This document shows positions 1-64,000 of a stretch of 64,000 nucleotides of DNA, in pieces (position 1 is the first letter of the stretch; the number at the start of each line of letters is the position of its first letter). The notes under the pieces were generated by a model, which had not been told where the DNA came from, did no database searches, and was given only the letters and a program-made list of their open reading frames with translations. Origin of the DNA: an uncultured bacterium. Lineage in GTDB: Bacteria; Margulisbacteria; WOR-1; JAKLHX01. A program made the position numbers and the translations under genes. The DNA lies in NCBI GenBank assembly GCA_964597815.1, contig CAZQZN010000002.1, forward strand, positions 15,436 to 79,435, written 5' to 3'.

Positions 1-16
1 AAAAACAAACAATATA

Positions 17-955
17 ATGCCTGTATTCGCAACAAACGCACTCCAAAAGAAAGAGAATTTTAATCCTCTGGAAAATATCATTGCTTTTTTTGGATTTGGC
101 GGAGAACATCAGTTAAAACTTTCTCATTTTGCAAAACGTACAGTGTCCCAATTCTTGAAGATGTATGACGGAACTGCCGCAATTAATGGGAGTTTTTTCT
201 TCGCTGATGGAACACCTGTTGGCACATTAATAATAAAAAGACAAATAATTTCCTCGCCTCTTTATAACAGAACTTCGTTAATTATCAATTCAGATGGTAG
301 TGCTTATATCGCACCTGTAAAAATGCGTGGTTACATAAAACTTAAAAACGGAGAAAAAATTGATATCGCTGGAATAAACCAACCCATAAAAAACAACATT
401 ATAATCTACACCCCAGATTATCAAAAAACAGGATATGATAAAAACTCAATAAATATAGTTGTCGAAAACCAAGTTGTCAAATCAATAAGTTATTCTGAAA
501 CTTCAATCCCTCAAAACGGATTTGTGATCTCTGCCCCACTAAGCAAAAAACAATTTTTAGAATCAAAAATTAAAATTTCAGATACAGTCCAATGGTATTT
601 TATGACAAATCCCCCCCTTTCCAATATGATGCATATAATCAGCGGCGGACCACGGCTCTTATATGATGGAAAGTCTTGTATCACAGCAAAGGAAGAAAAT
701 TTCAAATCTGATGTTGCAAAAAGCAGAGCAAACAGAACTGCTGTTGGAATTAAAAAAAACGGAGATGTTATTTTACTTACAGTGGAAAAAGCAACTTTGA
801 AAGAGTTGGCGCGCCTTTTGCTTAAAGTTGGTGCTTATAACGCAATGAATTTAGATGGAGGAGGTTCAAGCTCTATGGTTGTAAAAAACTCCAGAATTTT
901 TGGGGGCAACAGGCCAGTCAGCAATGCTTTGGTAATAAATCCAAAATCCTTTTAA
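17..955 (+). CDS. Phosphodiester glycosidase family (NAGPA/DUF2233-like) protein; frame is open to the window edge, so probably 5'-truncated
   Basis: AAINGSFF, ISGGPRLL, RTAVGI and AMNLDGGGSSSM motifs; no in-frame stop between position 2 and the ATG at 17. Confidence 0.8.
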   Translation: MPVFATNALQKKENFNPLENIIAFFGFGGEHQLKLSHFAKRTVSQFLKMYDGTAAINGSFFFADGTPVGTLIIKRQIISSPLYNRTSLIINSDGSAYIAPVKMRGYIKLKNGEKIDIAGINQPIKNNIIIYTPDYQKTGYDKNSINIVVENQVVKSISYSETSIPQNGFVISAPLSKKQFLESKIKISDTVQWYFMTNPPLSNMMHIISGGPRLLYDGKSCITAKEENFKSDVAKSRANRTAVGIKKNGDVILLTVEKATLKELARLLLKVGAYNAMNLDGGGSSSMVVKNSRIFGGNRPVSNALVINPKSF

Positions 956-1368
956 ATTTTTGAGTTTGTTATGGAATCAATTTTCCATTGACCACCTTCT
1001 AAAATCATAAAGAATTTTTTAAAAACAACATTACTTTTACCAGCCCACTTAACAGTTATTATCGCTGTTTTGTCATCTTTTTTTACTTTAATTATTTCAA
1101 AACCTTTTTCAGGAAGAAAATTTGATCGTAAAAAAGTGGCAATATCGCCTAAACTTTTTATTTTTTTCTGAGAATTTTTTGAAATTTTTGAATACACAAA
1201 ATCAATGGCTTCTTTTTTTAAATCTGGTGGAGCAACTTTAAATAATTGGTTTGTAAAGTTTTTTACTACTTCTTCGGGAGAATCTGATTTATTTGTGGCT
1301 TGTTTTAAGAAAAATGCCACTAAAATCAATAGTAATAAAACAAAAAAAATGATTTTTCTATTTAACAT
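952..1368 (-). CDS. Membrane-anchored exported protein, NTF2-like (DUF4878-like)
   Basis: N-terminal hydrophobic helix; SPEEVVKNF...GGQWKID pattern. Confidence 0.5.
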   Translation of the reverse strand: MLNRKIIFFVLLLLILVAFFLKQATNKSDSPEEVVKNFTNQLFKVAPPDLKKEAIDFVYSKISKNSQKKIKSLGDIATFLRSNFLPEKGFEIIKVKKDDKTAIITVKWAGKSNVVFKKFFMILEGGQWKIDSITNSKI

Positions 1369-2308
1369 TTGTAAAAATATCCTTTGCCTTCACCCTGTAA
1401 CCATTTGCAAAACTGATCGCACTCATTGGCTTTGAATTTTCCGGTTGGATTTCTCTTATTAAAACTGATCCATCTTTTGTTTTAATAATTATACCCATAT
1501 CTTTGTCAATTGCAATTATTTCTCCCTCAATAGCATCTTTATTATCAAGCAAAGAAATTTCAGCTGACAAAATCTTTACTCTTTTATCCTTATATTTTAA
1601 ATAAACACCCGGCCAAGGAGTAAAAGCCCTGACAAAGTTGATAAATTTTTCTTTTCCAATAGATTTTATATCTAAAAAACCATCTTCTTTTTTTATTGTT
1701 GCACAATAACTTGCGAAAGAATCATCTTGGGGATGAAGCTTTATATTGCCATTTTCAATATCATCAATGGTTTGCAGTAAAAAAGAAGAACTTTCAATAA
1801 AAAGTCTTTCAGAGAGCTGTTGAGAATTTTCTCTTTCAAAAATCGGTACTTTTTTTTGAGAAATTATTTCTCCTGCATCTAATTTTTCATTCATCTTTAT
1901 TATTGTTATCCCGGTTTCTTTGTCTCCATTTAAAAGAGCGGATTGAATCGGACTCGCTCCCCTATACTTTGGCAAAAGAGAAAAATGAACATTTAAGCAG
2001 AAATATTTTGGGATTTCCAAAAATTCTTTCGGCAAAATCTTTCCAAAAGCAACCACAACTATTATGTCAGGAGATAATTTTTTAATCGCTGAAAGAATTC
2101 TCTCGTCTTTTAATGTTTGAATTTTATAAACAGGCAAACCTAATTCTTCTGCTGTTTCACAAACCTCTGACTTTGCCATTTTTTGGCCTCTTCCAGACGG
2201 CTTATCAATTGTTGTGACAACTGCTAAAATCTCATGTTTTTTTGAATCAAATATTTTTTTGAGTAAAAATGCGGCTCCAGCAGGAGTCCCCATAAAAACC
2301 AATTTCAT
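1358..2308 (-). CDS. fmt: Methionyl-tRNA formyltransferase
   Basis: FMGTP, NVHFSLLPKYRGASPIQ, LDAG. Confidence 0.97.
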   Translation of the reverse strand: MKLVFMGTPAGAAFLLKKIFDSKKHEILAVVTTIDKPSGRGQKMAKSEVCETAEELGLPVYKIQTLKDERILSAIKKLSPDIIVVVAFGKILPKEFLEIPKYFCLNVHFSLLPKYRGASPIQSALLNGDKETGITIIKMNEKLDAGEIISQKKVPIFERENSQQLSERLFIESSSFLLQTIDDIENGNIKLHPQDDSFASYCATIKKEDGFLDIKSIGKEKFINFVRAFTPWPGVYLKYKDKRVKILSAEISLLDNKDAIEGEIIAIDKDMGIIIKTKDGSVLIREIQPENSKPMSAISFANGYRVKAKDIFTNVK

Positions 2309-2787
2309 AAATCAATGTTTTCTTTCTTTTTGATTACAATTTGTGATGGATCAGTCACTTTTTCAACAAAAAGAATACCATCTAAATGGTCTATTTCGTG
2401 TTGAAAAACAATAGCTAAAAGGTCTTCTGCATTTATTAAAACTTTTTTGCCTGTTTTATCAATAGCTTGCACAACAATTTCTTTTGCTCTTTCAACAGGT
2501 GCCTCTACGCCGGGAACACTTAAACATCCCTCTGTGCAAACTATTTTCCCGGATTTTTTTATAATTTTTGGGTTTATCAACATAAATTTCTGATCTCCAA
2601 CTTTTATAACAATCAACCTTTCTGAAACACCAACCTGAGGCGCTGCCAGCCCAATTCCCGGAGCAGCAAGCATCGTTTCATACATATCTTCAAGTAGTTT
2701 TAAATGAGCTTTAGTAATTTTTTTAACTGGTTTAGCTTTTTTCTTTAATATAGGATTCCCCTGAACATATATTTTTAGTTTTGCCAT
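2305..2787 (-). CDS. def: Peptide deformylase (likely start ATG 2787, after GGAGG)
   Basis: GIGLAAPQVG, EGCLSVP, QHEIDH. Confidence 0.97.
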   Translation of the reverse strand: MAKLKIYVQGNPILKKKAKPVKKITKAHLKLLEDMYETMLAAPGIGLAAPQVGVSERLIVIKVGDQKFMLINPKIIKKSGKIVCTEGCLSVPGVEAPVERAKEIVVQAIDKTGKKVLINAEDLLAIVFQHEIDHLDGILFVEKVTDPSQIVIKKKENIDL

Positions 2788-2798
2788 TATTTCCTCCA

Positions 2799-4757
2799 TT
2801 AATCTATCGGATCAACATCAACAACAATTTTTGTTTTGGCTTTTGCATAAGCGGACAAAAATTCGTTAATTTCTTGTTTTATCATACCTAAATCATTGCC
2901 TTTTAGCAATATATGCCAAATACTATCACCTTTCTTTCTTCGATTATCCAAAACAGGACCTAAAATTTTTATGTTCTGATGCTTTTTCAAAAGCCCCATA
3001 AAATCTTGAATTGTTTTTTCAAAATCAGAAAAATTGTTTGCAAAAAAGCTAATTTTTATAACTTTTGAAAACGGGGGGTCAAAAAATCTTTTTCTAAATT
3101 CAAGTTCTTTTTCATAAAATCTCTCTGCATCTAATTCTTTGACAAATTTGAAAATATAATGGTTTGGATTGTATGTTTGGACTAAAATTTCTGACGAAGT
3201 TCTTTTTGATAAAGAATAAATACTCCTAAATACTTCTTCGCTTACAGTCATTGATCCTCCCTGCAGCAATACATCCAAATTAATAAAAACTATTAGATCA
3301 AAATTGATAAACTCAGTAGCTTTTTCAGCAAAAAGCGTCCCAACAACGACATTAAAATCTTTTTTTTGAATTTCGTTTTTTAGCGCCAAACCAATTGTGG
3401 AACGTTTTATCGAATCCCGGTCAATTCTTAAAACCTTAGCAAGCTTGAAAATTCTTCTTATTTCTGCGTCAACCTTTTGCGCACCAAAACCCGAAAATTT
3501 TATTCTGCTACTGAAACAATTTGAACAAACAAGATGAGTGGGAAGTTCGTTGTTGCATCTTAAACAAACAACTTTTTTTCTATCCATTGAATATGCCAAA
3601 GGCAATGAACAATTTGGACAGAGGAGAATATGCCCACATTCAACGCATTTTAAAATTGTTGAGTGAGCTCTTTTAGCAGTAATTAAAAGAATTTTGCCTT
3701 TTTTTGCAATGATATCGTTTATTCTATCAAGTGCCTCAGAACTAAAAAAACCACTTTCAAACTTTTTTTCATTTGCCATATCTATTATCTTTGGATAATT
3801 TTTTATGTTTGAATCCATTCTTAGATCTATGAAATTATATTCCCTGTTAACTGTTCTATAATAAGAATCAACTGTTGGAAATGTTGAAGATAAAACAACT
3901 GGAATATTTTTGCACTTTCCTAAATAAAAAGCAACATCTTTAATATTATATTTTGGACTTGTCTCTTGTTTATAGGCATATCCTTCTTCTCTATCAATTA
4001 TTATCATTCCTAAATTTTTAGCGGGGGCAAATATTGCTGAACGAGTTCCTAAAATTATTTTTGCCTTTCCTGAATAAGCATTTAACCACCCATTCATTCT
4101 TTCTTTTTCTTTCATAAAACTATGAATGACCACAACACTATCTCCAAATTTCGCTCTAAAAATGTCTGCGGTTGGATTCAAATATTCTAAATCTGGATAA
4201 AGCAAAATCAATGATTTATCAAGTTTTAAAAGTGCTGAGGCAACTTTTATATACTCATCCAGAAGTTGTTTCCCTTCAGCATTAAAAATCAGATTTTTTG
4301 AAAATTCTTCTCTCATAAGTATCTTCTTTAATTCCGGGAGCAAATCCTCATCATAGTTAAAAAGAATTTTTTCACCTTCATAGTTATCAAAATTAGGACA
4401 AAAATATGTTTTGGAATTTAGTTTTTCATAAGGAGCAATTAAAGGAGGTAAAATAATTTTTAGTGCTGAACCAATAAAAGAAATATAATATTTTGAAAGC
4501 CAAATTGCGATCTTTGCATAACATTCAAAAAAGTATGGACAATCTCCTCTTATTTCTTCAATATCTTTTATATTGTCAACATTATCACAAGCGCTTTCAG
4601 AAAGAGACATAATATATCCAATTGTCTTTCTCTTACCAAAAGGGACAACAACCTGCATTCCAATTTTTGCTTTTGCAAGCATTTGTTGAGGGATATTATA
4701 AACGAATAATTTGTTGAAAAAAAAAGAATTTTTGGGGAATGCTACAAAGGCAAACAT
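2799..4757 (-). CDS. priA: Primosomal protein N' (PriA) with degenerate helicase motifs
   Basis: N-terminal VVVPFGKR, GTRSAIFAP, four CxxC pairs, VQTYNPNH; position in coaBC-priA-def-fmt. Confidence 0.88.
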   Translation of the reverse strand: MFAFVAFPKNSFFFNKLFVYNIPQQMLAKAKIGMQVVVPFGKRKTIGYIMSLSESACDNVDNIKDIEEIRGDCPYFFECYAKIAIWLSKYYISFIGSALKIILPPLIAPYEKLNSKTYFCPNFDNYEGEKILFNYDEDLLPELKKILMREEFSKNLIFNAEGKQLLDEYIKVASALLKLDKSLILLYPDLEYLNPTADIFRAKFGDSVVVIHSFMKEKERMNGWLNAYSGKAKIILGTRSAIFAPAKNLGMIIIDREEGYAYKQETSPKYNIKDVAFYLGKCKNIPVVLSSTFPTVDSYYRTVNREYNFIDLRMDSNIKNYPKIIDMANEKKFESGFFSSEALDRINDIIAKKGKILLITAKRAHSTILKCVECGHILLCPNCSLPLAYSMDRKKVVCLRCNNELPTHLVCSNCFSSRIKFSGFGAQKVDAEIRRIFKLAKVLRIDRDSIKRSTIGLALKNEIQKKDFNVVVGTLFAEKATEFINFDLIVFINLDVLLQGGSMTVSEEVFRSIYSLSKRTSSEILVQTYNPNHYIFKFVKELDAERFYEKELEFRKRFFDPPFSKVIKISFFANNFSDFEKTIQDFMGLLKKHQNIKILGPVLDNRRKKGDSIWHILLKGNDLGMIKQEINEFLSAYAKAKTKIVVDVDPID

Positions 4758-4764
4758 TGTTTTG

Positions 4765-5967
4765 TCAACTCATTTCAATTAACAGATCAAGCAACTTATT
4801 CGCAGTTTCAAATTTACTCTGAAATGGAAGGTCAATAATTCTCCCGTCTTTGAGAAAAATTTTTGCCTTTGAAGAATCATTTTCAAACGCTCTAATATCA
4901 TTCAAAACTATCATATCAAGACCTTTTTCTTTTAATTTTTTAAGAGCATTTTTGTCCATGTCTTCAGTTTCAACGCAAAATCCAACAATTTTTTTGCCAT
5001 TATATTGTCCTTGGATAGATTTTAATATGTCATTAGTTGGTTCCAGTTCCAATACAAATGATTTTGAACCTCTCTTTATTTTTTTGTCAGAAAAATTTTT
5101 TACTTTATAATCAGACACAGCAGCAGCCATGATCAAAACATCATAATCGCTCAAATTATTTTTTATTTCTTTTTCCATTTGAGAAGCACTTTCAACATAT
5201 TCAATCTCAATCCCCAACGGCAGATATTCAAAAAGGTTTTTATTAGCTGAAATAACTTTAACTTTTGCACCTCTTCTATGAGCAGCCAATGCAATTTGAT
5301 ATCCCATTTTGCCGGAGGATTTATTGCCAATAAATCTTACTGGGTCGATACTTTCTCTTGTACCACCAGCAGTTACAAGTATTTTTTTGCCTCTTAGGCT
5401 CATTGATTGACTGATTGATTTTTCAACATAAGAAACTATTTCCTCAACAGAAGCCATTTTGCCTTTGCCTAGACTCCCGCAGGCGAGATCTCCTTCAATT
5501 GGTTCAACAAAAATAATGCCAAAAGATCTCAATTTTTTTATATTTTCTTGTACAAGAGGGTTTTCCCACATTTTGGTATTCATAGCTGGAGCAAAAATTT
5601 TTTGAGCTTGACACGATAACAATAGAGTTGTCAATATATCATCAGCTATACCATTTGCTGCTTTTCCTATTAAATTTGCCGTTGCAGGGGCAACTAAGAA
5701 TAAATCAGCACCATCTGAAAGCGAAATATGCGGCAGTGGCATATTGACATCGTTTTGATTAAAAAGCCCTGTTATGCATGGGTTTTGAGAAAGTGTCCTC
5801 ATCGTCAAAGGGGTAATAAATTTTTGGGCAGATTCAGTCATAACTACCCAAACATCAGCTCCCTTCTTTTTTAGGGATCTCACAAGTTCAGCGCTTTTAT
5901 ATGCAGCAATGCAACCAGTTATGCCAAGTATAATTTTTTTTCCATGGAGAGTTGGACTTGAGTCCAT
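4765..5967 (-). CDS. coaBC: Bifunctional phosphopantothenoylcysteine decarboxylase/ligase
   Basis: GITGCIAAYK, APATAN, PAMNTKM, TAGGTRESIDPVRFIGNKSSGKMG. Confidence 0.96.
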   Translation of the reverse strand: MDSSPTLHGKKIILGITGCIAAYKSAELVRSLKKKGADVWVVMTESAQKFITPLTMRTLSQNPCITGLFNQNDVNMPLPHISLSDGADLFLVAPATANLIGKAANGIADDILTTLLLSCQAQKIFAPAMNTKMWENPLVQENIKKLRSFGIIFVEPIEGDLACGSLGKGKMASVEEIVSYVEKSISQSMSLRGKKILVTAGGTRESIDPVRFIGNKSSGKMGYQIALAAHRRGAKVKVISANKNLFEYLPLGIEIEYVESASQMEKEIKNNLSDYDVLIMAAAVSDYKVKNFSDKKIKRGSKSFVLELEPTNDILKSIQGQYNGKKIVGFCVETEDMDKNALKKLKEKGLDMIVLNDIRAFENDSSKAKIFLKDGRIIDLPFQSKFETANKLLDLLIEMS

Positions 5968-5976
5968 GTGACACCA

Positions 5977-6300
5977 TTATTTTTTCTTGCTTGAGGATTT
6001 TGACTTTTTAGGTTTTTTCTTTTCTTCTTTTTCTAAACTAATTGTCTCTCTGGTAGTCCAAAATTCTTCAATATCCTTGGTTTTTTCCTGCTTTTTGGGC
6101 GGTCCTTCCAAAATTTTGTAGGTTATTTTGCCTTCTTTAAGTTCTTCCATAGCAACTTTTATCGGTTGAGAGAGATCTGCATTTTCAATGTAAGGCAAAG
6201 AGCCATTGCTGATTTCTTTTGCTCTTTCAGCAATAACATTAGCAAGCAAAAATCTGTTGTTTATTCTTTTTAAAAGTTCATCTATTGTTGGGTAGGTCAA
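5977..6300 (-). CDS. rpoZ: RNA polymerase omega subunit with Lys-rich C-terminal tail
   Basis: MTYPTIDELL..NRFLLANVIAERA; located between gmk and coaBC. Confidence 0.88.
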   Translation of the reverse strand: MTYPTIDELLKRINNRFLLANVIAERAKEISNGSLPYIENADLSQPIKVAMEELKEGKITYKILEGPPKKQEKTKDIEEFWTTRETISLEKEEKKKPKKSKSSSKKK

Positions 6301-6926
6301 TTTAGAAATGTCCTTTCTTTTTCTACTTTTATTATAGCATTAATTTTTTCCGCCGCGGATTCAACCTTGTCGTTTACAACAATATAGTCGTATTTTTCCA
6401 TAACTTGAAGTTCTGATATGGCATTTTTTAATCTTTGCTCCATTTCATCTTTTTTTTCTGTTTTCCTTCTTCTCAATCTAAAAGCCAATATATCCACCGA
6501 TGGCGGGATTAAAAAAATAAAAACAGCGTTTGTTGAATCTATTAAACCTTTTGAGATATTTTCTTTTATTGTTGCCGCTCCTTGAACATCAACTTCAAGA
6601 ATTACAACATCCCCTTTGCATAAATGGTCCCTGACAAACTTTATCGGAGTGCCATAGTAAGAGTTGTGAACATTTGCCCACTCCAAAAATTCCCTGTTTC
6701 TGATTTTTTCATAAAATTCATTTTCAGAAATAAAAAAGTAATCTCTGCCCTCTTTTTCATTAGACCTTTTTTTGCGCGTAGTAAAAGATATTGACAATTT
6801 ATAAGATGGATTATTTCTCAAAAGTTCTTTAACAACGGTGCTCTTACCAACCCCACTTGGCCCAGATATAACAACAAGAAGCCCTTTCCCTTTGTTTTTT
6901 AGCGACTTATTTTTTTTGCCTTTCAA
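6297..6926 (-). CDS. gmk: Guanylate kinase (TTG start)
   Basis: SGPSGVGKS, TTRKKR, EWANVH..YYGT. Confidence 0.96.
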   Translation of the reverse strand: MKGKKNKSLKNKGKGLLVVISGPSGVGKSTVVKELLRNNPSYKLSISFTTRKKRSNEKEGRDYFFISENEFYEKIRNREFLEWANVHNSYYGTPIKFVRDHLCKGDVVILEVDVQGAATIKENISKGLIDSTNAVFIFLIPPSVDILAFRLRRRKTEKKDEMEQRLKNAISELQVMEKYDYIVVNDKVESAAEKINAIIKVEKERTFLN

Positions 6927-6965
6927 TGTAATTATATTATAACATTCAGTTGATAAACGAATATT

Positions 6966-8105
6966 TTATCTTGTGAAAATCAATGCTTTTGAAGTAAATG
7001 ACGGATCAGACACATCTCCTTTAAAAAGTTCAACTTTTATTTTTCTTGTATCTATCATTTTAACAATCAAAGTATAAAATATCGTAGGATCTATTGTGCG
7101 GCCAAAAAATTCTTGGCCATCTTCTGCCATTCGCAATTTATAAGTTGCTGTTCCAGACGTTGGCGTAACCGAAGTAAAATCAGGTCCACTTATCGGACAA
7201 GTCAATTTCCCATTTGCTTCTCCAATTGTTTGAATAAGAGTATTGCCAATACTAATCCTTCTATAATCTGGATCATACATATCAAAACAGAAAGAAAGCC
7301 AAGGGTTCCAAAAATCTTTGTTAACAGGATCTGATCCTTCAACAATCCAATTGCCTTGTATAGTTCCATCAACATCAAAATCAAATCGCCCACCCCTTGG
7401 ATCCTTAGTCCTTTTCACAAATTTGTATAAATAATCCTTTAAATCAGATCTAAAATAATCTAGCGGGAAAACAGAATAGATACTATAAGGGCCATACAAC
7501 GATTTGTCAATGTATTTAGACGGCAATGTTCTATCATACAAATACCATCCAAGACCAGCAATATCAATTCCTGTCTTTGCAATAACATCTCCTGCTTCAA
7601 TAGTAACATAGACAGAATTTTCTCCAACTACTAGAGGCGAAGAAAGTTTTGATAAAATTTTTGGATCAACATTAGATAAATGGTCAAAAATAGTAACAAA
7701 ATCATTTGTGTGATATATTGTAAAAGCATAATCTTCGCTTGAAAATCCTGCTGAGGTATTATTTGAAAGACGAATTTTTGTGATAACCCCCTTGGCCGGG
7801 GATCTTACATCTTGTGGCTCTGATGTCATCAAAAGCTGATTAAATTGAAAACCACCCGCTGATGTTGGAATCGGATGTTGCGGTGGCATAATATGCCCCA
7901 AAGGAGTAAATTCATCCCAATACTGCGTATCAATTGGAATTTCGGTAAACTCGACAGTTCCACTACCAAGCTCTGGATGTTCTTCCCAAATCCAAACATT
8001 TGTACCAGAGCCGTTTTGAGTTTGACCACATCCAAAATTAAAGAAAAAAGCACATCCTATAACTGTAATAAAAATTACCATAAGATAAAAAAAGTTTTTT
8101 TTCAT
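6966..8105 (-). CDS. Putative lipoprotein with M23-peptidase-like segment (likely start ATG 8105)
   Basis: Signal peptide ending FNFGC; VRSPAKGVI, IFDHL and EAGDVIAKTG resemble M23 barrel elements; SD AAGGGG upstream. Confidence 0.5.
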   Translation of the reverse strand: MKKNFFYLMVIFITVIGCAFFFNFGCGQTQNGSGTNVWIWEEHPELGSGTVEFTEIPIDTQYWDEFTPLGHIMPPQHPIPTSAGGFQFNQLLMTSEPQDVRSPAKGVITKIRLSNNTSAGFSSEDYAFTIYHTNDFVTIFDHLSNVDPKILSKLSSPLVVGENSVYVTIEAGDVIAKTGIDIAGLGWYLYDRTLPSKYIDKSLYGPYSIYSVFPLDYFRSDLKDYLYKFVKRTKDPRGGRFDFDVDGTIQGNWIVEGSDPVNKDFWNPWLSFCFDMYDPDYRRISIGNTLIQTIGEANGKLTCPISGPDFTSVTPTSGTATYKLRMAEDGQEFFGRTIDPTIFYTLIVKMIDTRKIKVELFKGDVSDPSFTSKALIFTR

Positions 8106-8166
8106 TGATTTGCCCCTTTTTACGATTAAAATCAAATAGATTATAACATGCTAAAATAAAAAATGA

Positions 8167-9195
8167 ATGATACTTTTAGCAATCGAAACTTCCTGTGATG
8201 AGACATCTGCTTCCATAATAAAAGATGGATTCAATGTCTTGTCCAATATAACTGCAACACAAAACGAGTTCCATGAAAAATATGGCGGAATTGTTCCCGA
8301 AATAGCTTCAAGAAAACATATCGAGACAATAAATCTTGTAATAAAAGAAGCAATAGAAAAAGCATCTGTAAATGAAAAGGAAATCGATGCTATAGCGGTA
8401 ACTTTTGGGCCCGGACTTCCAGGTTCTCTTCTTGTTGGATTATCAAGTGCTAAAGCGATTTCTCTTGCATTAAAAAAACCATTAATTGCTGTAAATCATC
8501 TGGAAGGACATATTTATGCAAATTTTTTGATTCCTGAATTTGAAACTCTTGAAAGGAAAAAAGATTTATTCCCTTTTCTTTGCCTTATAGTTTCAGGCGG
8601 ACACACTCAGCTTGTAAAAGTAAATGATCATCTAAAATATGAAACAATCGGAAGAACAAGAGACGACGCCGCCGGAGAAGCTTTTGACAAAGTTGCAAGA
8701 TTTTTAAATTTGGGTTATCCCGGAGGGCCTATTATAGACAAAATATCCAAAAACTCTGATGAAAACGCGATAGATTTCAAGCGGCCTATGATTGAAGAAG
8801 AATATAAGTATGACTTCAGCTTTAGCGGGATTAAAACAGCAGTTGTTTATTTCTGCAAAAAAATGGAAAAAGGCAAAGAAAAAAAAGTGAACAAAAACGA
8901 TATTGCTGCATCTTTTCAAAAAGCTGTTATTGATACTTTAATAGAAAAAACAACAAAAGCAGCAATTGAATTTGGAATAAAAACTATCGCCATTGGAGGT
9001 GGAGTGGCATCAAATAGTAAATTGAGAGAAGAGATGCAAAAACTATCCTCAAAACTGAACATAAATTGTTTTATTCCACCTGCTTGGCTTTGCACTGACA
9101 ACGCCGCAATGATAGGATGCGCCGCATATCAAAAATACAAACAAAACATTTTTGCCGATCTCTCTTTGGATTTTGATTCAACTGCCCGCATTTGA
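8167..9195 (+). CDS. tsaD: t6A tRNA N6-adenosine threonylcarbamoyltransferase
   Basis: IETSCDET, GGIVPEIASRKH, HLEGH, DDAAGEAFDK, TDNAAMI. Confidence 0.98.
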   Translation: MILLAIETSCDETSASIIKDGFNVLSNITATQNEFHEKYGGIVPEIASRKHIETINLVIKEAIEKASVNEKEIDAIAVTFGPGLPGSLLVGLSSAKAISLALKKPLIAVNHLEGHIYANFLIPEFETLERKKDLFPFLCLIVSGGHTQLVKVNDHLKYETIGRTRDDAAGEAFDKVARFLNLGYPGGPIIDKISKNSDENAIDFKRPMIEEEYKYDFSFSGIKTAVVYFCKKMEKGKEKKVNKNDIAASFQKAVIDTLIEKTTKAAIEFGIKTIAIGGGVASNSKLREEMQKLSSKLNINCFIPPAWLCTDNAAMIGCAAYQKYKQNIFADLSLDFDSTARI

Positions 9196-9240
9196 AATAT
9201 TTTGAAAAAACAAAATTGAACTATTGTATAATAAGAACAA

Positions 9241-9549
9241 ATGGCCATTTCAAAAGAAATTGTTGAATATACTGCAAAACTTGCAAGGCTTGAGTTGTCC
9301 GAAATGGAAAAAGAACTCTATTTCCATCAGCTCAACAACATTCTTGATTTTATAAACGTAATAAATTCCGTCAATGTCAACAACATTTCTCCAACTGCAA
9401 ATACAAGAATTTCTTCATCTGAAAAAGCTTCAACTCCTTTGAGAAAAGATGAGATATGCCCATTTGAAGAAACGCAAAAGATTTTATCACTCGCTCCAAA
9501 ATCAGAAGAAAATATGTTTAAGGTTCCAAAAATTATAGAAGACGACTAA
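9241..9549 (+). CDS. gatC: Asp/Glu-tRNA amidotransferase subunit C
   Basis: [15 protein letters not shown]; first gene of gatCAB. Confidence 0.92.
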
Positions 9550-9550
9550 A

Positions 9551-11011
9551 ATGGAAATATTTAATTTAACCGGACATGAATTGTCAGAGAAATTAAAAAG
9601 CAAAAAAATCAGCTGTGTTGAGCTTATTGAATCTATTTTTTCTAGAATTGAGAAAGTAGAGAGCAAAATAGACGCATTTGTTTTTTTGTCAAAAGAACAC
9701 GCATTAAAAAAAGCCAAAGAAATAGACAATTCAGAATCTAAGGGAGGTTTTGCTGGAATACCAATTGCAATAAAAGACAACATCTGCACAAAAGGAATAA
9801 CAACCACTTGTTCATCAAAAATCCTCCAAAACTATGTCCCGCCTTACAATGCAACAGTAGTAGATCTGTTAGAAAAAGAAGGAATGATAATCATAGGCAA
9901 AACTAACTTGGACGAATTTGCTATGGGCTCTTCAACTGAAAATTCTGCTTTCAAGACAACAAAGAATCCTTGGGATACAGAAAGAGTGCCCGGTGGATCT
10001 TCCGGCGGTTCAGCCGCAGCAGTATCTGCTGATGAAGCCACATTGGCACTTGGCTCTGATACTGGTGGATCAATTAGACAACCAGCAGCATTTTGCGGCA
10101 TAGTCGGGCTAAAGCCAACTTATGGAAGAGTTTCAAGGTATGGATTGGTTGCATTTGCTTCATCATTAGATCAAATAGGCCCTCTAACAAAAGATGTAAC
10201 TGATGCAGCAATATTGCTAAGTATTATAGGCAAATACGACAAAAAAGATTCAACAAGTGCTAATATACCTGAAAAAGATTATACAAAATCATTAGTCAAA
10301 AATGTAAAAAATCTAAAAATCGGCGTTCCAAAAGAACTGTTCAGCGAAGGAATAAATGAAGATGTGAAAAGCGCCGTATTTGAAGCGCTAAAAGTTTTTG
10401 AGAAAATGGGTGCAACATTTAAAGAAATCTCTCTGCCCTCGCTAAAATATGCATTGGCAACTTACTATATCATTGCTCCTGCCGAGGCATCCTCAAACCT
10501 ATCAAGATACGACGGGGTGCATTATGGTTTTAGAAGTAAATCAGAAAACAATTTAATAGAGATGTACCTTAAAACTAGAAGCGAAGGATTCGGTCCAGAA
10601 GTAAAAAGAAGAATTATCATAGGTACTTACGCTTTAAGCTCTGGTTATTATGAAGCATATTATTTAAAAGCCCAAAAAATACGGACACTTATAAAAGAAG
10701 ATTTTGATTCAGCGTTCAAACACTTTGATGTAATAATAAGCCCAACAACGCCAACAACTGCTTTCAAAATTAACGAAAAAATTTCCGATCCTCTTTCAAT
10801 GTATTTATCAGACATTGCAACAATCCCTGTAAATCTTGCTGGACTGCCTTCAATATCAATTCCCTGCGGTGTTGATAAAATAGGATTGCCTATTGGTTTA
10901 CAAATTACAGGGAGATCTTTTGACGAAGAAACGATACTTAGAACTGCATTTTCATTCGAACAAGAAACTCAATATAGAAATATCAAACCTAAATTGCAGA
11001 TGGAGAAGTAA
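9551..11011 (+). CDS. gatA: Asp/Glu-tRNA amidotransferase subunit A
   Basis: [34 protein letters not shown]. Confidence 0.98.
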
Positions 11012-11014
11012 AAA

Positions 11015-12463
11015 ATGGAGTTTGAAACAATAATAGGAATTGAAATTCACGCACAACTTTTGACAAAATCCAAAATGTTTTGCTCCTGTTCGACAAGCTT
11101 TGGAAATCAGCCAAACACAAATATATGTCCAGTCTGCACAGGTCAGCCGGGATCTTTGCCCGTAATTAATAAAAAAGCGGTTGCTCTTGCTGTTAGAACT
11201 GCCCTTGCTCTAAACTGCAAAATAAACCATGAAAGCGTTTTTGCAAGAAAAAATTATTTTTATCCTGATCTTCCAAAAAATTATCAAATTTCACAGTTTG
11301 AAATGCCACTTGCACAACATGGCCATATTGAAATAGAAGTAAACGGAAAACAAAAGAAAATTGGAATAACAAGAATTCATCTTGAAGAAGATGCTGGAAA
11401 ATTGGTGCACAAAGGCAGTATCGGAATAAAAGGAGCGGACTATTCGCTTGTTGATTTAAACAGAACAGGAACCCCTTTAATGGAAATCGTAAGTGAACCA
11501 GATATAAGGACGCCGGAAGAAGCAAGGATTTTTATGGAAGAGCTTGCAAACATACTCAGATATATTGAGGTTTGCGACGCAAAACTTGAAGAAGGCAGTT
11601 TGCGATGCGATGCTAATATATCACTAAGAAAAAAAGGCGAAACAAAACTTGGGACAAAAACAGAAGTAAAAAACCTTAATTCTTTCAAATCTGTGCAAAA
11701 AGCACTTGAAAAAGAAGAAGAAAGACAAAAAGAAATACTTTCAAACGGCGGAAAAATTTATCAACAAACTCTTTTGTTTGATGAAACAACACAAGATGTA
11801 CATCCAATGAGAACAAAAGAGGGATCACATGATTATAGATATTTCCCCGATCCAGATCTATTGCCTCTTTATATTGAAGATAAAGATATAGCAGAACAAA
11901 AGTCCTTGATTTTTGAGCTTCCAATGGACAAGAAAAAAAGATTTTCAAAAGAATACAATTTACCCGAACAGGATATTAAAGTCTTGATAAATTCAAAATC
12001 CTTCGCTGATTTTTTTGAAGAAACGGCAAAAATTAGCAATGAGCCAAAACTTTCAGCCAACTGGCTTATCGGAGATGTTACCGCTTATTTAAACGCAAAT
12101 AATGTAGAGATTTCCCAAACAAAATTGACTCCAAATAACTTATCTGAATTGATATTGATGGTAAAAGATGGCAAAGTTAGCGGCAATAGTGCAAAAAAAA
12201 TATTGATTGAAATAATAAAATCAGGAACATCTGCCAGCGAACTTGTAAAAAAATTAGGTGCGGAGCAAATTTCTGACGAAAATACTCTTAAAGAATTGGC
12301 AAAAAAAGTCATCTTATCAAACCCGCAATCTGTTCATGCTTACAAAAACGGAAAAGAAGCTGCAATCAAACATCTTATTGGCCAAGCGATGAAAGAAACA
12401 AAAGGAAGAGCAAACCCTTATATTTTGGAGAAACTCCTCATTGAAGAAATAAAAAACTCATAA
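11015..12463 (+). CDS. gatB: Asp/Glu-tRNA amidotransferase subunit B
   Basis: IGIEIHAQL, YFYPDLPKNYQISQ, HLEEDAGK. Confidence 0.98.
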   Translation: MEFETIIGIEIHAQLLTKSKMFCSCSTSFGNQPNTNICPVCTGQPGSLPVINKKAVALAVRTALALNCKINHESVFARKNYFYPDLPKNYQISQFEMPLAQHGHIEIEVNGKQKKIGITRIHLEEDAGKLVHKGSIGIKGADYSLVDLNRTGTPLMEIVSEPDIRTPEEARIFMEELANILRYIEVCDAKLEEGSLRCDANISLRKKGETKLGTKTEVKNLNSFKSVQKALEKEEERQKEILSNGGKIYQQTLLFDETTQDVHPMRTKEGSHDYRYFPDPDLLPLYIEDKDIAEQKSLIFELPMDKKKRFSKEYNLPEQDIKVLINSKSFADFFEETAKISNEPKLSANWLIGDVTAYLNANNVEISQTKLTPNNLSELILMVKDGKVSGNSAKKILIEIIKSGTSASELVKKLGAEQISDENTLKELAKKVILSNPQSVHAYKNGKEAAIKHLIGQAMKETKGRANPYILEKLLIEEIKNS

Positions 12464-12569
12464 ATTTTTTACAACAAAAATAAAACAACCGCAATTTATA
12501 TTTTAGCCAAACTATTTTCTATAATGAACTGTTCAAAAGATAGAAAAAATTTGATGATATAATCGATTT

Positions 12570-13178
12570 ATGAGCGATTTTTGCTATGAATTAAAAGATT
12601 CTTTATACCTAAACATAACAAACAGATGTAACAACTCCTGCGTTTTTTGCATAAAATACAAAACAAGAAAATTTGAGAGTAAATACGACCTTTGGCTTAT
12701 TAGAGAGCCATCAGTAAAAGATATTATAGATTGCATACCTGATCCTAGAAAATATAGACAGATAGTTTTTTGCGGATACGGAGAACCACTTATAAGGTTG
12801 GAGATTGTTAAAGAGGTTTCAAAAATTTTAAAAGAAAAATCTGCTCAGATCAGAATAAACACTGATGGACTTGCAAACTTATTTCACGGCAGAAATATAG
12901 TTCCTGAATTAAAAAATCTTGTGGATGAAATATTTATCAGCTTAAATGCCCCAAATGATGAGCAATACAAAAAAATATGCCGCCCTATTTTTGGGAAAAA
13001 ATCCTTTGAAGAAATTATAAAATTTGCAAAAGAAGCAAAAAAGTTTATCCCACGGGTTGTTTTAACTGCAGTAGAACTTCCAAGTGTTGATATTAACAAA
13101 TGCGCAGAGATAGCAAAATACATTGGTGTTGATTTTAAAGCAAGGCCTTATTATGAAGAGAATTATAAAGATCAATAA
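12570..13178 (+). CDS. TatD-associated radical SAM protein
   Basis: LYLNITNRCNNSCVFC; VFCGYGEP; RINTDG. Confidence 0.88.
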   Translation: MSDFCYELKDSLYLNITNRCNNSCVFCIKYKTRKFESKYDLWLIREPSVKDIIDCIPDPRKYRQIVFCGYGEPLIRLEIVKEVSKILKEKSAQIRINTDGLANLFHGRNIVPELKNLVDEIFISLNAPNDEQYKKICRPIFGKKSFEEIIKFAKEAKKFIPRVVLTAVELPSVDINKCAEIAKYIGVDFKARPYYEENYKDQ

Positions 13179-13378
13179 CCCAATGGACGAAATTCTTTTT
13201 GATTTACTTTAATATTTAGTTTGTGTTTTTTCTGCCACTCGGAAAAAGAAACGAATTCTATCTCTTCGCCTTTTTCCAAAGATTCCTCTATAATATCAAA
13301 AAAAGATTTTGTCATAGAGAGAAAAGGTGTGCTTTTATTATCTTTTATCTGGTTATTTAAATCTCTTTTTGTCTCCAT
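13172..13378 (-). CDS. Short HU/IHF-like protein lacking a full DNA-binding arm
   Basis: TKRDL...FFDIIEESLEKGEEIEFVSF aligns by eye with HU helices and the first beta strand; has its own promoter. Confidence 0.55.
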   Translation of the reverse strand: METKRDLNNQIKDNKSTPFLSMTKSFFDIIEESLEKGEEIEFVSFSEWQKKHKLNIKVNQKEFRPLGY

Positions 13379-13387
13379 TGTGTAAAT

Positions 13388-13416
13388 ATATTATCATTAA
13401 AAAATTTTTTTTGCAA
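13388..13416 (-). promoter_or_regulatory. sigma70-type promoter for the HU-like ORF
   Basis: TTGCAA-17 nt-TAATAT with extended TG, 9 nt before ATG 13378. Confidence 0.6.
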
Positions 13417-13442
13417 TAGGGAAATTATTTTTATTAAAGTTT

Positions 13443-14075
13443 TCACAAATTAAAAAGTGATGTTTGAAAATCAGATTGAACAAACTTTTTCAAAAAGGTT
13501 TTCCTGTGTTCAGGACAAATACCAAAATTTTTTATGGCAAAAAAATGTTCCTTTGTGCCATATCCTTTATGCTGGTTGAACCCATATTTTGAATATTTCT
13601 TGTGAATTTCTTCCATATATTTATCTCTTGATACTTTTGCAATGATAGAAGCCGCAGAGATACATACGCATTTTGAATCTCCTTTTACAATTGCTTTTTG
13701 CTTAATGTTTATTCCGGGAATTGTTTTATTTCCATCAATCAACAAATAATCAGGCATCACCAACAAGTTCCCAACCGCTCTTTTCATCGCCAAAAATGTT
13801 GCATTTAAAATATTTAATTTGTCTATTTCAGACGGTGTTGCAATCCCAATCCCAATACTTATATTATTCCTCAACAATGTTTTATATAAAGATTCTCTTA
13901 TACTTGGAGTTAGAATTTTTGAATCATTAAGTTTTCTTATTGAAGTGTTTTTGGGCAAAATTACAGCAGCTGCAAAAACAGGACCAGCCAATGGACCTCT
14001 GCCCGCTTCATCAATGCCGGCGATATGCGTGAAGCCATCATTAAAAAGCTGCTTTTCTATAGTTGAGGTGCGCAC
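13443..14075 (-). CDS. rnhB: Ribonuclease HII (GTG start)
   Basis: GIDEAGRGPLAGPV, LNDSK, IDGN, SAASIIAKVSRD. Confidence 0.97.
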   Translation of the reverse strand: MRTSTIEKQLFNDGFTHIAGIDEAGRGPLAGPVFAAAVILPKNTSIRKLNDSKILTPSIRESLYKTLLRNNISIGIGIATPSEIDKLNILNATFLAMKRAVGNLLVMPDYLLIDGNKTIPGINIKQKAIVKGDSKCVCISAASIIAKVSRDKYMEEIHKKYSKYGFNQHKGYGTKEHFFAIKNFGICPEHRKTFLKKFVQSDFQTSLFNL

Positions 14076-14717
14076 CTAATTATTGTAAAGCAATCCAAAT
14101 TTTGTTATCGGCCAAATTCTTAAAAACGCGGTACCAATAATGTTATCCTCAGGGACAAAACCCCAATATCTGCTGTCAGCACTATTTGGCCTGTTATCCC
14201 CCATCACAAAATAACAATTTTGTGGTACTTTAATCTTTTTCATGTTGTAGTTATCATAATACATTGTGTGGTGTTCGACAAGCGGTTGATTATCAACATA
14301 AACGACTCCGTTTTTTATCTCCACCTCCTCACCGGGTAAAGCAATGATTCTTTTTATAAAATCCCTCCTTGTACCTACTGGATCATGCGGATATTTAAAA
14401 ACTATAACTTCAAATCTTTTTGGAGAACGCCATTTGAAAATATATCTTATAGAACTTAAAGGGAAACGGGTATTATACAAAGGATTAGGTATGTTAAAAA
14501 GAAAAACAGGACTATCATTCATATCAAATAATGGATTTGGAAGACCAATAGAAATTCTCTCAACAATTATTCTGTCGTTTATATCATAAGTTGGTTCCAT
14601 AGAAGCAGACGGGATCCAAAAAACCTGAAACAAAAAAGCTCTTACAACCAAAGCGATCAATAGCGCCCAAAAAACTGTATCAGCAGTTTCTTTGACAAAA
14701 TGGAAGATTTTTTTCAT
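14076..14717 (-). CDS. lepB: Signal peptidase I
   Basis: IPSASMEPT, FIKRII, MGDNRPNSADSRYWG. Confidence 0.95.
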   Translation of the reverse strand: MKKIFHFVKETADTVFWALLIALVVRAFLFQVFWIPSASMEPTYDINDRIIVERISIGLPNPLFDMNDSPVFLFNIPNPLYNTRFPLSSIRYIFKWRSPKRFEVIVFKYPHDPVGTRRDFIKRIIALPGEEVEIKNGVVYVDNQPLVEHHTMYYDNYNMKKIKVPQNCYFVMGDNRPNSADSRYWGFVPEDNIIGTAFLRIWPITKFGLLYNN

Positions 14718-14719
14718 AA

Positions 14720-15109
14720 TTATTGCTTGTCAGGAGAGTTTTGTTGCTCGGAAATGTTTTGCAAAGATTTGTCTTGAATTTTGGTTGCACGTGAACCAAT
14801 TCTGTCTCTTAAATAATACAATTTGGCTCTTCTTACTTTTCCTTGTTTAATGACTTTTATTCGTTCAACTTTTGGGGAATGAAGAGGAAAGATTCTTTCA
14901 ACGCCAATACCTTGAACGACTTTTCTAACAGTAAATGTTTCTCTGATAGAACCGCCCTTTTTTGCAATAACTACGCCTTCAAACGCCTGAATTCGTTCTT
15001 TGTCACCTTCAACTATTTTGGCATAAACTCTTACAGTATCACCCACATTAAAACTTGGAATTTTTTCTTTCATATTGGACTTTTCTATCTCTTTTATAAT
15101 AGACGACAT
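14720..15109 (-). CDS. rplS: 50S ribosomal protein L19
   Basis: [24 protein letters not shown]. Confidence 0.98.
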
Positions 15110-15167
15110 CGCAAAAAATCCCCCTAAAAATTATTAAAATTGGTTAACAAATAAATTATAGCACAAT

Positions 15168-15896
15168 TTAACCTTTGATATCGTCTACAATCTCTTGAAT
15201 TAAAGTTTTGTCTTCGTTTGAAAGATTTGCCTTTGAAAAGATATCAGGTCTTAAAAACAATGTTTTTCTCAATTGTTCTTTCCTGCGCCATTTTTGGATC
15301 TTATTGTGATTGCCGTTTATTAAAACTTCCGGCACATTACCAAAATCAGATTTTGCAGGTCTGGTATAATGCGGAAAATCTAGAAGGTTTTCAGAAAAAG
15401 AATCCAACTTGACAGATAATGGATCTTTGACAACATTAGGAATATAGCGACTTACTGCTTCAACAAAAAGCGCAGCAGGAATTTCTCCTCCCGACAAAAC
15501 ATAATCTCCAACTGAAATCTGATAATCTGCCAAATTTGTTATTCTTTCATCAATCCCCTCATATCTTCCACATATCAAGATGATATGTTCCTCTTTTGAA
15601 AAAACCTCAATTTTTTGTTGAGATAATTTTTCACCAGCCGGGGTTAATAGTATTGTTTTTGTATTTTCTTTTTTGAATTTATTAAGCGCGGAAATAATCG
15701 GCTCCATCAACATAACCATTCCGGGTCCACCACCAAATGGTTTGTCATCAGCAGTTTTGTGTTTATCAAAGGTAAAATCCCTCAGATCAACTATATTTAT
15801 AAAAATCAACCCTTTTTCCTGCGATTTCTTTATCAGGCTCTCGCTTAAAAACCCGTTAAAGATTTCCGGAAAAAGGGTTAATATATCAAATCGCAT
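15168..15896 (-). CDS. trmD: tRNA (guanine37-N1)-methyltransferase
   Basis: DDKPFGGGPGM, CGRYEGIDER, GDYVLSGGE. Confidence 0.98.
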   Translation of the reverse strand: MRFDILTLFPEIFNGFLSESLIKKSQEKGLIFINIVDLRDFTFDKHKTADDKPFGGGPGMVMLMEPIISALNKFKKENTKTILLTPAGEKLSQQKIEVFSKEEHIILICGRYEGIDERITNLADYQISVGDYVLSGGEIPAALFVEAVSRYIPNVVKDPLSVKLDSFSENLLDFPHYTRPAKSDFGNVPEVLINGNHNKIQKWRRKEQLRKTLFLRPDIFSKANLSNEDKTLIQEIVDDIKG

Positions 15897-15905
15897 CTTG
15901 TCGAA

Positions 15906-16340
15906 TTAATCGACATTCCTAATTTCAGTAACAATCCCGTCTTTTACAATTATTTCAGCTGCACCGACTTTTTTGTATAAGTTATCGCCAACTGCAACAT
16001 CAACAGGCCCTTCAAGTGGCCCTTGAACAAATTCTGATCCAAGAACTAACGCTCTAGCCTCTTGAATTTTGCTTAACAAATCCTGTTTTTGAGCTTGAAG
16101 CCTTGCTTTTTCTGTTGCAAGCTGACTTTTGAATTGAGTTACCTGCTGCAACAATCCTTTTTTCTTTAAATCTTCAATATAATCTTTGCTTTGATTGTCC
16201 ATTTGGGAAATTTGCATATCAATATTGGTAATAGTTCTTTCAAGCTCTCTAACCAAATTGTCTTTGAAGGCCTCAGTAACTATGGCCTTTACCATCACTA
16301 TCCTTTTTAATTCAATTTTCTTTGCAGCAGTTTCAGCCAT
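15906..16340 (-). CDS. ylqD: YlqD family protein
   Basis: KRIVMVKAIVTE, coiled coil, V.VGDNL..K; position in the rpsP operon. Confidence 0.8.
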   Translation of the reverse strand: MAETAAKKIELKRIVMVKAIVTEAFKDNLVRELERTITNIDMQISQMDNQSKDYIEDLKKKGLLQQVTQFKSQLATEKARLQAQKQDLLSKIQEARALVLGSEFVQGPLEGPVDVAVGDNLYKKVGAAEIIVKDGIVTEIRNVD

Positions 16341-16346
16341 TTTTTA

Positions 16347-16592
16347 TTACCCCCTTTTTTCTTCAGCTAAAACTTCAACAGTTACTCTCTTGTGAAGCTT
16401 GGCCCCTGCTGATTTTGCTATAGTTCTAATGGCATTGATTATTCGGCCTTCTTTGCCAATAACTTTGCCTGTATCTTCCGGGGCAACTTTTACACCAATT
16501 ATAGTTACACCGTCTCCATCCGTCTGTGTAACTTTTGTCATATCCGGTTTGTCAACCAATGCCTTTACTACGTATTCTACAAGCTCTCTCAT
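16347..16592 (-). CDS. khpA: KH-domain RNA-binding protein KhpA (YlqC)
   Basis: ALVDKP, GKVIGKEGRIINAIRT. Confidence 0.92.
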   Translation of the reverse strand: MRELVEYVVKALVDKPDMTKVTQTDGDGVTIIGVKVAPEDTGKVIGKEGRIINAIRTIAKSAGAKLHKRVTVEVLAEEKRG

Positions 16593-16625
16593 TTTCTACT
16601 CTTTCCTCCTTTCAGCTTGTGCTTT

Positions 16626-16949
16626 TTAAGCAGCTGTATTTTGTTGTTCAGCTGCTGCTTGCGCTTTTTTGGGCTGTCTTTTTGGTTTTTTATCAAAATT
16701 TACCGGTGCCAAAATACCGATTTTTCCAAGATATTTCCTAATTGTATCGGTTGGCAAAGCACCTTTTTTCAGCCAGCTTTCAACCTTTTCTTTGTCAACT
16801 TCAAAAAGAGACGGTTTTTTTCTGGGATCGTAAATGCCTAAAATCTCAAGAGTTTCTGAATCTCTTGGAGAAGATTCATCCATAACAACAACCCTATAAA
16901 AAGGTTTGGATTTGCTACCCATTCTTTGCAATCTTATCTTTGCAGCCAA
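16626..16949 (-). CDS. rpsP: 30S ribosomal protein S16 (TTG start)
   Basis: KIRLQRMG, PFYRVVV, GIYDP; SD AGGGGG. Confidence 0.97.
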   Translation of the reverse strand: MAAKIRLQRMGSKSKPFYRVVVMDESSPRDSETLEILGIYDPRKKPSLFEVDKEKVESWLKKGALPTDTIRKYLGKIGILAPVNFDKKPKRQPKKAQAAAEQQNTAA

Positions 16950-16982
16950 TTTTTTACCCCCTGATTGATATTACAATTTGAA

Positions 16983-18008
16983 TTATATCATAAAAGATTT
17001 AAAGTGTGTTTTGACTTCTTCAATACTATCACCACCAAATTTTTCCAAAAATAAATCTGCGATAACAAATGCAACCGCTGATTCAGCAACAACAGCAGCA
17101 GCATGCACAGCACAAACATCCGCGCGTTCAAAATGTGCCTGACAAGGTTTTTTCGTTAAGATATCTACTGAGTTTAGAGGTTTTTTCATTGTTGCGATTG
17201 GTTTCATCGCTGCTCTGACAATAATATCCTGCCCATTCGTCATTCCACCTTCAATTCCGCCGGCATTATTGGTTTTGCGAATATATTTTCCATTTTCATA
17301 AAAAATTTCATCATGCGCTTGTAATCCGGTTTTGCTTGCAAGTTCAAAACCAAGACCTATCTCTACTCCCTTTATTGCTTGAATGCTCATAATTGATTGT
17401 GCCAAGCGACCATCAATTTTTCTGTCATAATGGACATGGCTGCCAAGGCCAACAGGAACATTTTTTGCAACAACTTCAAATACTCCGCCTAGAGAATACC
17501 CTTCCTCTTGAGCGGTTTGAACAAGAGAATCCCATTTTGAGGAATCTTTTTCCCCACCAATGGCCAAAACACTGCTAGAGATTGAAATATCGAATTCACT
17601 CAAAAATTTTTTTGCTATTGCACCAACGGAAACACGGCAGGCAGTTTCTCTCGCACTGGCTCTTTCCAAAATATTTCTTATATCTGATTGATTATACTTT
17701 ATTATCCCTGGCAGATCAGCATGCCCGGGCCTCAATTTTGTAACAATTTCGTTTCTGTCCTTTGAGTCCACATTTTCAATCATCAAACAAATAGGGCTTC
17801 CGATTGTGACTCCTCTTCTTACACCTGAAAGGATTTTTACTTTGTCTTTTTCTATTGACATTCTGTTTGATCTGCCAAGCCCCCCCTGCCTTCGCGATAA
17901 TTCAGCATTAATATCTTCCTCAGAAAGCTTTAGGTTGGACACCATCCCCTCTAAAATTGCAACCAAAGCAATGCCATGAGACTCACCAGATGTTAAAAAC
18001 CTTAGCAT
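16983..18008 (-). CDS. aroC: Chorismate synthase
   Basis: TSGESHG, RPGHADL, ERASARETA, GGIEGGMTNG. Confidence 0.97.
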   Translation of the reverse strand: MLRFLTSGESHGIALVAILEGMVSNLKLSEEDINAELSRRQGGLGRSNRMSIEKDKVKILSGVRRGVTIGSPICLMIENVDSKDRNEIVTKLRPGHADLPGIIKYNQSDIRNILERASARETACRVSVGAIAKKFLSEFDISISSSVLAIGGEKDSSKWDSLVQTAQEEGYSLGGVFEVVAKNVPVGLGSHVHYDRKIDGRLAQSIMSIQAIKGVEIGLGFELASKTGLQAHDEIFYENGKYIRKTNNAGGIEGGMTNGQDIIVRAAMKPIATMKKPLNSVDILTKKPCQAHFERADVCAVHAAAVVAESAVAFVIADLFLEKFGGDSIEEVKTHFKSFMI

Positions 18009-18023
18009 GTTGTTGAGATTATA

Positions 18024-18884
18024 TCACGACTGAATTGCGTCCACAACTTCAGAAATTATGTATTCGGGGGTTGAAGCACCTGCTGTTATTCCGACACGTT
18101 CTTTGCCAACAAACCAATTTTTATCCAAATCTTCTTTGCTTGATATTTGAAATGTTAGAACACCGGTCTTTTCACACAACTCTTTTAATCGCTTTGTGTT
18201 GGCACTTTTTTTATCACCGATAATTATCATTATATCTGAGTCTTTTGCTAGTTTTATAGCGCAGGACTGCCTTCTTTGCGTTGCCCCGCATATCGTATTG
18301 CGAACAACAATCTCCTTTTGTGGAAATTTAACTTTTACCGCATTTACAACTTCTTCAAAATTTTCTTCAGCTTGTGTTGTCTGCGCAATAATCGCGATTT
18401 TTGATGATTCTATGTCTTTAATATCATTTAATGAACTTGCGTTTTCTAAAACAATAACATTATCTTGGTCTACAACCCATTTCGCGATGCCTTTTACTTC
18501 TGTATGATTTTTATCACCAACAATTATTATGCTGTATCCTTTTTTTGACAGATCTCTAGCAAATTCATGAGCATTTTTTACCCAAGGGCATGTGGTATCA
18601 ATAACTTTAACACATTTTTCTTTGGCTCTCTCAAAAATATCTGGCCCAACTCCATGAGCAGAAATTATGACAATACAATTTTCATTTTCTTCTATTTCAT
18701 CTAACGAATCAATTTTTTTTATACCAAGAGATTCAAGTTTTTGAATCACAAAAGAATTATGTACAAGATAGCCTAAAACATAAACAGGAATATTTTTGTT
18801 GTTTTCTTTGGTTTCAAGGGCAATTTTATAAGCACGTTCAACTCCTTGACAAAAACCGGCAAATTGAGCTATTTGAATCTTCAT
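18024..18884 (-). CDS. ispH: 4-hydroxy-3-methylbut-2-enyl diphosphate reductase
   Basis: AGFCQGVERA, DTTCPWV, TICGAT, SANT, GITAGASTP. Confidence 0.96.
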   Translation of the reverse strand: MKIQIAQFAGFCQGVERAYKIALETKENNKNIPVYVLGYLVHNSFVIQKLESLGIKKIDSLDEIEENENCIVIISAHGVGPDIFERAKEKCVKVIDTTCPWVKNAHEFARDLSKKGYSIIIVGDKNHTEVKGIAKWVVDQDNVIVLENASSLNDIKDIESSKIAIIAQTTQAEENFEEVVNAVKVKFPQKEIVVRNTICGATQRRQSCAIKLAKDSDIMIIIGDKKSANTKRLKELCEKTGVLTFQISSKEDLDKNWFVGKERVGITAGASTPEYIISEVVDAIQS

Positions 18885-18896
18885 AAATGGCCTGCA

Positions 18897-20066
18897 TCAG
18901 CTCCATCTTATTCCATTATCACTCATCCGTTTTACAGCTTCAGCAATGCGATTTTCTTCCGCAGTGATGCAAAATCTAACAAATCCCTCACCGCTTTCAC
19001 CATAACCGCTGCCGGGAACAGTCAAAACACCACACTTTTCAAGAAGCATTTCACAAAAAGATGCGCTTGTATAATTTTTTGGAACTGGAACCCATAAATA
19101 AAAAGTTGCATTTGTATATTTTATGCCACATCCTAATTGGTTTAGCCCATCAACAAGAGTTTTCATCCTCTTTTCATATATTTTATTCATTGAAGATGTA
19201 AAATCTGAATTTGAATTAAGAGCGTCAATTGCAGCTTTTTGAATTGCTTTAAAAGCCCCTGAATCAACATTAGTTTTTATTATAGCAAGCGCTTTTAAAA
19301 CTTCCTTATTTCCAACAGCCATGCCAATTCTCCAACCAGTCATATTAAATGTTTTTGATAATGAATGAAATTCAATCGCAATATCTTTTGCTCCATTTAT
19401 TTCCAAAATGCTAGGAGCATTGTAGCCACCAAAACAAATTTCAGAATATGCAAGGTCAGAGCAAAGGACAATATCATTTTCTTTACAAAATTTTACTGCC
19501 TTTTCCAAAAAAGACTTTGGAGCAATTGCAGAAGTTGGATTGTTTGGATAATTTATAAAAAGAAATTTTGCTTTTGATAAAACTGATTTGTCGATGGAAT
19601 CAAAGTCAATCAAAAAATCATTTTCTTTTTTTAATGGAAGCATTACAGGAGTTCCACCTGCCAAAATCGTGCAAACTTTATAAACAGGATAAGAAGGATC
19701 AGGTATTAAACCAACATCACCTGAATCAATTAAAGCGAAAATTATGTGCGCTATGCCCTCCTTTGAACCAATCAAAGACATAACTTCTTCATCAGGATTT
19801 AACTCTACACCAAATCTTTTTTTATACCATTTTGCAACAGCATTTCTAAAATCTTTTGTGCCTTCATACGGAGGATAATTATGAGTTGAAGGATCGTCCA
19901 AAGCATTTTTCATGCTGTTAATAATGAATTGAGGCGTTGGCTTATCTGGATCTCCGATGCTTAAATCTATCAGGTCCACTTTGTTTTCAATCGCTTTTGC
20001 TTTTTTCTTTTCTATTTCAGCAAAAAGATATTTTGGAGTTTTGGATATCCTTTTGTTTGGTTTCAT
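18897..20066 (-). CDS. dapL: LL-diaminopimelate aminotransferase
   Basis: LSIGDPD, NYPNNPT, SLSKTFNMTGWRIG; next to dapF. Confidence 0.88.
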   Translation of the reverse strand: MKPNKRISKTPKYLFAEIEKKKAKAIENKVDLIDLSIGDPDKPTPQFIINSMKNALDDPSTHNYPPYEGTKDFRNAVAKWYKKRFGVELNPDEEVMSLIGSKEGIAHIIFALIDSGDVGLIPDPSYPVYKVCTILAGGTPVMLPLKKENDFLIDFDSIDKSVLSKAKFLFINYPNNPTSAIAPKSFLEKAVKFCKENDIVLCSDLAYSEICFGGYNAPSILEINGAKDIAIEFHSLSKTFNMTGWRIGMAVGNKEVLKALAIIKTNVDSGAFKAIQKAAIDALNSNSDFTSSMNKIYEKRMKTLVDGLNQLGCGIKYTNATFYLWVPVPKNYTSASFCEMLLEKCGVLTVPGSGYGESGEGFVRFCITAEENRIAEAVKRMSDNGIRWS

Positions 20067-20899
20067 AAATCTATTTCTCCTTGAAAAACTTTTTCAGCAG
20101 GACCACGCATAATGATATGATTGTCTTCCCCCCAGTCAATAGCCAGATCTCCGCCGGGAAGGTGTACAGTAACACTTTTTTTTGTAAAGCCATTTAAATT
20201 GGAGGCAACAGCGCTCGCACAAGCACCTGTCCCACAGGCAAGGGTTTCTCCAGCGCCTCTTTCCCAAACTCTTACAATGATTTCACTATCACTTACAACT
20301 TGTACAAATTCAACATTTGTTCTACTTGGAAATTGAGGCAGATTTTCAATGATCGGGCCAATCTCTGCAACAGGAGTATTTGCCACATCTTCAACAAAAA
20401 TGACACAATGAGGATTGCCCATCGAAATTTTGTTGATTGAATATTCCAAAGTGTCAATTTTTAGATCTTCCTTGATAGCCTCAACCAATGGTTCGCCCAT
20501 ATCCACTTCAACGCCAATGAATTCACCGTTTTCAATTATTGGAGTTGGCACTATTATCCCTGCAAGAGTTTCAACTGATATAACTTCTTTTTTTTCATCT
20601 GAGTTTTCCCAAACATATCTGGTAAAACATCTTATTCCATTTCCACACATCTCTGCTTCTGAACCATCTGGATTAAAAATTCTCATTCTATAATCCGCCT
20701 TTTGCGATTTTAGAACAATTATCAAACCATCAGCGCCAATTCCAAAATGCCTATCGCATATTTTCTTTGACAAAACAGGCAATTCCGATTCTGAGATTTT
20801 CTCTAATAAATCTCCCCTAAAATCCAAAATCACAAAGTCATTCCCAGCACCGTGCATTTTTACAAAGTGAATATTGCGCATGATTTTTCCGACTCCCAA
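20063..20899 (-). CDS. dapF: Diaminopimelate epimerase (start may be the later ATG)
   Basis: KMHGAGNDF, EMCGNGIRC, ERGAGETLACGTG. Confidence 0.97.
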   Translation of the reverse strand: MGVGKIMRNIHFVKMHGAGNDFVILDFRGDLLEKISESELPVLSKKICDRHFGIGADGLIIVLKSQKADYRMRIFNPDGSEAEMCGNGIRCFTRYVWENSDEKKEVISVETLAGIIVPTPIIENGEFIGVEVDMGEPLVEAIKEDLKIDTLEYSINKISMGNPHCVIFVEDVANTPVAEIGPIIENLPQFPSRTNVEFVQVVSDSEIIVRVWERGAGETLACGTGACASAVASNLNGFTKKSVTVHLPGGDLAIDWGEDNHIIMRGPAEKVFQGEIDL

Positions 20900-21228
20900 A
20901 CAATAACTTTTTCCAGTTTAATTTTTTCTTTGCTAATTTTATCACTTAGAGAAAAAAAGATTTGTTTTGCAATATTTTCAGCTGTAGGATTTTCCTTTGC
21001 AAAAAATGGCAAAGTGTTCAAGTTTTTATGGTCAAATTCTTCCAATGTGTCTTTTAGTAATAATTTTGCCCGCTTAAAATCAAATAGCATCCCCAAGTCA
21101 TCAAGATTTTCTCCGCTTAATAAAATTTGCACTTTGAAAGTGTGTCCGTGCAGATTTTCACATTTGCCTTCGTAACCAATTAACTGGTGAGCGGAAGAAA
21201 AAACGTCTTCAACCATTATTTGATACAT
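20860..21228 (-). CDS. queD: 6-carboxy-5,6,7,8-tetrahydropterin synthase
   Basis: SAH.L, CENLHGH, PTAENIA, VWES. Confidence 0.93.
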   Translation of the reverse strand: MYQIMVEDVFSSAHQLIGYEGKCENLHGHTFKVQILLSGENLDDLGMLFDFKRAKLLLKDTLEEFDHKNLNTLPFFAKENPTAENIAKQIFFSLSDKISKEKIKLEKVIVWESEKSCAIFTL

Positions 21229-21235
21229 TTTTGAA

Positions 21236-22099
21236 TTAGTCCTCTATTTCAATTTTACCAGATTTTAGAATTCTAACTTTCTTGATATTCTTTGGATCTA
21301 AATTTGCAAATTTGCTTCCTATTTCATAAAATTTGTTCTTTGAACCACTCACGAAAAACTGATAATTGCTCAAATTTGATTTCTGGGGATTTAAAATTTT
21401 TTTATCAGCCAATATATTTTTTGCTTGTAAAACAGCTTCTTCAGCAGGATTGACAAATTTTACTTTCACGCCAGTTATTTCCCTCAAAACTTTTATCAAA
21501 TGAGGATAATGAGTACAACCAAGAATAAGAGTATCTATCCCTTCTTTAATTAAAGGCAAAAGATACTCTTTTGCAACATTTTTAGTTTCTTCAGTTTCTA
21601 TAAAACCGCCCTCAATCAAAGGCACAAATAGCGGACAAGCATTAGAAAATATCTTTACATCTTTGTCAATTTTTTTTATCGCTCTTTCATAAGCTCCTGA
21701 GTTAACAGTTGCTGATGTGGCAATTAAACCAACTTTTTTGTTTTTTGTCACAGCAACGGCAAATTTTGCGCCGGGTTCAATTAGAGAAATTATGGGAATT
21801 TTGTATAGATCTTTTACAATTGGATAAGCAATTGCAGATGATGTCCCACAGGCCATAATAACCATCTTTGTGCCCAACGAAGTTAAAAACTGCAATATTT
21901 CTTTGTTAAAACGAACAATTTCCTCTGGTTTTCTGCTTCCATAAGGAATTCTTAGAGTGTCGGCAAAATACAAAACATTTTCATTTGGCAAATTTTTACC
22001 CAGCTCTTTCAAAACAGAAAGCCCGCCAACACCTGAATCAAAAAGAGCTATTGGAAATTTTGCTTCGTTCGTTTGATCTGTTAAGTTATGCAAAAACAA
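21236..22099 (-). CDS. murI: Glutamate racemase
   Basis: FDSGVGGLSV, PYG, MACGTSS, LGCTHYP. Confidence 0.96.
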   Translation of the reverse strand: MFLHNLTDQTNEAKFPIALFDSGVGGLSVLKELGKNLPNENVLYFADTLRIPYGSRKPEEIVRFNKEILQFLTSLGTKMVIMACGTSSAIAYPIVKDLYKIPIISLIEPGAKFAVAVTKNKKVGLIATSATVNSGAYERAIKKIDKDVKIFSNACPLFVPLIEGGFIETEETKNVAKEYLLPLIKEGIDTLILGCTHYPHLIKVLREITGVKVKFVNPAEEAVLQAKNILADKKILNPQKSNLSNYQFFVSGSKNKFYEIGSKFANLDPKNIKKVRILKSGKIEIED

Positions 22100-22165
22100 A
22101 TCTCCTTTTGGAAATCAATGTAATATAATCTTAACTTAAAAATGATTTATGGGCAAATATTGTTA

Positions 22166-24325
22166 TTATCTAAGCAATTCAAAATACTGCTTTATTGCAA
22201 CAAACAAAACTTTCGCAATATAAGACTGCCATTGTGTATCAGTGGCTATTGCTTCTTCATACTGGTCGCTCAAATACAATGGCTCAACCAAGACAGAAGG
22301 AACACTATTCTTATAAACAACAAAAAATTTCATTTTTCTGACGCCACCATCTTTTCTCTTCAGATTATAAGTTAAGTTGTTGTGAATTATTTGAGCCAAT
22401 AGTTTGCTGTTTTCATTGTAATAATAAGTTTCTGTCCCTGAAATACCACTTTTTTCTGAAAGGTTAAAATGTATGCTGATAAACATATCCGGATTGTTCC
22501 TTTTTGTAAAATCAACTCTGTCCTGCAAACTGACAAAAACATCACTGTCTCTTGTTAAAAGAGGAATTGCTCCTGCATCAGATAAAAGCTTGGCTAATTT
22601 AAGAGCAGTTGACAAATTTAAATCCTTTTCCTTTATATGCTCGCCCGACAATCCTATTGCACCTGAGTCATGACCCCCATGACCCGGATCAATAACTATG
22701 ACTTTGCCAACCAATGCTTTCACTGTTTCCTGTTTTGGCAGAGATTTCTTCTGTTTTTCTACATACAAATATAATTGTTTTTTGTCTTCTGACAATGAAT
22801 AACTAAAAGGCAATGGCTGTTCGGTATCAATAACAACTCTTGAAGTAGGCGGCTCTTCTTTAAATTGACTTGCTCTTATTCGCAGAACACCGTATTTGTT
22901 AACTTCCAAATATCCTTTTGCCTGATAGATGACGTTTTCAAAATCAATCACAATTCTGTCAGGATCATCAAAACGTTTTAGAGTAAAATTTATGTTTTTA
23001 TTTGAGGAAATAGTAAACTTTATTGAATCTGCTTCCTCTGTAAATGAAATGTTTTTTATAACTGCTGGAAAAGAGATTTTTATTTTATCTTCAAATGGAT
23101 AAATTCTCAAAGGCAGAGGAGCCATCAGCGCAATTTTTAGCTTAACAGCATTCCCTTCCTGAAATGCTTTTATGTAGTCAATGTCGGATTTTTTAACTAG
23201 AATATATTTTTCATTGGTGTTAAGTATTAAATTGGGAAAAGTTATCTCATACAAATCTGTTTTTTCATCAAAACGCGCTTCAAAAGAAGCAACAGGCCAA
23301 AGAGATTTGATCGATATAACTGGCTGGCTGTCTTCTTCTAACAAAAATATATCTTCTATTGCATTTCCAACATAAAATGTCCTTGAAATGTTATTCCAAT
23401 AAACCTGCAATCCAATATTATTGCTTAAAGAAATAAATGGTATGTGCAAAATACCTTTTACCAAAACAGCAGGAACAGGCAATCTTTTCTTAAAACCATT
23501 GACAAATATTTCATCAGAGTCGGTTTTTAATTTTACTTCTATCTCATCTCCTTTAACAAACCTACTGACTTTGCTCTGCTTATCAAAAGAGAAATCAAAT
23601 CCTAAAAGGTCAAAATATTCCTTGGCGGGGAGCATAATTCTACCTTGCATCCAAACAACTTTTTTTGGAACTTTAAATTTTTTCCCGTTGACAAAAACAG
23701 AAAAAGATCCTTTTGAACTAAATCCTTCAATCATCGGCTTTTCAATAACTGGAATTTCTTTTGTGAAAGTTGAGGAAAATATCTCCTGAGGCATCTGATA
23801 AATTGATTCTATCTCTTTAGTTTCTTTTTGAGTTTCTCTTTTTGTATCAAGATTTGAAACATATGCATTTTTTTCTTCCATTGTTTGGATGGATTTAGCC
23901 ATAATAGTTATCTTGTTGTCATCAATGCTTTTTTCTGGCGTTTTAGAAAATATCGACACATAAATCGTTTTGCCATCCGCGCTTGAATACACTTTTTTTT
24001 CAATCGTTCTTTTTAAATCAACTACCAACCTAAAATTTGGCGGATTAGAGGTGTTTTGAGCCCATCTAATTGAAGTAATATTCATACTATCAACGTTGAT
24101 TTGTTGCAATCCGCCATCCCATAAGGCGTTTTTTATATCAACAACCAATCTGTCAGGATTTTTCAAAAAAAAGGCCCAAGGATCCAACGGCTTAGACAGT
24201 TTTATAGAAATTCTCTCTTCGGCTTTTAATTTGTCAAAGGAAACATCTAAAATTTCCTGAGCAAAAACAGCAGCACTTAAAAAAAACAAAATTGCGGTTA
24301 AAAAAAATGCACCTATTTTTTTCAT
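22166..24325 (-). CDS. N-acetylmuramoyl-L-alanine amidase (AMIN repeats, stalk domain, Amidase_3)
   Basis: Signal peptide; PDRLVVD/PDRIVID AMIN motifs; IDPGHGG, EKDLNL, SIHFN and VLVE zinc-site motifs. Confidence 0.9.
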   Translation of the reverse strand: MKKIGAFFLTAILFFLSAAVFAQEILDVSFDKLKAEERISIKLSKPLDPWAFFLKNPDRLVVDIKNALWDGGLQQINVDSMNITSIRWAQNTSNPPNFRLVVDLKRTIEKKVYSSADGKTIYVSIFSKTPEKSIDDNKITIMAKSIQTMEEKNAYVSNLDTKRETQKETKEIESIYQMPQEIFSSTFTKEIPVIEKPMIEGFSSKGSFSVFVNGKKFKVPKKVVWMQGRIMLPAKEYFDLLGFDFSFDKQSKVSRFVKGDEIEVKLKTDSDEIFVNGFKKRLPVPAVLVKGILHIPFISLSNNIGLQVYWNNISRTFYVGNAIEDIFLLEEDSQPVISIKSLWPVASFEARFDEKTDLYEITFPNLILNTNEKYILVKKSDIDYIKAFQEGNAVKLKIALMAPLPLRIYPFEDKIKISFPAVIKNISFTEEADSIKFTISSNKNINFTLKRFDDPDRIVIDFENVIYQAKGYLEVNKYGVLRIRASQFKEEPPTSRVVIDTEQPLPFSYSLSEDKKQLYLYVEKQKKSLPKQETVKALVGKVIVIDPGHGGHDSGAIGLSGEHIKEKDLNLSTALKLAKLLSDAGAIPLLTRDSDVFVSLQDRVDFTKRNNPDMFISIHFNLSEKSGISGTETYYYNENSKLLAQIIHNNLTYNLKRKDGGVRKMKFFVVYKNSVPSVLVEPLYLSDQYEEAIATDTQWQSYIAKVLFVAIKQYFELLR

Positions 24326-25647
24326 TTTTGGTAATATTTTTCTGCCAATTCTAAAAGTTTTTGTTTTGTATTAAATTTAGGATTTTCTATGACACAATCC
24401 AACAAATAATTTAATATCTTGCCTACTTGAGGTCCCTGCGGAATATCAAAATGTTTCATTATTACTTTGCCATCAATTTTTAAATCACTTAAATTTAGAG
24501 CATCTTCCTGCCTTAATATATTTTCTATCCTATCCTTAAATTCTCTTAAATAATCAATGTCAACTTCTCTTCCCATCGCTTTCATATCCGCTATTCTCAA
24601 TAAAAACAGATCTTCAATATTTTCTTTGCCAACTCTTTTTATGAAACGCCTGACAGCAGAATCAGTCCAATCTGAAGAATAATTAAACATGTGGTTTTTC
24701 ACTAAATTCTTTACTTCTTTTATGTCGTTTGAACCGAATTTTAATCTTTTCATAATTTTTTCAGAAGTATCAGCACCAATGGTATCATGACCATAAAAGG
24801 TGCTGCCAATTTTGCATTTTGGTTTGCTTATGTCATGCAACAAAGCCGCAAGGCGTAAAAGCGGCAATTCTTTCGGAGCAGCATCGCATGCATATATTGA
24901 ATGCCAATATACATCGTGAGCATGATATTTCTTTGGCTGTCTGACTTTAATACAAGCATATAGCTCTGGAATAATTATTTTAAGCAAACCACTTTTTCTC
25001 ATATATTCAAAAGCAATCGATGGCTTTTCAGCTGATAAAATTTTTAGTATTTCATCTCTTATCCTTTCATGGGCCACTTTCTTAAAAACAGAAATTGTCT
25101 TGCTAATTGCTGACAAAGTTTTTGGCTCAATAAAAAATTCTAACTTTGCCGCAAACCTGCACGCTCTAAGAGAACGAAGTCCATCTTCGCGGAACCTATT
25201 TATTGGATCTCCTACCGCTCTGACAACTTTTTTTTCAATATCCCGTCTTCCAAAAAACGGATCGATCAAATTCTTATGAATTGGGTCATATGCAATAGCA
25301 TTTATAGTAAAATCTCTTCTAGCCAAATCTTCAAAAATATCTTTTGTAAAAGACACTTTGTCTGGATGCCTGCCATCGGAATATTTTTCATCGTTTCTAA
25401 AAGTTGTTACTTCATAATCTCCGTCTTCAAGCTTTACCATAACAGTCCCGTACTTTATTCCTGTAGGAATAACTTTTTCAAAATAGGAAATTACTTGATT
25501 TGGCTTTGCATCAGTTGCAATATCCCAGTCATAAATGGGTTTATTTAACAACAAATCCCTTACAGCACCACCAACAATGTATGCTTTGTGGCCATTTGAA
25601 TGCAAAATATTAACAATATATTCTACGCCTTTTGGCAAATTAAACAT
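24322..25647 (-). CDS. cca: CCA-adding enzyme / tRNA nucleotidyltransferase with HD domain
   Basis: VGGAVRD, DWDIAT, DLARRDFTINA, LHDISKP. Confidence 0.88.
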   Translation of the reverse strand: MFNLPKGVEYIVNILHSNGHKAYIVGGAVRDLLLNKPIYDWDIATDAKPNQVISYFEKVIPTGIKYGTVMVKLEDGDYEVTTFRNDEKYSDGRHPDKVSFTKDIFEDLARRDFTINAIAYDPIHKNLIDPFFGRRDIEKKVVRAVGDPINRFREDGLRSLRACRFAAKLEFFIEPKTLSAISKTISVFKKVAHERIRDEILKILSAEKPSIAFEYMRKSGLLKIIIPELYACIKVRQPKKYHAHDVYWHSIYACDAAPKELPLLRLAALLHDISKPKCKIGSTFYGHDTIGADTSEKIMKRLKFGSNDIKEVKNLVKNHMFNYSSDWTDSAVRRFIKRVGKENIEDLFLLRIADMKAMGREVDIDYLREFKDRIENILRQEDALNLSDLKIDGKVIMKHFDIPQGPQVGKILNYLLDCVIENPKFNTKQKLLELAEKYYQK

Positions 25648-25656
25648 TTTAGAATC

Positions 25657-25685
25657 AGTTTACAATAACAAAAAAGTGTTGTCAA
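25657..25685 (-). promoter_or_regulatory. sigma70-type promoter for cca
   Basis: TTGACA-17 nt-TAAACT, 9 nt before the ATG. Confidence 0.65.
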
Positions 25686-25689
25686 AAAA

Positions 25690-26346
25690 TCATTTTAACA
25701 GATAAAAAGTAATGTCATAATCTCCCGGAAGATAGTTTGTTGAAATAGAAATGTTTGAGGTTATTGTTTTTAAATCATCAAAAATTTTCTGAGGATCATG
25801 GAAATAAAATCTCTTTAATTCGGTTTTTTGATGCCATTTAGGTATTAAAAGAAGAGCTTTTTCAGTTTGGAAATTGACGGACAACCCTTCATTTGCGCAA
25901 GCAAAAAGATCTTTTAGTTCAGAAGTATAATGCTTTGATATATCAAAATCTTCAGAAAATTTTAAGTTGTAAAGCCCTGAACAAACAATATAATCATATC
26001 TGTTCTGGAAAATATTTTCTTCCTTCAAAACAAAATTTGCATTTGGAAAGTTTTTTCTGGCTTCATTTAACAATTCTTTATTTATGTCTGTACCAATATA
26101 GTTTACTTGCCAAGAGCTCAAAAAACCTTCATCTTTGATAAACTTATATAAATGTCCTAAACCACAGCCAAAATCCAAGAGAGAAAAATCATTATATTTT
26201 TGCCCCATTGTACAAATTTTTAAAAGCTCAACAAATCTGCAATTTTGTGTAAATGGCGATTCCCAGCTTAAAGTCCTATGGCTAAATCCATATTTTTTGA
26301 GGCGTTGTGAAAAGTACTCTAATTGCTGTTGCTCATATTGATTCAT
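25690..26346 (-). CDS. Class I SAM-dependent methyltransferase
   Basis: LLDFGCGLG motif I; YDYIVCSG. Confidence 0.85.
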   Translation of the reverse strand: MNQYEQQQLEYFSQRLKKYGFSHRTLSWESPFTQNCRFVELLKICTMGQKYNDFSLLDFGCGLGHLYKFIKDEGFLSSWQVNYIGTDINKELLNEARKNFPNANFVLKEENIFQNRYDYIVCSGLYNLKFSEDFDISKHYTSELKDLFACANEGLSVNFQTEKALLLIPKWHQKTELKRFYFHDPQKIFDDLKTITSNISISTNYLPGDYDITFYLLK

Positions 26347-26469
26347 AAGTTATTTGTGAAAATTATATATGACACCATTCATAACTGCAAGAAAAAGAAT
26401 TTTGCAAAGTTATAAATTTTCTTTTTAAAATGTTCTGATTCTTTTTTTAAACACTTATGAAAATCAAAA

Positions 26470-26489
26470 GATGATTCAGAAAAATCATC
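26470..26489 (-). terminator. Possible weak intrinsic terminator downstream of ssrA
   Basis: 7-bp inverted repeat GATGATT/AATCATC followed by T-rich sequence on the minus strand; stem is AT-rich. Confidence 0.3.
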
Positions 26490-26536
26490 CTTCTGTTTTT
26501 TTTAGTTTTTTCTGCCAGATACAAATAAATTAAAAA

Positions 26537-26960
26537 TGGTGGAGCTGGCGGGAGTTAAACCCGCGTCCGAAAGGCTCAACATCCGAAGATCTACAAGCTT
26601 AGCCCTTTATTGAAGTTTCGCCTGTAAATAAAGCCAAGGGCAAGGCCATTTACAAGGCTATCCTTTCATTTAGTTTCCTCTTCCGCCCTGAAAGGAAAAG
26701 AGCAAAAGAGTATCCGATATTATGACGCCTTTACTTAGGCCTATCGGAAAACCTAAGAGACGTGATTCTCAATACTTAGGAGAATCAATTAGGCAACTTG
26801 AGCAACTGGCGCTTTTACATTAAGAAAAGTCCAGTCAACTCTCGCTACCAAACTCTCAAATGTTTCAGCATTTGATTTTTGCCGCAAAGTTTAACGAGGC
26901 TCACGGCACCTCGGCTTGCACTCCGGACCTATCACCTCCCGTCGAATTCCTTACAGCCCC
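26537..26960 (-). ncRNA. ssrA: tmRNA (424 nt)
   Basis: 5' GGGGCUG pairs with 3' CAGCUCC-ACCA including the G3.U wobble; T arm GCGGG/CCCGC; pk1 stems CGAGG/CCUCG and GCCG/CGGC; internal tag ORF; smpB nearby. Confidence 0.96.
26789..26869 (-). other. tmRNA tag reading frame: (A)AETFESLVARVDWTFLNVKAPVAQVA*
   Basis: GCU resume codon follows AAAUCAAAU just after pk1; TAA stop is followed by hairpin TGATTCTC/GAGAATCA. Confidence 0.75.
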
Positions 26961-26966
26961 ATCAAT

Positions 26967-27416
26967 TTATGTTTTTTTGACTTCTTTCTCTAATAAGGAA
27001 ATAAAATTCCTTACTTGTTCTTCATCTAAATTGCTTTCAAGAAGTTCAGCCAAATCTTGCCATGCTTTTGCTTCTTCCATCAACTCTTTGTTCTCTTTTA
27101 TTTTTTGAAGTTCTAATTCGATCTCTTTCTGCAATCTGCGATCAGCTTCTTCCATTGCAGCTTGAGGATTCAAAATTCCGGTTTCTTTTATAACCTTTTC
27201 TACTATATCCTCAAAAGACAACTCCTTCTCTTTTGCATCCATAGACAGAGCAGCCATTCTGACCGCTATTGCTTGAGAATCCAAAGCGTTTATGTCTTTG
27301 CTTACAGCCGATCTGGCCGGTGCCGTCTCTTTTCTTGTTTCATGAGTTTCATCCAATTTTTTCGGCGGTATTTGCGGAGACAGCGGCGGAGGAACTTGCC
27401 CAGGTATATTTATCAT
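26967..27416 (-). CDS. Hypothetical protein (149 aa; Pro-rich N-terminus, acidic helical body) ending 6 nt before ssrA
   Basis: AGGAGG 8 nt before ATG 27416; long open frame. Confidence 0.8.
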   Translation of the reverse strand: MINIPGQVPPPLSPQIPPKKLDETHETRKETAPARSAVSKDINALDSQAIAVRMAALSMDAKEKELSFEDIVEKVIKETGILNPQAAMEEADRRLQKEIELELQKIKENKELMEEAKAWQDLAELLESNLDEEQVRNFISLLEKEVKKT

Positions 27417-27438
27417 AATCAAAACCTCCTACATATTA

Positions 27439-27618
27439 TTATATCTTATCTTCTAACTCTAATTTTGCAAGCAAAACTGCAAGATTGGTAGCGTCTTTTT
27501 CTCTCATCTGCGGATATTCTTCTATAATCATTCTTTTAACTGATTCAACAACATCTAATCCGCTTCTATCTTTTTTTGTTGAAACCCCTTGGCTTTTGTT
27601 TTTATCTTTCTCTCTCAA
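27439..27618 (-). CDS. Small hypothetical protein, 59 aa, absent from the ORF track
   Basis: TTG start overlapping the smpB 3' end, GGAG about 10 nt upstream, fills the gap exactly; [59 protein letters not shown]. Confidence 0.6.
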
Positions 27619-28063
27619 TCAATTCTCTCTCCATTTCTCTATCAGCATCTCTCTTTTTTATTTCTCTTCTTTTGTCATACAATTTTTTACCCTTACATAA
27701 TGCTAACTCAATTTTTGCGTAATTTCCAGAAAAATATATTTTTAACGGCACAAGGACAAATCCTTTTTGCGATACTTTTCCTGCCAGCCTCCTTATTTCC
27801 GACTTTTTTAGCAACAATTTTCTGTTTCGTAAAGGATCCAGATTTTCTTTTCTTGCATAGCTATAAGGCGAAATATGCATATTGTATAAAACCATTTCCC
27901 CGTTTTCAATCTTCGCAAAACTATCTTTTAAATTGACTCTGCCAATGCGAATAGATTTTACTTCGTTCCCTTTAAGAACAATTCCTGCCTCAATAGTTTC
28001 TAAAACATAGTAATCAAAATAAGCTTTTCTGTTTTCTGCAATAATTTTTTTATATTTTGCCAT
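27602..28063 (-). CDS. smpB: SsrA-binding protein
   Basis: [40 protein letters not shown]. Confidence 0.98.
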
Positions 28064-28066
28064 AAA

Positions 28067-28771
28067 TTATTCAACCAATGAAATAACTATTTCTCTTAGA
28101 TATTCAGCCGTTTTATCAAGATCTTCATCACCAAAATCAGGATTTATTGGTTTGCCAATTTTTACTTTAACTACCGTTGGATTTACCAATAAAGAACCCT
28201 TTTTTTGAATATTATAACTTCCTGAAATTCCAATTGGCACAATTTGCGCTTTCGTTTCAAGAGCAAGCATAACAGAACCCTTTTTAAAGCTTGCAACTTT
28301 TCCATCGGGAGATCTTGTCCCTTCGGGGAAAATTAATATTGGATAGTTGTCTTTTAAATCTCTTGACAGATTCATGATAGTTTTACTTGCTAAGAGAGGA
28401 TTTTTTCTGTCAATAGGAACATCAGTCCTGTTTTTTAGATGCCAGCCAAAGATAGGTATTTTGAAGAGCTCTATTTTTGCGAGAAATCGGAAATTGGTCG
28501 GCAAAGTTGCCATGAGAATCGGAATATCAAAATTCCCCTGATGGTTGCAAACCAAAACTTTCGGCCCGGAAAAATTAAGGTTTTCTTCTCCACTCACTTC
28601 AACTTTTATACCGGCTAAATAAAGAATAGTTTTTGCCCAAATTTTTGAGATGATAAAAGATGCTTCTCTCTTATTACGGGGAAAAATGAACCAGAACAAT
28701 AAAATTATGCTTCCAAGAATGAAAAGCACAAAAAAGCATATGTAAAAAAATATTGTCTTTAATGTTCTCAT
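28067..28771 (-). CDS. plsC: 1-acyl-sn-glycerol-3-phosphate acyltransferase
   Basis: NHQGNFD, FLAKIELF, IFPEGTRS. Confidence 0.9.
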   Translation of the reverse strand: MRTLKTIFFYICFFVLFILGSIILLFWFIFPRNKREASFIISKIWAKTILYLAGIKVEVSGEENLNFSGPKVLVCNHQGNFDIPILMATLPTNFRFLAKIELFKIPIFGWHLKNRTDVPIDRKNPLLASKTIMNLSRDLKDNYPILIFPEGTRSPDGKVASFKKGSVMLALETKAQIVPIGISGSYNIQKKGSLLVNPTVVKVKIGKPINPDFGDEDLDKTAEYLREIVISLVE

Positions 28772-28856
28772 TGCCTATCGCTATTACCTATAAAATATAG
28801 CACAACAAAATCAGATGTGAAATTTTATTTTTTTTAATCGATAACAATATGACATT

Positions 28857-29126
28857 ATGGAAAACATAGAAAAAGCCGAAATAATTTCTGCAATATCAAA
28901 AAATTTGGATAATTCTTCTGTAAAAATATCAAAAAGCGATGACAACTATCCATTGTGCATTTATGATAGGCACCAAAGATGCCAAGTAAGGAAAAAACCA
29001 TTTAATATCTGCAAAAAATGTCCTATTGGATATATCTATTTTTACAAAAACCTCGTGCAAAATATTTATGAAAAGATTATTGGCTTATCAATTCTTATGA
29101 AAAAATTGTTGGATCCCCAAAAGTAA
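28857..29126 (+). CDS. Small hypothetical Cys-motif protein
   Basis: C-x7-C-x9-C-x2-C; divergent from plsC. Confidence 0.55.
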   Translation: MENIEKAEIISAISKNLDNSSVKISKSDDNYPLCIYDRHQRCQVRKKPFNICKKCPIGYIYFYKNLVQNIYEKIIGLSILMKKLLDPQK

Positions 29127-30213
29127 CAGCAAATAAATCAGATTTTTGGATCAGACCTTTTTTAACCAAAATCATTCCTGCATCAAACATTTTTACCATT
29201 TTTGAATTATTGATTATCTGATCCTTGTCAACATTGTTTTTAACGATTTCTCTTATCTTATCATCAAAGTATAAAACCTCAAAAATGCCTATCCTGCCCT
29301 TAAAACCAGAATAGTTGCACTCTTCACATTTTGGGCATATTCTTCTGACCAATCTTTGCGCAATTACACAAATCATAGCTGATGAGACAAAATACGGTTC
29401 AACCCCCATGTCAATGAGTCGTTCAACTGCTGAAGCAGCATCATTTGTGTGCAATGTTGAAAAAACAAGATGCCCTGTCATTGCGGATGCAACTGCAATT
29501 TTTGCTGTCTCGCTGTCTCTTATTTCACCAACCAAAATAATATCAGGATCTTGACGCAAAATTGAACGAAGTCCCCTGCTAAAATCGAGGCCAACTTTAT
29601 AATTTACTTGAATTTGGTTTATCCCTTGAATTTCATATTCAACAGGATCTTCTATTGTAACTATGTTCTTGCTTGGATCATTTATTTCGTTTATCGTTGA
29701 ATACAATGTTGTTGTTTTCCCACTGCCAGTAGGTCCTGTTATCAAAATAAGCCCAAATGGACGGCTTATAGATCTTCGATATATTTCTAACTGCCAATCC
29801 AATAAACCAAGCTCTGATAAAGACATCATCGCTTGGCTTTTGTTCAAAAGCCTTAGAACCGCTTTTTCGCCAAAAATTGTTGGAATTAAAGAAACTCTTA
29901 TATCAAAATGTTTGCCATCAATTAAAAAATGAAATTTCCCATCTTGAGGCAAGCGCGATTGGCCAATATCTGCACCAACCAAAATTTTAATCCTTGCGAT
30001 TACTTTTTGGGCTGTTTTGACATCCAAATGTTCTATTTCGTTTAACTGTCCATCAATTCGGCATCTAATCCTCATCCCTGACAAAAAAGGCTCAAAGTGA
30101 ATGTCGCTTGCCCTTGAAGATACGCATTTTCTTATCAGTTGATCAACGTAATCAACTATATCTTCAGAGTGTTGAGGCAAGATATTGTTGTTTTTTCTTG
30201 AAAACATATTCAA
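29095..30213 (-). CDS. GspE/PilB/ComGA-family pilus extension ATPase lacking the N-terminal domain
   Basis: ASDIHFEP, GPTGSGKTTT, TIEDPVE, LRQDPDIILVGEIRD, STLHT, CxxC pair. Confidence 0.92.
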   Translation of the reverse strand: MNMFSRKNNNILPQHSEDIVDYVDQLIRKCVSSRASDIHFEPFLSGMRIRCRIDGQLNEIEHLDVKTAQKVIARIKILVGADIGQSRLPQDGKFHFLIDGKHFDIRVSLIPTIFGEKAVLRLLNKSQAMMSLSELGLLDWQLEIYRRSISRPFGLILITGPTGSGKTTTLYSTINEINDPSKNIVTIEDPVEYEIQGINQIQVNYKVGLDFSRGLRSILRQDPDIILVGEIRDSETAKIAVASAMTGHLVFSTLHTNDAASAVERLIDMGVEPYFVSSAMICVIAQRLVRRICPKCEECNYSGFKGRIGIFEVLYFDDKIREIVKNNVDKDQIINNSKMVKMFDAGMILVKKGLIQKSDLFAVTFGDPTIFS

Positions 30214-30436
30214 AAGAAAATCCTATCAGGGCAAAAACATAGCCACCATCAAAATTAAAACCCAAAAATTTGCAATTTTTTTCTCTACACACTTCCATAA
30301 AAAGATCTATTACATAATTGATGCCTTTTGAAGCAACCAATTCTTTATAAGAAGAAACAGTAAAAACTGCCACTTTGTATATGAATTGCTTTTGTTTGTC
30401 TATCGCTATAAACTTTATAAAATCTTTTTCAAGCAT
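30164..30436 (-). CDS. Hypothetical 90-aa protein between comM and the pilus ATPase
   Basis: Strong SD (GAGGGGGTG) before ATG 30436; weak resemblance to a GGDEF half-domain. Confidence 0.6.
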   Translation of the reverse strand: MLEKDFIKFIAIDKQKQFIYKVAVFTVSSYKELVASKGINYVIDLFMEVCREKNCKFLGFNFDGGYVFALIGFSFEYVFKKKQQYLASTL

Positions 30437-30440
30437 ATTC

Positions 30441-31961
30441 TCACCCCCTCTCCTGCCGATATTGAAGAGATTCAGCAATATGATTTGGCTTTATCAATTC
30501 GCAGTTTTCTAAATCAGCAATAGTTCTTGCAACTTTCAAAATTTTGTCAAAAGATCTTGCACTTAATCTCAGTTTATAAATTGCGTCTTTTAATAAATTT
30601 TCAGCTTCTGTTGTCATAACACAGAATTTTCTTACATATTTAGGTGAGATCTTTGAGTTGCACAAGATATTCAATTTTTCAAAGCGTTTTCTTTGGATAT
30701 TTCTTGCTGCAACAACTCTTTGTCTAATTTGATAAGAAGATTCGGTATTTGTAGAATTAATTAATTCTTCCTTTTTCAACCTTGGAATTGATATGTGAAT
30801 ATCAATTCTATCTAAAATAGGACCAGATATTTTTGACAAATATTTTTGGACTTTCCAAGGAGGGCATAAACATACAGAATTAGGATCTCCATAATTTCCA
30901 CAAGGACATGGATTCATCGCAGCAATAAGCATAAATTGCGCAGGATAAGTTAGTGCTGTCGTTGCTCTTGATATTGTAACTTTCCCATCTTCAAGAGGTT
31001 GTCTTAATGATTCAATAACATTTTTGTCAAATTCCGGAAATTCATCTAAAAATAATAGCCCATGATGCGAAAGAGTTATTTCGCCGGGTTTTGGAATTCT
31101 TCCACCTCCAATCATTCCTATATCAGATGTAGTATGATGCGGAGACCTGAAAGGACGAGTTTTTATGAGAGATGTTTTTCTATCTAACAATCCTGCAATG
31201 CTGTATATCTTTGTAATTTCAAGTGCTTCTTCCAATGTTAAATCAGGCATTATTGAAGGCAGTCTTCTTGCAAGCATCGTTTTCCCGCTGCCAGGGGGGC
31301 CGACCATCAAAACATTGTGCCCACCAGCAGCAGCTATTTCCAAAGCTCTTTTTGCCAAATACTGACCTTTTACATCGCAAAAATCAAGCTCGCTTTTCAA
31401 ATCAGAAATAAAAATATCTTTTATATCTACAACGTACGGCTCAATTTTTTCTTTGCCCAATAAACTATTAACTGCTTGTTTTAAATTTTGTATTGGAAGA
31501 ACTTTGATCCCCTCAACAACTGCAGCTTCAAAAGCATTTTCATGAGGAACTAAAACTATTTTTATTCCTCTTGATTTCAACTCAAGACACATTGGAAGAA
31601 CCCCATTAACCGGCCTAAGGTTTCCATCTAATGAAAGTTCACCAATTGCTGCAATATCATCAAAAACATTCAAAGGTATTTGATTTGAAGCTGCTAAAAT
31701 GCCTAGTGCAATAGCAAGATCATAAATACTTCCCTCCTTTTTTGTGTCAGCTGGAGCTAAATTAACTATGCAATAACCTTGTGGAAAGTCATAGCCGCAA
31801 TTTATTAAAGCTGACTTTACTCTGTCTCGACTCTCTTTTATTGATGTATCAGCAAGACCAACTATTGATTGGCAAGGCAATCCTCTTGAGATATTTACCT
31901 CAACATCAACAGAATAACAATGAAGCCCTATAAAAGCAGCGCTTTTTATTCTAACAAACAT
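30441..31961 (-). CDS. comM: YifB/ComM Mg-chelatase-like AAA+ ATPase
   Basis: NLAPAD, GPPGSGKT, FRSPHH, FLDEFPEF, AAMNPCPCG, LSARS. Confidence 0.95.
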   Translation of the reverse strand: MFVRIKSAAFIGLHCYSVDVEVNISRGLPCQSIVGLADTSIKESRDRVKSALINCGYDFPQGYCIVNLAPADTKKEGSIYDLAIALGILAASNQIPLNVFDDIAAIGELSLDGNLRPVNGVLPMCLELKSRGIKIVLVPHENAFEAAVVEGIKVLPIQNLKQAVNSLLGKEKIEPYVVDIKDIFISDLKSELDFCDVKGQYLAKRALEIAAAGGHNVLMVGPPGSGKTMLARRLPSIMPDLTLEEALEITKIYSIAGLLDRKTSLIKTRPFRSPHHTTSDIGMIGGGRIPKPGEITLSHHGLLFLDEFPEFDKNVIESLRQPLEDGKVTISRATTALTYPAQFMLIAAMNPCPCGNYGDPNSVCLCPPWKVQKYLSKISGPILDRIDIHISIPRLKKEELINSTNTESSYQIRQRVVAARNIQRKRFEKLNILCNSKISPKYVRKFCVMTTEAENLLKDAIYKLRLSARSFDKILKVARTIADLENCELIKPNHIAESLQYRQERG

Positions 31962-31975
31962 AAAACTTTTTTTCT

Positions 31976-32365
31976 TTAATACTCGTCATATAATACTTCA
32001 ACATCAAATGCACTTTTGAAATGCTCAATTTTTGTGGTTTTTTGCTTCTCATCCCTATAAATGGCAACGACATCAAACCTTGCATTTTTGCTGAAAAGAT
32101 TGTTCTTAAAAATATATTGTTTTGCCGCATTGATCATACATTGCCTTTTCTTTTTATCAATTGAAAACGATGGGTGGTAGAAATTTCTCGAAGAATAATT
32201 TTTTACTTCAACAAATACTATCTGTTCTCCATCTTCACAAATTAAATCGATCTCACCCATATTTGTTTTAAAGTTCCTTTTTATCACGGTCAAACCGACT
32301 TTCTTTAGATGTCTTTCAGCCAAAACCTCGCCTTTTTTGCCGATAATTCTGCTTTCTACCCCCAT
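31976..32365 (-). CDS. yraN: YraN family nuclease
   Basis: GKKGE..A, GEIDLI, FVEVK, RFDVVAI; next to comM. Confidence 0.9.
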   Translation of the reverse strand: MGVESRIIGKKGEVLAERHLKKVGLTVIKRNFKTNMGEIDLICEDGEQIVFVEVKNYSSRNFYHPSFSIDKKKRQCMINAAKQYIFKNNLFSKNARFDVVAIYRDEKQKTTKIEHFKSAFDVEVLYDEY

Positions 32366-32379
32366 CGTTTTAAGTTATT

Positions 32380-32396
32380 AGCAATTTTTCCGCCAG
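32380..32396 (-). promoter_or_regulatory. sigma54-type -24/-12 promoter for yraN-comM-ORF-pilus ATPase
   Basis: CTGGCGGAAAAATTGCT fits TGGC-N7-TTGC; predicted +1 near 32369, ATG at 32365. Confidence 0.7.
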
Positions 32397-32461
32397 AGAA
32401 AAATGCACAAAATTAAGCGCCGAAAGAAAAAAATTGTGGAAATTTTCAACAGAAAAAATTG

Positions 32462-33331
32462 TTAGATGACCATATTATCAATAAGACGAGTTTTTCCAAG
32501 AAAGGCCGCTATTGCAATCAATACAGGCCTCTTTATTTCTTTAACATCTTCTAATGTATTAGGATCCACTACTGAAATATAATCTATCTTAATACCAATG
32601 TTCGCTTCAATAAATTTTTTCATGATTGAAATGATTTTTTTTGGGCTTTTTTCATTTGACAAAATCATTCGTTTTGCCAACAACAAAGATTTATATAATG
32701 CTGTGGCCTGATGCCTTTGAGAAGAAGACAAATATGAGTTTCTCGAACTCATTGCCAATCCGTCTCTTTCTCTGTAAGTTGGAGCAGTGATTATTTTCAC
32801 TTTGTAATTTAGATCTTTCACCATTTTTTTGATAATAAGCTGTTGCTGAAAATCTTTTGCGCCAAAAACAGCAATATCTGGATTTATGATATTGAACAGT
32901 TTTGCAACAACAGTTGTTACTCCTCTAAAATGTCCCGGCCTAGATATGCCACACAATTTTTTATCAAGCCCTTTTGACTTTCCCGCATCAACTTCCACAT
33001 AAGTAGAAAAACCTTCTGGAAACATATCATTTGGACTTGGATAAAACACAGCATCAACATTTTCTTTTTTTAGCAGTTTACAATCATTTTCAAAAGTTCG
33101 TGGATATCTTTTGTAATCCTCCTTTGGGCCAAACTGAATAGGATTTACAAATATGCTCACAATCACCTTTTCTGAATATTTTTTTGCCAATCTGACAAGC
33201 GATATATGTCCTTCGTGCAATGCCCCCATTGTTGGCACAAAACCTATCTTAAACCCCTTTCTCGTAAGAGATTGTGCGTATTGGTTCATTTTTTCAATAT
33301 TGGATATTATTTTCATTGACATTTTTTTCAC
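32462..33331 (-). CDS. panC: Pantoate-beta-alanine ligase
   Basis: FVPTMGALHEGH, SIFVNPIQF, RPGHFRGV, GLAMSSRN. Confidence 0.97.
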   Translation of the reverse strand: MKKMSMKIISNIEKMNQYAQSLTRKGFKIGFVPTMGALHEGHISLVRLAKKYSEKVIVSIFVNPIQFGPKEDYKRYPRTFENDCKLLKKENVDAVFYPSPNDMFPEGFSTYVEVDAGKSKGLDKKLCGISRPGHFRGVTTVVAKLFNIINPDIAVFGAKDFQQQLIIKKMVKDLNYKVKIITAPTYRERDGLAMSSRNSYLSSSQRHQATALYKSLLLAKRMILSNEKSPKKIISIMKKFIEANIGIKIDYISVVDPNTLEDVKEIKRPVLIAIAAFLGKTRLIDNMVI

Positions 33332-35536
33332 TTATTCTTTATAGCCGCATTTTTTAGAACATTCTTTAGTAATTCCGCTTTTGGAATATTTTTCCACTAG
33401 ATATGCACCGCACACAGGACAGGTTTCAACAAGCGGCTTTTGCCAAGATGAAAATTGGCACTTTGGATAATTACTGCAGGAATAAAAAATTCTACCTTTT
33501 TTAGTTCTTTTTTCAACAATTTCACCATCACAATCAGGCATTGGGCATTTAACTCCAATTTTTTTAAGTATAGAGCGCGTATTTTTGCATTTTGGATAAT
33601 TTGTGCATGCGAGAAATAAGCCATATCTGCTTCTTTTTACCTCCATTGGACTGCCACATTTTTCACAAGGAGGGATATCTTCTATTTTTTCTTCACCTTT
33701 TCTGGGTAAATCTTTCGTGTTTCTGCATTTAGGGAAATTAGAACAGGCCAAAAACGGGCCATACTTGCTTTGCCTAACAACCATAGGGCTGCCGCATTTT
33801 TCACATATTTCATCTGTTTTCTCTTCAAGCTTAACTTTTTGCATTTCAACGCTTGCTTTTTCCATCGCTTCTTTAAATGGAGTATAAAAATCCTGCAATA
33901 CTTTTGTCCATGATATTTTGCCTTCTTCAATTTCATCAAGTTCTTCTTCCATTAAAGCTGTAAACTTGACATCCAAAATTTTGGGGAAGTGCTTTACTAG
34001 CAATCCGTTTGTTATAATTCCAAGTTCAGTAGGTTTTAAAGCTTTGCCCTCTTTTACAACATAACCTCTTTCAATAATTGTGCTGATAATAGGCGCGTAT
34101 GTGCTCGGCCTTCCAATCCCTTTTTCTTCAAGCTCTTTTACAAGAGAGGCTTCGTTGTATCTGGCTGGTGGTTGAGTAAAATGTTGTGATGGTTCTATCT
34201 TAATAACAAATAACTTTTCGCCCGCTTCCAAATCAGGAAGAATATTTGGCCTTTCTTCTCCTTCATCCTTGCTCTCTTCATACAATTTTAAAAATCCATC
34301 AAATTTCATAAAATTACCATTTGCTCTGAAAACATAATTTTTAGCATTTATGTCAGCGGTAGTAATATCTAAAACAGCCGATTTCATCTGTGAAGCAACA
34401 AATCTTTTCCAAATCAATTCATATAGCTTGTACTGATCCGGAGTCAAATCCTTTTTTACTAGCTCCGGAGTTCTAAAAACAGAAGTCGGCCTGATTGCTT
34501 CATGTGCATCTTGCGCTCCTTTTTTTGACTTATACACATGAGGAACCTTTGGTAAATACTGAGGAGATATCTTCTCATTGATATATTTTCTTACTTCTTT
34601 AATCGCTTCATCCGAAACTCTTACAGAGTCAGTTCTCATGTAAGTTATGAGACCAATATATCCTTCCCCTGAGATTTCAACTCCTTCGTACAATTTTTGT
34701 GCTATGCTCATTGTTTTTTTTGCCTGAAATCCTAACTTTCTTGCCGCATCTTGTTGCAAAGTGCTTGTAATAAATGGAGGAGGAGAATTTCTTTTTTGTT
34801 CTCTTGTTTTTACTTCTTTGACAACAAAATCGGCATCTTTTAAATTTTCTAAAATTTCTTCTGCTTCGGTTTTATTCTTAATTTCAATGTTTTGGCCTTC
34901 TTTTGATAAAAGTTGCGCCGTAAAAATTATCTTTCTGTCTTGTTTAGTTAAATTTGCCGTTATTTTCCAATATTCTTTCGGAACAAATCTTTGAACAAGC
35001 ATCTCCCTTTCGCATATCAACCGCACAGCAACAGATTGCACTCTGCCTGCTGATAAACCTTTTCTCACTTTTTTCCACAACAGAGGAGAAATTTTATACC
35101 CTACAATTCTATCCAAAATTCTTCTTGCTTGTTGAGCCTCAACCCTTTTCATGTCAATATCTCTTGGATTTTCAACCGCGCGCAAAACAGCTGATTTTGT
35201 AATTTCGTTAAACTCTATTCTTCTGACTTTTTCATTCTCTTGCAAAATGTAAGCAAGATGCCAGGCAATTGCTTCCCCTTCTCTATCAGGATCAGGAGCC
35301 AAAAAAATTCTTTTCGCTTTTGCAGCATAACCTTTCAATTCTTTAACTATCTTTTCTTTTCCTTTTAATATGATGTATGTTGGAGAAAAGTTTTTTTCTA
35401 AATCCACTCCCAAAGCCCCAACAGGCAAATCTCTGATGTGCCCCGTGCTTGCTTTGACAAAAAAATCAGGACCCAAAAATTTTTCAAGGGTTTTTGCTTT
35501 TGCAGGAGATTCAACAATAACTAAGTTTTGAGCCAA
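33332..35536 (-). CDS. topA: DNA topoisomerase I with C-terminal zinc ribbons (TTG start)
   Basis: VESPAKAKT, DPDREGEAI, LITYMRTDS, GIGRPSTYA. Confidence 0.98.
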   Translation of the reverse strand: MAQNLVIVESPAKAKTLEKFLGPDFFVKASTGHIRDLPVGALGVDLEKNFSPTYIILKGKEKIVKELKGYAAKAKRIFLAPDPDREGEAIAWHLAYILQENEKVRRIEFNEITKSAVLRAVENPRDIDMKRVEAQQARRILDRIVGYKISPLLWKKVRKGLSAGRVQSVAVRLICEREMLVQRFVPKEYWKITANLTKQDRKIIFTAQLLSKEGQNIEIKNKTEAEEILENLKDADFVVKEVKTREQKRNSPPPFITSTLQQDAARKLGFQAKKTMSIAQKLYEGVEISGEGYIGLITYMRTDSVRVSDEAIKEVRKYINEKISPQYLPKVPHVYKSKKGAQDAHEAIRPTSVFRTPELVKKDLTPDQYKLYELIWKRFVASQMKSAVLDITTADINAKNYVFRANGNFMKFDGFLKLYEESKDEGEERPNILPDLEAGEKLFVIKIEPSQHFTQPPARYNEASLVKELEEKGIGRPSTYAPIISTIIERGYVVKEGKALKPTELGIITNGLLVKHFPKILDVKFTALMEEELDEIEEGKISWTKVLQDFYTPFKEAMEKASVEMQKVKLEEKTDEICEKCGSPMVVRQSKYGPFLACSNFPKCRNTKDLPRKGEEKIEDIPPCEKCGSPMEVKRSRYGLFLACTNYPKCKNTRSILKKIGVKCPMPDCDGEIVEKRTKKGRIFYSCSNYPKCQFSSWQKPLVETCPVCGAYLVEKYSKSGITKECSKKCGYKE

Positions 35537-35575
35537 TTATAAACGCCTTTCTTTCTTTGTATTAAACAATTTAAG

Positions 35576-35605
35576 AATATAACAGATAAAACAAATATCT
35601 GTCAA
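35576..35605 (-). promoter_or_regulatory. sigma70-type promoter for topA
   Basis: TTGACA-18 nt-TATATT with extended TG. Confidence 0.65.
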
Positions 35606-35610
35606 ACCCA

Positions 35611-36237
35611 TCAATTTTTCATAACAAGTTCTTCTGCTTTTTTTCTTGCGTTTTCAAGCGCTTTGTCAAGCAAGATTGTTTCATGAGGCCCGGAAAATGG
35701 CTTGTCTGCAAATATCACAACTTTGCTAAATGGAAGTGGAATAAAATATTTATCCCATCTGAAATGAAGCGTAATTTTTCTGTTTGCCGCAATGCCTACA
35801 GGTATTATTTTCGCTCCTGTTTTTTCCGCAATAAAAAATATACCGCTTTTTGATTTTCTCCTTGGTCCTTTTGGCCCATCGGGAACAATAACAAGCGCAT
35901 ATCCTTCCTGAAAAGATTTTATCATCTGAAATACCGCATAAGCACTTTGTTTTGCCCCTCCATCAAAAGAGGCACGAATTATTTTTGGATTAAAAATTTT
36001 TATAGCCTTTGAAACTATGTCACCCATAACTCCTTTTGTTGTCAGAACGGCAACTTTTTCAAACGGGTTTGCAAATCCAACAACAAAATAGGCTTCGTGC
36101 CAAAAAGCGTAAATAGATGACTGATGAAGATTTTCAAATCCATATTTTTCAATACGGATTAATTTTTGTGTTAAAAGCATCCCCAGCTGGACAAAAAAAG
36201 CGGCAATAGAAGTGTAAATATCAACCAATAAATTCAT
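35611..36237 (-). CDS. DUF374 / lysophospholipid acyltransferase-like protein
   Basis: YAFWH, PDGPKGPRR, WDKYFIPLPFS. Confidence 0.8.
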   Translation of the reverse strand: MNLLVDIYTSIAAFFVQLGMLLTQKLIRIEKYGFENLHQSSIYAFWHEAYFVVGFANPFEKVAVLTTKGVMGDIVSKAIKIFNPKIIRASFDGGAKQSAYAVFQMIKSFQEGYALVIVPDGPKGPRRKSKSGIFFIAEKTGAKIIPVGIAANRKITLHFRWDKYFIPLPFSKVVIFADKPFSGPHETILLDKALENARKKAEELVMKN

Positions 36238-36242
36238 TAGTA

Positions 36243-37958
36243 TTATCTTCCAAAAAGTCTATCAATATCATTTCTTTCAAGTTTTACAACTGTTGGCCTT
36301 CCGTGTGGACAAGTTGAAAAATAATCTGACGAAAAAATTTTTTCTATCAGCGAATTTTTTTCTTCTATTGTCAAATCCTCATTTGCTTTAACAGCGCTGT
36401 GGCATGCAGCAAGCTTTGCCAACTTGTCAATTGCCTCATCTGTCTTAAGATAATCAGAGCCCTCATCAAGCTGCAATGCTATATCTTTTATCAAAGATTT
36501 TATGTCTAAACGGGTTAACAAATAAGGAATTGCTTTTATCCTTATCGAATTCCCTCCAAAAATTTCTACATCAAATCCAAGTTTTTTTAAGTTGCCTAAA
36601 TTTTTTTCTATAATAGAAAATTCTTTTTTATCAAGCTCAAAAACTTCAGGCACTAAACATATTTGTTGGGAGGAATTATTAGACATTTTATTTTCTTTTA
36701 AAGATTCATAAAGCATCCTTTCATGGGCGGCATGCTGATCAATTACAAATAAAGTATTCCCATCTAAACAAACAATATATGTGTTGGCAATTGTAGCAAC
36801 AACTCTTGGCGTTTTTTTCTCCTCAGTAAAAATCTTCTCACTATGTTGAAAACTTTCTATAATAGGATTGTCTAAAAACTTTGTTTCGTATGGCATCTGT
36901 AAGTTTATTGCATCAGAAGTATTTAGCCGAGATTTATCAATAGATTTATAACTTTGTTCAACAGAATAAACAAGTTTTGGAGGAGAAGCTAAAGATAAAG
37001 CATCTAAAACAGCTTTCTCTATCAAATTGTTTATTTTTTGTGGATTAGAAAATTTTATCTCTTTTTTTGTCGGATGAACATTTACATCTATTTCTTTTGG
37101 ATCAAAAGAAATATGAATTACAGCTGATGGATGTCTATCAGAAGGGATGAGATTCTTATATGCAATTTCCAGAGCGTTTGAGAGAACAAAACCTTTGACA
37201 CTTCTTCCATTTACAAAAAAATGCTGATTTGATCGGTTCACCTTCGTATCGGATGGTTTGCTTATATATCCTTTTACATCCTTATAAGAAACCTCAAGAA
37301 GATTTCGCGCAAAAGACAAACCATAAATGTCTGCAATCGCATCGAACAACGAACCATTTCCTGTAGAAGACAAAACCTCTTTTCCATCGCAAATTAGCTT
37401 AAAGTTTACATCTGGATTGGACAAAATAAAATCCGAAACAACACTAACAATATGTTTTTCTTCTGTTAAATCAGATTTCATAAATTTCAATCTAGCAGGT
37501 GTATTAAAGAACAGGTTTTTTACAATTACCGTTGTTCCTTGTGGGCAACCAAACTCCGAAATATCTACCACCTTTCCACCATCAATAATTATTTTTGTGC
37601 CATTTTCACCATTATTGGTAAAGAGTTCAAAGTTTGAGACAGAAGAAACAGCAAAAAGGGCTTCTCCTCTAAATCCTAATGTTTTGATATTGAAAAGATC
37701 ATCAATATCTCTTATTTTTGATGTAGCATGCCTTTGAACCGATAAAACCGCATCCGCTCGGCTCATTCCAATACCATTATCAGTTACACGAATAAACTTT
37801 TTTCCGCCTGATAAAATCTCAATTTCAATTTTTTTGGCAGAAGCATCCAAAGAATTTTCGACTAATTCTTTAACAACTGATGATGGCCTTTCAACAACTT
37901 CACCAGCAGATATTTTTGAAACAACATAATCATCCAATATTTTTATGGTTTTTGTCAT
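36243..37958 (-). CDS. mutL: DNA mismatch repair protein MutL with endonuclease motif
   Basis: ISAGEVVERP, GFRGEAL, DVNVHPTK, DQHAAHER, ACH, CPHGRP. Confidence 0.97.
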   Translation of the reverse strand: MTKTIKILDDYVVSKISAGEVVERPSSVVKELVENSLDASAKKIEIEILSGGKKFIRVTDNGIGMSRADAVLSVQRHATSKIRDIDDLFNIKTLGFRGEALFAVSSVSNFELFTNNGENGTKIIIDGGKVVDISEFGCPQGTTVIVKNLFFNTPARLKFMKSDLTEEKHIVSVVSDFILSNPDVNFKLICDGKEVLSSTGNGSLFDAIADIYGLSFARNLLEVSYKDVKGYISKPSDTKVNRSNQHFFVNGRSVKGFVLSNALEIAYKNLIPSDRHPSAVIHISFDPKEIDVNVHPTKKEIKFSNPQKINNLIEKAVLDALSLASPPKLVYSVEQSYKSIDKSRLNTSDAINLQMPYETKFLDNPIIESFQHSEKIFTEEKKTPRVVATIANTYIVCLDGNTLFVIDQHAAHERMLYESLKENKMSNNSSQQICLVPEVFELDKKEFSIIEKNLGNLKKLGFDVEIFGGNSIRIKAIPYLLTRLDIKSLIKDIALQLDEGSDYLKTDEAIDKLAKLAACHSAVKANEDLTIEEKNSLIEKIFSSDYFSTCPHGRPTVVKLERNDIDRLFGR

Positions 37959-37992
37959 AATTTATGTTAATTTTAGCATGATGATCCATTCT

Positions 37993-39282
37993 TCAATAGG
38001 CAACAACATTTTGGAGAATTTCAACAAATTTTGGAAAAGAAGTGTTTATGCAATCCGTATCTTGTATCAAAATTGGATCGTTAGCAGAAAGACCAGCGAT
38101 TGCAAGCGACATTGCAATTCTGTGATCTCCATGGCTGGTACATGTTGCGCCTTTTATTTTATTTTTCCCAAAGATGACCAAACCATCTTCTTTATCAATA
38201 GCGTTAACCCCAATTTTTTTTAGTTCCTCAACAGTCGTTTTAATCCTATCACTTTCTTTCACTCTTAATTCCTGTGCATCAGAAATGATCGTTTCCCCAT
38301 CCGCTAGTGCTGCTGCAACTGAAATTATTGGAATTTCATCAATTATTCTTGGAATTATATCTCCTTTAATTTCAATGCCTTTAAGAAAGGAGTATTTTGC
38401 TGTAATATCTCCAACTTCTTCTTCGCAAATCTTTCTCAAATTTTCTACTTTTATATCAGCGCCCATTTTCATCAAAACATCTAATAATCCCGTTCTTGTT
38501 GGATTTAGGCCAACATTTGTTATTTTTATCTCTGAATCTGGGATAATAAGCGCCGCAACAATAAAGAACGCAGCAGAAGAAATATCCCCCGGAATTATTA
38601 CATTTTTGGGTTTTATTTCATCAACATTGCTTATGTGTATAGAGTTATTTCTTTTTGAAAAAGGAATTTCAAAGTACTTAAATAATCTTTCTGTATGATC
38701 TCTTGATGCAGCTGGTTCAGAAATAACAGATTCTCCCTGAGCAAATAAAGAAGCAAACATAAGACAGGATTTTACTTGAGCGCTTGGAATAGGCAAGTCA
38801 TAATTGATCGCTTTGAGTTTCCCTCCTTTGACTTCAAGTGGTGCAAAATTGCCGTCATCTCTGCCTATAATAGTCGCCCCCATTTTTCTCAACGGCTCGA
38901 CTACTCTTTTCATAGGCCTTTGCCTTATGGATTCATCTCCAGTTATTGTGGAAACAAAATCCTGCCCAGACAAAATGCCTAAAATTAGCCTTATTAGTGT
39001 TCCTGAATTGCCAACATAAAGAATATCATTTGGATGTCGTAATCCTCTTAAACCTTTTCCATAAACCAAATAGTTGCTATCACCATTTTTTTCAACTTTT
39101 ATTCCCATCGCTCTAAAACACTCTATTGTACGCAGACAATCATCTGATTCAAGAAAGTTTTGAACTTCACACACGCCATTTGACAGAGAACAGAGCATTA
39201 TTGAACGATGAGATATAGATTTGTCAGATTGAACCTGAATCTTCCCACTTATTTTTTTACAAGGAATTACTTTAAGATCCAT
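37993..39282 (-). CDS. aroA: 3-phosphoshikimate 1-carboxyvinyltransferase
   Basis: DKSISHR, GNSGT, SAQVKS, RDHTER, RVKESDRI, GDHRIAM. Confidence 0.97.
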   Translation of the reverse strand: MDLKVIPCKKISGKIQVQSDKSISHRSIMLCSLSNGVCEVQNFLESDDCLRTIECFRAMGIKVEKNGDSNYLVYGKGLRGLRHPNDILYVGNSGTLIRLILGILSGQDFVSTITGDESIRQRPMKRVVEPLRKMGATIIGRDDGNFAPLEVKGGKLKAINYDLPIPSAQVKSCLMFASLFAQGESVISEPAASRDHTERLFKYFEIPFSKRNNSIHISNVDEIKPKNVIIPGDISSAAFFIVAALIIPDSEIKITNVGLNPTRTGLLDVLMKMGADIKVENLRKICEEEVGDITAKYSFLKGIEIKGDIIPRIIDEIPIISVAAALADGETIISDAQELRVKESDRIKTTVEELKKIGVNAIDKEDGLVIFGKNKIKGATCTSHGDHRIAMSLAIAGLSANDPILIQDTDCINTSFPKFVEILQNVVAY

Positions 39283-40135
39283 AAATACTATCTCTAAATT
39301 CTTTTGCTTTTTTCAAGAGATTTTCCATAGCTTTCAAATCTCCGTTTCTTATTGCGGATTCAAGCAAATCCAATTCAGATTTAAAATTTTTTAACATTTC
39401 AAGGATTGCACTTTTGTTTGTCGAAAACATATCAATGCCCATCTGTATATTGCCGGAAGCAATTCTTGTAGTGTCTCTAAAACCAGAAGAGGCCAGTTTA
39501 ACACAATTATCCCTGTTTTGCTTTAATTCCACAATTGTGTTCACCAAAGAAACAGCAATGGCAATAGGCATATGGCTGATAGCTGCAACAGTAAAATCAT
39601 GCTCTTCTGGGGTCATAATAGTAATGTTTACATCTAATTTTTCAATAAAAGAAACGAGTTTTTGCAAAGCGGATTTATTCGTATAAGATGTTTGCGTTAA
39701 AACATAATTATTGCCTTCAAGCAAATATTTGGTTGCAGCTTTTATACCAGACCTTTCGCTGCCTGCCATTGGATGACCGCCAACAAAAAAAATTCTTTCG
39801 GGAACGCACCGTTCAAGTTCTTTTACTATATCGGCTTTTGAAGAGGCAACATCTGTTATGATGCATCCATCCTTTACTGAAGAAAATATTGTTTTTGCTG
39901 TTGGAACAACCGTTGAAATAGGTGTACAAATAAAAACAATATCAGCGGATTTTGTCCCATCGATAAGATCCAAAGTATATTCATCAATTGCTTCTTTTTT
40001 TACCGCTTCTTCTAGATTTTGAATATTTCTGCTTATCCCGATAACTTTTTTGGAAATACCTTTATTTTTAACTGCCATGCCTATTGAACCACCAATCAAT
40101 CCCATGCCAACTATCGCTATTGTATCCATAATCAA
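39272..40135 (-). CDS. tyrA: Prephenate/arogenate dehydrogenase
   Basis: GMGLIGGS, TDVASSK, GGHPMAGSE, SGFRDTTRIA. Confidence 0.92.
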   Translation of the reverse strand: MIMDTIAIVGMGLIGGSIGMAVKNKGISKKVIGISRNIQNLEEAVKKEAIDEYTLDLIDGTKSADIVFICTPISTVVPTAKTIFSSVKDGCIITDVASSKADIVKELERCVPERIFFVGGHPMAGSERSGIKAATKYLLEGNNYVLTQTSYTNKSALQKLVSFIEKLDVNITIMTPEEHDFTVAAISHMPIAIAVSLVNTIVELKQNRDNCVKLASSGFRDTTRIASGNIQMGIDMFSTNKSAILEMLKNFKSELDLLESAIRNGDLKAMENLLKKAKEFRDSIYGS

Positions 40136-41322
40136 AAAACCTCTCTAAAAAATTTTGGAATCAGCTCAAATCCGTTTTGCACAACAAAATTGCTTTTTGA
40201 AATCTGATTTTCAGAAAATTTCTCGACGCCATTTTTGCTAACATTAGTCCCCATTATAGCAAAAGGGACCAATCCTCTTGCATGGGTTTTCAACGGTATT
40301 GGGGTTAAATGATCAGAAGTTAAAAGGATTCTGTATTGTTTAAAATCTTTGATTTTGGATAGAATCGTACCAACAACAAACTTATCAAAATCTTCTATGG
40401 CTTTAATTTTGCCTTTTATATCTCCATTGTGTCCAGTTTCATCAGGTGCCTCAACATGAATGAAAACAAAATCCTTCATCTTTAAAGAGTTTAACGCATA
40501 TTCCGCTTTGCCAATATAGTTTGTATCTAAATATCCAGTTGCACCAGGAACATTTATTACATCCAAACCAGCGTAAACACCTATGCCCTTAATTAAATCA
40601 ACAGCTGTAATTACAGAACCGGTTATTTGAAACATTTCTTCATAGTTTGGCATTTTTGGTTTGGTCCCCTGCCCCCAAAGCCAAATCGAATTTGCGGTTT
40701 TGTCCCCACGTCTGGTTAAATTTTTATTGACATCTGATTTCAAAAGCACCTCTGTTGCGTTTTTCATCAATTCAATCAAAAATTGGGATCCAACTCCCTT
40801 TGGCAAATAGTTTTTAGTTGATTTGCCAGTTATATCATGCGGAGGAGTACATATTGCTTTTTTTGGTCCGTTTTTGATTACGCATAGATGCCTATAACTC
40901 ATTCCGGGATAAAATCTGACTCTTTCATCCGAAAGTTTCGAATTCAATTCCAGAATTATTTTTTTTGCATCTTCCGTGCTTATATGCCCAGCACTGTAAT
41001 CATCCATAATGCCATCATTGATTGTCACCAAATTACATCTAAAAGCAACTTCGTCATCCTTTAAATCAACACCTAAACTTGCTGCTTCAAGCGGAGCTCT
41101 ACCGGAATAATATTTTTTTGGATCATATCCAAAAATGCTCAAATTTGCCACATCAGAAGCAGGTGGAAAATTTTCTGGAACAAAATTTGCCATTCCCACA
41201 ATTCCATTTGAAGCAATTATGTCCATATTTGGTGTTTTTGCAGCTTCAAGAGGTGTCTTGTTATCAAGATCTTTTAGCGGATAATCAGGCATGCCATCGC
41301 CGACTAAAATTATGTATTTCAT
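40132..41322 (-). CDS. apgM: Cofactor-independent phosphoglycerate mutase, ApgM type
   Basis: GDGMPD, TPLEAAKTPNMD, SDVAN, HVEAPDETGH, SDH.TP. Confidence 0.9.
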   Translation of the reverse strand: MKYIILVGDGMPDYPLKDLDNKTPLEAAKTPNMDIIASNGIVGMANFVPENFPPASDVANLSIFGYDPKKYYSGRAPLEAASLGVDLKDDEVAFRCNLVTINDGIMDDYSAGHISTEDAKKIILELNSKLSDERVRFYPGMSYRHLCVIKNGPKKAICTPPHDITGKSTKNYLPKGVGSQFLIELMKNATEVLLKSDVNKNLTRRGDKTANSIWLWGQGTKPKMPNYEEMFQITGSVITAVDLIKGIGVYAGLDVINVPGATGYLDTNYIGKAEYALNSLKMKDFVFIHVEAPDETGHNGDIKGKIKAIEDFDKFVVGTILSKIKDFKQYRILLTSDHLTPIPLKTHARGLVPFAIMGTNVSKNGVEKFSENQISKSNFVVQNGFELIPKFFREVF

Positions 41323-41341
41323 AAACTAACCTTTCATTGCC

Positions 41342-41902
41342 TCATTTTTTTTGTTTTTTTTGAATTTTGACGTCAAAAGATCTATAGAAGATATGATTTA
41401 ATTGTTCAAGGCTGTCGGGATTTATAAAACTTATAGAATTATTCATCACATTTATGGCTGGCTCAATTATAGCTACACTCGGCAGCGAAAAAACATAATT
41501 TTTTACCGACTGCGGAACCGGCAACATCGAACCAAAAAATAAAACAAACCATATTATTAACAACCCTTTCGCAAAACCAAACACAGCACCTCCAAGAGAG
41601 TTTATCATCCCAAAAACGCTCATTCCAATCATTTTGTGGATAAAATTTCCGATAACGAAAAAAACGAACATTATTCCTACCCATAAAATAACAAAACTCA
41701 AAATATTAAGAGCATTCTCGGGAATCTTTATAAAACCGGCAATAATTTTGGATACATCTCTATACCAATAAAAAGAAGCAAATACTGCAATTAAAACCGC
41801 AACAATATCCAGCAAACATCTTATAAGGCCCCTAAAATATCCCCTAATAGTTGTGCCAATTAAAAAAGCGAATATAAGATAATCAATCCATGTAAAAGCC
41901 AT
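41342..41902 (-). CDS. cvpA: CvpA family membrane protein
   Basis: IDYLI, RGYFRG, LGGAVFGFAKG. Confidence 0.85.
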   Translation of the reverse strand: MAFTWIDYLIFAFLIGTTIRGYFRGLIRCLLDIVAVLIAVFASFYWYRDVSKIIAGFIKIPENALNILSFVILWVGIMFVFFVIGNFIHKMIGMSVFGMINSLGGAVFGFAKGLLIIWFVLFFGSMLPVPQSVKNYVFSLPSVAIIEPAINVMNNSISFINPDSLEQLNHIFYRSFDVKIQKKQKK

Positions 41903-42022
41903 ATTTTTTCCCTGTACGCACCAGAATTAACTACGAGGAACTTACACAAATAAAAATCTTATGTATATGATATCACAAAAATAATTCTTAGATTTTATAC
42001 TGCACATGATATACTTTTAATA

Positions 42023-42892
42023 ATGGGAGACAAAAAGATTGTTTATCTCGTAGGAGATCCTGTTGAACACAGCGTATCTCCCCAAATGCACAATCTGTGT
42101 TATAAGGAACTTGGGCTAAATTTTGAATACAAGCTACTTAAAGTTTCTTCAATCGAATTGGAAGAAAAAATAAAAGAACTCAAAAATCCATCTGTTGCCG
42201 GATTCAATGTAACAATTCCTCACAAAGAAAACATTATCAAATTTTTAGATTACATAGACAACTCCGCAAAATTAATTGGGGCAGTTAATTCTGTAAAAAA
42301 TGAAAACGGTATTTTGAAAGGTTTTAATACAGATTCAATTGGATTTATAGAGTCGTTGATATCAGACGCAAAATTCATGCCTAACGGCAAAAAAATTTTA
42401 CTGATTGGAGCAGGAGGAGCCGCAAAAGCAATCGCTGTTGCTCTATGCAAAGAAAACATTTCAGAACTTACCATCTATGATATAGACAAAGAAAAAGCGG
42501 CAAAACTTTGCGAAAATTTGAAAACAAATTTTGACCTTAAAGTTTATCCTTTGGATTCATATGAAAAAATCAATCAAGCAATAATAAATAGCGATTGCAT
42601 AATAAACGCAAGCCCGATTGGAATGTATCCAAAAACAGACATCTCTCCAATAAAAGAAGATGCTCCTTTTAGACATGGCCAAGTTTTATATGATGTGGTC
42701 TATAATCCTAAAACAACAAAACTTATGAAAATAGCCTCTTCAAAAGGCGCAAAAACTATTTCCGGATTGGGCATGCTTGTCAGACAAGGTGCCGCAGCAT
42801 TTGAACTCTTTACGGAAAAAGTCCCGAATATTAAAACAATGTGGAATGCAGCTGAAGAAGCGCTTGGACTTGAAAAAACTATAATTTTTTAG
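42023..42892 (+). CDS. aroE: Shikimate dehydrogenase
   Basis: HSVSPQMH, NVTIPHK, GFNTD, GAGGAA, DVVYNP. Confidence 0.96.
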   Translation: MGDKKIVYLVGDPVEHSVSPQMHNLCYKELGLNFEYKLLKVSSIELEEKIKELKNPSVAGFNVTIPHKENIIKFLDYIDNSAKLIGAVNSVKNENGILKGFNTDSIGFIESLISDAKFMPNGKKILLIGAGGAAKAIAVALCKENISELTIYDIDKEKAAKLCENLKTNFDLKVYPLDSYEKINQAIINSDCIINASPIGMYPKTDISPIKEDAPFRHGQVLYDVVYNPKTTKLMKIASSKGAKTISGLGMLVRQGAAAFELFTEKVPNIKTMWNAAEEALGLEKTIIF

Positions 42893-42912
42893 ACTTTAAT
42901 CTTGCTTTTTAT

Positions 42913-42929
42913 CTGGCGGGAAAATTGCT
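42913..42929 (+). promoter_or_regulatory. sigma54-type -24/-12 promoter for the minor pilin cluster
   Basis: CTGGCGGGAAAATTGCT fits TGGC-N7-TTGC; predicted +1 near 42940, ATG at 42942. Confidence 0.7.
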
Positions 42930-42941
42930 CACAAGTTTTTG

Positions 42942-43370
42942 ATGAAAAATGCTTTTACAATCATTGAGGTTTTAGTCGCTCTTTTTATTATAAATATAAT
43001 ATTTTTTACAGCCAACTTTGCAACAAATCCTTTCAAAAAAACATTTGATTTAAATTCCTCTGCAAGAGAATTAGAAGACAATCTGAGAATAACAAAAAAC
43101 ATGGCGATCTCAAAATCCTGCATAGCGGAACTTGAAGCAAAAGAAAACAGCATAGTTATCAGAACAGAAAACATTAAAACAAAAACATTTGAAGAAGTAA
43201 AAAAAGTCTACCTCTCAAAAGATCTGTTCTTTCTAAAACCCGTGGTTTTTAGATTTTCATCAAACGGAATGCCTTGTGTTGGTTTTTCGGGGACAGCATC
43301 ACTTTGCAGCAAAAATGGATTAACAAAAAAAATCATAGTATCATCTTTCGGGAGAATAAGGATTGAATAA
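42942..43370 (+). CDS. Minor pilin/pseudopilin (FimT/GspH-like)
   Basis: MKNA|FTIIEVLV class III signal; C-terminal F...G and SSFGRIR. Confidence 0.8.
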   Translation: MKNAFTIIEVLVALFIINIIFFTANFATNPFKKTFDLNSSARELEDNLRITKNMAISKSCIAELEAKENSIVIRTENIKTKTFEEVKKVYLSKDLFFLKPVVFRFSSNGMPCVGFSGTASLCSKNGLTKKIIVSSFGRIRIE

Positions 43371-43662
43371 AAAAGCTTTTTCATTGATCGAAACAATTAT
43401 TGCCTTTATGGCATTTCTAATTATTTTTGCAAATCTTTCTTTTCTTATAAATTTCTCGGCAAAAAAATACACAAAAATGCAAAAAATAATCATTGATTTA
43501 TTCAAAGCTCAAACAATACTTGAAAACTCAAAATCAGTTGATTTCGACAAATTAAAATCCAACGAATATCTTGTTGTTTCAGATTTGGACAAAGACAACA
43601 AACTTCTAAAAGTAAAACAAGGGCAAGTTGAGTTAATCGTCTTAAGATCAAGATATGAATAA
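43363..43662 (+). CDS. Minor pilin/pseudopilin (PilV/GspI-like; TTG start)
   Basis: MNKKA|FSLIETII class III signal. Confidence 0.75.
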   Translation: MNKKAFSLIETIIAFMAFLIIFANLSFLINFSAKKYTKMQKIIIDLFKAQTILENSKSVDFDKLKSNEYLVVSDLDKDNKLLKVKQGQVELIVLRSRYE

Positions 43663-44098
43663 AAAATCTTTTACTCTTATAGAAATTATTATTTCAATGA
43701 TGATATTTTCGATCATTTTATCCAGCTTAATAGGCTTTTTATTAAAAACCAAAAAAATCCATATTACAAATTCTGCTGCGATCAATAATTTTTTGGAATC
43801 ATCTCTAACAGCAGATTTTTTGTCAAGAGAAATCAAATCCTGCAATTTAGTAAGTTCCTCTTCAACACAAAACAAACTCATTCTCATAAAAGGAGCCGAT
43901 ATAATTACATACGAAAACATTGGAAATAAAATAAAAAGAAACAAAAACACTTTTGGTCAATACCTGACAAATGACGGAGTAATAGACAAAGTTTCTTTTT
44001 CTTATCCAAAAGACAATGTTGTAAGAATTGAGATTTTGCCAGTTTTATCCCCAGCAATTATAACAATGGAGTGCTTTTTAAGGAACTACAATGAATAA
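43655..44098 (+). CDS. Minor pilin/pseudopilin (PilW/GspJ-like)
   Basis: MNKKS|FTLIEIII class III signal. Confidence 0.78.
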   Translation: MNKKSFTLIEIIISMMIFSIILSSLIGFLLKTKKIHITNSAAINNFLESSLTADFLSREIKSCNLVSSSSTQNKLILIKGADIITYENIGNKIKRNKNTFGQYLTNDGVIDKVSFSYPKDNVVRIEILPVLSPAIITMECFLRNYNE

Positions 44099-44519
44099 AA
44101 AAGCTTTTTCAACATATTACACAATGATTTTTTTTATGCTTTTTATGATGATCTGTTTTGCTTTTGCAAAAAATGTCATAAATTCAGCAAGAATAGCCAC
44201 TTTAACTTTACAAAGCGCAAAAGTTTTTTATTTAGCAGAGTCAGGAATTGAATATGCAAAAAGCAAAATTGTCTCTGACAACAACTGGCACACTGACAAC
44301 ACAACAATAATTGAAGATAAATCTTATTTACTGCTTAACGCAAACGGTCAAATAATAACCATAAAAAACGGAGGTTTTAAAATTATTAGAGCCAAAGATA
44401 AAAACATCATTTATTCGATAGGATTTTTGGGAAATGAAATGCTTTTAAGCCCATCTTATTCATTCCAAAAATGTGTTTTTTCTTTACCAATGAAAAGTGT
44501 TAAGTGGGAAGAATTATGA
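44091..44519 (+). CDS. Minor pilin (PilX/GspK-like, no Glu5)
   Basis: MNKKA|FSTYYTM; A.VFYLAESGIEYA PilX-type motif. Confidence 0.7.
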   Translation: MNKKAFSTYYTMIFFMLFMMICFAFAKNVINSARIATLTLQSAKVFYLAESGIEYAKSKIVSDNNWHTDNTTIIEDKSYLLLNANGQIITIKNGGFKIIRAKDKNIIYSIGFLGNEMLLSPSYSFQKCVFSLPMKSVKWEEL

Positions 44520-45545
44520 TTAGACATTAAATCTAAAACTTAAAATATCACCATCTTCAACAATATAATCTTTGCCTTTTAAATAAAATTTGCCTTGTTC
44601 CTTTAATTTTCCTTCTGAACCAAGCAATATCAAATCTTCATACTTAAACATTTCTACTCTTACAAATCCTTTTTCGATGTCGGAATGAATAGCCCTGCCA
44701 GCCACAGGAGCAGTTGATCCGCTCTTTATAGCCCAAGCTCTGACTTCATCTTCTCCAACAGTAAAAAACGATATAAGGCCCAATGCAGAAAAAACCATCC
44801 GTGTCATTTTGTTTAAGGCCGGCTCGTCAATGCCCAGCTCTTTAATGAATTCTTCTCTCTCCTCCACAGGAATTGATCTTATTTCCTCCTCCAATTCAAT
44901 ATTTAGCCCTATCGACAAAATGCCATACTTTTGCCTAATATTTTTTAAAACCTCATCATTGTCTGGTTTTGAGGTGCTTGAATTGACAACAATAATCAGC
45001 GGTTTTTTTGTTAAAAACTGATAAACATTTAAAAGTTTTTCATCATCGCTGCCAACAGACATATCTCTTAAAAGTTTTCCTTCTTCAAGATATTTTTTGC
45101 ATGAAAACAATAGATTTTTCTCTTTTTCTTTTTCAGGTATAAACTTTTTCTTCTGCTCTTTCTCAATCGTTTCAATTCTTTTTTCAACAAGTATAAAATC
45201 ATTCAGCACCAGTTCGCTTATAAAAGAGTCAATCTCATCTTTTGCATTTTCCGCTCTCGTGACAAAACAGATCTCATCGCAATTTTTTAATTCATTTAAA
45301 ATGGAAGATTTTTTTTGCCCTTGAATGGAAAAATCAGGCAAAAGCAGATATTCTATTTTGGCAAATGTCGTTTTATGAGGATTATACATTTTCTTTAGTT
45401 TTAACACTCTGGGATCAATTACATCGCATATCCCTTTATGAATCTCAAGTGGCTTTTGCAAAAGGTCAGAAAGATTAATGCCAGTCAATAAACTAAAAAG
45501 ATGCTGCTGGCCTGATGTTGAATTGCCAATCAAAACGACTTTCAT
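44520..45545 (-). CDS. YchF/OLA1-like protein with degenerate nucleotide-binding motifs
   Basis: Conserved TGS C-terminus (SFFTVGEDEVRAW, IHSDIEKGF, GKDYIVEDGDI); P-loop region reads GNSTSGQQ. Confidence 0.85.
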   Translation of the reverse strand: MKVVLIGNSTSGQQHLFSLLTGINLSDLLQKPLEIHKGICDVIDPRVLKLKKMYNPHKTTFAKIEYLLLPDFSIQGQKKSSILNELKNCDEICFVTRAENAKDEIDSFISELVLNDFILVEKRIETIEKEQKKKFIPEKEKEKNLLFSCKKYLEEGKLLRDMSVGSDDEKLLNVYQFLTKKPLIIVVNSSTSKPDNDEVLKNIRQKYGILSIGLNIELEEEIRSIPVEEREEFIKELGIDEPALNKMTRMVFSALGLISFFTVGEDEVRAWAIKSGSTAPVAGRAIHSDIEKGFVRVEMFKYEDLILLGSEGKLKEQGKFYLKGKDYIVEDGDILSFRFNV

Positions 45546-45560
45546 TTTACTTTGATTCTA

Positions 45561-46670
45561 TCATTTTTTCGAATACCAATAAAACAAAGAATTTAATGAA
45601 TCAAAAAATAAGTCTTCAGAAGATAGTTTTTCAAGTGGGGATAAAACTGAAAGTATTTTTGATTCCGGCAATTTCCATCCCTTTTCAATTCTACTATCTG
45701 GATACACTACTGTTGCTGGTTTATCAAGTGCCTCAACTACATGGGCAGTGCCTGTTTCTTGTGTTAAAACATAATTACTTCTTTTGATTATCTGAGACAA
45801 TTCTCCCGGATTTGAATTTGGTAATCCAAATACTGGTGATTTTATTTTATAATTTTTTAAAATTTCCATAAATTTCTTGAAATAAACAGATTGATAACTT
45901 TCAACATAATTGATTCCAAAAATAAGGCTACCAAATCTGTTAGCTAATTCAAACTTTTTCCAAAATTCGCTTATCTTTTGTATTGTTTCAGCAAGGGTTT
46001 CCATTTTCCATTGGTTGGATTGTTGATTGGCACGCAAATTGATTGTAAACAAGAAGTCAGTTGGAAGCAGCCCTATATTTCTGAAAAGATTATCTACTTT
46101 TTCTTTGTCTTCACTGGCAAACCATGCCTCAGGACGAAAAGATTCATTTATTATCCAAAGTGGAGCGACATATCTCAAGATAATTTTTCCCATATATTCT
46201 TCTGGTGCAGCTATACTTTCAGGGGGACAAACATCATGAGAAAAATTTATATTTTCAGGAATTGGAGAAACAAAATCGTTCAAATAAGCTCTTAAAAATG
46301 ATTCTGATCCAATCCTTAAAGGAATTTCTATTTTCCCTTTTGAAACAAGATAATAATAAATACTTTCGTTTAAAGGCAAAGAAATTACAGTATCATAATT
46401 ACAAAATTTAATTAAAGGTGATATTTGGCGGATCCCATCTAAGTGGCTTGAATCATTTTCTGGAACTTCATGAACTTCTATATCATAAGGATTTCTTTTA
46501 TAAAAACCGGCATCATACTTATCAGTTAAGATTGAAATTTTGGCGTTTTGAAATTTATTGCGCAAAGATCTGAATAACGGCGTTGTCATCATTTTCATGC
46601 CCAACGACGGCATTTGGCTTATAACAAGTATCCTTGAAGGAATAGTAATTTTAAAGTTAGTATTTTGCAT
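45561..46670 (-). CDS. Glycosyltransferase family 9 (heptosyltransferase)-like protein, divergent
   Basis: RILVI...LG...TTPLFRSLR..F.NAKISIL; ETGTAH...ALDKP. Confidence 0.7.
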   Translation of the reverse strand: MQNTNFKITIPSRILVISQMPSLGMKMMTTPLFRSLRNKFQNAKISILTDKYDAGFYKRNPYDIEVHEVPENDSSHLDGIRQISPLIKFCNYDTVISLPLNESIYYYLVSKGKIEIPLRIGSESFLRAYLNDFVSPIPENINFSHDVCPPESIAAPEEYMGKIILRYVAPLWIINESFRPEAWFASEDKEKVDNLFRNIGLLPTDFLFTINLRANQQSNQWKMETLAETIQKISEFWKKFELANRFGSLIFGINYVESYQSVYFKKFMEILKNYKIKSPVFGLPNSNPGELSQIIKRSNYVLTQETGTAHVVEALDKPATVVYPDSRIEKGWKLPESKILSVLSPLEKLSSEDLFFDSLNSLFYWYSKK

Positions 46671-46719
46671 ATGCTTTCTAAACTATTTTCGAAAAAATTT
46701 TGGTAAAATTCCAAAGATT

Positions 46720-47436
46720 TTAATAAGCGTCTTCTAAATCAAAAACTTTATCAATATTTTCCTTTGTTAAAACTGCGGAGGCAAGCCCATCTAAAAAAAG
46801 CTGTCCGTTTTTTATAAAGATTGCCCTGTCAGCATTTTCTTTTAATCTATCCAAATCGTGCATGACAGAAATAATGAGTTTTTCCCCTTTGAGTTCATTA
46901 ATTAAACTTAATAAATGAATTTTGTTTTTGATATCCAAGTGTGCTGTTGGTTCGTCAAGCAACATAATTTTTGCTTGCTGAGCAAGTGCCCTTGCAAATA
47001 AAACTTTTTGGTATTCCCCACCACTCAAATCAGTGACAAATTTATCTTTTATCTTTGTTAAATCCATTCTTTCAAGTGATCTGTTGACTATATCTAAATG
47101 TTCTTTTTTAGTTGCTCTTATTGAAGCCCTTGCCATTTCAACAACTTCAAAAACTGTAAACCCATTTAATGGAGATGAGATTTGCGGGATGAACGATATT
47201 AAACCAGCCAACTCATTTGGAGAAATTTCTGAAATTTCTTTTCCATAAATCTTTATTGTTCCCTGTTTTTTTCTAAAAAATCCTAAGATTGCTCTAAGCA
47301 AAGTCGTTTTTCCGCTGCCATTTTCACCAATCAAAACAACAAACTGCGGCTTTTCAAAAGAAAGATTTATCCCTTCAAGAATATTCTTCCTGCCATAACC
47401 AACTATAAGGTCTTTTATTTCCAGTATTTTAGACAT
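46720..47436 (-). CDS. Cobalamin/Fe-siderophore ABC transporter ATPase (BtuD-like)
   Basis: GENGSGKTT, LSGGEYQK, LLDEPTAHLD. Confidence 0.9.
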   Translation of the reverse strand: MSKILEIKDLIVGYGRKNILEGINLSFEKPQFVVLIGENGSGKTTLLRAILGFFRKKQGTIKIYGKEISEISPNELAGLISFIPQISSPLNGFTVFEVVEMARASIRATKKEHLDIVNRSLERMDLTKIKDKFVTDLSGGEYQKVLFARALAQQAKIMLLDEPTAHLDIKNKIHLLSLINELKGEKLIISVMHDLDRLKENADRAIFIKNGQLFLDGLASAVLTKENIDKVFDLEDAY

Positions 47437-48382
47437 TCTTCCTTAACATTACCAAATAAAATAAAAATGGGGCGCCAACAAAAGCAACAGTTATGCCAAT
47501 AGGTATATCTATTGGCGAAAAAATTGATCTTGATATTAAATCTGAAAGAATTAAAAACGATGCCCCAAAAATTGAACTAAATGGAATAACATATTTGTTG
47601 TTCGCTCCAACCATAAATCTAATGATATGCGGCACTACTAATCCAACAAAACCGATTATCCCACAGAGCGAAACTGAAACGGCTGCTAAAAAAGAAGCAA
47701 GGCCAATAAAAATTAATCTGTTTTTTTCAACATCTATACCCAGAGATTTTGCTTCTTCATCTGATAATAGCAAAATATTTAATCTCTCTGACAAAAAGAT
47801 TGCAAAAATTATACCTAAAACAGCGCTGAAAAAAGCTATAAACAAAACGGTGTAATCAGCAAAAGAAAATGTACCAAACAGCCAAAAATATATAGAATTT
47901 AAGTTCTTGCCTAAAATTATTATCAAAACTAAAATTGAACCAAGCAAAGATGATAAGGCAACTCCCATTAAAACCAAAATTTCTGTTCTTGAGCCAAAAT
48001 GTGTTTTAGAAAAAAAATAAACGATGCTTGAGGAAAAAACCGCACCTAAAAATGACAAAAAGCAGACATATATTATTGGGAGCCCAAAAACCATTGCTAT
48101 TGCCGCTCCAATTGCACCACCAGCAGAAACAGAGAGAATGTACGGATCAGCAAGGGGATTCTTTAAGACACTTTGAAAAATCGCTCCTGATACTGAAAGC
48201 ATCGCTCCTGTTAGGCCGGCCAAAACAACTCTTGGAAATCTTAAAACAAAAAAAATAGTTTTATCAGAAGAACTCAAATTAAAGGGATTTATAATAACTG
48301 AACCAAAAAAAAAGCCCAAAAGTATCGAAGCCGCCAAGAACAGAAATGAAATAAAATATAGTAAAACAATTTTTTTTCTCAT
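47429..48382 (-). CDS. Cobalamin/Fe ABC transporter permease (BtuC/FecCD-like)
   Basis: LRFPRV, NPLADPYIL, EAKSLG, GIIGFVGLVVPH. Confidence 0.9.
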   Translation of the reverse strand: MRKKIVLLYFISFLFLAASILLGFFFGSVIINPFNLSSSDKTIFFVLRFPRVVLAGLTGAMLSVSGAIFQSVLKNPLADPYILSVSAGGAIGAAIAMVFGLPIIYVCFLSFLGAVFSSSIVYFFSKTHFGSRTEILVLMGVALSSLLGSILVLIIILGKNLNSIYFWLFGTFSFADYTVLFIAFFSAVLGIIFAIFLSERLNILLLSDEEAKSLGIDVEKNRLIFIGLASFLAAVSVSLCGIIGFVGLVVPHIIRFMVGANNKYVIPFSSIFGASFLILSDLISRSIFSPIDIPIGITVAFVGAPFLFYLVMLRKNV

Positions 48383-48386
48383 ATAA

Positions 48387-49232
48387 CTATTCCCTAATAA
48401 AATTAGCTATCAATTCAATTGATTTTAACGCTCTAATTGTTGGTCTTGTTATTAAATCAGCATCTATTAACAAAAAATTACCTTTTTTAATTGCTGATAA
48501 CTGTTTCCATTTTTCTTGTGAGATAATAGATTTTATCTGCGAATAAGATTTTCCTGAGAAAATAATATAATCTGGATCTTCCTTTAATAAAAATTCAAAA
48601 TCAACGGTTGGATAAGAGCTTCCTGCTTTGCTGCCAACATTTTGCCCTCCCGCTTTTTTTACAATATCTTCAACAATTGTGTCTTTGCCTCCCGTAATTA
48701 AAGGGTTAGCCCACAAAACAACAAATACTTTTGGAGAATTTTTTGCTTTTTTTATCCCAGAAATAGAGGAATAAATTTTTTTGTTTAATTCTGCAGCTCT
48801 TTTTTCTGTGCCAGTAACTTTGCCAAGCAGAAGTATAGAACTGGCAAGATCTTCAAAAGATTTTGGATTTATAACAAAAACTGGCAGTGATAATTTTCTC
48901 AACCGCTCAATTTGATATTTTTGAGTATCATAAAGCATCACAATAAGATCAGGATTTAACGAAATTATTTTTTCTACATCTAAATTTATATCTCCAATTT
49001 TTGGAAGTTTCTTCACTTGTTCAGGATAATCACATTTATTGCTTACAGCAATTATTTTTTTAGCAAGCCCAAGTTCAAACAAAATTTCAGTGTTGCTTGG
49101 CATTGTTGATATTATTCTTTTTGCAGGAGAAACAAAAGTAAATTTATATCCAGTTTCGTCTCTAATGGTTAAAGCATACAAAACGCTGACAAATAAGACA
49201 GCAATAAAAAAAATGGAAATTACTCTTTTCAT
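48387..49232 (-). CDS. Cobalamin-binding periplasmic protein (BtuF-like)
   Basis: RIISTMPSNTEILFELG, CDYP, EKIISLNPDL. Confidence 0.85.
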   Translation of the reverse strand: MKRVISIFFIAVLFVSVLYALTIRDETGYKFTFVSPAKRIISTMPSNTEILFELGLAKKIIAVSNKCDYPEQVKKLPKIGDINLDVEKIISLNPDLIVMLYDTQKYQIERLRKLSLPVFVINPKSFEDLASSILLLGKVTGTEKRAAELNKKIYSSISGIKKAKNSPKVFVVLWANPLITGGKDTIVEDIVKKAGGQNVGSKAGSSYPTVDFEFLLKEDPDYIIFSGKSYSQIKSIISQEKWKQLSAIKKGNFLLIDADLITRPTIRALKSIELIANFIRE

Positions 49233-49239
49233 CACTACT

Positions 49240-51549
49240 CTAAAACTGAGGATATTCCGGTTTTGAACCAACATCTATTATACCCATTTCAATAAGATCA
49301 TTTAATGTTTTTAATATTTTGCGCGGTTTGTTGTCTCCTTCCGGAACAGAAACTATCCCTGCTTCAGTCATTTCATCCATCAATCGTGCCGCTCTGTTAT
49401 ATCCAATTCTCATTCTTCTTTGAAGGTGCGAAGTCGAGGCCTGTCCGCTTTCAATAATAATTCTTGCAGCTTCAGCAAAAAGTTCGTCTCTTTGGTTAGC
49501 TTGATTTTGCCCTTGTAACTGTTTGTCAGACGAGACATATTTTAGGTTCAAAATCTCCTCCGAATATTCTGGCGATGCTTGCTCCTTAATAAAATCAACA
49601 ATCCTTTCAATTTCTTCATCGCTGACAAAAGACCCTTGTACTCTTATTGGTTTCATAGAACCAATTGGAGAATATAACATATCACCTCTGCCGAGCAATT
49701 TTTCCGCGCCGCTCATATCAAGAATAACTCTTGAATCTATTTGAGTGGCAACAGCAAACGAAATTCTGCTTGGAATATTAGCTTTTATAAGCCCAGTTAT
49801 AACATCAACAGAAGGCCGTTGAGTGGCAACAACAAGATGTATCCCTGTAGCGCGCGCCATTTGAGCAATCCGGCAAATAGTTGTTTCAACTTCAGCAGCA
49901 GCAACCATCATAAGATCTGCAAGCTCATCTATAATCACAACAATATAAGGCAGCGGTTCTGGTGCGAATATATCGGGATCCTTTTTTTTCTGTTCTAGAA
50001 GAGATTCTGCCTTTTTATTGAAAGATTGTATATTTCTAACTCCGAAGTTAAAAAACTCTTTATATCTCCTCTCCATTTCTTTTATAACCCAATCTTTCAA
50101 TGTTACAGCGGCTTTTCTGGGATCAGTTACAACAGGAGCCATCAAATGTGGAATATCGCTGTATGTAGCCAGTTCCACCATTTTGGGATCAATCATAATA
50201 AACTTGACTTCATCAGGACGAGCTCTTAAAAGTATGCTAATTATCAAAGAATTAATTGCAACACTTTTGCCAGAACCCGTGGTCCCCGCAATAAGCAGAT
50301 GAGGCATTTTTGATAAATCTCCAAAAATTGAGGCTCCCGCAATATCTTTCCCTATGCCAATGAAAAGTTTTGAAGGATTTTCCAAAAAATCTTGAGTCCT
50401 TGCGATTTCTCCCAGTTTTACAGGGGTAACAGTTGGATTTGGTACTTCAATTCCTACAACTGTTTTGCCAAAAATAGGGGCTTCAATCCTTACACCACCA
50501 GAAGCAAGATTTAGAGCAATATCATCGGCGAGATTAGCAATTTTGCTCACTTTAACGCCAGCTTCGGGTTGAACTTCAAATCTTGTAACAGCAGGCCCTA
50601 TGCTTATATTTACCACTTGAGCTGCTACCCCAAAACTCTTTAAAACTCTTTCAAGATCTTCTTTTCTTTTTTCTGTAAGCTCCTTAAGTTTTTGCGCTCT
50701 TTGCTTTTCTTTCTCGTTTAAAGTATCAAGCAAATTAAGCGGAGGAAGTTTGTATGTGTGACGAATATATTTTTTTGCTTGTTTTTCTCCCGTTGAATCT
50801 ATTTCTAAATTTTCCTTTTCAACCAAAGAAGAAGTGGTGTCAATTACAGTAGTTTTTTCTTCGGCAAAAGATTCTTTCGGCCCCAATTCTTTTAATACTT
50901 CAAGTTGAGCCGGTATTGAGCTAGAATCTTTTGAATAATCCTCCTGATCAAAAGGAAAACTTTCAATTTTACTCTTTTTTGTGCCATTTTGTTTTTTGCC
51001 TTCCTTTTTGTTAAAAGGCATAAAATTTTCCAGAGAAGCCAAAAAGATGTCAAAGTCTGAAATATTGAATATCATTATAAGAGAAATTAAAAATAGCGCG
51101 GACAAAAAAATATTTGTTCCAATAGGGCCAAAGATTTTCTGCAAAGCAGAATTTACGACAAAGCCAATTATTCCTCCAGCACCCTTCATCCATTGATTTT
51201 GGACAGACTCAAAATATCGTGGAAAAAAAATTTGTGAAACGGTAATAAACGACAGAAAAAAAACCAAAAAACCAAAGAATCTAGATTTTAACAGTCTTGG
51301 ATCTTGCTTTGTAAGTAAAATCGCTCCAAAAAAAGACAGCAGAATAGGAAGTAAAAAAACTCCAAAACCAAAAAGCCTTTCCAACCCCATTTTGACAATG
51401 TAAAAACCAAACCAGCCAGTTGGACCGGTTGAAACAGGAGAAGATATTTCGCAGAAAATAATGTATATTGCAAGCGCTATTAATAAAACGCCAGAAGCAA
51501 CATGGCTTTGGCCATTTGCTATATCACTTTCGGATTTTTTCGGTGCCAA
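49240..51549 (-). CDS. ftsK: DNA translocase FtsK (TTG start)
   Basis: N-terminal TM helices; GPAVTRFE, PHLLIAGTTGSGKS, IDELADLM, gamma domain IGYNRAAR. Confidence 0.97.
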   Translation of the reverse strand: MAPKKSESDIANGQSHVASGVLLIALAIYIIFCEISSPVSTGPTGWFGFYIVKMGLERLFGFGVFLLPILLSFFGAILLTKQDPRLLKSRFFGFLVFFLSFITVSQIFFPRYFESVQNQWMKGAGGIIGFVVNSALQKIFGPIGTNIFLSALFLISLIMIFNISDFDIFLASLENFMPFNKKEGKKQNGTKKSKIESFPFDQEDYSKDSSSIPAQLEVLKELGPKESFAEEKTTVIDTTSSLVEKENLEIDSTGEKQAKKYIRHTYKLPPLNLLDTLNEKEKQRAQKLKELTEKRKEDLERVLKSFGVAAQVVNISIGPAVTRFEVQPEAGVKVSKIANLADDIALNLASGGVRIEAPIFGKTVVGIEVPNPTVTPVKLGEIARTQDFLENPSKLFIGIGKDIAGASIFGDLSKMPHLLIAGTTGSGKSVAINSLIISILLRARPDEVKFIMIDPKMVELATYSDIPHLMAPVVTDPRKAAVTLKDWVIKEMERRYKEFFNFGVRNIQSFNKKAESLLEQKKKDPDIFAPEPLPYIVVIIDELADLMMVAAAEVETTICRIAQMARATGIHLVVATQRPSVDVITGLIKANIPSRISFAVATQIDSRVILDMSGAEKLLGRGDMLYSPIGSMKPIRVQGSFVSDEEIERIVDFIKEQASPEYSEEILNLKYVSSDKQLQGQNQANQRDELFAEAARIIIESGQASTSHLQRRMRIGYNRAARLMDEMTEAGIVSVPEGDNKPRKILKTLNDLIEMGIIDVGSKPEYPQF

Positions 51550-52429
51550 ATCTTTTCTCCATCAAAACAAGGAGAGGGCTTGCTATGAATATGGAGGAAT
51601 ATATACCGCTAACAAAACCTATAAAAAGAGTCAACATAAAGTCTTTTAATGTTGACCCGCCAAAAAGCAATATAGCTATAACAACAAACAAAACTGTTAA
51701 TGCGGTGTTTATTGAACGCGCCATTGTTTGAATGATACTTTCGTTTATTATTGCAGTAAAGCTTTTCTTCTCTTTCCTTTCCTTTATCAGATTTTCCCTT
51801 ATTCTGTCAAAAATTACGATAGTATCGTTTATTGAATATCCCAAGATTGTTAATATCGCAGCAACAAAAGCACTATCAACGCTTCTCCACAAAAAAGATA
51901 TCAAGCCAACTGTAACAAGAGCGTCATGCCAAAGAGCAACGATAGCAGCAACAGCATATTTAAACTCAAATCTAAAAGATACATAAACAAGAATCAACAC
52001 GGTAGCTACCAACAATGCCCAAAACGCTTGGCCTCTTAACTCTTTGCCTATTGAAGGGCCAATTGTATCAGCTTCAAGGAGCTCAACATTACCAAATTCT
52101 TTTGATATGTCATCAACTATTTTTGCTCTGACATCATTTTCTATTGGTTCGGTTCTGATTGTGATGTCTTTTTGGCCAGCAAGCTGAATAAAAGATTCGT
52201 TTATACCATATTTTTGGATTATATTTCTGATTTTGCCAATATGATCGCCAATATTGGGTTGATTTTCAAATCTCAAAGTAAGGACTGTTCCACCAGTAAA
52301 ATCAATTCCAAAATTAAGTATTTTACCACGAGAAAAATAATTGAATAACATTGAGCATATACCCAACAAAATTACAAGACCAGATATTAAAAACCAAAGC
52401 CGATATTTTCCAATTATATCGAAATTCAT
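51524..52429 (-). CDS. secF: Protein translocase subunit SecF
   Basis: GIDFTGG, IGPSIG, GYSINDTIVIFDRIRE. Confidence 0.97.
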   Translation of the reverse strand: MNFDIIGKYRLWFLISGLVILLGICSMLFNYFSRGKILNFGIDFTGGTVLTLRFENQPNIGDHIGKIRNIIQKYGINESFIQLAGQKDITIRTEPIENDVRAKIVDDISKEFGNVELLEADTIGPSIGKELRGQAFWALLVATVLILVYVSFRFEFKYAVAAIVALWHDALVTVGLISFLWRSVDSAFVAAILTILGYSINDTIVIFDRIRENLIKERKEKKSFTAIINESIIQTMARSINTALTVLFVVIAILLFGGSTLKDFMLTLFIGFVSGIYSSIFIASPLLVLMEKRFGTEKIRK

Positions 52430-53772
52430 TTTATAAAACCTCTATAAAGCAATGGGCTGTTTTCATCAACCAATATATTCCAATCAACAGACAAATTTAG
52501 GAGAAATTTTGTAATCACAATCGCCGTAAACATACTTACAAAAATGCCAACAGAAAGCGTAACAGCAAAACCTCTTATTGTGCCCGTCCCCAAAAAGAAC
52601 AATGTAATGGTAGCAATTAAAGTAGTGATATTTGAATCCAAAATTGCGCTAAAAGCTCTATTAAAACTTACATCTATTGCTATTCTTAACTTTTTGCCAG
52701 CTTGCAACTCTTCTTTTAATCTTTCAAAAATAATAACATTTGCATCCACTGCCATTCCTATCGAAAGGATAAAACCTGCAATACCTGGCAATGTCAACGT
52801 TGTTCTTAACAAACAAAGGATCGCAATTGTAAGGAAAAAATATACTACAAGAGCAATAACCGATAAAAACCCTGGAAATCTATAATACATAATCATAAAA
52901 ACCACTATTAAGATTATTCCGATTACACCTGCTATCATGCTTTTATCAAGGGAATCTTTCCCTAATGTGGGGCCAATGATCTTTGTTTCAACAACTTTTA
53001 CAGGAACAGGAAGCGCACCACCCCTCAACTGCACAACTAAATCTTTCACTTGAGCAGCGGTAAAACTTCCGGAAATCTGGGCTTTTCCAGAAGGTATTGG
53101 CTCTCTTACTGTCGGCGCAGATATAACTTTTTTATCCAAAACAATTGCAATTGGCTTGCCAACATTTTTTTCCGTGACAGAAGCAAAAATTTGTGCTCCT
53201 TTTTGATTAAACTCAATATCAACAACAGGATTGCCATATTGATCTACACTTGGCCAAGCACCTTTTAGATCGCTTCCTGTCAAAACAGTGTCCTTTAAGA
53301 TTATTGTTCTTTGGGATTGAGTTGAATCATCTTTGCCATCTTCAACTTTTGTAATCCTTGCATTTTCCCCATAAAGAGTTTTAAATTTGTCATTCTCCAA
53401 CAACTTTGAATCAGAAGGTGGCCATTCTGCCTCAATAAATTCCAGCAATGCTGTTTCACCTATAACATTGATAGCATGATCAGCATCTTTTACTCCCGGC
53501 AGTTCAACAATTATCTGTTTTTCACCTTTTCGTTGGATAATAGGTTCAACAACACCCAAAGCATCAATTCTGTTTCTTATAACTGCAATAACACCAGAAA
53601 TTGGATCATCAACTGAAGAGTACTTTTGTGTAGTTTCAGCTTCAAGCACCAATCTTGTTCCACCTTGAATATCAAGCCCAAGATTTAAGGGTTTAAAGTA
53701 ATAAATAAGACAAGAAACAATAACTAAAATAATTAGCGATAAAACTTTTAGCTTGTTTAAAGTATTGCCCAT
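52426..53772 (-). CDS. secD: Protein translocase subunit SecD
   Basis: LGLDIQGG, IGPTLG, GMAVDANVIIFER. Confidence 0.97.
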   Translation of the reverse strand: MGNTLNKLKVLSLIILVIVSCLIYYFKPLNLGLDIQGGTRLVLEAETTQKYSSVDDPISGVIAVIRNRIDALGVVEPIIQRKGEKQIIVELPGVKDADHAINVIGETALLEFIEAEWPPSDSKLLENDKFKTLYGENARITKVEDGKDDSTQSQRTIILKDTVLTGSDLKGAWPSVDQYGNPVVDIEFNQKGAQIFASVTEKNVGKPIAIVLDKKVISAPTVREPIPSGKAQISGSFTAAQVKDLVVQLRGGALPVPVKVVETKIIGPTLGKDSLDKSMIAGVIGIILIVVFMIMYYRFPGFLSVIALVVYFFLTIAILCLLRTTLTLPGIAGFILSIGMAVDANVIIFERLKEELQAGKKLRIAIDVSFNRAFSAILDSNITTLIATITLFFLGTGTIRGFAVTLSVGIFVSMFTAIVITKFLLNLSVDWNILVDENSPLLYRGFIK

Positions 53773-53816
53773 CAACTTTTATTATAAACACTTTTGAAAA
53801 GAATGACAATCAGACA

Positions 53817-55739
53817 TTATAGATTCCAAACATATTTCATATATTCAGAGACCATTCTTTGAGTTAAAAAGTAAGGAGCAACATTTGATACACAGCTGAC
53901 CATCTTGTCTCCCCATAACGAGTTGCAACCATTTTTCAAAAGTTTGTTTTTTATGGAGTGATAATATAAGTCTTTAATTGAGTTTAAAGTTGCATACAAA
54001 GCATAAGCATCTGCTCTATAATTTCTATCTCCATTTTTTGCTTTCATAATGCCAAACGGCCACCCTACATCTCCAAAAGTAAGCATTTCAGGAACACATC
54101 CATCAACTGTTGTCGCAAGAGGAACAGCATTTAAAATCGCATCCATAGTCGAAGTTCCGGAAGCTTCTTCCCCCCATATAGGATTGTTTAGCCAAACATC
54201 TACTCCCGGAATCAATACTCTTGCCATATTTACATCATAATTTGGCAAAAACAAGATTTTTATTCTGTCACCGTATTTTTCGTTTATCAATTTTGCTGAT
54301 TGAAGAAGATTTTGTAAAATATACTTTCCTCCACCCGGTGAAGAATCTTTAGGGTGGGCTTTTCCCGCAAAAATAAACTGAACAGGTTTTTTGGGATCAA
54401 ATACATTTGCCAAAGCGTCAATATCATGAACAAGTAAATCATGCCGCTTATAACCAGCAACTCTTCTTGCAAAGCCAATAGTCAAAACATCCGGTTCCAA
54501 TTTCCTCAAAAATATTTCTGGATCAAGCCCAGCCTCTTCTAAATTATTCCTTTGTTTCTTGCAATACGATATTAAATCCTCTTTTGATTTTGAATGTGCC
54601 TCCCATAATGCTTTTCGAAATTCAGCATTGAAAGACAACTTTGAAAGAGAGGTAAGTGCTTTTGGATTTTCTCTCCAATCAGGGGCATATTTATCGTAAA
54701 CTTCTTGTATGTGTTTTGACGCCCAATCTGGATGAACAGCATTTGTAATTCCACCTTGTGAAATAATTCTTTCAGAATGTTGTGGAAAACTTTTTCTTAA
54801 AAGCTCTCCATTTAATTTTGAAACAGCGTTAATTTTCCCAGCAGAAAACATCGCCAATCCAGTCATATCAATATGAGAAGAATATACGGGCACTTCGTCA
54901 AATTTCTTTAATCTGCCATCAACAGGGCTTGCACCCAAAATCCCAATTAATCTCCTAAAATCTTGGTCGCGAACCATATCAGAAAAAATATCCGCACTAA
55001 ACACGTCTGAAGCAGCACCGACAAGAGTGTGTGATGTGTAAACGATCTTATTTCTAAGTTCTCTTAAAGCATTTTCATCAAGCTTTTCAGGGGTAATTCC
55101 CATTTCAGACAATATCTGAATCGCTCCCAAAGCAGGATGACAATCGTTAAAATGATAAAGATCAATTGGAATTCCAAGTTCCTTCAATGCTTTAACTCCA
55201 CCAATTCCTAAAATCATTTCCTGCCCCAATGTTGCAAATGGATCTTGGGAAGAGCCGGGATATAAAGTATCTGTGATTCTTTCAAAGCCTTCTACGCCAC
55301 AATCTTTTACGCTCATTAAAATGATTGGCAAAACACCGCCGTTTTTGCCTTTCAAAAGCTGACCATACAAAGACACTGGAATTTCTCTGCCTTGAATATT
55401 TACATTTATCGTTTTATCCAGCTTTGTAAGAAAAGGATTTTTATCTATTCCTGAATCAACATAATTTTCATGTTGAAAAAAGTTTGAATCAAACTTTTGA
55501 TGTTGCAAATATTTATGAACTATAGACACCCCAACAATTGGCAATGACTGATCAGCACATTGTTGAAGCCAATCGCTTGATAAAACACCAAGTCCTCCGC
55601 CTCCTGGTCTTTTGTCTGTTCCATATATTTCCGCAGTATGAAACGCAATTCTCCTTGGATATGAATACATTGATTTGATTGCGTTCATAAAAGCAGTTTT
55701 ATTAACTGGCGAAACATATCTAATAAATGAACTTGGCAT
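53817..55739 (-). CDS. Alpha-glucan phosphorylase (GT35)-like protein lacking the PLP-binding lysine
   Basis: GGLGVLSSD, HFNDCHP, YTSHT, ITNAVH, FARRVAGYKR, FAGKAHPKD, EASGTSTMD. Confidence 0.88.
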   Translation of the reverse strand: MPSSFIRYVSPVNKTAFMNAIKSMYSYPRRIAFHTAEIYGTDKRPGGGGLGVLSSDWLQQCADQSLPIVGVSIVHKYLQHQKFDSNFFQHENYVDSGIDKNPFLTKLDKTINVNIQGREIPVSLYGQLLKGKNGGVLPIILMSVKDCGVEGFERITDTLYPGSSQDPFATLGQEMILGIGGVKALKELGIPIDLYHFNDCHPALGAIQILSEMGITPEKLDENALRELRNKIVYTSHTLVGAASDVFSADIFSDMVRDQDFRRLIGILGASPVDGRLKKFDEVPVYSSHIDMTGLAMFSAGKINAVSKLNGELLRKSFPQHSERIISQGGITNAVHPDWASKHIQEVYDKYAPDWRENPKALTSLSKLSFNAEFRKALWEAHSKSKEDLISYCKKQRNNLEEAGLDPEIFLRKLEPDVLTIGFARRVAGYKRHDLLVHDIDALANVFDPKKPVQFIFAGKAHPKDSSPGGGKYILQNLLQSAKLINEKYGDRIKILFLPNYDVNMARVLIPGVDVWLNNPIWGEEASGTSTMDAILNAVPLATTVDGCVPEMLTFGDVGWPFGIMKAKNGDRNYRADAYALYATLNSIKDLYYHSIKNKLLKNGCNSLWGDKMVSCVSNVAPYFLTQRMVSEYMKYVWNL

Positions 55740-55772
55740 GATTCTTTCCCTTGAATAACAATTTCTGAATTT

Positions 55773-55800
55773 TTATCGGCAAAAATAAGCAAAAATTTCA
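55773..55800 (-). promoter_or_regulatory. Possible sigma28-like promoter upstream of the GT35-like gene
   Basis: TGAAA-15 nt-GCCGATAA versus consensus TAAA-N15-GCCGATAA. Confidence 0.4.
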
Positions 55801-55808
55801 AAGAAGAC

Positions 55809-56564
55809 TTATAATTTTAAAACCATGCCATCACGGGCAGAAATCACTTGTATCTTAAATTCCTTTGAAAGCTTTTGTGAAATTTTCTCTGGATCGGCAT
55901 CTAACATAAACTTTCCAAAATGAGTCAAAACAACAATTTTAGGAGTAATTTTTTCAAGCAGCATTTTTACTTCATCAACAGATAGATGGTCCAAATTGCT
56001 CCTTTTGTCTTTCAAAACATTAATTACTACTATATCGGCATTATAATGCTTTGCCAGAGAGTCAAAATATCTTGTGTCAGAAATATATGAAAGAGTTTTG
56101 CCGCTAAAATAAAATTTAAAGCCAAATGTGGTTTGCCCGTGTATATGTCTTATCGGAGTTGTAAAAACAACATCCTTAACTTGGTATTTTCTGCCCTCTT
56201 TTAGTACAATCACTTTATCAAGATATTTTCTAACATACTTTAATACAATGGGATCTCCCTCCAATGCGCTTTTGGGAGCAAATAACAATCCTTTTTTGGC
56301 ATGCCCGCCCAAAGTCATAGCTTCTATCATCGCATTTGCATCACCAGCATGGTCTAAGTGATTATGTGATAATAATATCGCATCAAGTTTTGTTGGATCT
56401 AATTTTGGCTTTGCAGAAAAACATCTAACCAACGCACCGGGACCGGGATCAAGATAAAGATTAGCCAAACCAAGTTTTAACCATATTCCGGCAGAACTTC
56501 TAAGCTGCCTTGCAACCACAATCCTAGCTCCCGCTGTCCCCAAAAACTTGATAAAATTTCCCAC
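55809..56564 (-). CDS. Metallo-beta-lactamase-fold hydrolase
   Basis: FLGTAG, DPGPG, SHNHLDH, SDT, LTH. Confidence 0.85.
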   Translation of the reverse strand: MGNFIKFLGTAGARIVVARQLRSSAGIWLKLGLANLYLDPGPGALVRCFSAKPKLDPTKLDAILLSHNHLDHAGDANAMIEAMTLGGHAKKGLLFAPKSALEGDPIVLKYVRKYLDKVIVLKEGRKYQVKDVVFTTPIRHIHGQTTFGFKFYFSGKTLSYISDTRYFDSLAKHYNADIVVINVLKDKRSNLDHLSVDEVKMLLEKITPKIVVLTHFGKFMLDADPEKISQKLSKEFKIQVISARDGMVLKL

Positions 56565-56580
56565 AATAATACCCCTTTAT

Positions 56581-59930
<3,350 letters not shown>

Positions 59931-59939
59931 GTAAAGTTT

Positions 59940-60551
59940 TTAGGACTTTAATTGGAATCTGATCGGAATTGTAAACCAACATTCAGTCAATTGATTTGAC
60001 GAACTTGCCGGCTCAAAAACCCATTGCGAAACAGCATTTAAAGCTGATTTATCAAGCAATTCAAAACCGGAGCTTTGCTCAATTTTTGTTTGTCCAACTT
60101 TGCCATTTTTTTGTATCATAACGCTTACTATGACTGTGCCTTGTTCTGAGTTTTCAACACTTTTAACTGGATAATCAGGCATTGTTTTGTAAATAATTCT
60201 TGGAGCGACAATACCTTTCTGTGTGGCTGTTTTTGGGACAGTTGTAATATTTCTAACATCTGCAATTTTATTTTGTGCGGTTTTTGCTATATCTGACTGT
60301 TTGGCTATGCTAACAAAATCTCCAACTTTTACAGCATCTTTTTTTATTTCAGTGTCCGCAACAGGAATAACATCTAACTGCCCAACAATTGTAAACTCCG
60401 GAACCAAACTCGCGGCTTTTATGAATTTGTGTTCAATCTTTACAGAAAACCATGCCATAGCAATTAAAATTGCCATAGCAAAAATAACTGGAATATCTAT
60501 CGATTCAAAAATTGAAGTATTAGAATTTGAAAATTTGTATTTGTATTTCAT
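59940..60551 (-). CDS. tonB: TonB energy transducer
   Basis: Single TM helix; C-terminal P.YP...EQGTV, SSGFELLDKSAL.AV..W.FEP. Confidence 0.85.
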   Translation of the reverse strand: MKYKYKFSNSNTSIFESIDIPVIFAMAILIAMAWFSVKIEHKFIKAASLVPEFTIVGQLDVIPVADTEIKKDAVKVGDFVSIAKQSDIAKTAQNKIADVRNITTVPKTATQKGIVAPRIIYKTMPDYPVKSVENSEQGTVIVSVMIQKNGKVGQTKIEQSSGFELLDKSALNAVSQWVFEPASSSNQLTECWFTIPIRFQLKS

Positions 60552-60596
60552 TTTTTATCCCCACTAATCAAATTTTAATTCTTTTGGCGTTTACAG

Positions 60597-62438
60597 TCAA
60601 TAACTTAACCTAATTTCGAATCTTCTTCCCGGCATAGGATAAGGCCTTTCTTTCCAGTCAACTTGGCTATTACCAACCGACTCATAATATGTTTCGTTAA
60701 ACAAGTTCATAACACTTGCTGAAAATGTGATGTCATAAATTTTTTTCAAAAGTGTTAAATCAACAACTCTATAAGCTGGAAGCGTTTTTAAATTATTGGA
60801 ATCTGTAAATACCTGAGATACATCTTTTGATCTTAAATTTATAGTCAAACCATCGGCAAATAATTCTATCCCAGAATTTATTTTATAAGCCGGGCTATAT
60901 GGAATTGTTTTTTGAGAAGAGAGATCTACTACGCTTTCATTGTTGTAATCAACAAAAACCCTGACACCTTTTATTAATTCTTTTTTTATTCCAAAAGTCA
61001 CTCCTTCAATTTTTGCAGAATCAATATTTGTCGTTTGCCAAACAAATGGAGAAGTTTCCTTCCATGTGATCATATCTGAAATATTGTTCTGATAATATCC
61101 AAGCTCAATATTAGATCCATATAAGTCTTTTTCATAATATACGCCGAAAGAACTCCCCTTTTCCGGTTTTAAATTTGGATTGCCAAACATCCCCCAAGAT
61201 GGCTCATCCCAATAAAGTTCGTTGATTGTTGGCGCTCTAAATGATTTTGAAAACGAATATTTTAACCTGCCAAATTCTCCTAAATTCGCGCGCATTAAAA
61301 CAGCTGGAGTTAATTGACTGCCCCAAACCTTGCTATCGTCATACCTTAATCCAAAATTTGCGGCAAGAGGCAGGTCAATATTACTGGATAAGTTTAGAAA
61401 GATTGAAGAATTGTCTATTGAATGTTCTCCTGTTTTGGCGCTTTTGCCATCACTTCTCTTAAAATCACATCCATAAATTAGATTTGAGTTAGAAAAAGAT
61501 ATTGATTTTTGAGCATTCAACGTTAAAATTCTGCCAAAGTAATCTTCATCTGTGAAAGATCCACTAAACACATCAAAGAAATGGACATTTTCGTTTTGTA
61601 CATTTTCACTAAAACTGATTTTATCTAATAACCCAAAATAATCGCCTTTTATATCTATCAATAAATTTCCATAAAAATCTTTTTGTCTATCGTTTGGTGT
61701 TGAAGCCGCCCAAGAATCGTTATCAGAAGGAGGAACGCCGGGATTGCCTCTGTCAGAATTTGCCAATCTATACTTTATCATTAAATTTCCTGCGTATTCA
61801 GCAAACAAAGAAAGCGAATTATTTTTGTAGTCGCTGTTCTGTCTAAATCCATCTGTTCTTAAATTATTGAAATCAAATCCAAAAGAGAGATTTGCCAAAC
61901 TACTTGCCGCTGAAACTGAATAAGAAGACTGATTATAAGAACCATATGAAATTGCAGCGTTGATTTTGTGGCTTTTGTCATCTTTTGTTACAATATTTAT
62001 TGCACCACCAACTGCGTCCGCACCAAATAAATATGACAAAGAATCCTCAACTATTTCAATGCGTTCAACATCTGAAACTTGTATATCATTCAAATCAAAC
62101 ATTCCAAGCAAAGGTGAATTTATCTTTTGCCCATCAAGCAAAAGCAAAACCTGTGAAGCAGTTGCGCTTTTCATTCTAGTAGAACTTATAGACCCCAAAT
62201 ACCCTGTGCTTTTAACTTTTATGGTTGAAACAAGATCTATCGCTTCTGATACTGTTTTTACCCCAGATTTTTTTATTTCGTCCTGAGTAATCACTCTAAC
62301 TTTCTGAAAAGTTTTTGATACTGGAAGCAAAGATTTTGTAGCAACAACAATAAGCTCTTCACCATAAAAAACAGGAACATCAGCAAACAACTTGGAAAAG
62401 AGGAAAAGAAACAAAAAAAGGGGCAGGAACTTTTTCAT
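60597..62438 (-). CDS. btuB: TonB-dependent receptor, probably cobalamin (BtuB-like)
   Basis: Plug motifs (LLLDGQ, VERIEIV, GADAVGGAINI), beta-barrel, aromatic C-terminus; preceded by a B12 riboswitch. Confidence 0.85.
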   Translation of the reverse strand: MKKFLPLFLFLFLFSKLFADVPVFYGEELIVVATKSLLPVSKTFQKVRVITQDEIKKSGVKTVSEAIDLVSTIKVKSTGYLGSISSTRMKSATASQVLLLLDGQKINSPLLGMFDLNDIQVSDVERIEIVEDSLSYLFGADAVGGAINIVTKDDKSHKINAAISYGSYNQSSYSVSAASSLANLSFGFDFNNLRTDGFRQNSDYKNNSLSLFAEYAGNLMIKYRLANSDRGNPGVPPSDNDSWAASTPNDRQKDFYGNLLIDIKGDYFGLLDKISFSENVQNENVHFFDVFSGSFTDEDYFGRILTLNAQKSISFSNSNLIYGCDFKRSDGKSAKTGEHSIDNSSIFLNLSSNIDLPLAANFGLRYDDSKVWGSQLTPAVLMRANLGEFGRLKYSFSKSFRAPTINELYWDEPSWGMFGNPNLKPEKGSSFGVYYEKDLYGSNIELGYYQNNISDMITWKETSPFVWQTTNIDSAKIEGVTFGIKKELIKGVRVFVDYNNESVVDLSSQKTIPYSPAYKINSGIELFADGLTINLRSKDVSQVFTDSNNLKTLPAYRVVDLTLLKKIYDITFSASVMNLFNETYYESVGNSQVDWKERPYPMPGRRFEIRLSY

Positions 62439-62485
62439 GGCTCACTCCTTCTTCCCATTCCGCGAGGATGGGAGTGTATAATCTA

Positions 62486-62647
62486 TGCAGGCAAGGTCTT
62501 CTGACTTACGGGTCATCCTCCCCCGCGTCTTCCCGCTTTATTAAAAGCAGTGACTTTTTGCGGGTTTGTCGCCGATTACAGCGCCGGGAGCGTCTCCGAA
62601 TTCTCTTTTTAAGTTAAAAAGAGTCACGGAAGTTCCCTTTTCCTGCA
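62486..62647 (-). promoter_or_regulatory. Cobalamin riboswitch
   Basis: P1 UGCAGG/CCUGCA, AGGGAA, CCC..GCUGUAA, CACUG..GGGAAG, B12 box AAGUCAGAAGACC; downstream CACUCC can pair with SD GGAGUG. Confidence 0.92.
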
Positions 62648-62657
62648 CGCAAAGTTG

Positions 62658-62687
62658 ATGATATCACAAGAAAATTTTTTTTGTCAA
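62658..62687 (-). promoter_or_regulatory. sigma70-type promoter for riboswitch-btuB
   Basis: TTGACA-18 nt-TATCAT with extended TG. Confidence 0.65.
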
Positions 62688-62827
62688 GTTGATTTTTTAA
62701 AATTTTTGAAGCCTTAAAAGTTAGACGCAAATTACATACTTTTACCAACAGATATAAGGAGAGAAAATAGATATTTCAACCAAATTCATAAAATTTTTTA
62801 CCTATAACGAGGCCAACAGAAAAAAAC

Positions 62828-63502
62828 CTATGAAGAAATATAACCTTCAATAATAAGAGTTATCTCACCAAGTACTCCTTGCTCATACTTTGATATTGCC
62901 TCAGATATTTTGCCTCTATAAAATTCCTCATATATTTTAGTAATCTCTCTTGCAATACAAATCCTTCTATCGCCGAAGATTTTTAGGATATCATTTAAGG
63001 TTTTTAACAGCCTGTGAGGTGCTTCATAAAACACTATGGTTCTTTCCTCATTGGCCAATTTGCGAAGGACTCTTCTTCTCATCTTGCCTTCTCGTGGCAA
63101 AAAACCCTCAAAAACAAATCTATCTGCTGATATTCCTGAAACTGAGAGAGCAGCAATGAAGGCACAAGGTCCGGGAATTGGAATAATTTGTATGCCTTCT
63201 TGAACACAACTTTTTACGAGATCAAAACCGGGATCGCTGATTGTAGGAGTTCCGGCATCGCTAACAAGAGCTGCATTTTTGCCTGATAAAATTTGCTCTA
63301 AAACTAAAGAGTTTTTTTGTTTTTTGTTGTGTTCGTTGTAAGAAATTATATCTTTTTGGATTGAATACCTTTCTAAAAGTTTCTTTGTTTGCCTTGTGTC
63401 TTCTGCAACTATCAAATCAACATTTTTTAAAGTTTCGATCAGGCGAAATGATGCATCAAAAAGATTCCCGATTGGAGTAGCACAAACATATAGAGCAGAC
63501 AT
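62828..63502 (-). CDS. rsmI: 16S rRNA (cytidine1402-2'-O)-methyltransferase
   Basis: ATPIGNL, AEDTR, SDAGTPTISDPG, FYEAPHR, REITK.YEE. Confidence 0.96.
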   Translation of the reverse strand: MSALYVCATPIGNLFDASFRLIETLKNVDLIVAEDTRQTKKLLERYSIQKDIISYNEHNKKQKNSLVLEQILSGKNAALVSDAGTPTISDPGFDLVKSCVQEGIQIIPIPGPCAFIAALSVSGISADRFVFEGFLPREGKMRRRVLRKLANEERTIVFYEAPHRLLKTLNDILKIFGDRRICIAREITKIYEEFYRGKISEAISKYEQGVLGEITLIIEGYISS

Positions 63503-63508
63503 ATTTGA

Positions 63509-63934
63509 TTAAATGCCTATTATTTCTTTTACTTTTTCAGAAAGAGGAGAATCATCATCATCTGATTGTTTCCTTGCTTCGCCCATAATGACTTTCCCCT
63601 TATAAGAAGCACCTTCGTCAACAATTAATTTTGTTCCAGAAATATTCCCCGCAACTTTGCCGCTTTTTTTTATTTCGACCAGTTCTATTGCTGAAACATC
63701 ACCGATTATCTCTCCAGCAACTATAATATTTTTTGCTGAAACATTACCTTTTATTTGAGCATTCTCAGCAATACTTATATCATGTTGAGAATCAATAGCC
63801 CCTTCAACTATTCCGTCTATTCTGCAAGAACTCTTTGTTTCAATTCTGCCAACAATTTTTGTTCCAGATCCAATTATTGTTGAGATGGAAGATTGAATAC
63901 TATTTGGAGTTTTTGAAAAATCCATAATTCCCAT
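63509..63934 (-). CDS. Bactofilin (polymer-forming cytoskeletal protein)
   Basis: TIIG.G..I.G, RIDG.VEG.I, V.G.I.GDV repeats. Confidence 0.9.
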   Translation of the reverse strand: MGIMDFSKTPNSIQSSISTIIGSGTKIVGRIETKSSCRIDGIVEGAIDSQHDISIAENAQIKGNVSAKNIIVAGEIIGDVSAIELVEIKKSGKVAGNISGTKLIVDEGASYKGKVIMGEARKQSDDDDSPLSEKVKEIIGI

Positions 63935-63937
63935 ATT

Positions 63938-64000
63938 TTATATCCTCCCATTCAATCCCATTGCAACGCTTAAATCAAGATATTGCGTGGGATTTATTTG
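63938..64000 (-). CDS. C-terminus of a probable M23 peptidase (truncated by window edge)
   Basis: Reads INPTQYLDLSVAMGLNGRI*; INP..YL is typical of M23 C-termini, which often precede bactofilin genes. Confidence 0.55.
   Translation of the reverse strand, partial: QINPTQYLDLSVAMGLNGRI

Follow-up and report, generated by a model that had tools for sequence, protein, structure and literature searches.

Almost all bacteria carry out trans-translation, the core of which, tmRNA together with SmpB, is considered complete. To our knowledge, the known accessory proteins of the process are all lineage-specific: SspB, the back-up factors ArfA and BrfA, and RNase R. The tag-binding domain of SspB is a beta-rich dimer, and the hallmark of both ArfA and BrfA is control via a non-stop mRNA. 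In the smpB-ssrA and rnr-smpB-ssrA clusters of E. coli and the Firmicutes, smpB lies immediately upstream of ssrA in the same orientation. The locus described here is likewise co-oriented; however, it has two extra genes of no recognised family between smpB and ssrA, which appear to be translationally coupled to smpB. No earlier description of smpB-ssrA clusters with such inserted genes was found in the literature searched.

The window, by which we mean the whole 64,000 nt stretch of DNA that was analysed, carries plsC, smpB, ORF59, ORF149 and the tmRNA gene, in that order and tightly packed, on its minus strand. The features of the locus are as follows:

28794 to 28821, minus strand: promoter-like site TTCACA-16-TATATT, TG-extended, with 10 of 12 matches in a consensus scan; candidate operon promoter
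28067 to 28771, minus strand: plsC-like gene for a 1-acylglycerol-3-phosphate acyltransferase (Pfam Acyltransferase, 9.4e-34), which opens the co-oriented block
27602 to 28063, minus strand: smpB, encoding the SsrA-binding protein of 153 aa (Pfam SmpB, 3.5e-59; NCBIfam PRK05422, 1.4e-59)
27439 to 27618, minus strand: ORF59, with a TTG start, a GGAGAG motif upstream and a 17 nt overlap with the 3' end of smpB
27425 to 27430, minus strand: AGGAGG Shine-Dalgarno sequence of ORF149, 8 nt upstream of the ATG, as read from the sequence
26967 to 27416, minus strand: ORF149, of 149 codons, from the ATG at 27416 (MINIPG...) to the stop codon at 26969 to 26967
26537 to 26960, minus strand: ssrA, encoding a tmRNA of 424 nt (ARAGORN; Rfam RF00023, 176.4 bits, full length)
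26789 to 26869, minus strand: tag reading frame of the tmRNA (ARAGORN), encoding AETFESLVARVDWTFLNVKAPVAQVA (26 aa) and then a stop

The initial annotation had described this block as co-oriented and tightly packed, and all of the features on which it relied are present; the coordinates agree for the overlap of ORF59 with smpB, the Shine-Dalgarno sequence of ORF149 and the 6 nt that separate the stop codon of ORF149 from the 5' end of the tmRNA. It had also remarked that ORF59 contains the motif MREKD twice, which is correct (the first copy only if the TTG is read as Met), but the repeat is not conserved in relatives and is therefore probably due to chance. The smpB gene, which starts 3 nt past the plsC stop codon, matches both PF01668 and TIGR00086 over its full length, with 199 bits (cut-off 27) and 188 bits (cut-off 119) respectively. 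An alternative upstream TTG at 27422 in the ORF listing would make ORF149 151 aa long; as it lies too near the Shine-Dalgarno sequence, the true start is taken to be the ATG at 27416. The tmRNA covers model positions 1-374 of RF00023, for which the cut-off is 47 bits, and has the acceptor pairing GGGGCUG/CAGCUCC, including a G3-U pair, a CCA end and an Ala resume codon.

Neighbouring genes in the cassette overlap by 4 to 17 nt. A sequence scan revealed no terminator in the region from the middle of smpB to ssrA, and a consensus scan of the same region revealed no promoter-like site on the gene strand. Together with relatives in which the stop codon of ORF149 falls inside the tmRNA, this arrangement is consistent with cotranscription of smpB, ORF59, ORF149 and ssrA. 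The best promoter-like site, identified through the consensus scan only, is that upstream of plsC (28794 to 28821); the total number of such sites in the region is not above shuffled expectation, hence the site counts only as weak evidence. The plsC gene itself keeps its synteny in the window's own order alone, and so lies outside the conserved core. As the initial annotation had observed, there is no sign of an att duplication: the 3' end of the tmRNA occurs only once in the window. The methyltransferase gene downstream of ssrA is syntenic in the nearest relatives, and there is thus no sign of an integrated island.

Full-length relatives of ORF149 were found in 60 of 61 related genomes. Across the phylum, the ORF149 profile matched 63 of the 65 genomes of the class (WOR-1/Saganbacteria), as opposed to none of 81 from the other classes; the two class genomes without a match also have no smpB match, suggesting that the region is missing from those assemblies. 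The same profile found only 29 matches among 1.84 billion representative proteins, and a scan in which each prokaryotic species was represented by a single genome found 48 loci. Every title of these loci that names a lineage gives Margulisiibacteriota, Margulisbacteria, WOR-1 or Saganbacteria, the others being 'uncultured bacterium' or 'bacterium'. In the family alignment, the protein begins with a conserved peptide (M-I/V-x-I/V-P-G, then a proline-rich stretch, then KK), which is followed by a linker varying in both length and sequence and by a well conserved acidic domain of four helices, some 105 aa long, with 17 invariant alignment columns and a net charge, counted by hand, of about -11. 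The AlphaFold2 (AF2) model, in which confidence is low (mean pLDDT 62, pTM 0.27), predicts residues 1-45 to be disordered and helices at 46-64, 68-79, 84-129 and 132-148.

The smpB-ORF149 gap is filled by an ORF59-type homologue of 55-90 aa in about 43 of 48 class loci. Although tblastn detected ORF59 only in the window's own family, these small ORFs aligned into one family with the consensus ..KKYTVADVY.EA..ML..EM..LK.RPLT..EE.KM..LAK.LSK.VLKEMK.I., of which the window's ORF59 is a shorter-loop form. Over 65 sequence pairs, codon differences at positions 1, 2 and 3 number 1134, 869 and 2018, and single-nucleotide codon differences comprise 982 synonymous against 464 non-synonymous; this bias towards third positions and synonymous changes is the signature of a translated gene. 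Class-wide conservation and the pattern of substitution thus both uphold the earlier proposal that ORF59 is translated. AF2 predicts a helix-loop-helix hairpin composed of residues 20-34 and 40-55 (pLDDT 86-91), preceded by a basic, disordered and poorly conserved N-terminus, the basic tail of which is shortened to only a few residues in most class members. Two-helix hairpins of this kind are not diagnostic of a family. The small ORF showed no similarity to SmpB or to ORF149 when compared using hhalign.

One genome, G032, has an SmpB::small-ORF fusion. This is unique among approximately 75 close SmpB relatives, all of which are 155-156 aa long, and the record (isolate MFD...) was taken to be a long-read MAG; hence the fusion is probably an indel artefact and provides no Rosetta-stone support. 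Folding it as a proxy for a complex was dropped, as MAFFT placed small ORFs onto the N-terminus of SmpB.

Neither protein matched any entry of Pfam, NCBIfam, PHROGs, PADLOC or the PDB; a match to a family of unrelated function was among the outcomes that the initial annotation had named as counting against its proposal. No significant match was found for ORF59 in any of the first four or among PDB sequences, nor in a Foldseek search of the PDB. The same four collections returned no significant match for ORF149, searched as both the window protein and family members, and neither a PDB profile search nor Foldseek with the AF2 model gave a hit with E < 0.01. Weak matches of the two proteins to MAGE, MOZART1, UvrB, CARF/Csx1, LmuB, YebG and GlutR_dimer were sub-threshold and inconsistent, and were judged to be compositional. 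For ORF59, YebG (PF07130) reached at best 15.8 bits against a gathering threshold of 27.5, in five of 41 members (E >= 0.0075), and the top Foldseek match, PDB 3erm, is a protein of unknown function (E 0.6, TM 0.55); neither of the two has a defined mechanism. A HEPN or Csx1 C-terminal domain, suggested by weak PADLOC and NCBIfam matches, was considered for ORF149, but the CARF/Csx1 match occurs in one of 27 members only, there is no conserved R-x4-6-H motif, and the alignment has no invariant Arg or His. A PADLOC match to the LmuB coiled coil occurs in 11 of the 27 members, with no other family appearing consistently. Of the weak matches, those to CARF/Csx1, UvrB, LmuB, YebG and 3erm are either limited to individual members or of the kind that charged helices typically give.

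The conservation of the gene order, which had been predicted to hold in relatives, passed this comparison very strongly. The smpB gene is directly upstream of a small ORF-ORF149 pair in 58 of 59 class loci, representing 13 families, and the lone locus where it is not seen corresponds to a contig end. ARAGORN places the tmRNA directly downstream of ORF149 in 49 loci, to which cmsearch adds more. In three genomes of family f3 (G010, G032 and G016), ssrA is 4-11 kb away or on another contig, with smpB, the small ORF and ORF149 remaining intact; as these stay together when ssrA has relocated, the most constant link is that with smpB. Candidate start codons of the small ORF overlap the 3' end of smpB in 39 of 43 cases, a count that partly reflects the start-choice rule applied, and 18 of 34 small-ORF stop codons overlap the start of ORF149 by 4 nt. 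Of 40 tmRNA loci sampled from outside the class, 39 lack an smpB gene within 3 kb, and no ORF149-like gene was found between smpB and ssrA in the rare linked cases; these have either no gene in between or ORFs, of 293 and 189 aa, that were considered as divergent ORF149 relatives and found to be unrelated. With smpB and ssrA unlinked outside the class and the cassette present throughout it, the cassette appears to be a class-level innovation.

The recurrence of the smpB-ORF59-ORF149-ssrA order in class loci is far beyond chance, and the comparison establishes a fixed cassette of smpB, small ORF, ORF149 and ssrA, the protein genes of which are, to judge from their stop/start overlaps, translationally coupled. 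In a tree built from SmpB and ORF149 sequences, the taxonomic families are recovered, a sign of vertical inheritance. ORF59 and ORF149 are hence genuine, vertically inherited protein genes, confined to one class of the Margulisiibacteriota (WOR-1/Saganbacteria).

In some relatives the end of ORF149 coincides with the beginning of the tmRNA. In nine genomes from five families, ORF149 ends in G-L-stop, with the sequence G|GGG|CTG|TAA forming nt 1-10 of the mature tmRNA, such that these last codons are encoded by nt 2-10; in three further genomes, the stop codon ends on G1 of the tmRNA or just inside its 5' end. The stop codon therefore lies within the first 10 nt, or ends on the first base, in 12 of approximately 52 relatives. 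The gap is 1-8 nt in seven genomes, including the window, and the spacing is 16-233 nt, with no overlap, in about 30 of 51, although ORF149 homologues without the overlap still terminate in x-(A/E/G)-L. Because the 5' end of the tmRNA is fixed by the acceptor stem, RNase P would be expected to cut off or split the ORF149 stop codon in the 12 overlapping cases; in the window, where the stop lies upstream of the tmRNA, it is retained. As it is absent from about 30 of the 51 genomes, the overlap cannot be the core of the function. It is best regarded as supporting evidence for a putative functional tie to trans-translation, rather than for a particular mechanism.

The initial annotation had offered two roles for the pair, a lineage-specific tag adaptor or a partner of tmRNA and SmpB; the second appears to fit better, and the idea that ORF59 and ORF149 work with SmpB-tmRNA as a partner or regulator falls, in our judgement, only a little short of probable. 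We infer the functional link to rescue from gene neighbourhood alone, as neither protein resembled known rescue, RNA-binding or protease factors in sequence or structure searches. Both genes are equally conserved in the class members that have ClpX and short tags and in those that have long tags and no ClpX, and so are not tied to the long tag; this independence makes the class-invariant components, namely SmpB, the tmRNA body, the ribosome, Lon and ClpP, the candidate partners.

Were this so, ORF59 and ORF149 would act in trans-translation alongside SmpB-tmRNA, more likely as partners or regulators of the ribonucleoprotein than as readers of the degradation tag, and might affect its assembly, its stability or its delivery to stalled ribosomes. 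ORF149 could be a tethering protein, with its proline-rich N-terminal peptide serving as an anchor on a flexible linker, and its acidic helical domain might bind SmpB, which is very basic, or some other invariant component. ORF59 would then be a small helical-hairpin subunit produced in step with SmpB. In the relatives with the overlap, maturation of the tmRNA by RNase P would deprive the ORF149 message of its stop codon and so yield the type of mRNA on which tmRNA acts, such that the protein might be tagged and kept at a low level while rescue works, in a feedback loop of the ArfA/BrfA type. The fullest version of this proposal, in which the pair are dedicated SmpB-tmRNA accessories born with the smpB-ssrA operon, ORF149 synthesis is wired to tmRNA maturation through a stop codon at or inside the RNase P site and the cofactor is itself tagged, strikes us as unlikely as a whole, albeit worth stating.

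Conserved operons can hold functionally unrelated genes, of which plsC is an example here. ORF59 and ORF149 could likewise be housekeeping genes, with a role unrelated to rescue, that became fixed in the smpB transcription unit of the class. Neither sequence points specifically to rescue, helical, charged and low-complexity proteins would fit many roles, and the presence of plsC in the window's order demonstrates that unrelated genes can share the block. However, such a history would have to account for the exact position of the pair between two genes dedicated to rescue, with codons that overlap, in 58 of 59 loci and 13 families when the other neighbours vary; for the appearance of both genes at the same node as the smpB-ssrA linkage; and for the ORF149 stop codon being embedded in, or ending on, the tmRNA 5' end in 12 genomes. 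We regard hitch-hiking as somewhat unlikely, and retain a partnership with SmpB-tmRNA as the preferred reading.

The tag of the window's tmRNA is of a long type with the V-x-W core typical of the class. Tags in class members without ClpX are 24-33 residues in length (median 27), usually with an amphipathic core A-D/N-V-K-x-A-L-x-x-V-x-W-x-W/F and an end rich in Pro and Ala; three shorter ARAGORN tags of 17-19 aa in this group probably reflect wrong resume codons. Changes in the tag core among the ClpX-less members comprise 786 synonymous and 344 non-synonymous, and the invariant Val is encoded by three different codons, so that, on this comparison of codons, the core is under selection at the level of the peptide. 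The tags of families f3 and f11 are only 9-10 aa long and end in ALAA or AFAA, the five from f3 being ANQEFALAA, ANPLELALAA, ASDNLALAA, ANQFEFAFAA and ANQEFALAA, and the median length outside the class is 17 residues. An odd T-loop of the tmRNA, UUUAAC, was considered as a class trait tied to both genes, but is confined to the nearest relatives.

This division follows the distribution of ClpX. The protein (TIGR00382) is found in nearly all genomes outside the class, whilst inside it is restricted to families f3 (six of six) and f11 (one of one), giving seven genomes; it was detected in none of the other 56, many of which are at least 95% complete. ClpP and Lon occur throughout. The lon gene of the window's genome comes directly after clpP, at a distance of 45 nt, whereas the order in f3 is clpP-clpX-lon, indicating that clpX has been cleanly deleted; a ClpC-like ATPase that has a YGF loop, ClpB and FtsH are encoded in the window's genome as well. 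Families f3 and f11 form one clade (support 98) in the SmpB and ORF149 tree, but the root of the class is weakly supported (58), and both one and two losses of ClpX are compatible with it. Either way, there is a clean correlation between the loss of ClpX and the extension of the tag.

Mycoplasma is reported to lack ClpXP and to have a 27-residue hydrophobic/aromatic tag that is read by Lon (PMC8403727, citing Gur & Sauer 2008 and Ge & Karzai 2009). The ClpX-less members of the class resemble this system in having no ClpX, tags of around 27 residues rich in hydrophobic and aromatic residues, and a retained Lon. The class differs in belonging to another phylum and in keeping ClpP and a ClpC-like ATPase, and hence ClpCP remains a candidate tag protease. 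By analogy, the best explanation for the long tag is that ClpX was lost and that Lon (or ClpCP) took over, with one of these presumably reading it. The Mycoplasma parallel explains the tag of the class, not ORF59 and ORF149.

The first of the roles initially offered was that of an SspB analogue specific to the long tag, in which ORF149, alone or together with ORF59, would bind the extended tag and tether rescued proteins to Lon or ClpCP, much as SspB tethers tagged proteins to ClpXP. ORF149 does have the generic layout of an adaptor, a terminal conserved peptide, a flexible variable linker and a folded domain, and the class has remodelled the relation between tag and protease through the loss of ClpX from clpP-clpX-lon, longer tags and a selected V-x-W core. 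Genome G000 encodes a ClpC-type unfoldase, and unfoldases of this type commonly need adaptors, such as MecA, ClpS and NblA. The likeness to SspB, itself a lineage-restricted accessory protein of trans-translation in which a flexible linker joins a folded domain to a short conserved tethering peptide, is nevertheless a mirrored one, the conserved peptide of ORF149 being N-terminal and the ClpX-binding peptide of SspB C-terminal. The AF2 models of ORF149 and ORF59 are all-helical, unlike the SspB fold, and no match to the SspB domain (PF04386) was found for ORF149, ORF59 or 27 and 41 family members, considering E values up to 0.1-1. Furthermore, sspB is not encoded in the smpB-ssrA operon, unlike these genes.

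More telling is the distribution of the pair, which, unlike that of an SspB-type adaptor, spans 56 ClpX-less and seven ClpX-positive genomes, with tags of 24-33 aa and 9-10 aa. Families f3 and f11, which have retained ClpX, conserve both genes equally well, and the invariant residues of the ORF149 helical domain persist across lineages that share no tag motif. A tag-binding site should covary with the tag, and as the ORF149 domain does not, the SspB-analogue reading is lowered. The two genes also stay with smpB when ssrA relocates. The long tag tracks the loss of ClpX, and with neither a sequence nor a predicted fold resembling SspB, the adaptor role is disfavoured and appears improbable; a partner of SmpB-tmRNA remains the reading that we prefer.

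The overlap between ORF149 and the tmRNA raises a further alternative, that one of the two proteins is a back-up rescue factor produced from a non-stop mRNA only when trans-translation fails. The ORF149 message of the 12 relatives would resemble those of ArfA and BrfA in losing its stop codon, or having it split, on 5' maturation of the tmRNA, with the product tagged while tmRNA is active; in seven more genomes, no more than 8 nt would be left after the stop. Such control is the recognised hallmark of these factors, and genome G000, having two RF-1-domain genes only, may lack ArfB. However, the proposed cut would be made by RNase P at the tmRNA 5' end, at its +1 position, rather than by RNase III or through a terminator, and the known factors are about 40-75 aa long, half the size of ORF149, with a basic C-terminal tail that enters the empty mRNA channel, whereas the C-terminal domain of ORF149 (149 aa) is acidic. 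Nor is the C-terminus of ORF59 basic: its basic stretch is N-terminal, not conserved, and only a few residues long in most class members. Most genomes have no overlap, and the window's own ORF149 keeps its stop codon. A third RF-1-domain gene, probably ArfB, is found in most class genomes, and the absence of ArfB, considered as a trait of the class, showed no class-wide pattern. We consider a back-up factor very improbable.

Finally, although tmRNA genes are common integration sites and ORF59 is short with a TTG start, the conservation data effectively refute spurious ORFs or the remnant of a mobile element or toxin-antitoxin system inserted beside ssrA, as the family tree follows taxonomic families, substitutions are biased towards synonymous changes, the pair is located 5' of ssrA and not at the 3' end, where islands integrate, neither an att-like repeat in the window nor a phage match in PHROGs was found, and the PADLOC matches amount to CARF/Csx1 in a single member and the LmuB coiled coil.

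An orphan pair that lies between smpB and ssrA throughout a class represents a testable candidate for a new accessory or regulatory layer of trans-translation, and the stop codon of one of these orphan proteins can belong to the tmRNA itself. The class also provides a second independent natural case, after the Mollicutes, of ClpX loss accompanied by a much lengthened tag, which is useful for the study of tag-protease coevolution and possibly a source of orthogonal degrons. If ORF59 and ORF149 do act with SmpB-tmRNA in the manner proposed, they would constitute a new component, and a new autoregulatory circuit, of bacterial ribosome rescue.

The junction between ORF149 and the tmRNA gene (ssrA) is tightly drawn in the window, and in some relatives the two genes overlap.

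26537-26960, minus strand: tmRNA
26960-26969: junction of ORF149 and tmRNA

In nine relatives (loci L004, L022, L023, L026, L027, L031, L032, L041 and L164), nucleotides 2-10 of the tmRNA encode the G-L-stop end of the ORF149-type gene, and in three others the stop codon of this gene ends on G1 of the tmRNA or lies barely within its 5' end. With the stop codon so placed, RNase P processing at these overlapping junctions would leave an ORF149 mRNA without a stop codon, and hence a non-stop message.

The T-loop of the window tmRNA (26537-26575) reads GGGTTTAACTCCC, as opposed to the usual GGTTCGA(A/T/C)TCC. This variant is common only to the window and its closest relatives L002 and L004, and does not characterise the class; the T-loop of L003 has TTTGAC. 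Directly downstream of ssrA lies another gene, whose synteny is kept in the closest relatives L002 and L003.

25690-26346, same strand as ssrA: SAM-dependent methyltransferase, matching several Pfam Methyltransf families just over the cut-offs

The initial annotation noted that ORF59 (27439-27618) contains MREKD twice, and both copies are indeed present, at residues 1-5 and 38-42, the first requiring that the TTG start be read as Met. As homologues lack the repeat, it probably reflects chance in a Lys/Glu-rich sequence. In genome G032 (L084:2311-2967), an in-frame fusion joins SmpB to the small ORF in a single 218 aa protein, the sole case in around 75 close SmpB homologues. The isolate name (MFD...) suggests that this record is a long-read MAG, and a related MAG (L107) has frameshifts within the same Lys-rich stretch; the fusion is probably an assembly indel.

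ClpX is not present in the genome from which the window derives, nor in any long-tag genome of the class (56/56), and clpP immediately adjoins lon in these ClpX-less genomes.

Contig C8, 51380-54463: lon and clpP in the window's genome

The same contig carries, beyond the limits of the window, a giant ORF (2-13879) of at least 4626 aa, which runs past the contig end. Within the class, only families f3 and f11 retain clpP-clpX-lon; their tmRNAs are short (357-361 nt), with tags of 9-10 aa ending in ALAA or AFAA. The pattern in this class looks like a second natural case of a tag lengthened after the loss of ClpX, the first being that of the Mollicutes.

Follow-up and report, generated by a model that had tools for sequence, protein, structure and literature searches.

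In the 64-kb stretch of DNA analysed here (the window), two operons, one encoding YraN, ComM and a pilus ATPase and the other four minor pilins, are each preceded by a copy of the same short element (motif 1), and both copies are likely to act as sigma-54 (RpoN)-type -24/-12 promoters that drive one co-regulated switch. Its conservation across related species and its similar position before the start codon support the view that the element acts as a genuine promoter under selection, common to both operons. An inverted repeat further upstream (motif 2) is a candidate binding site for the activator that such promoters need.

Genes of the two operons

The genes named in the preliminary description (yraN-comM-ORF-ATPase and four minor pilins) were borne out by Pfam and NCBIfam matches and by prepilin-like N-termini (Table 1). 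The first operon begins with yraN, which lacks a Shine-Dalgarno sequence, and closes with an ATPase of ComGA-like size (~370 aa) that matches the NCBIfam GspE, PilB and ComGA models, every one under its equivalog cut-off. Between comM and the ATPase lies orf90, which has a strong Shine-Dalgarno sequence (GGAGAGGGGGTGA) and belongs to no family in Pfam or NCBIfam; its AlphaFold single-sequence model has a pLDDT of 66, and a Foldseek comparison with the PDB had no match under E 0.07. In the second operon, pilin-like protein 4 is kept as the fourth ORF in relatives (L194, L196, L199 and L201). The pilus genes resemble those of a ComG-type pilus in size, order and N-termini, while the NCBIfam scores do not reach the family cut-offs (ComGA 266 vs 300 bits, ComGD 38 vs 70, ComGF 39 vs 80, ComGE 23 vs 49) and membership is not established. 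The host is an uncultured hot-spring bacterium of the Margulisbacteria/Saganbacteria lineage, and its cell is probably diderm, since a gene for a TonB-dependent receptor is present.

YraN and ComM form a nuclease-helicase pair that acts in transformation D-loop processing (bioRxiv 10.1101/2024.02.06.579203), which backs the role in transformation recombination assigned to them at the outset. The two genes are adjacent in 34% of the genomes that have both and were predicted to cooperate (bioRxiv 10.1101/2024.02.06.579203). They are likewise adjacent in the window. That study did not describe how the pair is regulated; here they share an operon with the pilus ATPase and, it appears, a promoter with the minor pilins.

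Table 1 Positions of the promoter elements, the candidate enhancer and the genes in the window.
Feature	Position	Strand	Remarks
Motif 1a, sigma-54-type -24/-12 element	32380..32397	-	TCTGGCGGAAAAATTGCT; before yraN
Motif 1b, sigma-54-type -24/-12 element	42912..42929	+	TCTGGCGGGAAAATTGCT; before first minor pilin
Motif 2, TGT-N11-ACA imperfect inverted repeat, candidate enhancer/activator-binding site	32435..32451	-	TGTTGAAAATTTCCACA
yraN (UPF0102, PD-(D/E)XK nuclease)	31976..32365	-	Pfam PF02021, E 3.7e-23; NCBIfam YraN models
comM (YifB-family Mg-chelatase-like AAA+ helicase)	30441..31961	-	Pfam ChlI, Mg_chelatase, Mg_chelatase_C; TIGR00368, 633 bits
orf90, conserved 90-aa protein between comM and ATPase	30164..30436	-	Also in L001, L002, L189, L193
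Short assembly-type pilus/secretion ATPase (GspE/PilB core)	29095..30213	-	Pfam T2SSE, E 4e-119
Minor pilin 1, weakly ComGD-like, operon-first	42942..43370	+	Without Shine-Dalgarno; N-terminus MKNAFTIIE
Minor pilin 2	43363..43662	+	N-terminus MNKKAFSLIE
Minor pilin 3, weakly ComGF/ComGE-like	43655..44098	+	N-terminus MNKKSFTLIE
Pilin-like protein 4, without Glu5	44091..44519	+	N-terminus MNKKAFSTYY

Motif 1 in the window

The sequence TCTGGCGGRAAAATTGCT has two matches in the 64 kb where 0.03 would be expected, at least two matches arose in 0 of 100 shuffles, and a third match did not appear in the window even with up to 2 mismatches. The search agrees with the preliminary description on two counts, that a near-identical motif of the pattern TGGC-N7-TTGC precedes both operons and that the intergenic regions hold no other full match. 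This spacing equals GG-N10-GC. At yraN, the GG doublet is at 32394-32393, GC at 32382-32381 and the ATG at 32365, and transcription is predicted to start near 32369; at the first minor pilin, GG is at 42915-42916, GC at 42927-42928 and the ATG at 42942, with a predicted start near 42940. From the end of the motif to the ATG there are 14 nt at yraN and 12 nt at the pilin. We consider the two copies a probable pair of sigma-54 promoters.

Relaxing the core to GGC-N5-AATTGC added just two matches in the window, both intragenic and both without the final T. Another candidate site, TGGCTATGTTTTTGC at 30231-30245 on the minus strand, was rejected and is treated as a chance match because it falls within the coding part of orf90 and shows no conservation as a motif. 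Shared 11-mers were sought between the window's two upstream regions and in the L199/L200 pair, and neither comparison revealed a common site. Scanning metagenome contigs for the exact 18-mer gave 107 matches and no new regulon member; those in the window's organism (L156 and L185) are the two known sites. The other matches lie mostly on unrelated contigs, often of higher GC, and one recurring group among them corresponds to a conserved in-frame SGGKIA peptide of a membrane-protein gene.

Conservation of motif 1 among relatives

The comparison covered 14 sites in 11 genomes, i.e., the window and 10 other species of the lineage with 65-74% DNA identity, and comprised 13 competence sites and one site before a lipoprotein/Lnt operon. 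As minor pilin 1 gave no homologue by word-based search, the relatives' pilin loci were reached through the neighbouring ychF. Motif 1 precedes yraN in 8 genomes (outside the window at L189, L190, L192, L002, L003, L197 and L200) and the first minor pilin in 5 (outside the window at L194, L196, L199 and L201), and it is visible at both operons in two, the window and GCA_026387835.1. Conservation in relatives, suggested in the preliminary description as a check, is seen at 13 competence sites in the 11 genomes, those of the window included, while the intergenic DNA around the motif is otherwise unalignable between species. Chance similarity, or a functionless relic of a local duplication, has nothing more than the AT-rich background in its favour, and this reading is refuted by the conservation, as an element with an expected count of 0.03 is kept in 10 further species at orthologous positions, with flanks that cannot be aligned.

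Invariant at all 14 sites are G2, G3, C4 and A10-T16 (GGC and AATTGCT), the other positions vary, and the GG and GC doublets are exactly 10 nt apart at every site, which is the signature of a sigma-54 -24/-12 promoter. The lineage consensus, YGGC-RKG-AWAATTGCT, appears to be a good but lineage-specific match to the extended sigma-54 consensus YTGGCACG-N4-TTGCW: TTGCT is found at 14/14 sites, TGGC at 10/14 and CGGC at 4/14, while the classic AC at -22/-21 is not kept (A at -22 in 5/14, C at -21 in 0/14). Within one genome, the two promoters are near-identical beyond the sigma-54 core, with TCTGGCGGRAAAATTGCT at both operons of the window and GGATGGCGGMCAAATTGCT at both the yraN and the pilin site of GCA_026387835.1.

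The fourteenth site (L198) belongs to a relative and stands before a lipoprotein/Lnt operon, where the same 16-mer as at the L196 pilin promoter lies ~30 nt (32 nt) before the ATG with a separate, normal Shine-Dalgarno sequence, a layout that would be the classic one for sigma-54. The preliminary description had proposed a sigma-54-controlled competence regulon, and the part of it that stands is the selected promoter common to both operons; as the relative's extra site precedes a lipoprotein operon, the regulon may not be purely one of competence.

A candidate enhancer upstream

Cross-species comparison was the only approach by which motif 2 was found. At the window yraN site, 56 nt separate the start of motif 2 from the T of TGGC downstream, and in 243 kb motif 2 has seven matches at up to 2 mismatches, each 56-147 nt upstream of motif 1 and in the same orientation; L201 holds an eighth pair of motif 2 and motif 1. 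Counted over the competence sites, motif 2 stands 56-147 bp upstream at 8 of the 13 with up to 2 mismatches, and at L002 with 3. Its variable distance, as in enhancers, makes it a candidate enhancer, and it would fit the activator that the preliminary description had postulated. It is missing or degenerate at L197, L200 and L003, and a good copy was not found before the window pilin operon, where the best match has 5 mismatches.

The gap before the window pilin operon, together with the recurrence of the L196 16-mer before the lipoprotein/Lnt operon, could mean that both operons have sigma-54 promoters and yet form no dedicated competence regulon, being served by separate activators or by a promoter type general in the lineage. 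We regard this as unlikely, as motif 2 accompanies yraN sites as well as pilin sites across genomes and the promoter pairs of the window and of GCA_026387835.1 are near-identical beyond the core. One shared activator is the reading that we follow below.

Sigma-54 and its activators

Neither rpoN (six-frame RpoN box search and Pfam) nor a bEBP gene was found in the window or in ~240 kb of the relatives' flanks. The NtrC-family regulators K07714 and K07713 are marked 'reliable' in Riflemargulisbacteria, and in Saganbacteria K07714 is listed for nearly all genomes and K07713 for about half (PMC6349859, Supplementary Data 4), while in Margulisbacteria RA1A nifA adjoins nif (PMC6349859). The presence of such activators in the phylum implies sigma-54. 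In Cyanobacteria, which are the sister group, rpoN is rare (PMC12316311). Literature searches that paired Margulisbacteria with sigma-54, or Termititenax with sigma, returned nothing.

With rpoN not seen in these sequences, motif 1 might instead be the site of another DNA-binding protein, such as a repressor or activator over an unrecognised promoter, or of a new sigma factor. The spacer between GG and GC (RKGAWAA) indeed varies less than that of classic sigma-54 promoters, and the copies within a genome match in spacer and 5' flank. We nevertheless find this improbable. Motif 1 is not palindromic, and what never varies in it is precisely the two doublets GG and GC at a 10-nt interval, together with TTGCT. 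An element of 16 nt that ends 12-16 nt before the ATG also does not accommodate a -35/-10 pair of the sigma-70 family, and the activators of the phylum point to sigma-54. From the same observations we infer sigma-54 itself as the factor that reads motif 1.

Position at the start codon

All 13 competence sites place the start codon's A at 14-18 nt from the C of GC and lack a Shine-Dalgarno sequence, and a -24/-12 element that abuts the ATG in this way predicts leaderless mRNAs. The organism appears to use such mRNAs widely, as seven start codons in the window have a perfect TATAAT box 4-9 nt upstream (0.32 expected) and a Shine-Dalgarno sequence precedes 4/21 operon-first genes vs 17/44 internal genes; with this, the -24/-12 element stands where a promoter would be expected. 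To our knowledge, leaderless sigma-54 transcripts are unusual. A search of RNA-seq runs returned none that contains the locus. In Deinococcus-Thermus, a -10 box adjacent to ORFs gives leaderless mRNAs (PMC12340547), and the window resembles that group in having a promoter element directly before the start codon, operon-first genes without Shine-Dalgarno sequences and the TATAAT-adjacent pattern. It differs in that the adjacent element at the two competence operons is of the -24/-12 type and not a -10 box, and it belongs to another phylum.

Other promoter, terminator and RNA signals

A sigma-70-type promoter on the operon strand was found at none of the four sites scanned (both window operons, L197 yraN and L003), the sole match at L003 being on the opposite strand, and the site alignment contains no conserved -10 between motif 1 and the ATG, where L199 has cgtccccccttg. 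With neither a hexamer pair nor a conserved -10, a sigma-70 promoter was rejected as an explanation.

Motif 1 might also act in RNA, controlling translation or stability of a panC-yraN or aroE-pilin read-through transcript, as both window copies have a same-strand upstream gene with no terminator match at either site and the distance to the ATG varies little. We hold this to be very improbable. Predicted RNA folding at two sites does not exceed that of shuffles in stability (z -0.11 and -0.67), Rfam has no match at the motif 1 sites, and it is the sequence that is conserved and not pairing; moreover, the L198 site stands 32 nt from its ATG and has a separate Shine-Dalgarno sequence. In relatives, hairpins part motif 1 from the upstream gene, one of them scored as an intrinsic terminator. 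At L003, motif 1 is separated from an HU-like gene by a terminator-like hairpin with a T-run, at L189 the gene upstream is divergent, and at L199 the pilins follow panC, not aroE, yet motif 1 is kept; from these three contexts, motif 1 appears to be independent of the upstream gene, as a promoter would be.

Proposed mechanism

Under the sigma-54 reading, motif 1a would fire yraN-comM-orf90-ATPase and motif 1b the four-gene minor-pilin operon. RNA polymerase with sigma-54 would bind GG and GC and stay in a closed complex until it is remodelled by an AAA+ enhancer-binding activator that is probably bound at the TGT-N11-ACA of motif 2. The transcription start would fall 12-14 nt past GC, i.e., 0-5 nt before the ATG, so that translation of the operon-first gene would use a leaderless or near-leaderless mRNA and that of the internal genes would rely on their Shine-Dalgarno sites. 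One signal and one activator would in this way switch on the pilus parts for uptake together with YraN/ComM for integration of incoming DNA, and the presumed phenotype would be competence. Whether the Margulisbacteria/Saganbacteria run natural competence by a switch of sigma-54 and an enhancer-binding protein, with leaderless mRNAs and one TGT-N11-ACA enhancer coupling minor pilins, ATPase and YraN/ComM, seems to us evenly balanced. We know of nothing on gene regulation or competence in these bacteria, which have no cultured members.

Comparison with known systems

Control of a type IV pilin gene by RpoN and a PilR/PilS-type system is familiar from Pseudomonas pilA. Commensal Neisseria show RpoN-type control of pilE with Npa (PMC6528607), Xanthomonas controls type IV pilin genes through RpoN2-PilRX (PMC7170775), and in Ralstonia rpoN1 is required for twitching and natural competence (PMC4371752). 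As in these systems, a putative -24/-12 element stands immediately in front of pilin genes, a site for an activator lies upstream (here a candidate), and sigma-54 would be linked to competence via pili. Unlike in them, the targets here are four ComG-like minor pilins together with yraN-comM and the pilus ATPase behind the same promoter, which abuts the ORF and predicts a leaderless mRNA, and the lineage is sister to the mostly rpoN-free Cyanobacteria.

Competence regulons held together by a single element are well established, e.g., CRP-S/Sxy in Gammaproteobacteria, to whose regulons comM belongs, the ComX (sigma-X) cin-box in streptococci and the ComK boxes in Bacillus. The window is similar in that operons for DNA uptake and for DNA processing share one cis element (two operons examined here), but this element is of the sigma-54 type and not a CRP, sigma-70-family or ComK site.

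A candidate enhancer and a -24/-12 promoter on the uptake and YraN/ComM operons provide a concrete, testable regulon model, and the pairing kept in ~10 related species predicts one co-regulated competence programme. If the model is true, sigma-54 control, known for the pilin genes of Proteobacteria, would also reach recombination in transformation, and the lineage would exemplify leaderless translation from sigma-54 promoters. In genomes of the lineage, the pair of motif 1 and motif 2 can serve as a guide to the activator and to the other competence genes.

A shared element upstream of yraN and the minor pilins

The minus-strand operon yraN-comM-orf90-pilus ATPase and the plus-strand operon of four small prepilin-like ORFs were previously described as sharing a near-identical upstream element. 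This was borne out: the 18-mer TCTGGCGGRAAAATTGCT (motif 1) matches twice in the window against 0.03 expected, with no third match even when two mismatches are tolerated, and 0 of 100 shuffles gave two or more matches. Its spacing, TGGC-N7-TTGC or GG-N10-GC, is of the sigma-54 type, and a relaxed core adds just two window matches, both intragenic. The two copies end 14 nt before the yraN ATG (32365) and 12 nt before the first prepilin-like ATG (42942), respectively. Scans found neither a sigma-70-type promoter nor a terminator upstream of either window operon, while the intergenic RNAs at motif 1 fold no more stably than shuffles and match no Rfam family.

The role in transformation that the preliminary description assigned to YraN and ComM agrees with published work, in which this nuclease-helicase pair acts on the transformation D-loop (bioRxiv 10.1101/2024.02.06.579203). 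The prepilin-like ORFs display weak matches to ComGD, ComGF, and ComGE, all under the family cut-offs. The 90-aa orf90, which recurs in relatives L001, L002, L189, and L193, matches no known family or fold and may either partner the short ATPase or be an N-terminal domain split off from it. The remaining window genes are housekeeping genes.

Features of the window and of homologous loci in relatives (L-numbers)
Feature	Location	Strand	Details
Motif 1 before yraN	window 32380-32397	-	TCTGGCGGRAAAATTGCT
Motif 1 before first pilin	window 42912-42929	+	TCTGGCGGRAAAATTGCT
Motif 1 before yraN	L189		TGGCGAGAAAATTGCT
Motif 1 before yraN	L190, L192		CGGCGGGATAATTGCT
Motif 1 before yraN	L002		CGGCATGAAAATTGCT
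Motif 1 before yraN	L003		CGGCATGATAATTGCT
Motif 1 before yraN	L197		TGGCAATATAATTGCT
Motif 1 before yraN	L200		TGGCGGACAAATTGCT
Motif 1 before first pilin	L194		TGGCGGGAAAATTGCT
Motif 1 before first pilin	L196		TGGCATGAAAATTGCT
Motif 1 before first pilin	L199		TGGCGGCCAAATTGCT
Motif 1 before first pilin	L201		TGGCGGGATAATTGCT
Third site	L198 7000-7015	-	TGGCATGAAAATTGCT
Operon behind third site	L198 6970-2852	-	lipoprotein, two secreted proteins, Lnt-like (CN_hydrolase); divergent from nikR
Motif 2 at yraN site	window 32435-32451	-
yraN	first gene of operon	-	UPF0102, E 3.7e-23
comM	second gene of operon	-	YifB family, 633 bits
orf90	window 30164-30436	-	conserved; strong Shine-Dalgarno sequence
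Pilus ATPase	last gene of operon	-	~370 aa, GspE/PilB core, ComGA-like size
Four prepilin-like ORFs		+	N-termini MKNAFTIIE, MNKKAFSLIE, MNKKSFTLIE, MNKKAFSTYY
Gene starts adjacent to perfect/near-perfect TATAAT	window 6297-6926, 6966-8135, 16983-18008, 44520-45545, 52426-53775	-
Gene starts adjacent to perfect/near-perfect TATAAT	window 9241-9549, 12570-13178, 42023	+
GC-rich hairpins	L190 ~9500-9560; L192 ~9500-9540; L002 ~1750-1775
GC-rich hairpins	L199 ~12700-12790; L201 ~12660-12790	-
In-frame SGGKIA 18-mer	L094, L109, L110, L124, L147, L154, L180, L187, L188		metagenome
Cys-rich ORF, 89 aa	window 28857-29126	+	…CIYDRHQRCQVRKKPFNICKKC…
tmRNA	window 26537-26960	-	adjoins smpB
Large serine recombinase	L190 15173-16867; L191 5627-7321	-	Resolvase, Recombinase, Zn_ribbon_recom
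Cobalamin riboswitch	window 62474-62664	-
TonB-dependent receptor	window 60597-62438	-	downstream of riboswitch
tonB	window 59940-60551	-	downstream of riboswitch

Conservation across relatives

The window has a GC content of 33%, and its sequence is found mostly in hot-spring metagenomes. Relatives' loci were gathered via ComM and via YchF, whose gene adjoins the pilins. The closest organism-labelled ComM and YchF proteins belong to Candidatus Margulisiibacteriota, Saganbacteria, and Margulisbacteria MAGs (53-67% identity), and metagenome relatives reach 79%. Gene order is largely preserved, and the genomes all represent different species (65-74% nucleotide identity in alignable parts). The preliminary description had proposed examining the element in relatives; at all 14 sites the bases GGC and AATTGCT are unchanged, the adjoining sequences cannot be aligned, and motif 1 can be written as YGGCNNNNWAATTGCT.

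In both the window and GCA_026387835.1, the genome comprising L199 and L200, the two promoters are near-identical, including spacer and 5' flank (TCTGGCGGR… and GGATGGCGGM…, respectively). As this agreement exceeds that of orthologous sites between genomes, it suggests that the promoters may have co-evolved with a trans factor, or undergone gene conversion.

The element's contexts also point to independence from the upstream gene. A terminator-like hairpin with a T-run separates it from an HU-like gene in L003, the upstream gene is divergent in L189, and in L199 the pilins are preceded by panC rather than aroE, with motif 1 still present. In L190, L192, L002, L199, and L201, perfect GC-rich hairpins follow the stop codon of the upstream gene and are inserted between motif 2 and motif 1. 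They are missing from the AT-rich window and could be terminators of the upstream genes or small repeat elements.

A candidate upstream enhancer

Motif 2, TGTYGRAAAWTWCCRCA, is an imperfect inverted repeat (TGT-N11-ACA) that emerged from cross-species comparison. Besides the window yraN site, it is present at L189, L190, L192, L194, L196, L199, and L201, 56-147 nt upstream of motif 1 and in a shared orientation. In 243 kb scanned, 7/7 matches with at most two mismatches precede motif 1, and L201 provides an eighth pair beyond that scan. Weaker copies with three mismatches occur at L002 and L198, whereas L197, L200, L003, and the window's pilin site have no recognisable copy. Motif 2 accompanies the downstream operon irrespective of the upstream gene. 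The variable distance and the intervening hairpins do not fit a phase-dependent sigma-70 activator. By this placement, motif 2 is instead a candidate enhancer of the kind bound by a looping AAA+ activator.

Neither a sigma-54 gene nor an enhancer-binding protein is encoded in the 64-kb window, and both the window and the flanking DNA of relatives lack an RpoN box and a GAFTGA motif. NtrC-family activators are not known to function without sigma-54. Indirect support for sigma-54 comes from the NtrC-family regulators K07714 and K07713, which are 'reliable' in Riflemargulisbacteria; in Saganbacteria, K07714 is so in nearly all genomes and K07713 in about half, and both are missing from nearly all other genome columns (PMC6349859 Supplementary Data 4). 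Moreover, nifA adjoins the nif operon in Margulisbacteria RA1A (Matheus Carnevali et al. 2019, PMC6349859). In Cyanobacteria, rpoN is rare (PMC12316311).

Predicted leaderless messages

At the 13 competence sites (motif 1 before yraN or the first minor pilin), the start-codon A is 14-18 nt past the C of GC, and a Shine-Dalgarno sequence is absent at all 13. Sigma-54 would initiate ~12 nt past GC, leaving a leader of just 1-5 nt and hence a leaderless or near-leaderless mRNA. Such a message would in turn require the promoter to sit exactly where motif 1 does. Elsewhere in the window, perfect TATAAT boxes are found 4-9 nt ahead of seven start codons (0.32 expected), and the genes concerned are without a Shine-Dalgarno sequence. 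A -10-like box adjoins the ORF in 10/21 operon-first genes, and Shine-Dalgarno sequences precede 4/21 operon-first as against 17/44 internal genes. Leaderless mRNAs are probably the norm for operon-first genes of this lineage, resembling Deinococcus-Thermus, where a -10 box likewise lies next to the ORF (PMC12340547).

Extent of the proposed regulon

Scanning metagenomes for the exact 18-mer revealed no sites from this organism beyond the two known. Many unrelated matches come from low-GC bacteria, in which a conserved gene for a membrane protein contains the 18-mer in frame (TCT GGC GGA AAA ATT GCT, SGGKIA).

A third site exists in the 1.77-Mb genome comprising L197 and L198, as a 16-mer identical to the L196 pilin promoter. 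It lies ~30 nt ahead of a lipoprotein operon that has a normal Shine-Dalgarno sequence, with a weak motif 2 78 nt upstream, a classic sigma-54 layout. This operon is a possible non-competence member, and the regulon may therefore extend past competence genes. Of the sigma-54 competence regulon proposed in the preliminary description, the conserved sigma-54-type element on both operons stands, while restriction to competence is called into question by the L198 site.

Taken together, a sigma-54-type promoter with a candidate upstream enhancer, common to the uptake and the uptake-plus-recombination operons and giving leaderless messages, appears likely. Known RpoN/PilR systems control pilin genes, and rpoN is required for Ralstonia competence (PMC4371752). 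Here, by comparison, the targets are minor pilins plus yraN-comM in a different lineage, the promoter abuts the ORF, and motif 2 is a new candidate enhancer.

Other features of the window

An 89-aa Cys-rich ORF without a Pfam family is convergent with the pilus ATPase gene and overlaps its 3' end; ORFs of 88-92 aa occupy this position in L189, L190, and L192. The tag peptide that ARAGORN assigns to the tmRNA (AETFESLVARVDWTFLNVKAPVAQVA) may be mispredicted, being unusually long and terminating in VA. One relative carries a large serine recombinase inserted behind the smpB/tmRNA region, a common integration hotspot. Finally, a cobalamin riboswitch ahead of a TonB-dependent receptor gene and tonB is an ordinary B12-uptake arrangement, indicating a diderm cell despite the ComG-like look of the minor pilins.

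What the first reader, a model, noticed from the sequence alone, without database searches (positions are those of the whole stretch)
53817..55739. Glucan phosphorylase homologue with the PLP Schiff-base lysine replaced by aspartate
Seen (checked on the DNA near 54120-54180): GAA GCT TCC GGA ACT TCG ACT ATG GAT encodes EASGTSTMD, against the canonical EASGTSGMK. Residues matching the sugar and phosphate sites remain (YTSHT, ARR..GYKR, E of EASG) and the 640-aa ORF is intact. Known: GT35 phosphorylases bind PLP covalently through this Lys (Lys680 in rabbit muscle) and need it for catalysis; the related GT-B glycogen synthases use nucleotide sugars without PLP. Inference: a PLP-independent GT35 enzyme, possibly a nucleotide-sugar glucosyltransferase, or a glucan-binding pseudoenzyme. 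I know of no characterised example.
Basis: partly seen in the sequence, partly recalled or inferred. Interest (0 to 1): 0.78.

Follow-up and report, generated by a model that had tools for sequence, protein, structure and literature searches.

The report
Glucan phosphorylase lacking its PLP lysine
An intact, strongly conserved glycogen/maltodextrin-phosphorylase gene of an uncultured Margulisbacteria bacterium has aspartate where classical enzymes have the lysine that holds their vitamin-B6 cofactor; the change is fixed in a small lineage, so it is real, but it adds an undescribed acidic variant to the recently found cofactor-free phosphorylases and is not unprecedented.

Summary
ORF 53817-55739 (-) encodes an intact 640-aa GT35 protein of the TIGR02094 type ("GP1"). 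Its cofactor motif reads EASGTSTMD, so Asp533 sits where S. copri GP has Lys609, E. coli MalP Lys646 and E. coli GlgP Lys662.

It is neither an error nor decay. All roughly 20 members of a monophyletic clade (39-70% identity, several independent assemblies) carry Asp; one carries Asn. About 370 ordinary relatives carry Lys. Synonymous sites are saturated and dN/dS is about 0.06.

The sugar and phosphate residues are all kept, and so are the residues I recall as lining the PLP pocket. No new conserved Lys appears. The clade is rare and the named members are Margulisbacteria. Its neighbours are housekeeping genes, with no glycogen genes in the 64 kb.

Methanococcus maripaludis GP (Lys->Thr) is active without PLP, and Lys->Thr/Gly/Ala lineages have been reported. 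Lys->Asp has not.

Most likely this is a PLP-Schiff-base-free alpha-glucan phosphorylase. A non-covalent B6 cofactor, an NDP-glucose donor (E-x7-D resembles the E-x7-E motif) or a pseudoenzyme are not excluded. I rate it a new variant of a known kind, of moderate interest.

The parts
53817..55739 (-). Intact 640-aa GT35 (TIGR02094 / 'GP1'-type) alpha-glucan phosphorylase homologue
   Evidence: ORF. PF00343 scores 118 bits and TIGR02094 scores 349 bits against a cutoff of 191.7. AF2 model: pLDDT 93.1, pTM 0.92. Foldseek best matches are E. coli and S. copri glycogen phosphorylases, TMq 0.79-0.80.
54141..54167 (-). Cofactor motif EASGTSTMD (E525-D533), corresponding to EASGTxMK of PLP-dependent enzymes
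   Evidence: alignments
54141..54143 (-). GAT codon for Asp533, at the position of the PLP Schiff-base Lys (rabbit K680, MalP K646, GlgP K662, ScGP K609)
   Evidence: Asp in 18 and Asn in 1 of 19 clade proteins, against Lys in 252+118 ordinary relatives.
55587..55604 (-). Gly-rich loop GGGGLG (46-51), the GGLGxL substrate/phosphate loop. The Tyr-Ser that precedes GGLG in ordinary TIGR02094 proteins is Gly-Gly here.
55026..55040 (-). YTSHT (234-238). His237 corresponds to ScGP H316 and rabbit H377, a glucose contact.
54723..54746 (-). TNAVHPDW (332-339). Asn333 corresponds to rabbit N484 and Trp339 to rabbit W491. Gly->Ala at 334 is specific to the clade.
54444..54470 (-). ARRVAGYKR (424-432). 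R425/R426/K431 correspond to ScGP R507/R508/K513 (rabbit K568/R569/K574), the phosphate-binding basic residues. Y430 corresponds to Y573.
54222..54242 (-). NYDVNMA (500-506). Y501, V503 and A506 correspond to rabbit Y648, V650 and A653, which line the pyridoxal ring (from memory). They are invariant in the clade.

Best explanation
The gene encodes a functional alpha-1,4-glucan phosphorylase of the short TIGR02094/'GP1' type that cannot attach PLP covalently. Shown: the fold, every known glucosyl- and phosphate-binding residue and the subsite that normally holds the PLP 5'-phosphate are conserved, and the gene is under strong purifying selection in a small lineage whose named members are Margulisbacteria. 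Inferred: it still carries out glucosyl transfer between a glucan and phosphate, as the characterised Lys->Thr enzyme of Methanococcus maripaludis does. In that model a non-covalently held phosphate-type anion occupies the conserved 5'-phosphate subsite (R425, K431, backbone of T529/S530, G48/G49). That anion would act as the acid/base normally provided by the PLP phosphate. Asp533 (Asn in one member) would be a lineage-specific replacement lining the vacated cofactor pocket. Its acidic character suggests it binds something there, but its precise role is unknown.
For: Family and fold. Asp533 lies opposite the PLP-Lys of three enzymes in which that Lys is experimentally assigned. Of 46 positions identical in E. 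coli MalP, E. coli GlgP and at least 90% of TIGR02094 representatives, 35 are kept in at least 9 of 10 clade members. These include H237, N333, W339, R426, Y430, K431, K460, Y501, E525, G528 and T529. The clade is monophyletic in 100 of 100 bootstraps, and Asp/Asn is fixed across 39-70% identity. Synonymous sites are saturated, dN/dS is about 0.06 for the closest pair, and the Asp codon is identical in independent assemblies. Precedent: MmGP (Lys->Thr) phosphorolyses glycogen with no PLP detectable by four methods, and a two-phosphate mechanism was proposed for it. Lys-less GP1 lineages have also been reported.
Against: There are no biochemical data for any clade member. [quoted passage not shown] Here the ring-lining residues I recall for rabbit GP (Y501, W339, V503, A506) are unchanged, and several clade-specific changes make residues smaller (Y46G, S47G, W548C, W549V). 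That fits a pocket that still holds a ligand better than an empty or collapsed one. A conserved acidic residue is not needed by the two-phosphate model. No glycogen-metabolism gene lies in the 64 kb window or beside the orthologues, so a role in glycogen turnover is not supported by context. No sequence with Thr/Ser at this position appears among the closest relatives, so the analogy with MmGP concerns mechanism only.
Confidence: 0.42

Rival explanations
1. The enzyme is still B6-dependent but holds the cofactor non-covalently. PLP, or better pyridoxamine-5'-phosphate or pyridoxine-5'-phosphate, sits in the unchanged pocket. Asp533 (Asn in one member) would salt-bridge or hydrogen-bond to the 4' substituent instead of forming an aldimine. 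The cofactor 5'-phosphate would then act as in classical phosphorylases.
For: The residues recalled as lining the PLP ring and phosphate subsites are invariant in the clade (Y501, V503, A506, W339, G48/G49, T529/S530, R425, K431). No bulky plug is present, unlike the K->G singleton P0176, which has Tyr at the A506 position. It is established that the Schiff base is an anchor and not a catalytic group in phosphorylase (discussed). This is the smallest evolutionary step: Lys AAR -> Asn AAY -> Asp GAY, with Asn still present in P0007. A Lys->His PLP enzyme that binds the cofactor non-covalently is cited.
Against: MmGP, the only Lys-less GT35 tested, contains no PLP. The pocket geometry could not be inspected because no model coordinates were available. 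My list of PLP-contact residues comes from memory of rabbit GP.
Confidence: 0.2
2. The protein is a nucleotide-sugar-dependent alpha-glucan glucosyltransferase. The former PLP site binds the nucleoside monophosphate part of an NDP-glucose donor. Asp533 would play the part of the second acidic residue of the E-x7-E motif of GT3/GT4 retaining GT-B enzymes, which binds the nucleotide ribose (that function is from my own knowledge).
For: The motifs line up: WaaG E281-x7-E289, GlgA E377-x7-Y385, MalP E638-x7-K646, query E525-x7-D533. Five of 10 clade members give weak PF00534 (Glycos_transf_1) matches across residues about 414-559 (best 25.9 bits, E 8e-6). Only 2 of 40 ordinary relatives do so (best E 0.071). 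A review proposes that PLP replaced a nucleoside monophosphate in a proto-GT35 NDP-sugar enzyme (PMC11046441). ADP-Glc and UDP-Glc inhibit PLP-free MmGP at 0.045-0.19 mM, and saturating Pi raises those IC50 values about tenfold.
Against: All PF00534 matches are below the gathering score, and the window protein itself gives none. The pocket residues are those of PLP-binding relatives, with no sign of a new base-binding pocket. Both major GT35 groups have Lys, so Asp is most simply a secondary change and not an ancestral state (the deep position has only 55/100 support). No NDP-sugar or glycogen-synthesis genes are nearby.
Confidence: 0.14
3. The protein is a non-catalytic GT35 pseudoenzyme, a glucan- or sugar-phosphate-binding protein with a regulatory or scaffolding role.
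For: The residue regarded as indispensable in classical GT35 is lost. Four other near-universal positions are also changed (H310N, G334A, R170T, G78L). The genomic context is housekeeping and not glycogen-related.
Against: Pseudoenzymes usually let catalytic residues drift. Here all sugar and phosphate contacts are invariant over divergence down to 39% identity, and dN/dS is about 0.06. MmGP shows that the Lys is dispensable for catalysis.
Confidence: 0.18
4. The substitution is a sequencing or assembly error, or recent gene decay in this one genome.
For: None, beyond the prior rarity of Lys loss. Isolated Lys-less singletons do occur among ordinary relatives (P0176 K->G, P0208 K->C).
Against: The same substitution is found in about 20 proteins from NCBI, ENA, JGI and Logan assemblies. 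Two nucleotide changes are required. Flanking codons differ synonymously. The ORFs are intact and under purifying selection.
Confidence: 0.01

Closest known systems
Methanococcus maripaludis glycogen phosphorylase (MmGP), a PLP-independent GT35 (bioRxiv 10.1101/2024.09.29.615707; FEBS J 2025, doi 10.1111/febs.70182)
   Same: A short GT35 enzyme that lacks the N-terminal regulatory region. The Lys of EASGTxMK is replaced, while GGLGxL and the phosphate and sugar residues are conserved.
   Different: The replacement there is Thr (sometimes Ser), in Methanococcales archaea; here it is Asp (Asn once), in Margulisbacteria. The MmGP pocket is reported as filled by bulky residues such as Phe26; here the ring-lining residues are unchanged. 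No sequence with Thr/Ser at this position is among the 150 best-scoring representatives, so the loss is probably independent. I could not obtain the MmGP sequence for a direct comparison.
Lys-less members of 'GP1 clade VIII' (Lys -> Thr/Gly/Ala) in Flavobacteria, Chitinophagia, Cytophagia, Akkermansia and Gastranaerophilales (Nat Commun 2026, PMC13324651)
   Same: GP1/TIGR02094-type phosphorylases with a conserved Glc-1-P site and a lost Schiff-base Lys.
   Different: Those proteins are about 550 aa with uncharged small residues, and Asp is not listed among the replacements. The clade here is about 635-683 aa, has its own insertions, and is separated from every other sequence by a score gap of 708-1071 bits against 369 bits or less.
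Segatella copri glycogen phosphorylase ScGP (PDB 9L6I), PLP-dependent 'clade 2' GP
   Same: It is the best match among solved structures by sequence (E 4e-56) and the joint-best by fold (TMq 0.80). H316, R507, R508 and K513 correspond to H237, R425, R426 and K431.
   Different: ScGP has Lys609-PLP, an extra N-terminal helical domain and a C-terminal beta-sheet domain, forms pentamers, and is only 25% identical.
Canonical glycogen/maltodextrin phosphorylases (rabbit GP, E. coli GlgP and MalP; TIGR02093)
   Same: GT-B fold and the same catalytic residues. Several clade states equal the canonical ones and differ from the TIGR02094 ones (NDxHP, HTL, DG..PEM).
   Different: The TIGR02093 score is 105 bits against a cutoff of 553. 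There is no regulatory N-terminus, 280s loop or tower helices, and Lys680 is replaced.
Retaining GT-B nucleotide-sugar glucosyltransferases with the E-x7-E motif (GT4 WaaG; GT3 and GT5 glycogen synthases)
   Same: The C-terminal Rossmann domain motif E-x2-G-x4-[acidic]-x4-G/A lines up. Weak PF00534 similarity is enriched in the clade.
   Different: All scores are below threshold. Overall the protein is unambiguously GT35, and no nucleotide-binding features could be shown.

Membership tests
GT35 / Pfam PF00343 carbohydrate phosphorylase | Profile HMM score above the gathering threshold | tested here: met
   118.4 bits against 27. All 9 clade members match.
TIGR02094 'alpha-glucan family phosphorylase' (GP1) | NCBIfam score above the curated cutoff | tested here: met
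   349.3 bits against 191.7, over residues 48-638.
GT35 | GT-B two-Rossmann fold superposable on solved phosphorylases | tested here: met
   AF2 pLDDT 93.1 and pTM 0.92. Foldseek E about 1e-36 and TMq 0.79-0.80 to E. coli GlgP and S. copri GP.
GT35 | Glucosyl- and phosphate-binding residues (GGLGxL loop; H377, N484, Y573, K574, R569, E672, S674, G675, T676 in rabbit numbering) | tested here: met
   All are present and invariant in the clade. ScGP H316/R507/R508/K513 are matched.
Classical (PLP-dependent) GT35 phosphorylase | Lys of EASGTxMK forming the Schiff base with PLP | tested here: not met
   Asp533. There is no other clade-invariant new Lys.
Canonical glycogen/starch phosphorylase TIGR02093 | NCBIfam score above the cutoff | tested here: not met
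   105.4 bits against 552.9.
PLP-independent GT35 phosphorylase (MmGP type) | Schiff-base Lys replaced while the substrate site is conserved | tested here: met
   definition taken.
PLP-independent GT35 phosphorylase (MmGP type) | Protein contains no PLP yet phosphorolyses glycogen | not testable with these tools
   Needs purified protein: absorbance, fluorescence, cyanohydrin, mass spectrometry and activity assays, as.
PLP-independent GT35 phosphorylase (MmGP type) | Pyridoxal pocket occupied by bulky side chains (Phe26 in MmGP) | tested here: inconclusive
   Pocket-lining positions are unchanged and several clade-specific changes are to smaller residues. However, neither model coordinates nor the MmGP sequence were available.
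PLP-independent GT35 phosphorylase (MmGP type) | Common descent with the Methanococcales Lys->Thr enzymes | tested here: inconclusive
   No sequence with Thr/Ser at this position is among the 150 best representatives or the other fetched relatives. This argues for an independent origin, but no tree including MmGP was built.
GT4/GT5-type NDP-sugar transferases (PF00534 Glycos_transf_1) | Profile HMM score above the gathering threshold | tested here: not met
   The window protein gives no hit. The best clade member scores 25.9 bits against 26.4.
GT3/GT4 retaining GT-B enzymes | E-x7-E motif, whose second acidic residue binds the nucleotide ribose | tested here: inconclusive
   E525-x7-D533 lines up with WaaG E281-x7-E289. 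Asp is not Glu, one member has Asn, and ligand binding was not tested.

The most novel reading that the evidence does not exclude
The Lys->Asp clade has turned the PLP pocket into, or kept it as, a nucleoside-monophosphate site, and uses an NDP-glucose donor. It would then be a living example of the 'proto-GT35 NDP-sugar-dependent enzyme' that has been postulated to link glycogen synthases and phosphorylases (PMC11046441). Asp533 would act as the ribose-binding second acidic residue of an E-x7-E-like motif.
Probability: 0.13. Interest if true: 0.85.

Novelty: new variant of a known kind. Interest (0 to 1): 0.5.

Why it matters
Until 2024-2025 covalent PLP was regarded as universal and indispensable in GT35 phosphorylases. 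One Lys->Thr archaeal enzyme has since been shown to work without it, and its mechanism is still only modelled. An independent bacterial lineage that fixes a charged Asp at the same position, while keeping the rest of the cofactor pocket, provides a second natural experiment. It can show whether a free anion, a non-covalent B6 vitamer or a nucleotide takes the place of PLP. It also makes testable the proposal that PLP once replaced a nucleotide in an ancestral glycosyltransferase. On the practical side, public annotation calls these proteins 'alpha-glucan family phosphorylase' or 'starch phosphorylase', which hides the difference.

Tried and rejected
Error or pseudogene: rejected.

An alternative Schiff-base Lys: rejected. 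The only clade-enriched Lys positions (278, 302, 612) are not invariant, and P0010 lacks them.

Glycogen operon context: none was found in the 64 kb window or around the orthologues.

Profile comparison of the clade with E. coli GlgA alone: the alignment was unusable (hhalign probability 0.7%).

Walking beyond the window, or identifying the source assembly, through the look-up of encoding contigs: the window's own proteins are not on record.

Papers not held: EMBO J 2004 glycogen synthase paper and the FEBS J version of the MmGP paper. I used the bioRxiv version of the latter instead.

Checking whether the K->G singleton P0176 represents a Lys-less clade: it does not, since all 118 newly fetched relatives have Lys.

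Inspecting the cofactor pocket in 3D: not possible, because the AF2 model's coordinates are not exposed.

Literature search for EASGT + aspartate + phosphorylase, and for E-x7-E + glycogen phosphorylase + ribose: no papers.
Full report
**1. The observation**

The minus-strand ORF 53817..55739 is intact: 640 aa with an ATG start. An RBS-like AAGGGAAAG lies just upstream. Bases 54167-54141 read GAA GCT TCC GGA ACT TCG ACT ATG GAT, which is E525-A-S-G-T-S-T-M-D533.

**2. What the protein is**

It matches Pfam PF00343 at 118 bits. It matches NCBIfam TIGR02094 'alpha-glucan family phosphorylase' at 349 bits against a cutoff of 191.7. It falls far below the cutoff of the canonical family TIGR02093 (105 against 553).

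The best solved relatives by sequence are the Segatella copri glycogen phosphorylase entries 9L6I and 20YR, at E 4e-56. An AlphaFold2 model built from an 87-sequence alignment is confident, with pLDDT 93.1 and pTM 0.92. Foldseek returns only glycogen, starch and maltodextrin phosphorylases at the top, with TMq 0.75-0.80.

**3. Asp533 really is at the Schiff-base position**

In the HMMER alignment to 9L6I, counting chain residues places Lys609 (…EASGTSGEK…) opposite Asp533. The structure paper states that Lys609 harbours PLP and that H316, R507, R508 and K513 contact substrate or product (PMC12912991). In the same alignment those four residues pair with H237, R425, R426 and K431.

A MAFFT alignment with E. 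coli MalP and GlgP, taken from NC_000913.3, puts Asp533 opposite MalP K646 and GlgP K662. These are the residues named as the PLP attachment sites in PMC11046441 and PMC13324651.

**4. It is neither an error nor a decaying gene**

The word-indexed search of 5.8 billion proteins found a tight group, P0002-P0010, at 70-39% identity and 1070-495 bits. The next hits are ordinary TIGR02094 proteins at 286 bits or less.

- In alignment A1 every member of the group has EASGTSTMD, except P0007 with EASGTSTMN. Every outgroup sequence has EASGTSGMK.
- A motif scan of the first 276 fetched proteins gave 252 Lys, 18 Asp and 1 Asn (all in the clade), plus two isolated exceptions, P0176 (Gly) and P0208 (Cys).
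- A further 118 relatives of P0176 all have Lys. Sporadic singletons therefore exist, but only the Asp group is a fixed lineage.
- The clade is monophyletic in 100 of 100 NJ bootstraps.
- At the DNA level the Asp codon is GAT in the window, L001, L002/L007/L008 and L003/L005. The Asn codon in L006 is AAC. Neighbouring codons differ synonymously between assemblies. Lys (AAR) to Asp (GAY) needs two changes, and Asn (AAY) is the one-step intermediate.
- Synonymous sites are saturated in most pairs. For L001 against L003 dN/dS is about 0.06, and for L003 against L006 about 0.18.

**5. How rare it is and who carries it**

An exhaustive HMMER search with the clade profile covered 1.84 billion representatives clustered at 50% identity. 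Only three clade representatives were found (1071, 994 and 708 bits), and the next score is 369 bits.

One scan of GTDB species representatives found two loci: an uncultured MAG and a Candidatus Margulisiibacteriota MAG. The JGI metagenome scan added only a few more.

The window's GatB is closest to proteins named Candidatus Margulisiibacteriota (75% identity), followed by Saganbacteria/WOR-1. The window therefore comes from a Margulisbacteria-phylum genome of about 34% G+C with uniform composition.

**6. Genomic context**

The gene sits in a long run of same-strand housekeeping genes: queA, tgt, a PHP-like gene, an MBL-fold hydrolase, then the GT35 gene, then secD, secF, ftsK and a B12/iron-type ABC importer. 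The close orthologue P0003 shares this synteny. P0007 and P0010 lie in other contexts that are also unrelated to glycogen.

Pfam annotation of the remaining ORFs of at least 164 aa found no glgA, glgB, glgC, glgX or malQ and no second phosphorylase in the 64 kb. By contrast P0130, the closest Lys-bearing relative, lies next to TIM, PFK and H+-PPase genes. Whether the genome has glycogen metabolism elsewhere could not be determined.

**7. What else changed**

I took the 46 positions that are identical in E. coli MalP, E. coli GlgP and at least 90% of 50 TIGR02094 representatives. Of these, 35 are retained in at least 9 of 10 clade members. The consistent changes are K533D, H310N (rabbit H459), G334A (G485), R170T (R292) and G78L.

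Against the nearest family, further clade-specific states include Y33F, S47G, G531T, W548C, W549V and P523G. Several states revert to those of canonical enzymes: NDxHP, HTL and DG..PEM. Y46G is visible in the residue table.

The residues I recall as lining the PLP ring and phosphate in rabbit GP are Y648, V650, A653, W491, G134/G135 and T676/G677. This list is from memory and was not checked on coordinates. Their equivalents Y501, V503, A506, W339, G48/G49 and T529/S530 are invariant in the clade. The K->G singleton P0176 has Tyr at the A506 position, as if its pocket were plugged, whereas the Asp clade does not. No new clade-invariant Lys exists.

**8. Comparison with what is known**

Gonzalez-Ordenes et al. 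(bioRxiv 10.1101/2024.09.29.615707; FEBS J 2025) showed the following:

- Methanococcales GPs carry Thr (sometimes Ser) in place of the Lys.
- Recombinant M. maripaludis GP phosphorolyses glycogen.
- PLP is absent by absorbance, fluorescence, cyanohydrin assay and mass spectrometry.
- They propose that a second free phosphate occupies the PLP 5'-phosphate site, and that the pyridoxal site is filled by bulky residues such as Phe26.
- ADP-Glc, UDP-Glc, ADP and PPi inhibit the enzyme; saturating Pi raises the ADP-Glc and UDP-Glc IC50 values about tenfold and abolishes the ADP effect.

A 2026 phylogeny (PMC13324651) reports Lys->Thr/Gly/Ala in 'GP1 clade VIII' from Bacteroidota, Akkermansia and Gastranaerophilales. 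Neither source mentions Asp. A full-text search for EASGT + aspartate + phosphorylase returned nothing. No sequence with Thr/Ser at this position is among the closest relatives of the Asp clade, so the Asp lineage looks like an independent loss.

Its deep position is not resolved: it is sister to all other TIGR02094 proteins in only 55 of 100 bootstraps. Both large GT35 groups have Lys, so Asp is most simply a derived state.

**9. Mechanism**

Shown: the fold, the substrate and phosphate site, purifying selection and the absence of the anchoring Lys.

Inferred as most likely (about 0.4): an active alpha-glucan phosphorylase working without Schiff-base PLP, as MmGP does. A non-covalent phosphate-type ligand would occupy the conserved 5'-phosphate subsite.

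The unchanged pocket and the conserved acidic residue keep two alternatives open:
- a non-covalently held B6 vitamer phosphate, where the amine of PMP would pair naturally with Asp (about 0.2);
- an NDP-glucose donor (about 0.14).

For the NDP-glucose reading, E525-x7-D533 lines up with the E-x7-E motif of WaaG and with E377 of GlgA. That the second Glu binds the nucleotide ribose is my own knowledge. Five of 10 clade members give sub-threshold PF00534 matches across this region, against 2 of 40 ordinary relatives. A review has proposed that PLP replaced a nucleoside monophosphate in a proto-GT35. A pseudoenzyme (about 0.18) fits poorly with the invariance of all catalytic residues, but it cannot be excluded without an assay.

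**10. Verdict**

The finding is real and clade-conserved. It is outdated on novelty. This is a new, acidic, bacterial variant of the recently recognised Lys-less GT35 phosphorylases. Interest is moderate at 0.5. It would be high only if the pocket proves to bind a nucleotide.

Noticed in passing
window 26537-26960 (-): Full-length tmRNA gene (Rfam RF00023, 176 bits).
   Followed up: no
window 62474-62664 (-), with 60597-62438 (-), 59940-60551 (-) and 46720-49274 (-): A cobalamin riboswitch (RF00174, 95 bits) lies directly upstream of a TonB-dependent receptor and a TonB gene. A BtuFCD-like ABC importer (Peripla_BP_2, FecCD, ABC_tran) lies 11 kb away. Together these look like a B12-scavenging system in a diderm Margulisbacteria genome.
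   Followed up: partly
L006 6604-6630 (protein P0007): One clade member has Asn (AAC) instead of Asp (GAT) at the Lys position. Asn is the single-step codon intermediate between Lys (AAR) and Asp (GAY), so it may be a relic of the path taken or a back-step.
   Followed up: partly
proteins P0176 and P0208 (ordinary TIGR02094 relatives): These are isolated Lys->Gly and Lys->Cys replacements in otherwise ordinary phosphorylases. P0176 also has Tyr at the Ala506 (rabbit A653) pocket position. All 118 newly fetched relatives of P0176 keep Lys, so it is a singleton (a 3-kb Logan contig): either an error or a very recent loss.
   Followed up: yes
L014 5882-5908: A relative of 30% identity carries EASGTSTMK. 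The Thr at motif position 7, otherwise typical of the Asp clade, can therefore coexist with the Lys.
   Followed up: no
alignment A4 (ordinary TIGR02094 proteins) and proteins P0133-P0137, P0180, P0260: Six of 40 ordinary members give weak PF08323 (starch-synthase catalytic domain) matches. The representative search also shows phosphorylase domains embedded in proteins of about 1000, about 1400 and even 3489 aa, which look like unexplored fusions.
   Followed up: no
window 45561-46670 (-), 6966-8135 (-), 25690-26346 (-): Three sizeable ORFs (369, 389 and 218 aa) gave no Pfam match, the first at E <= 0.001 and the other two at E <= 1e-8.
   Followed up: no
window 17-955 (+): An NAGPA-type phosphodiester glycosidase domain protein sits at the window edge. 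It is the only other carbohydrate-related gene seen in the window.
   Followed up: no
window 53817-55739 (-), residues 41-50, 461-470 and 521-530: In the otherwise very confident AF2 model, the lowest pLDDT blocks near the active site are the GGGGLG loop (62), the clade-specific SSPGGGK insertion after AGKAHPKD (85) and the loop preceding EASGT (85). These are candidate ligand-gated loops.
   Followed up: no
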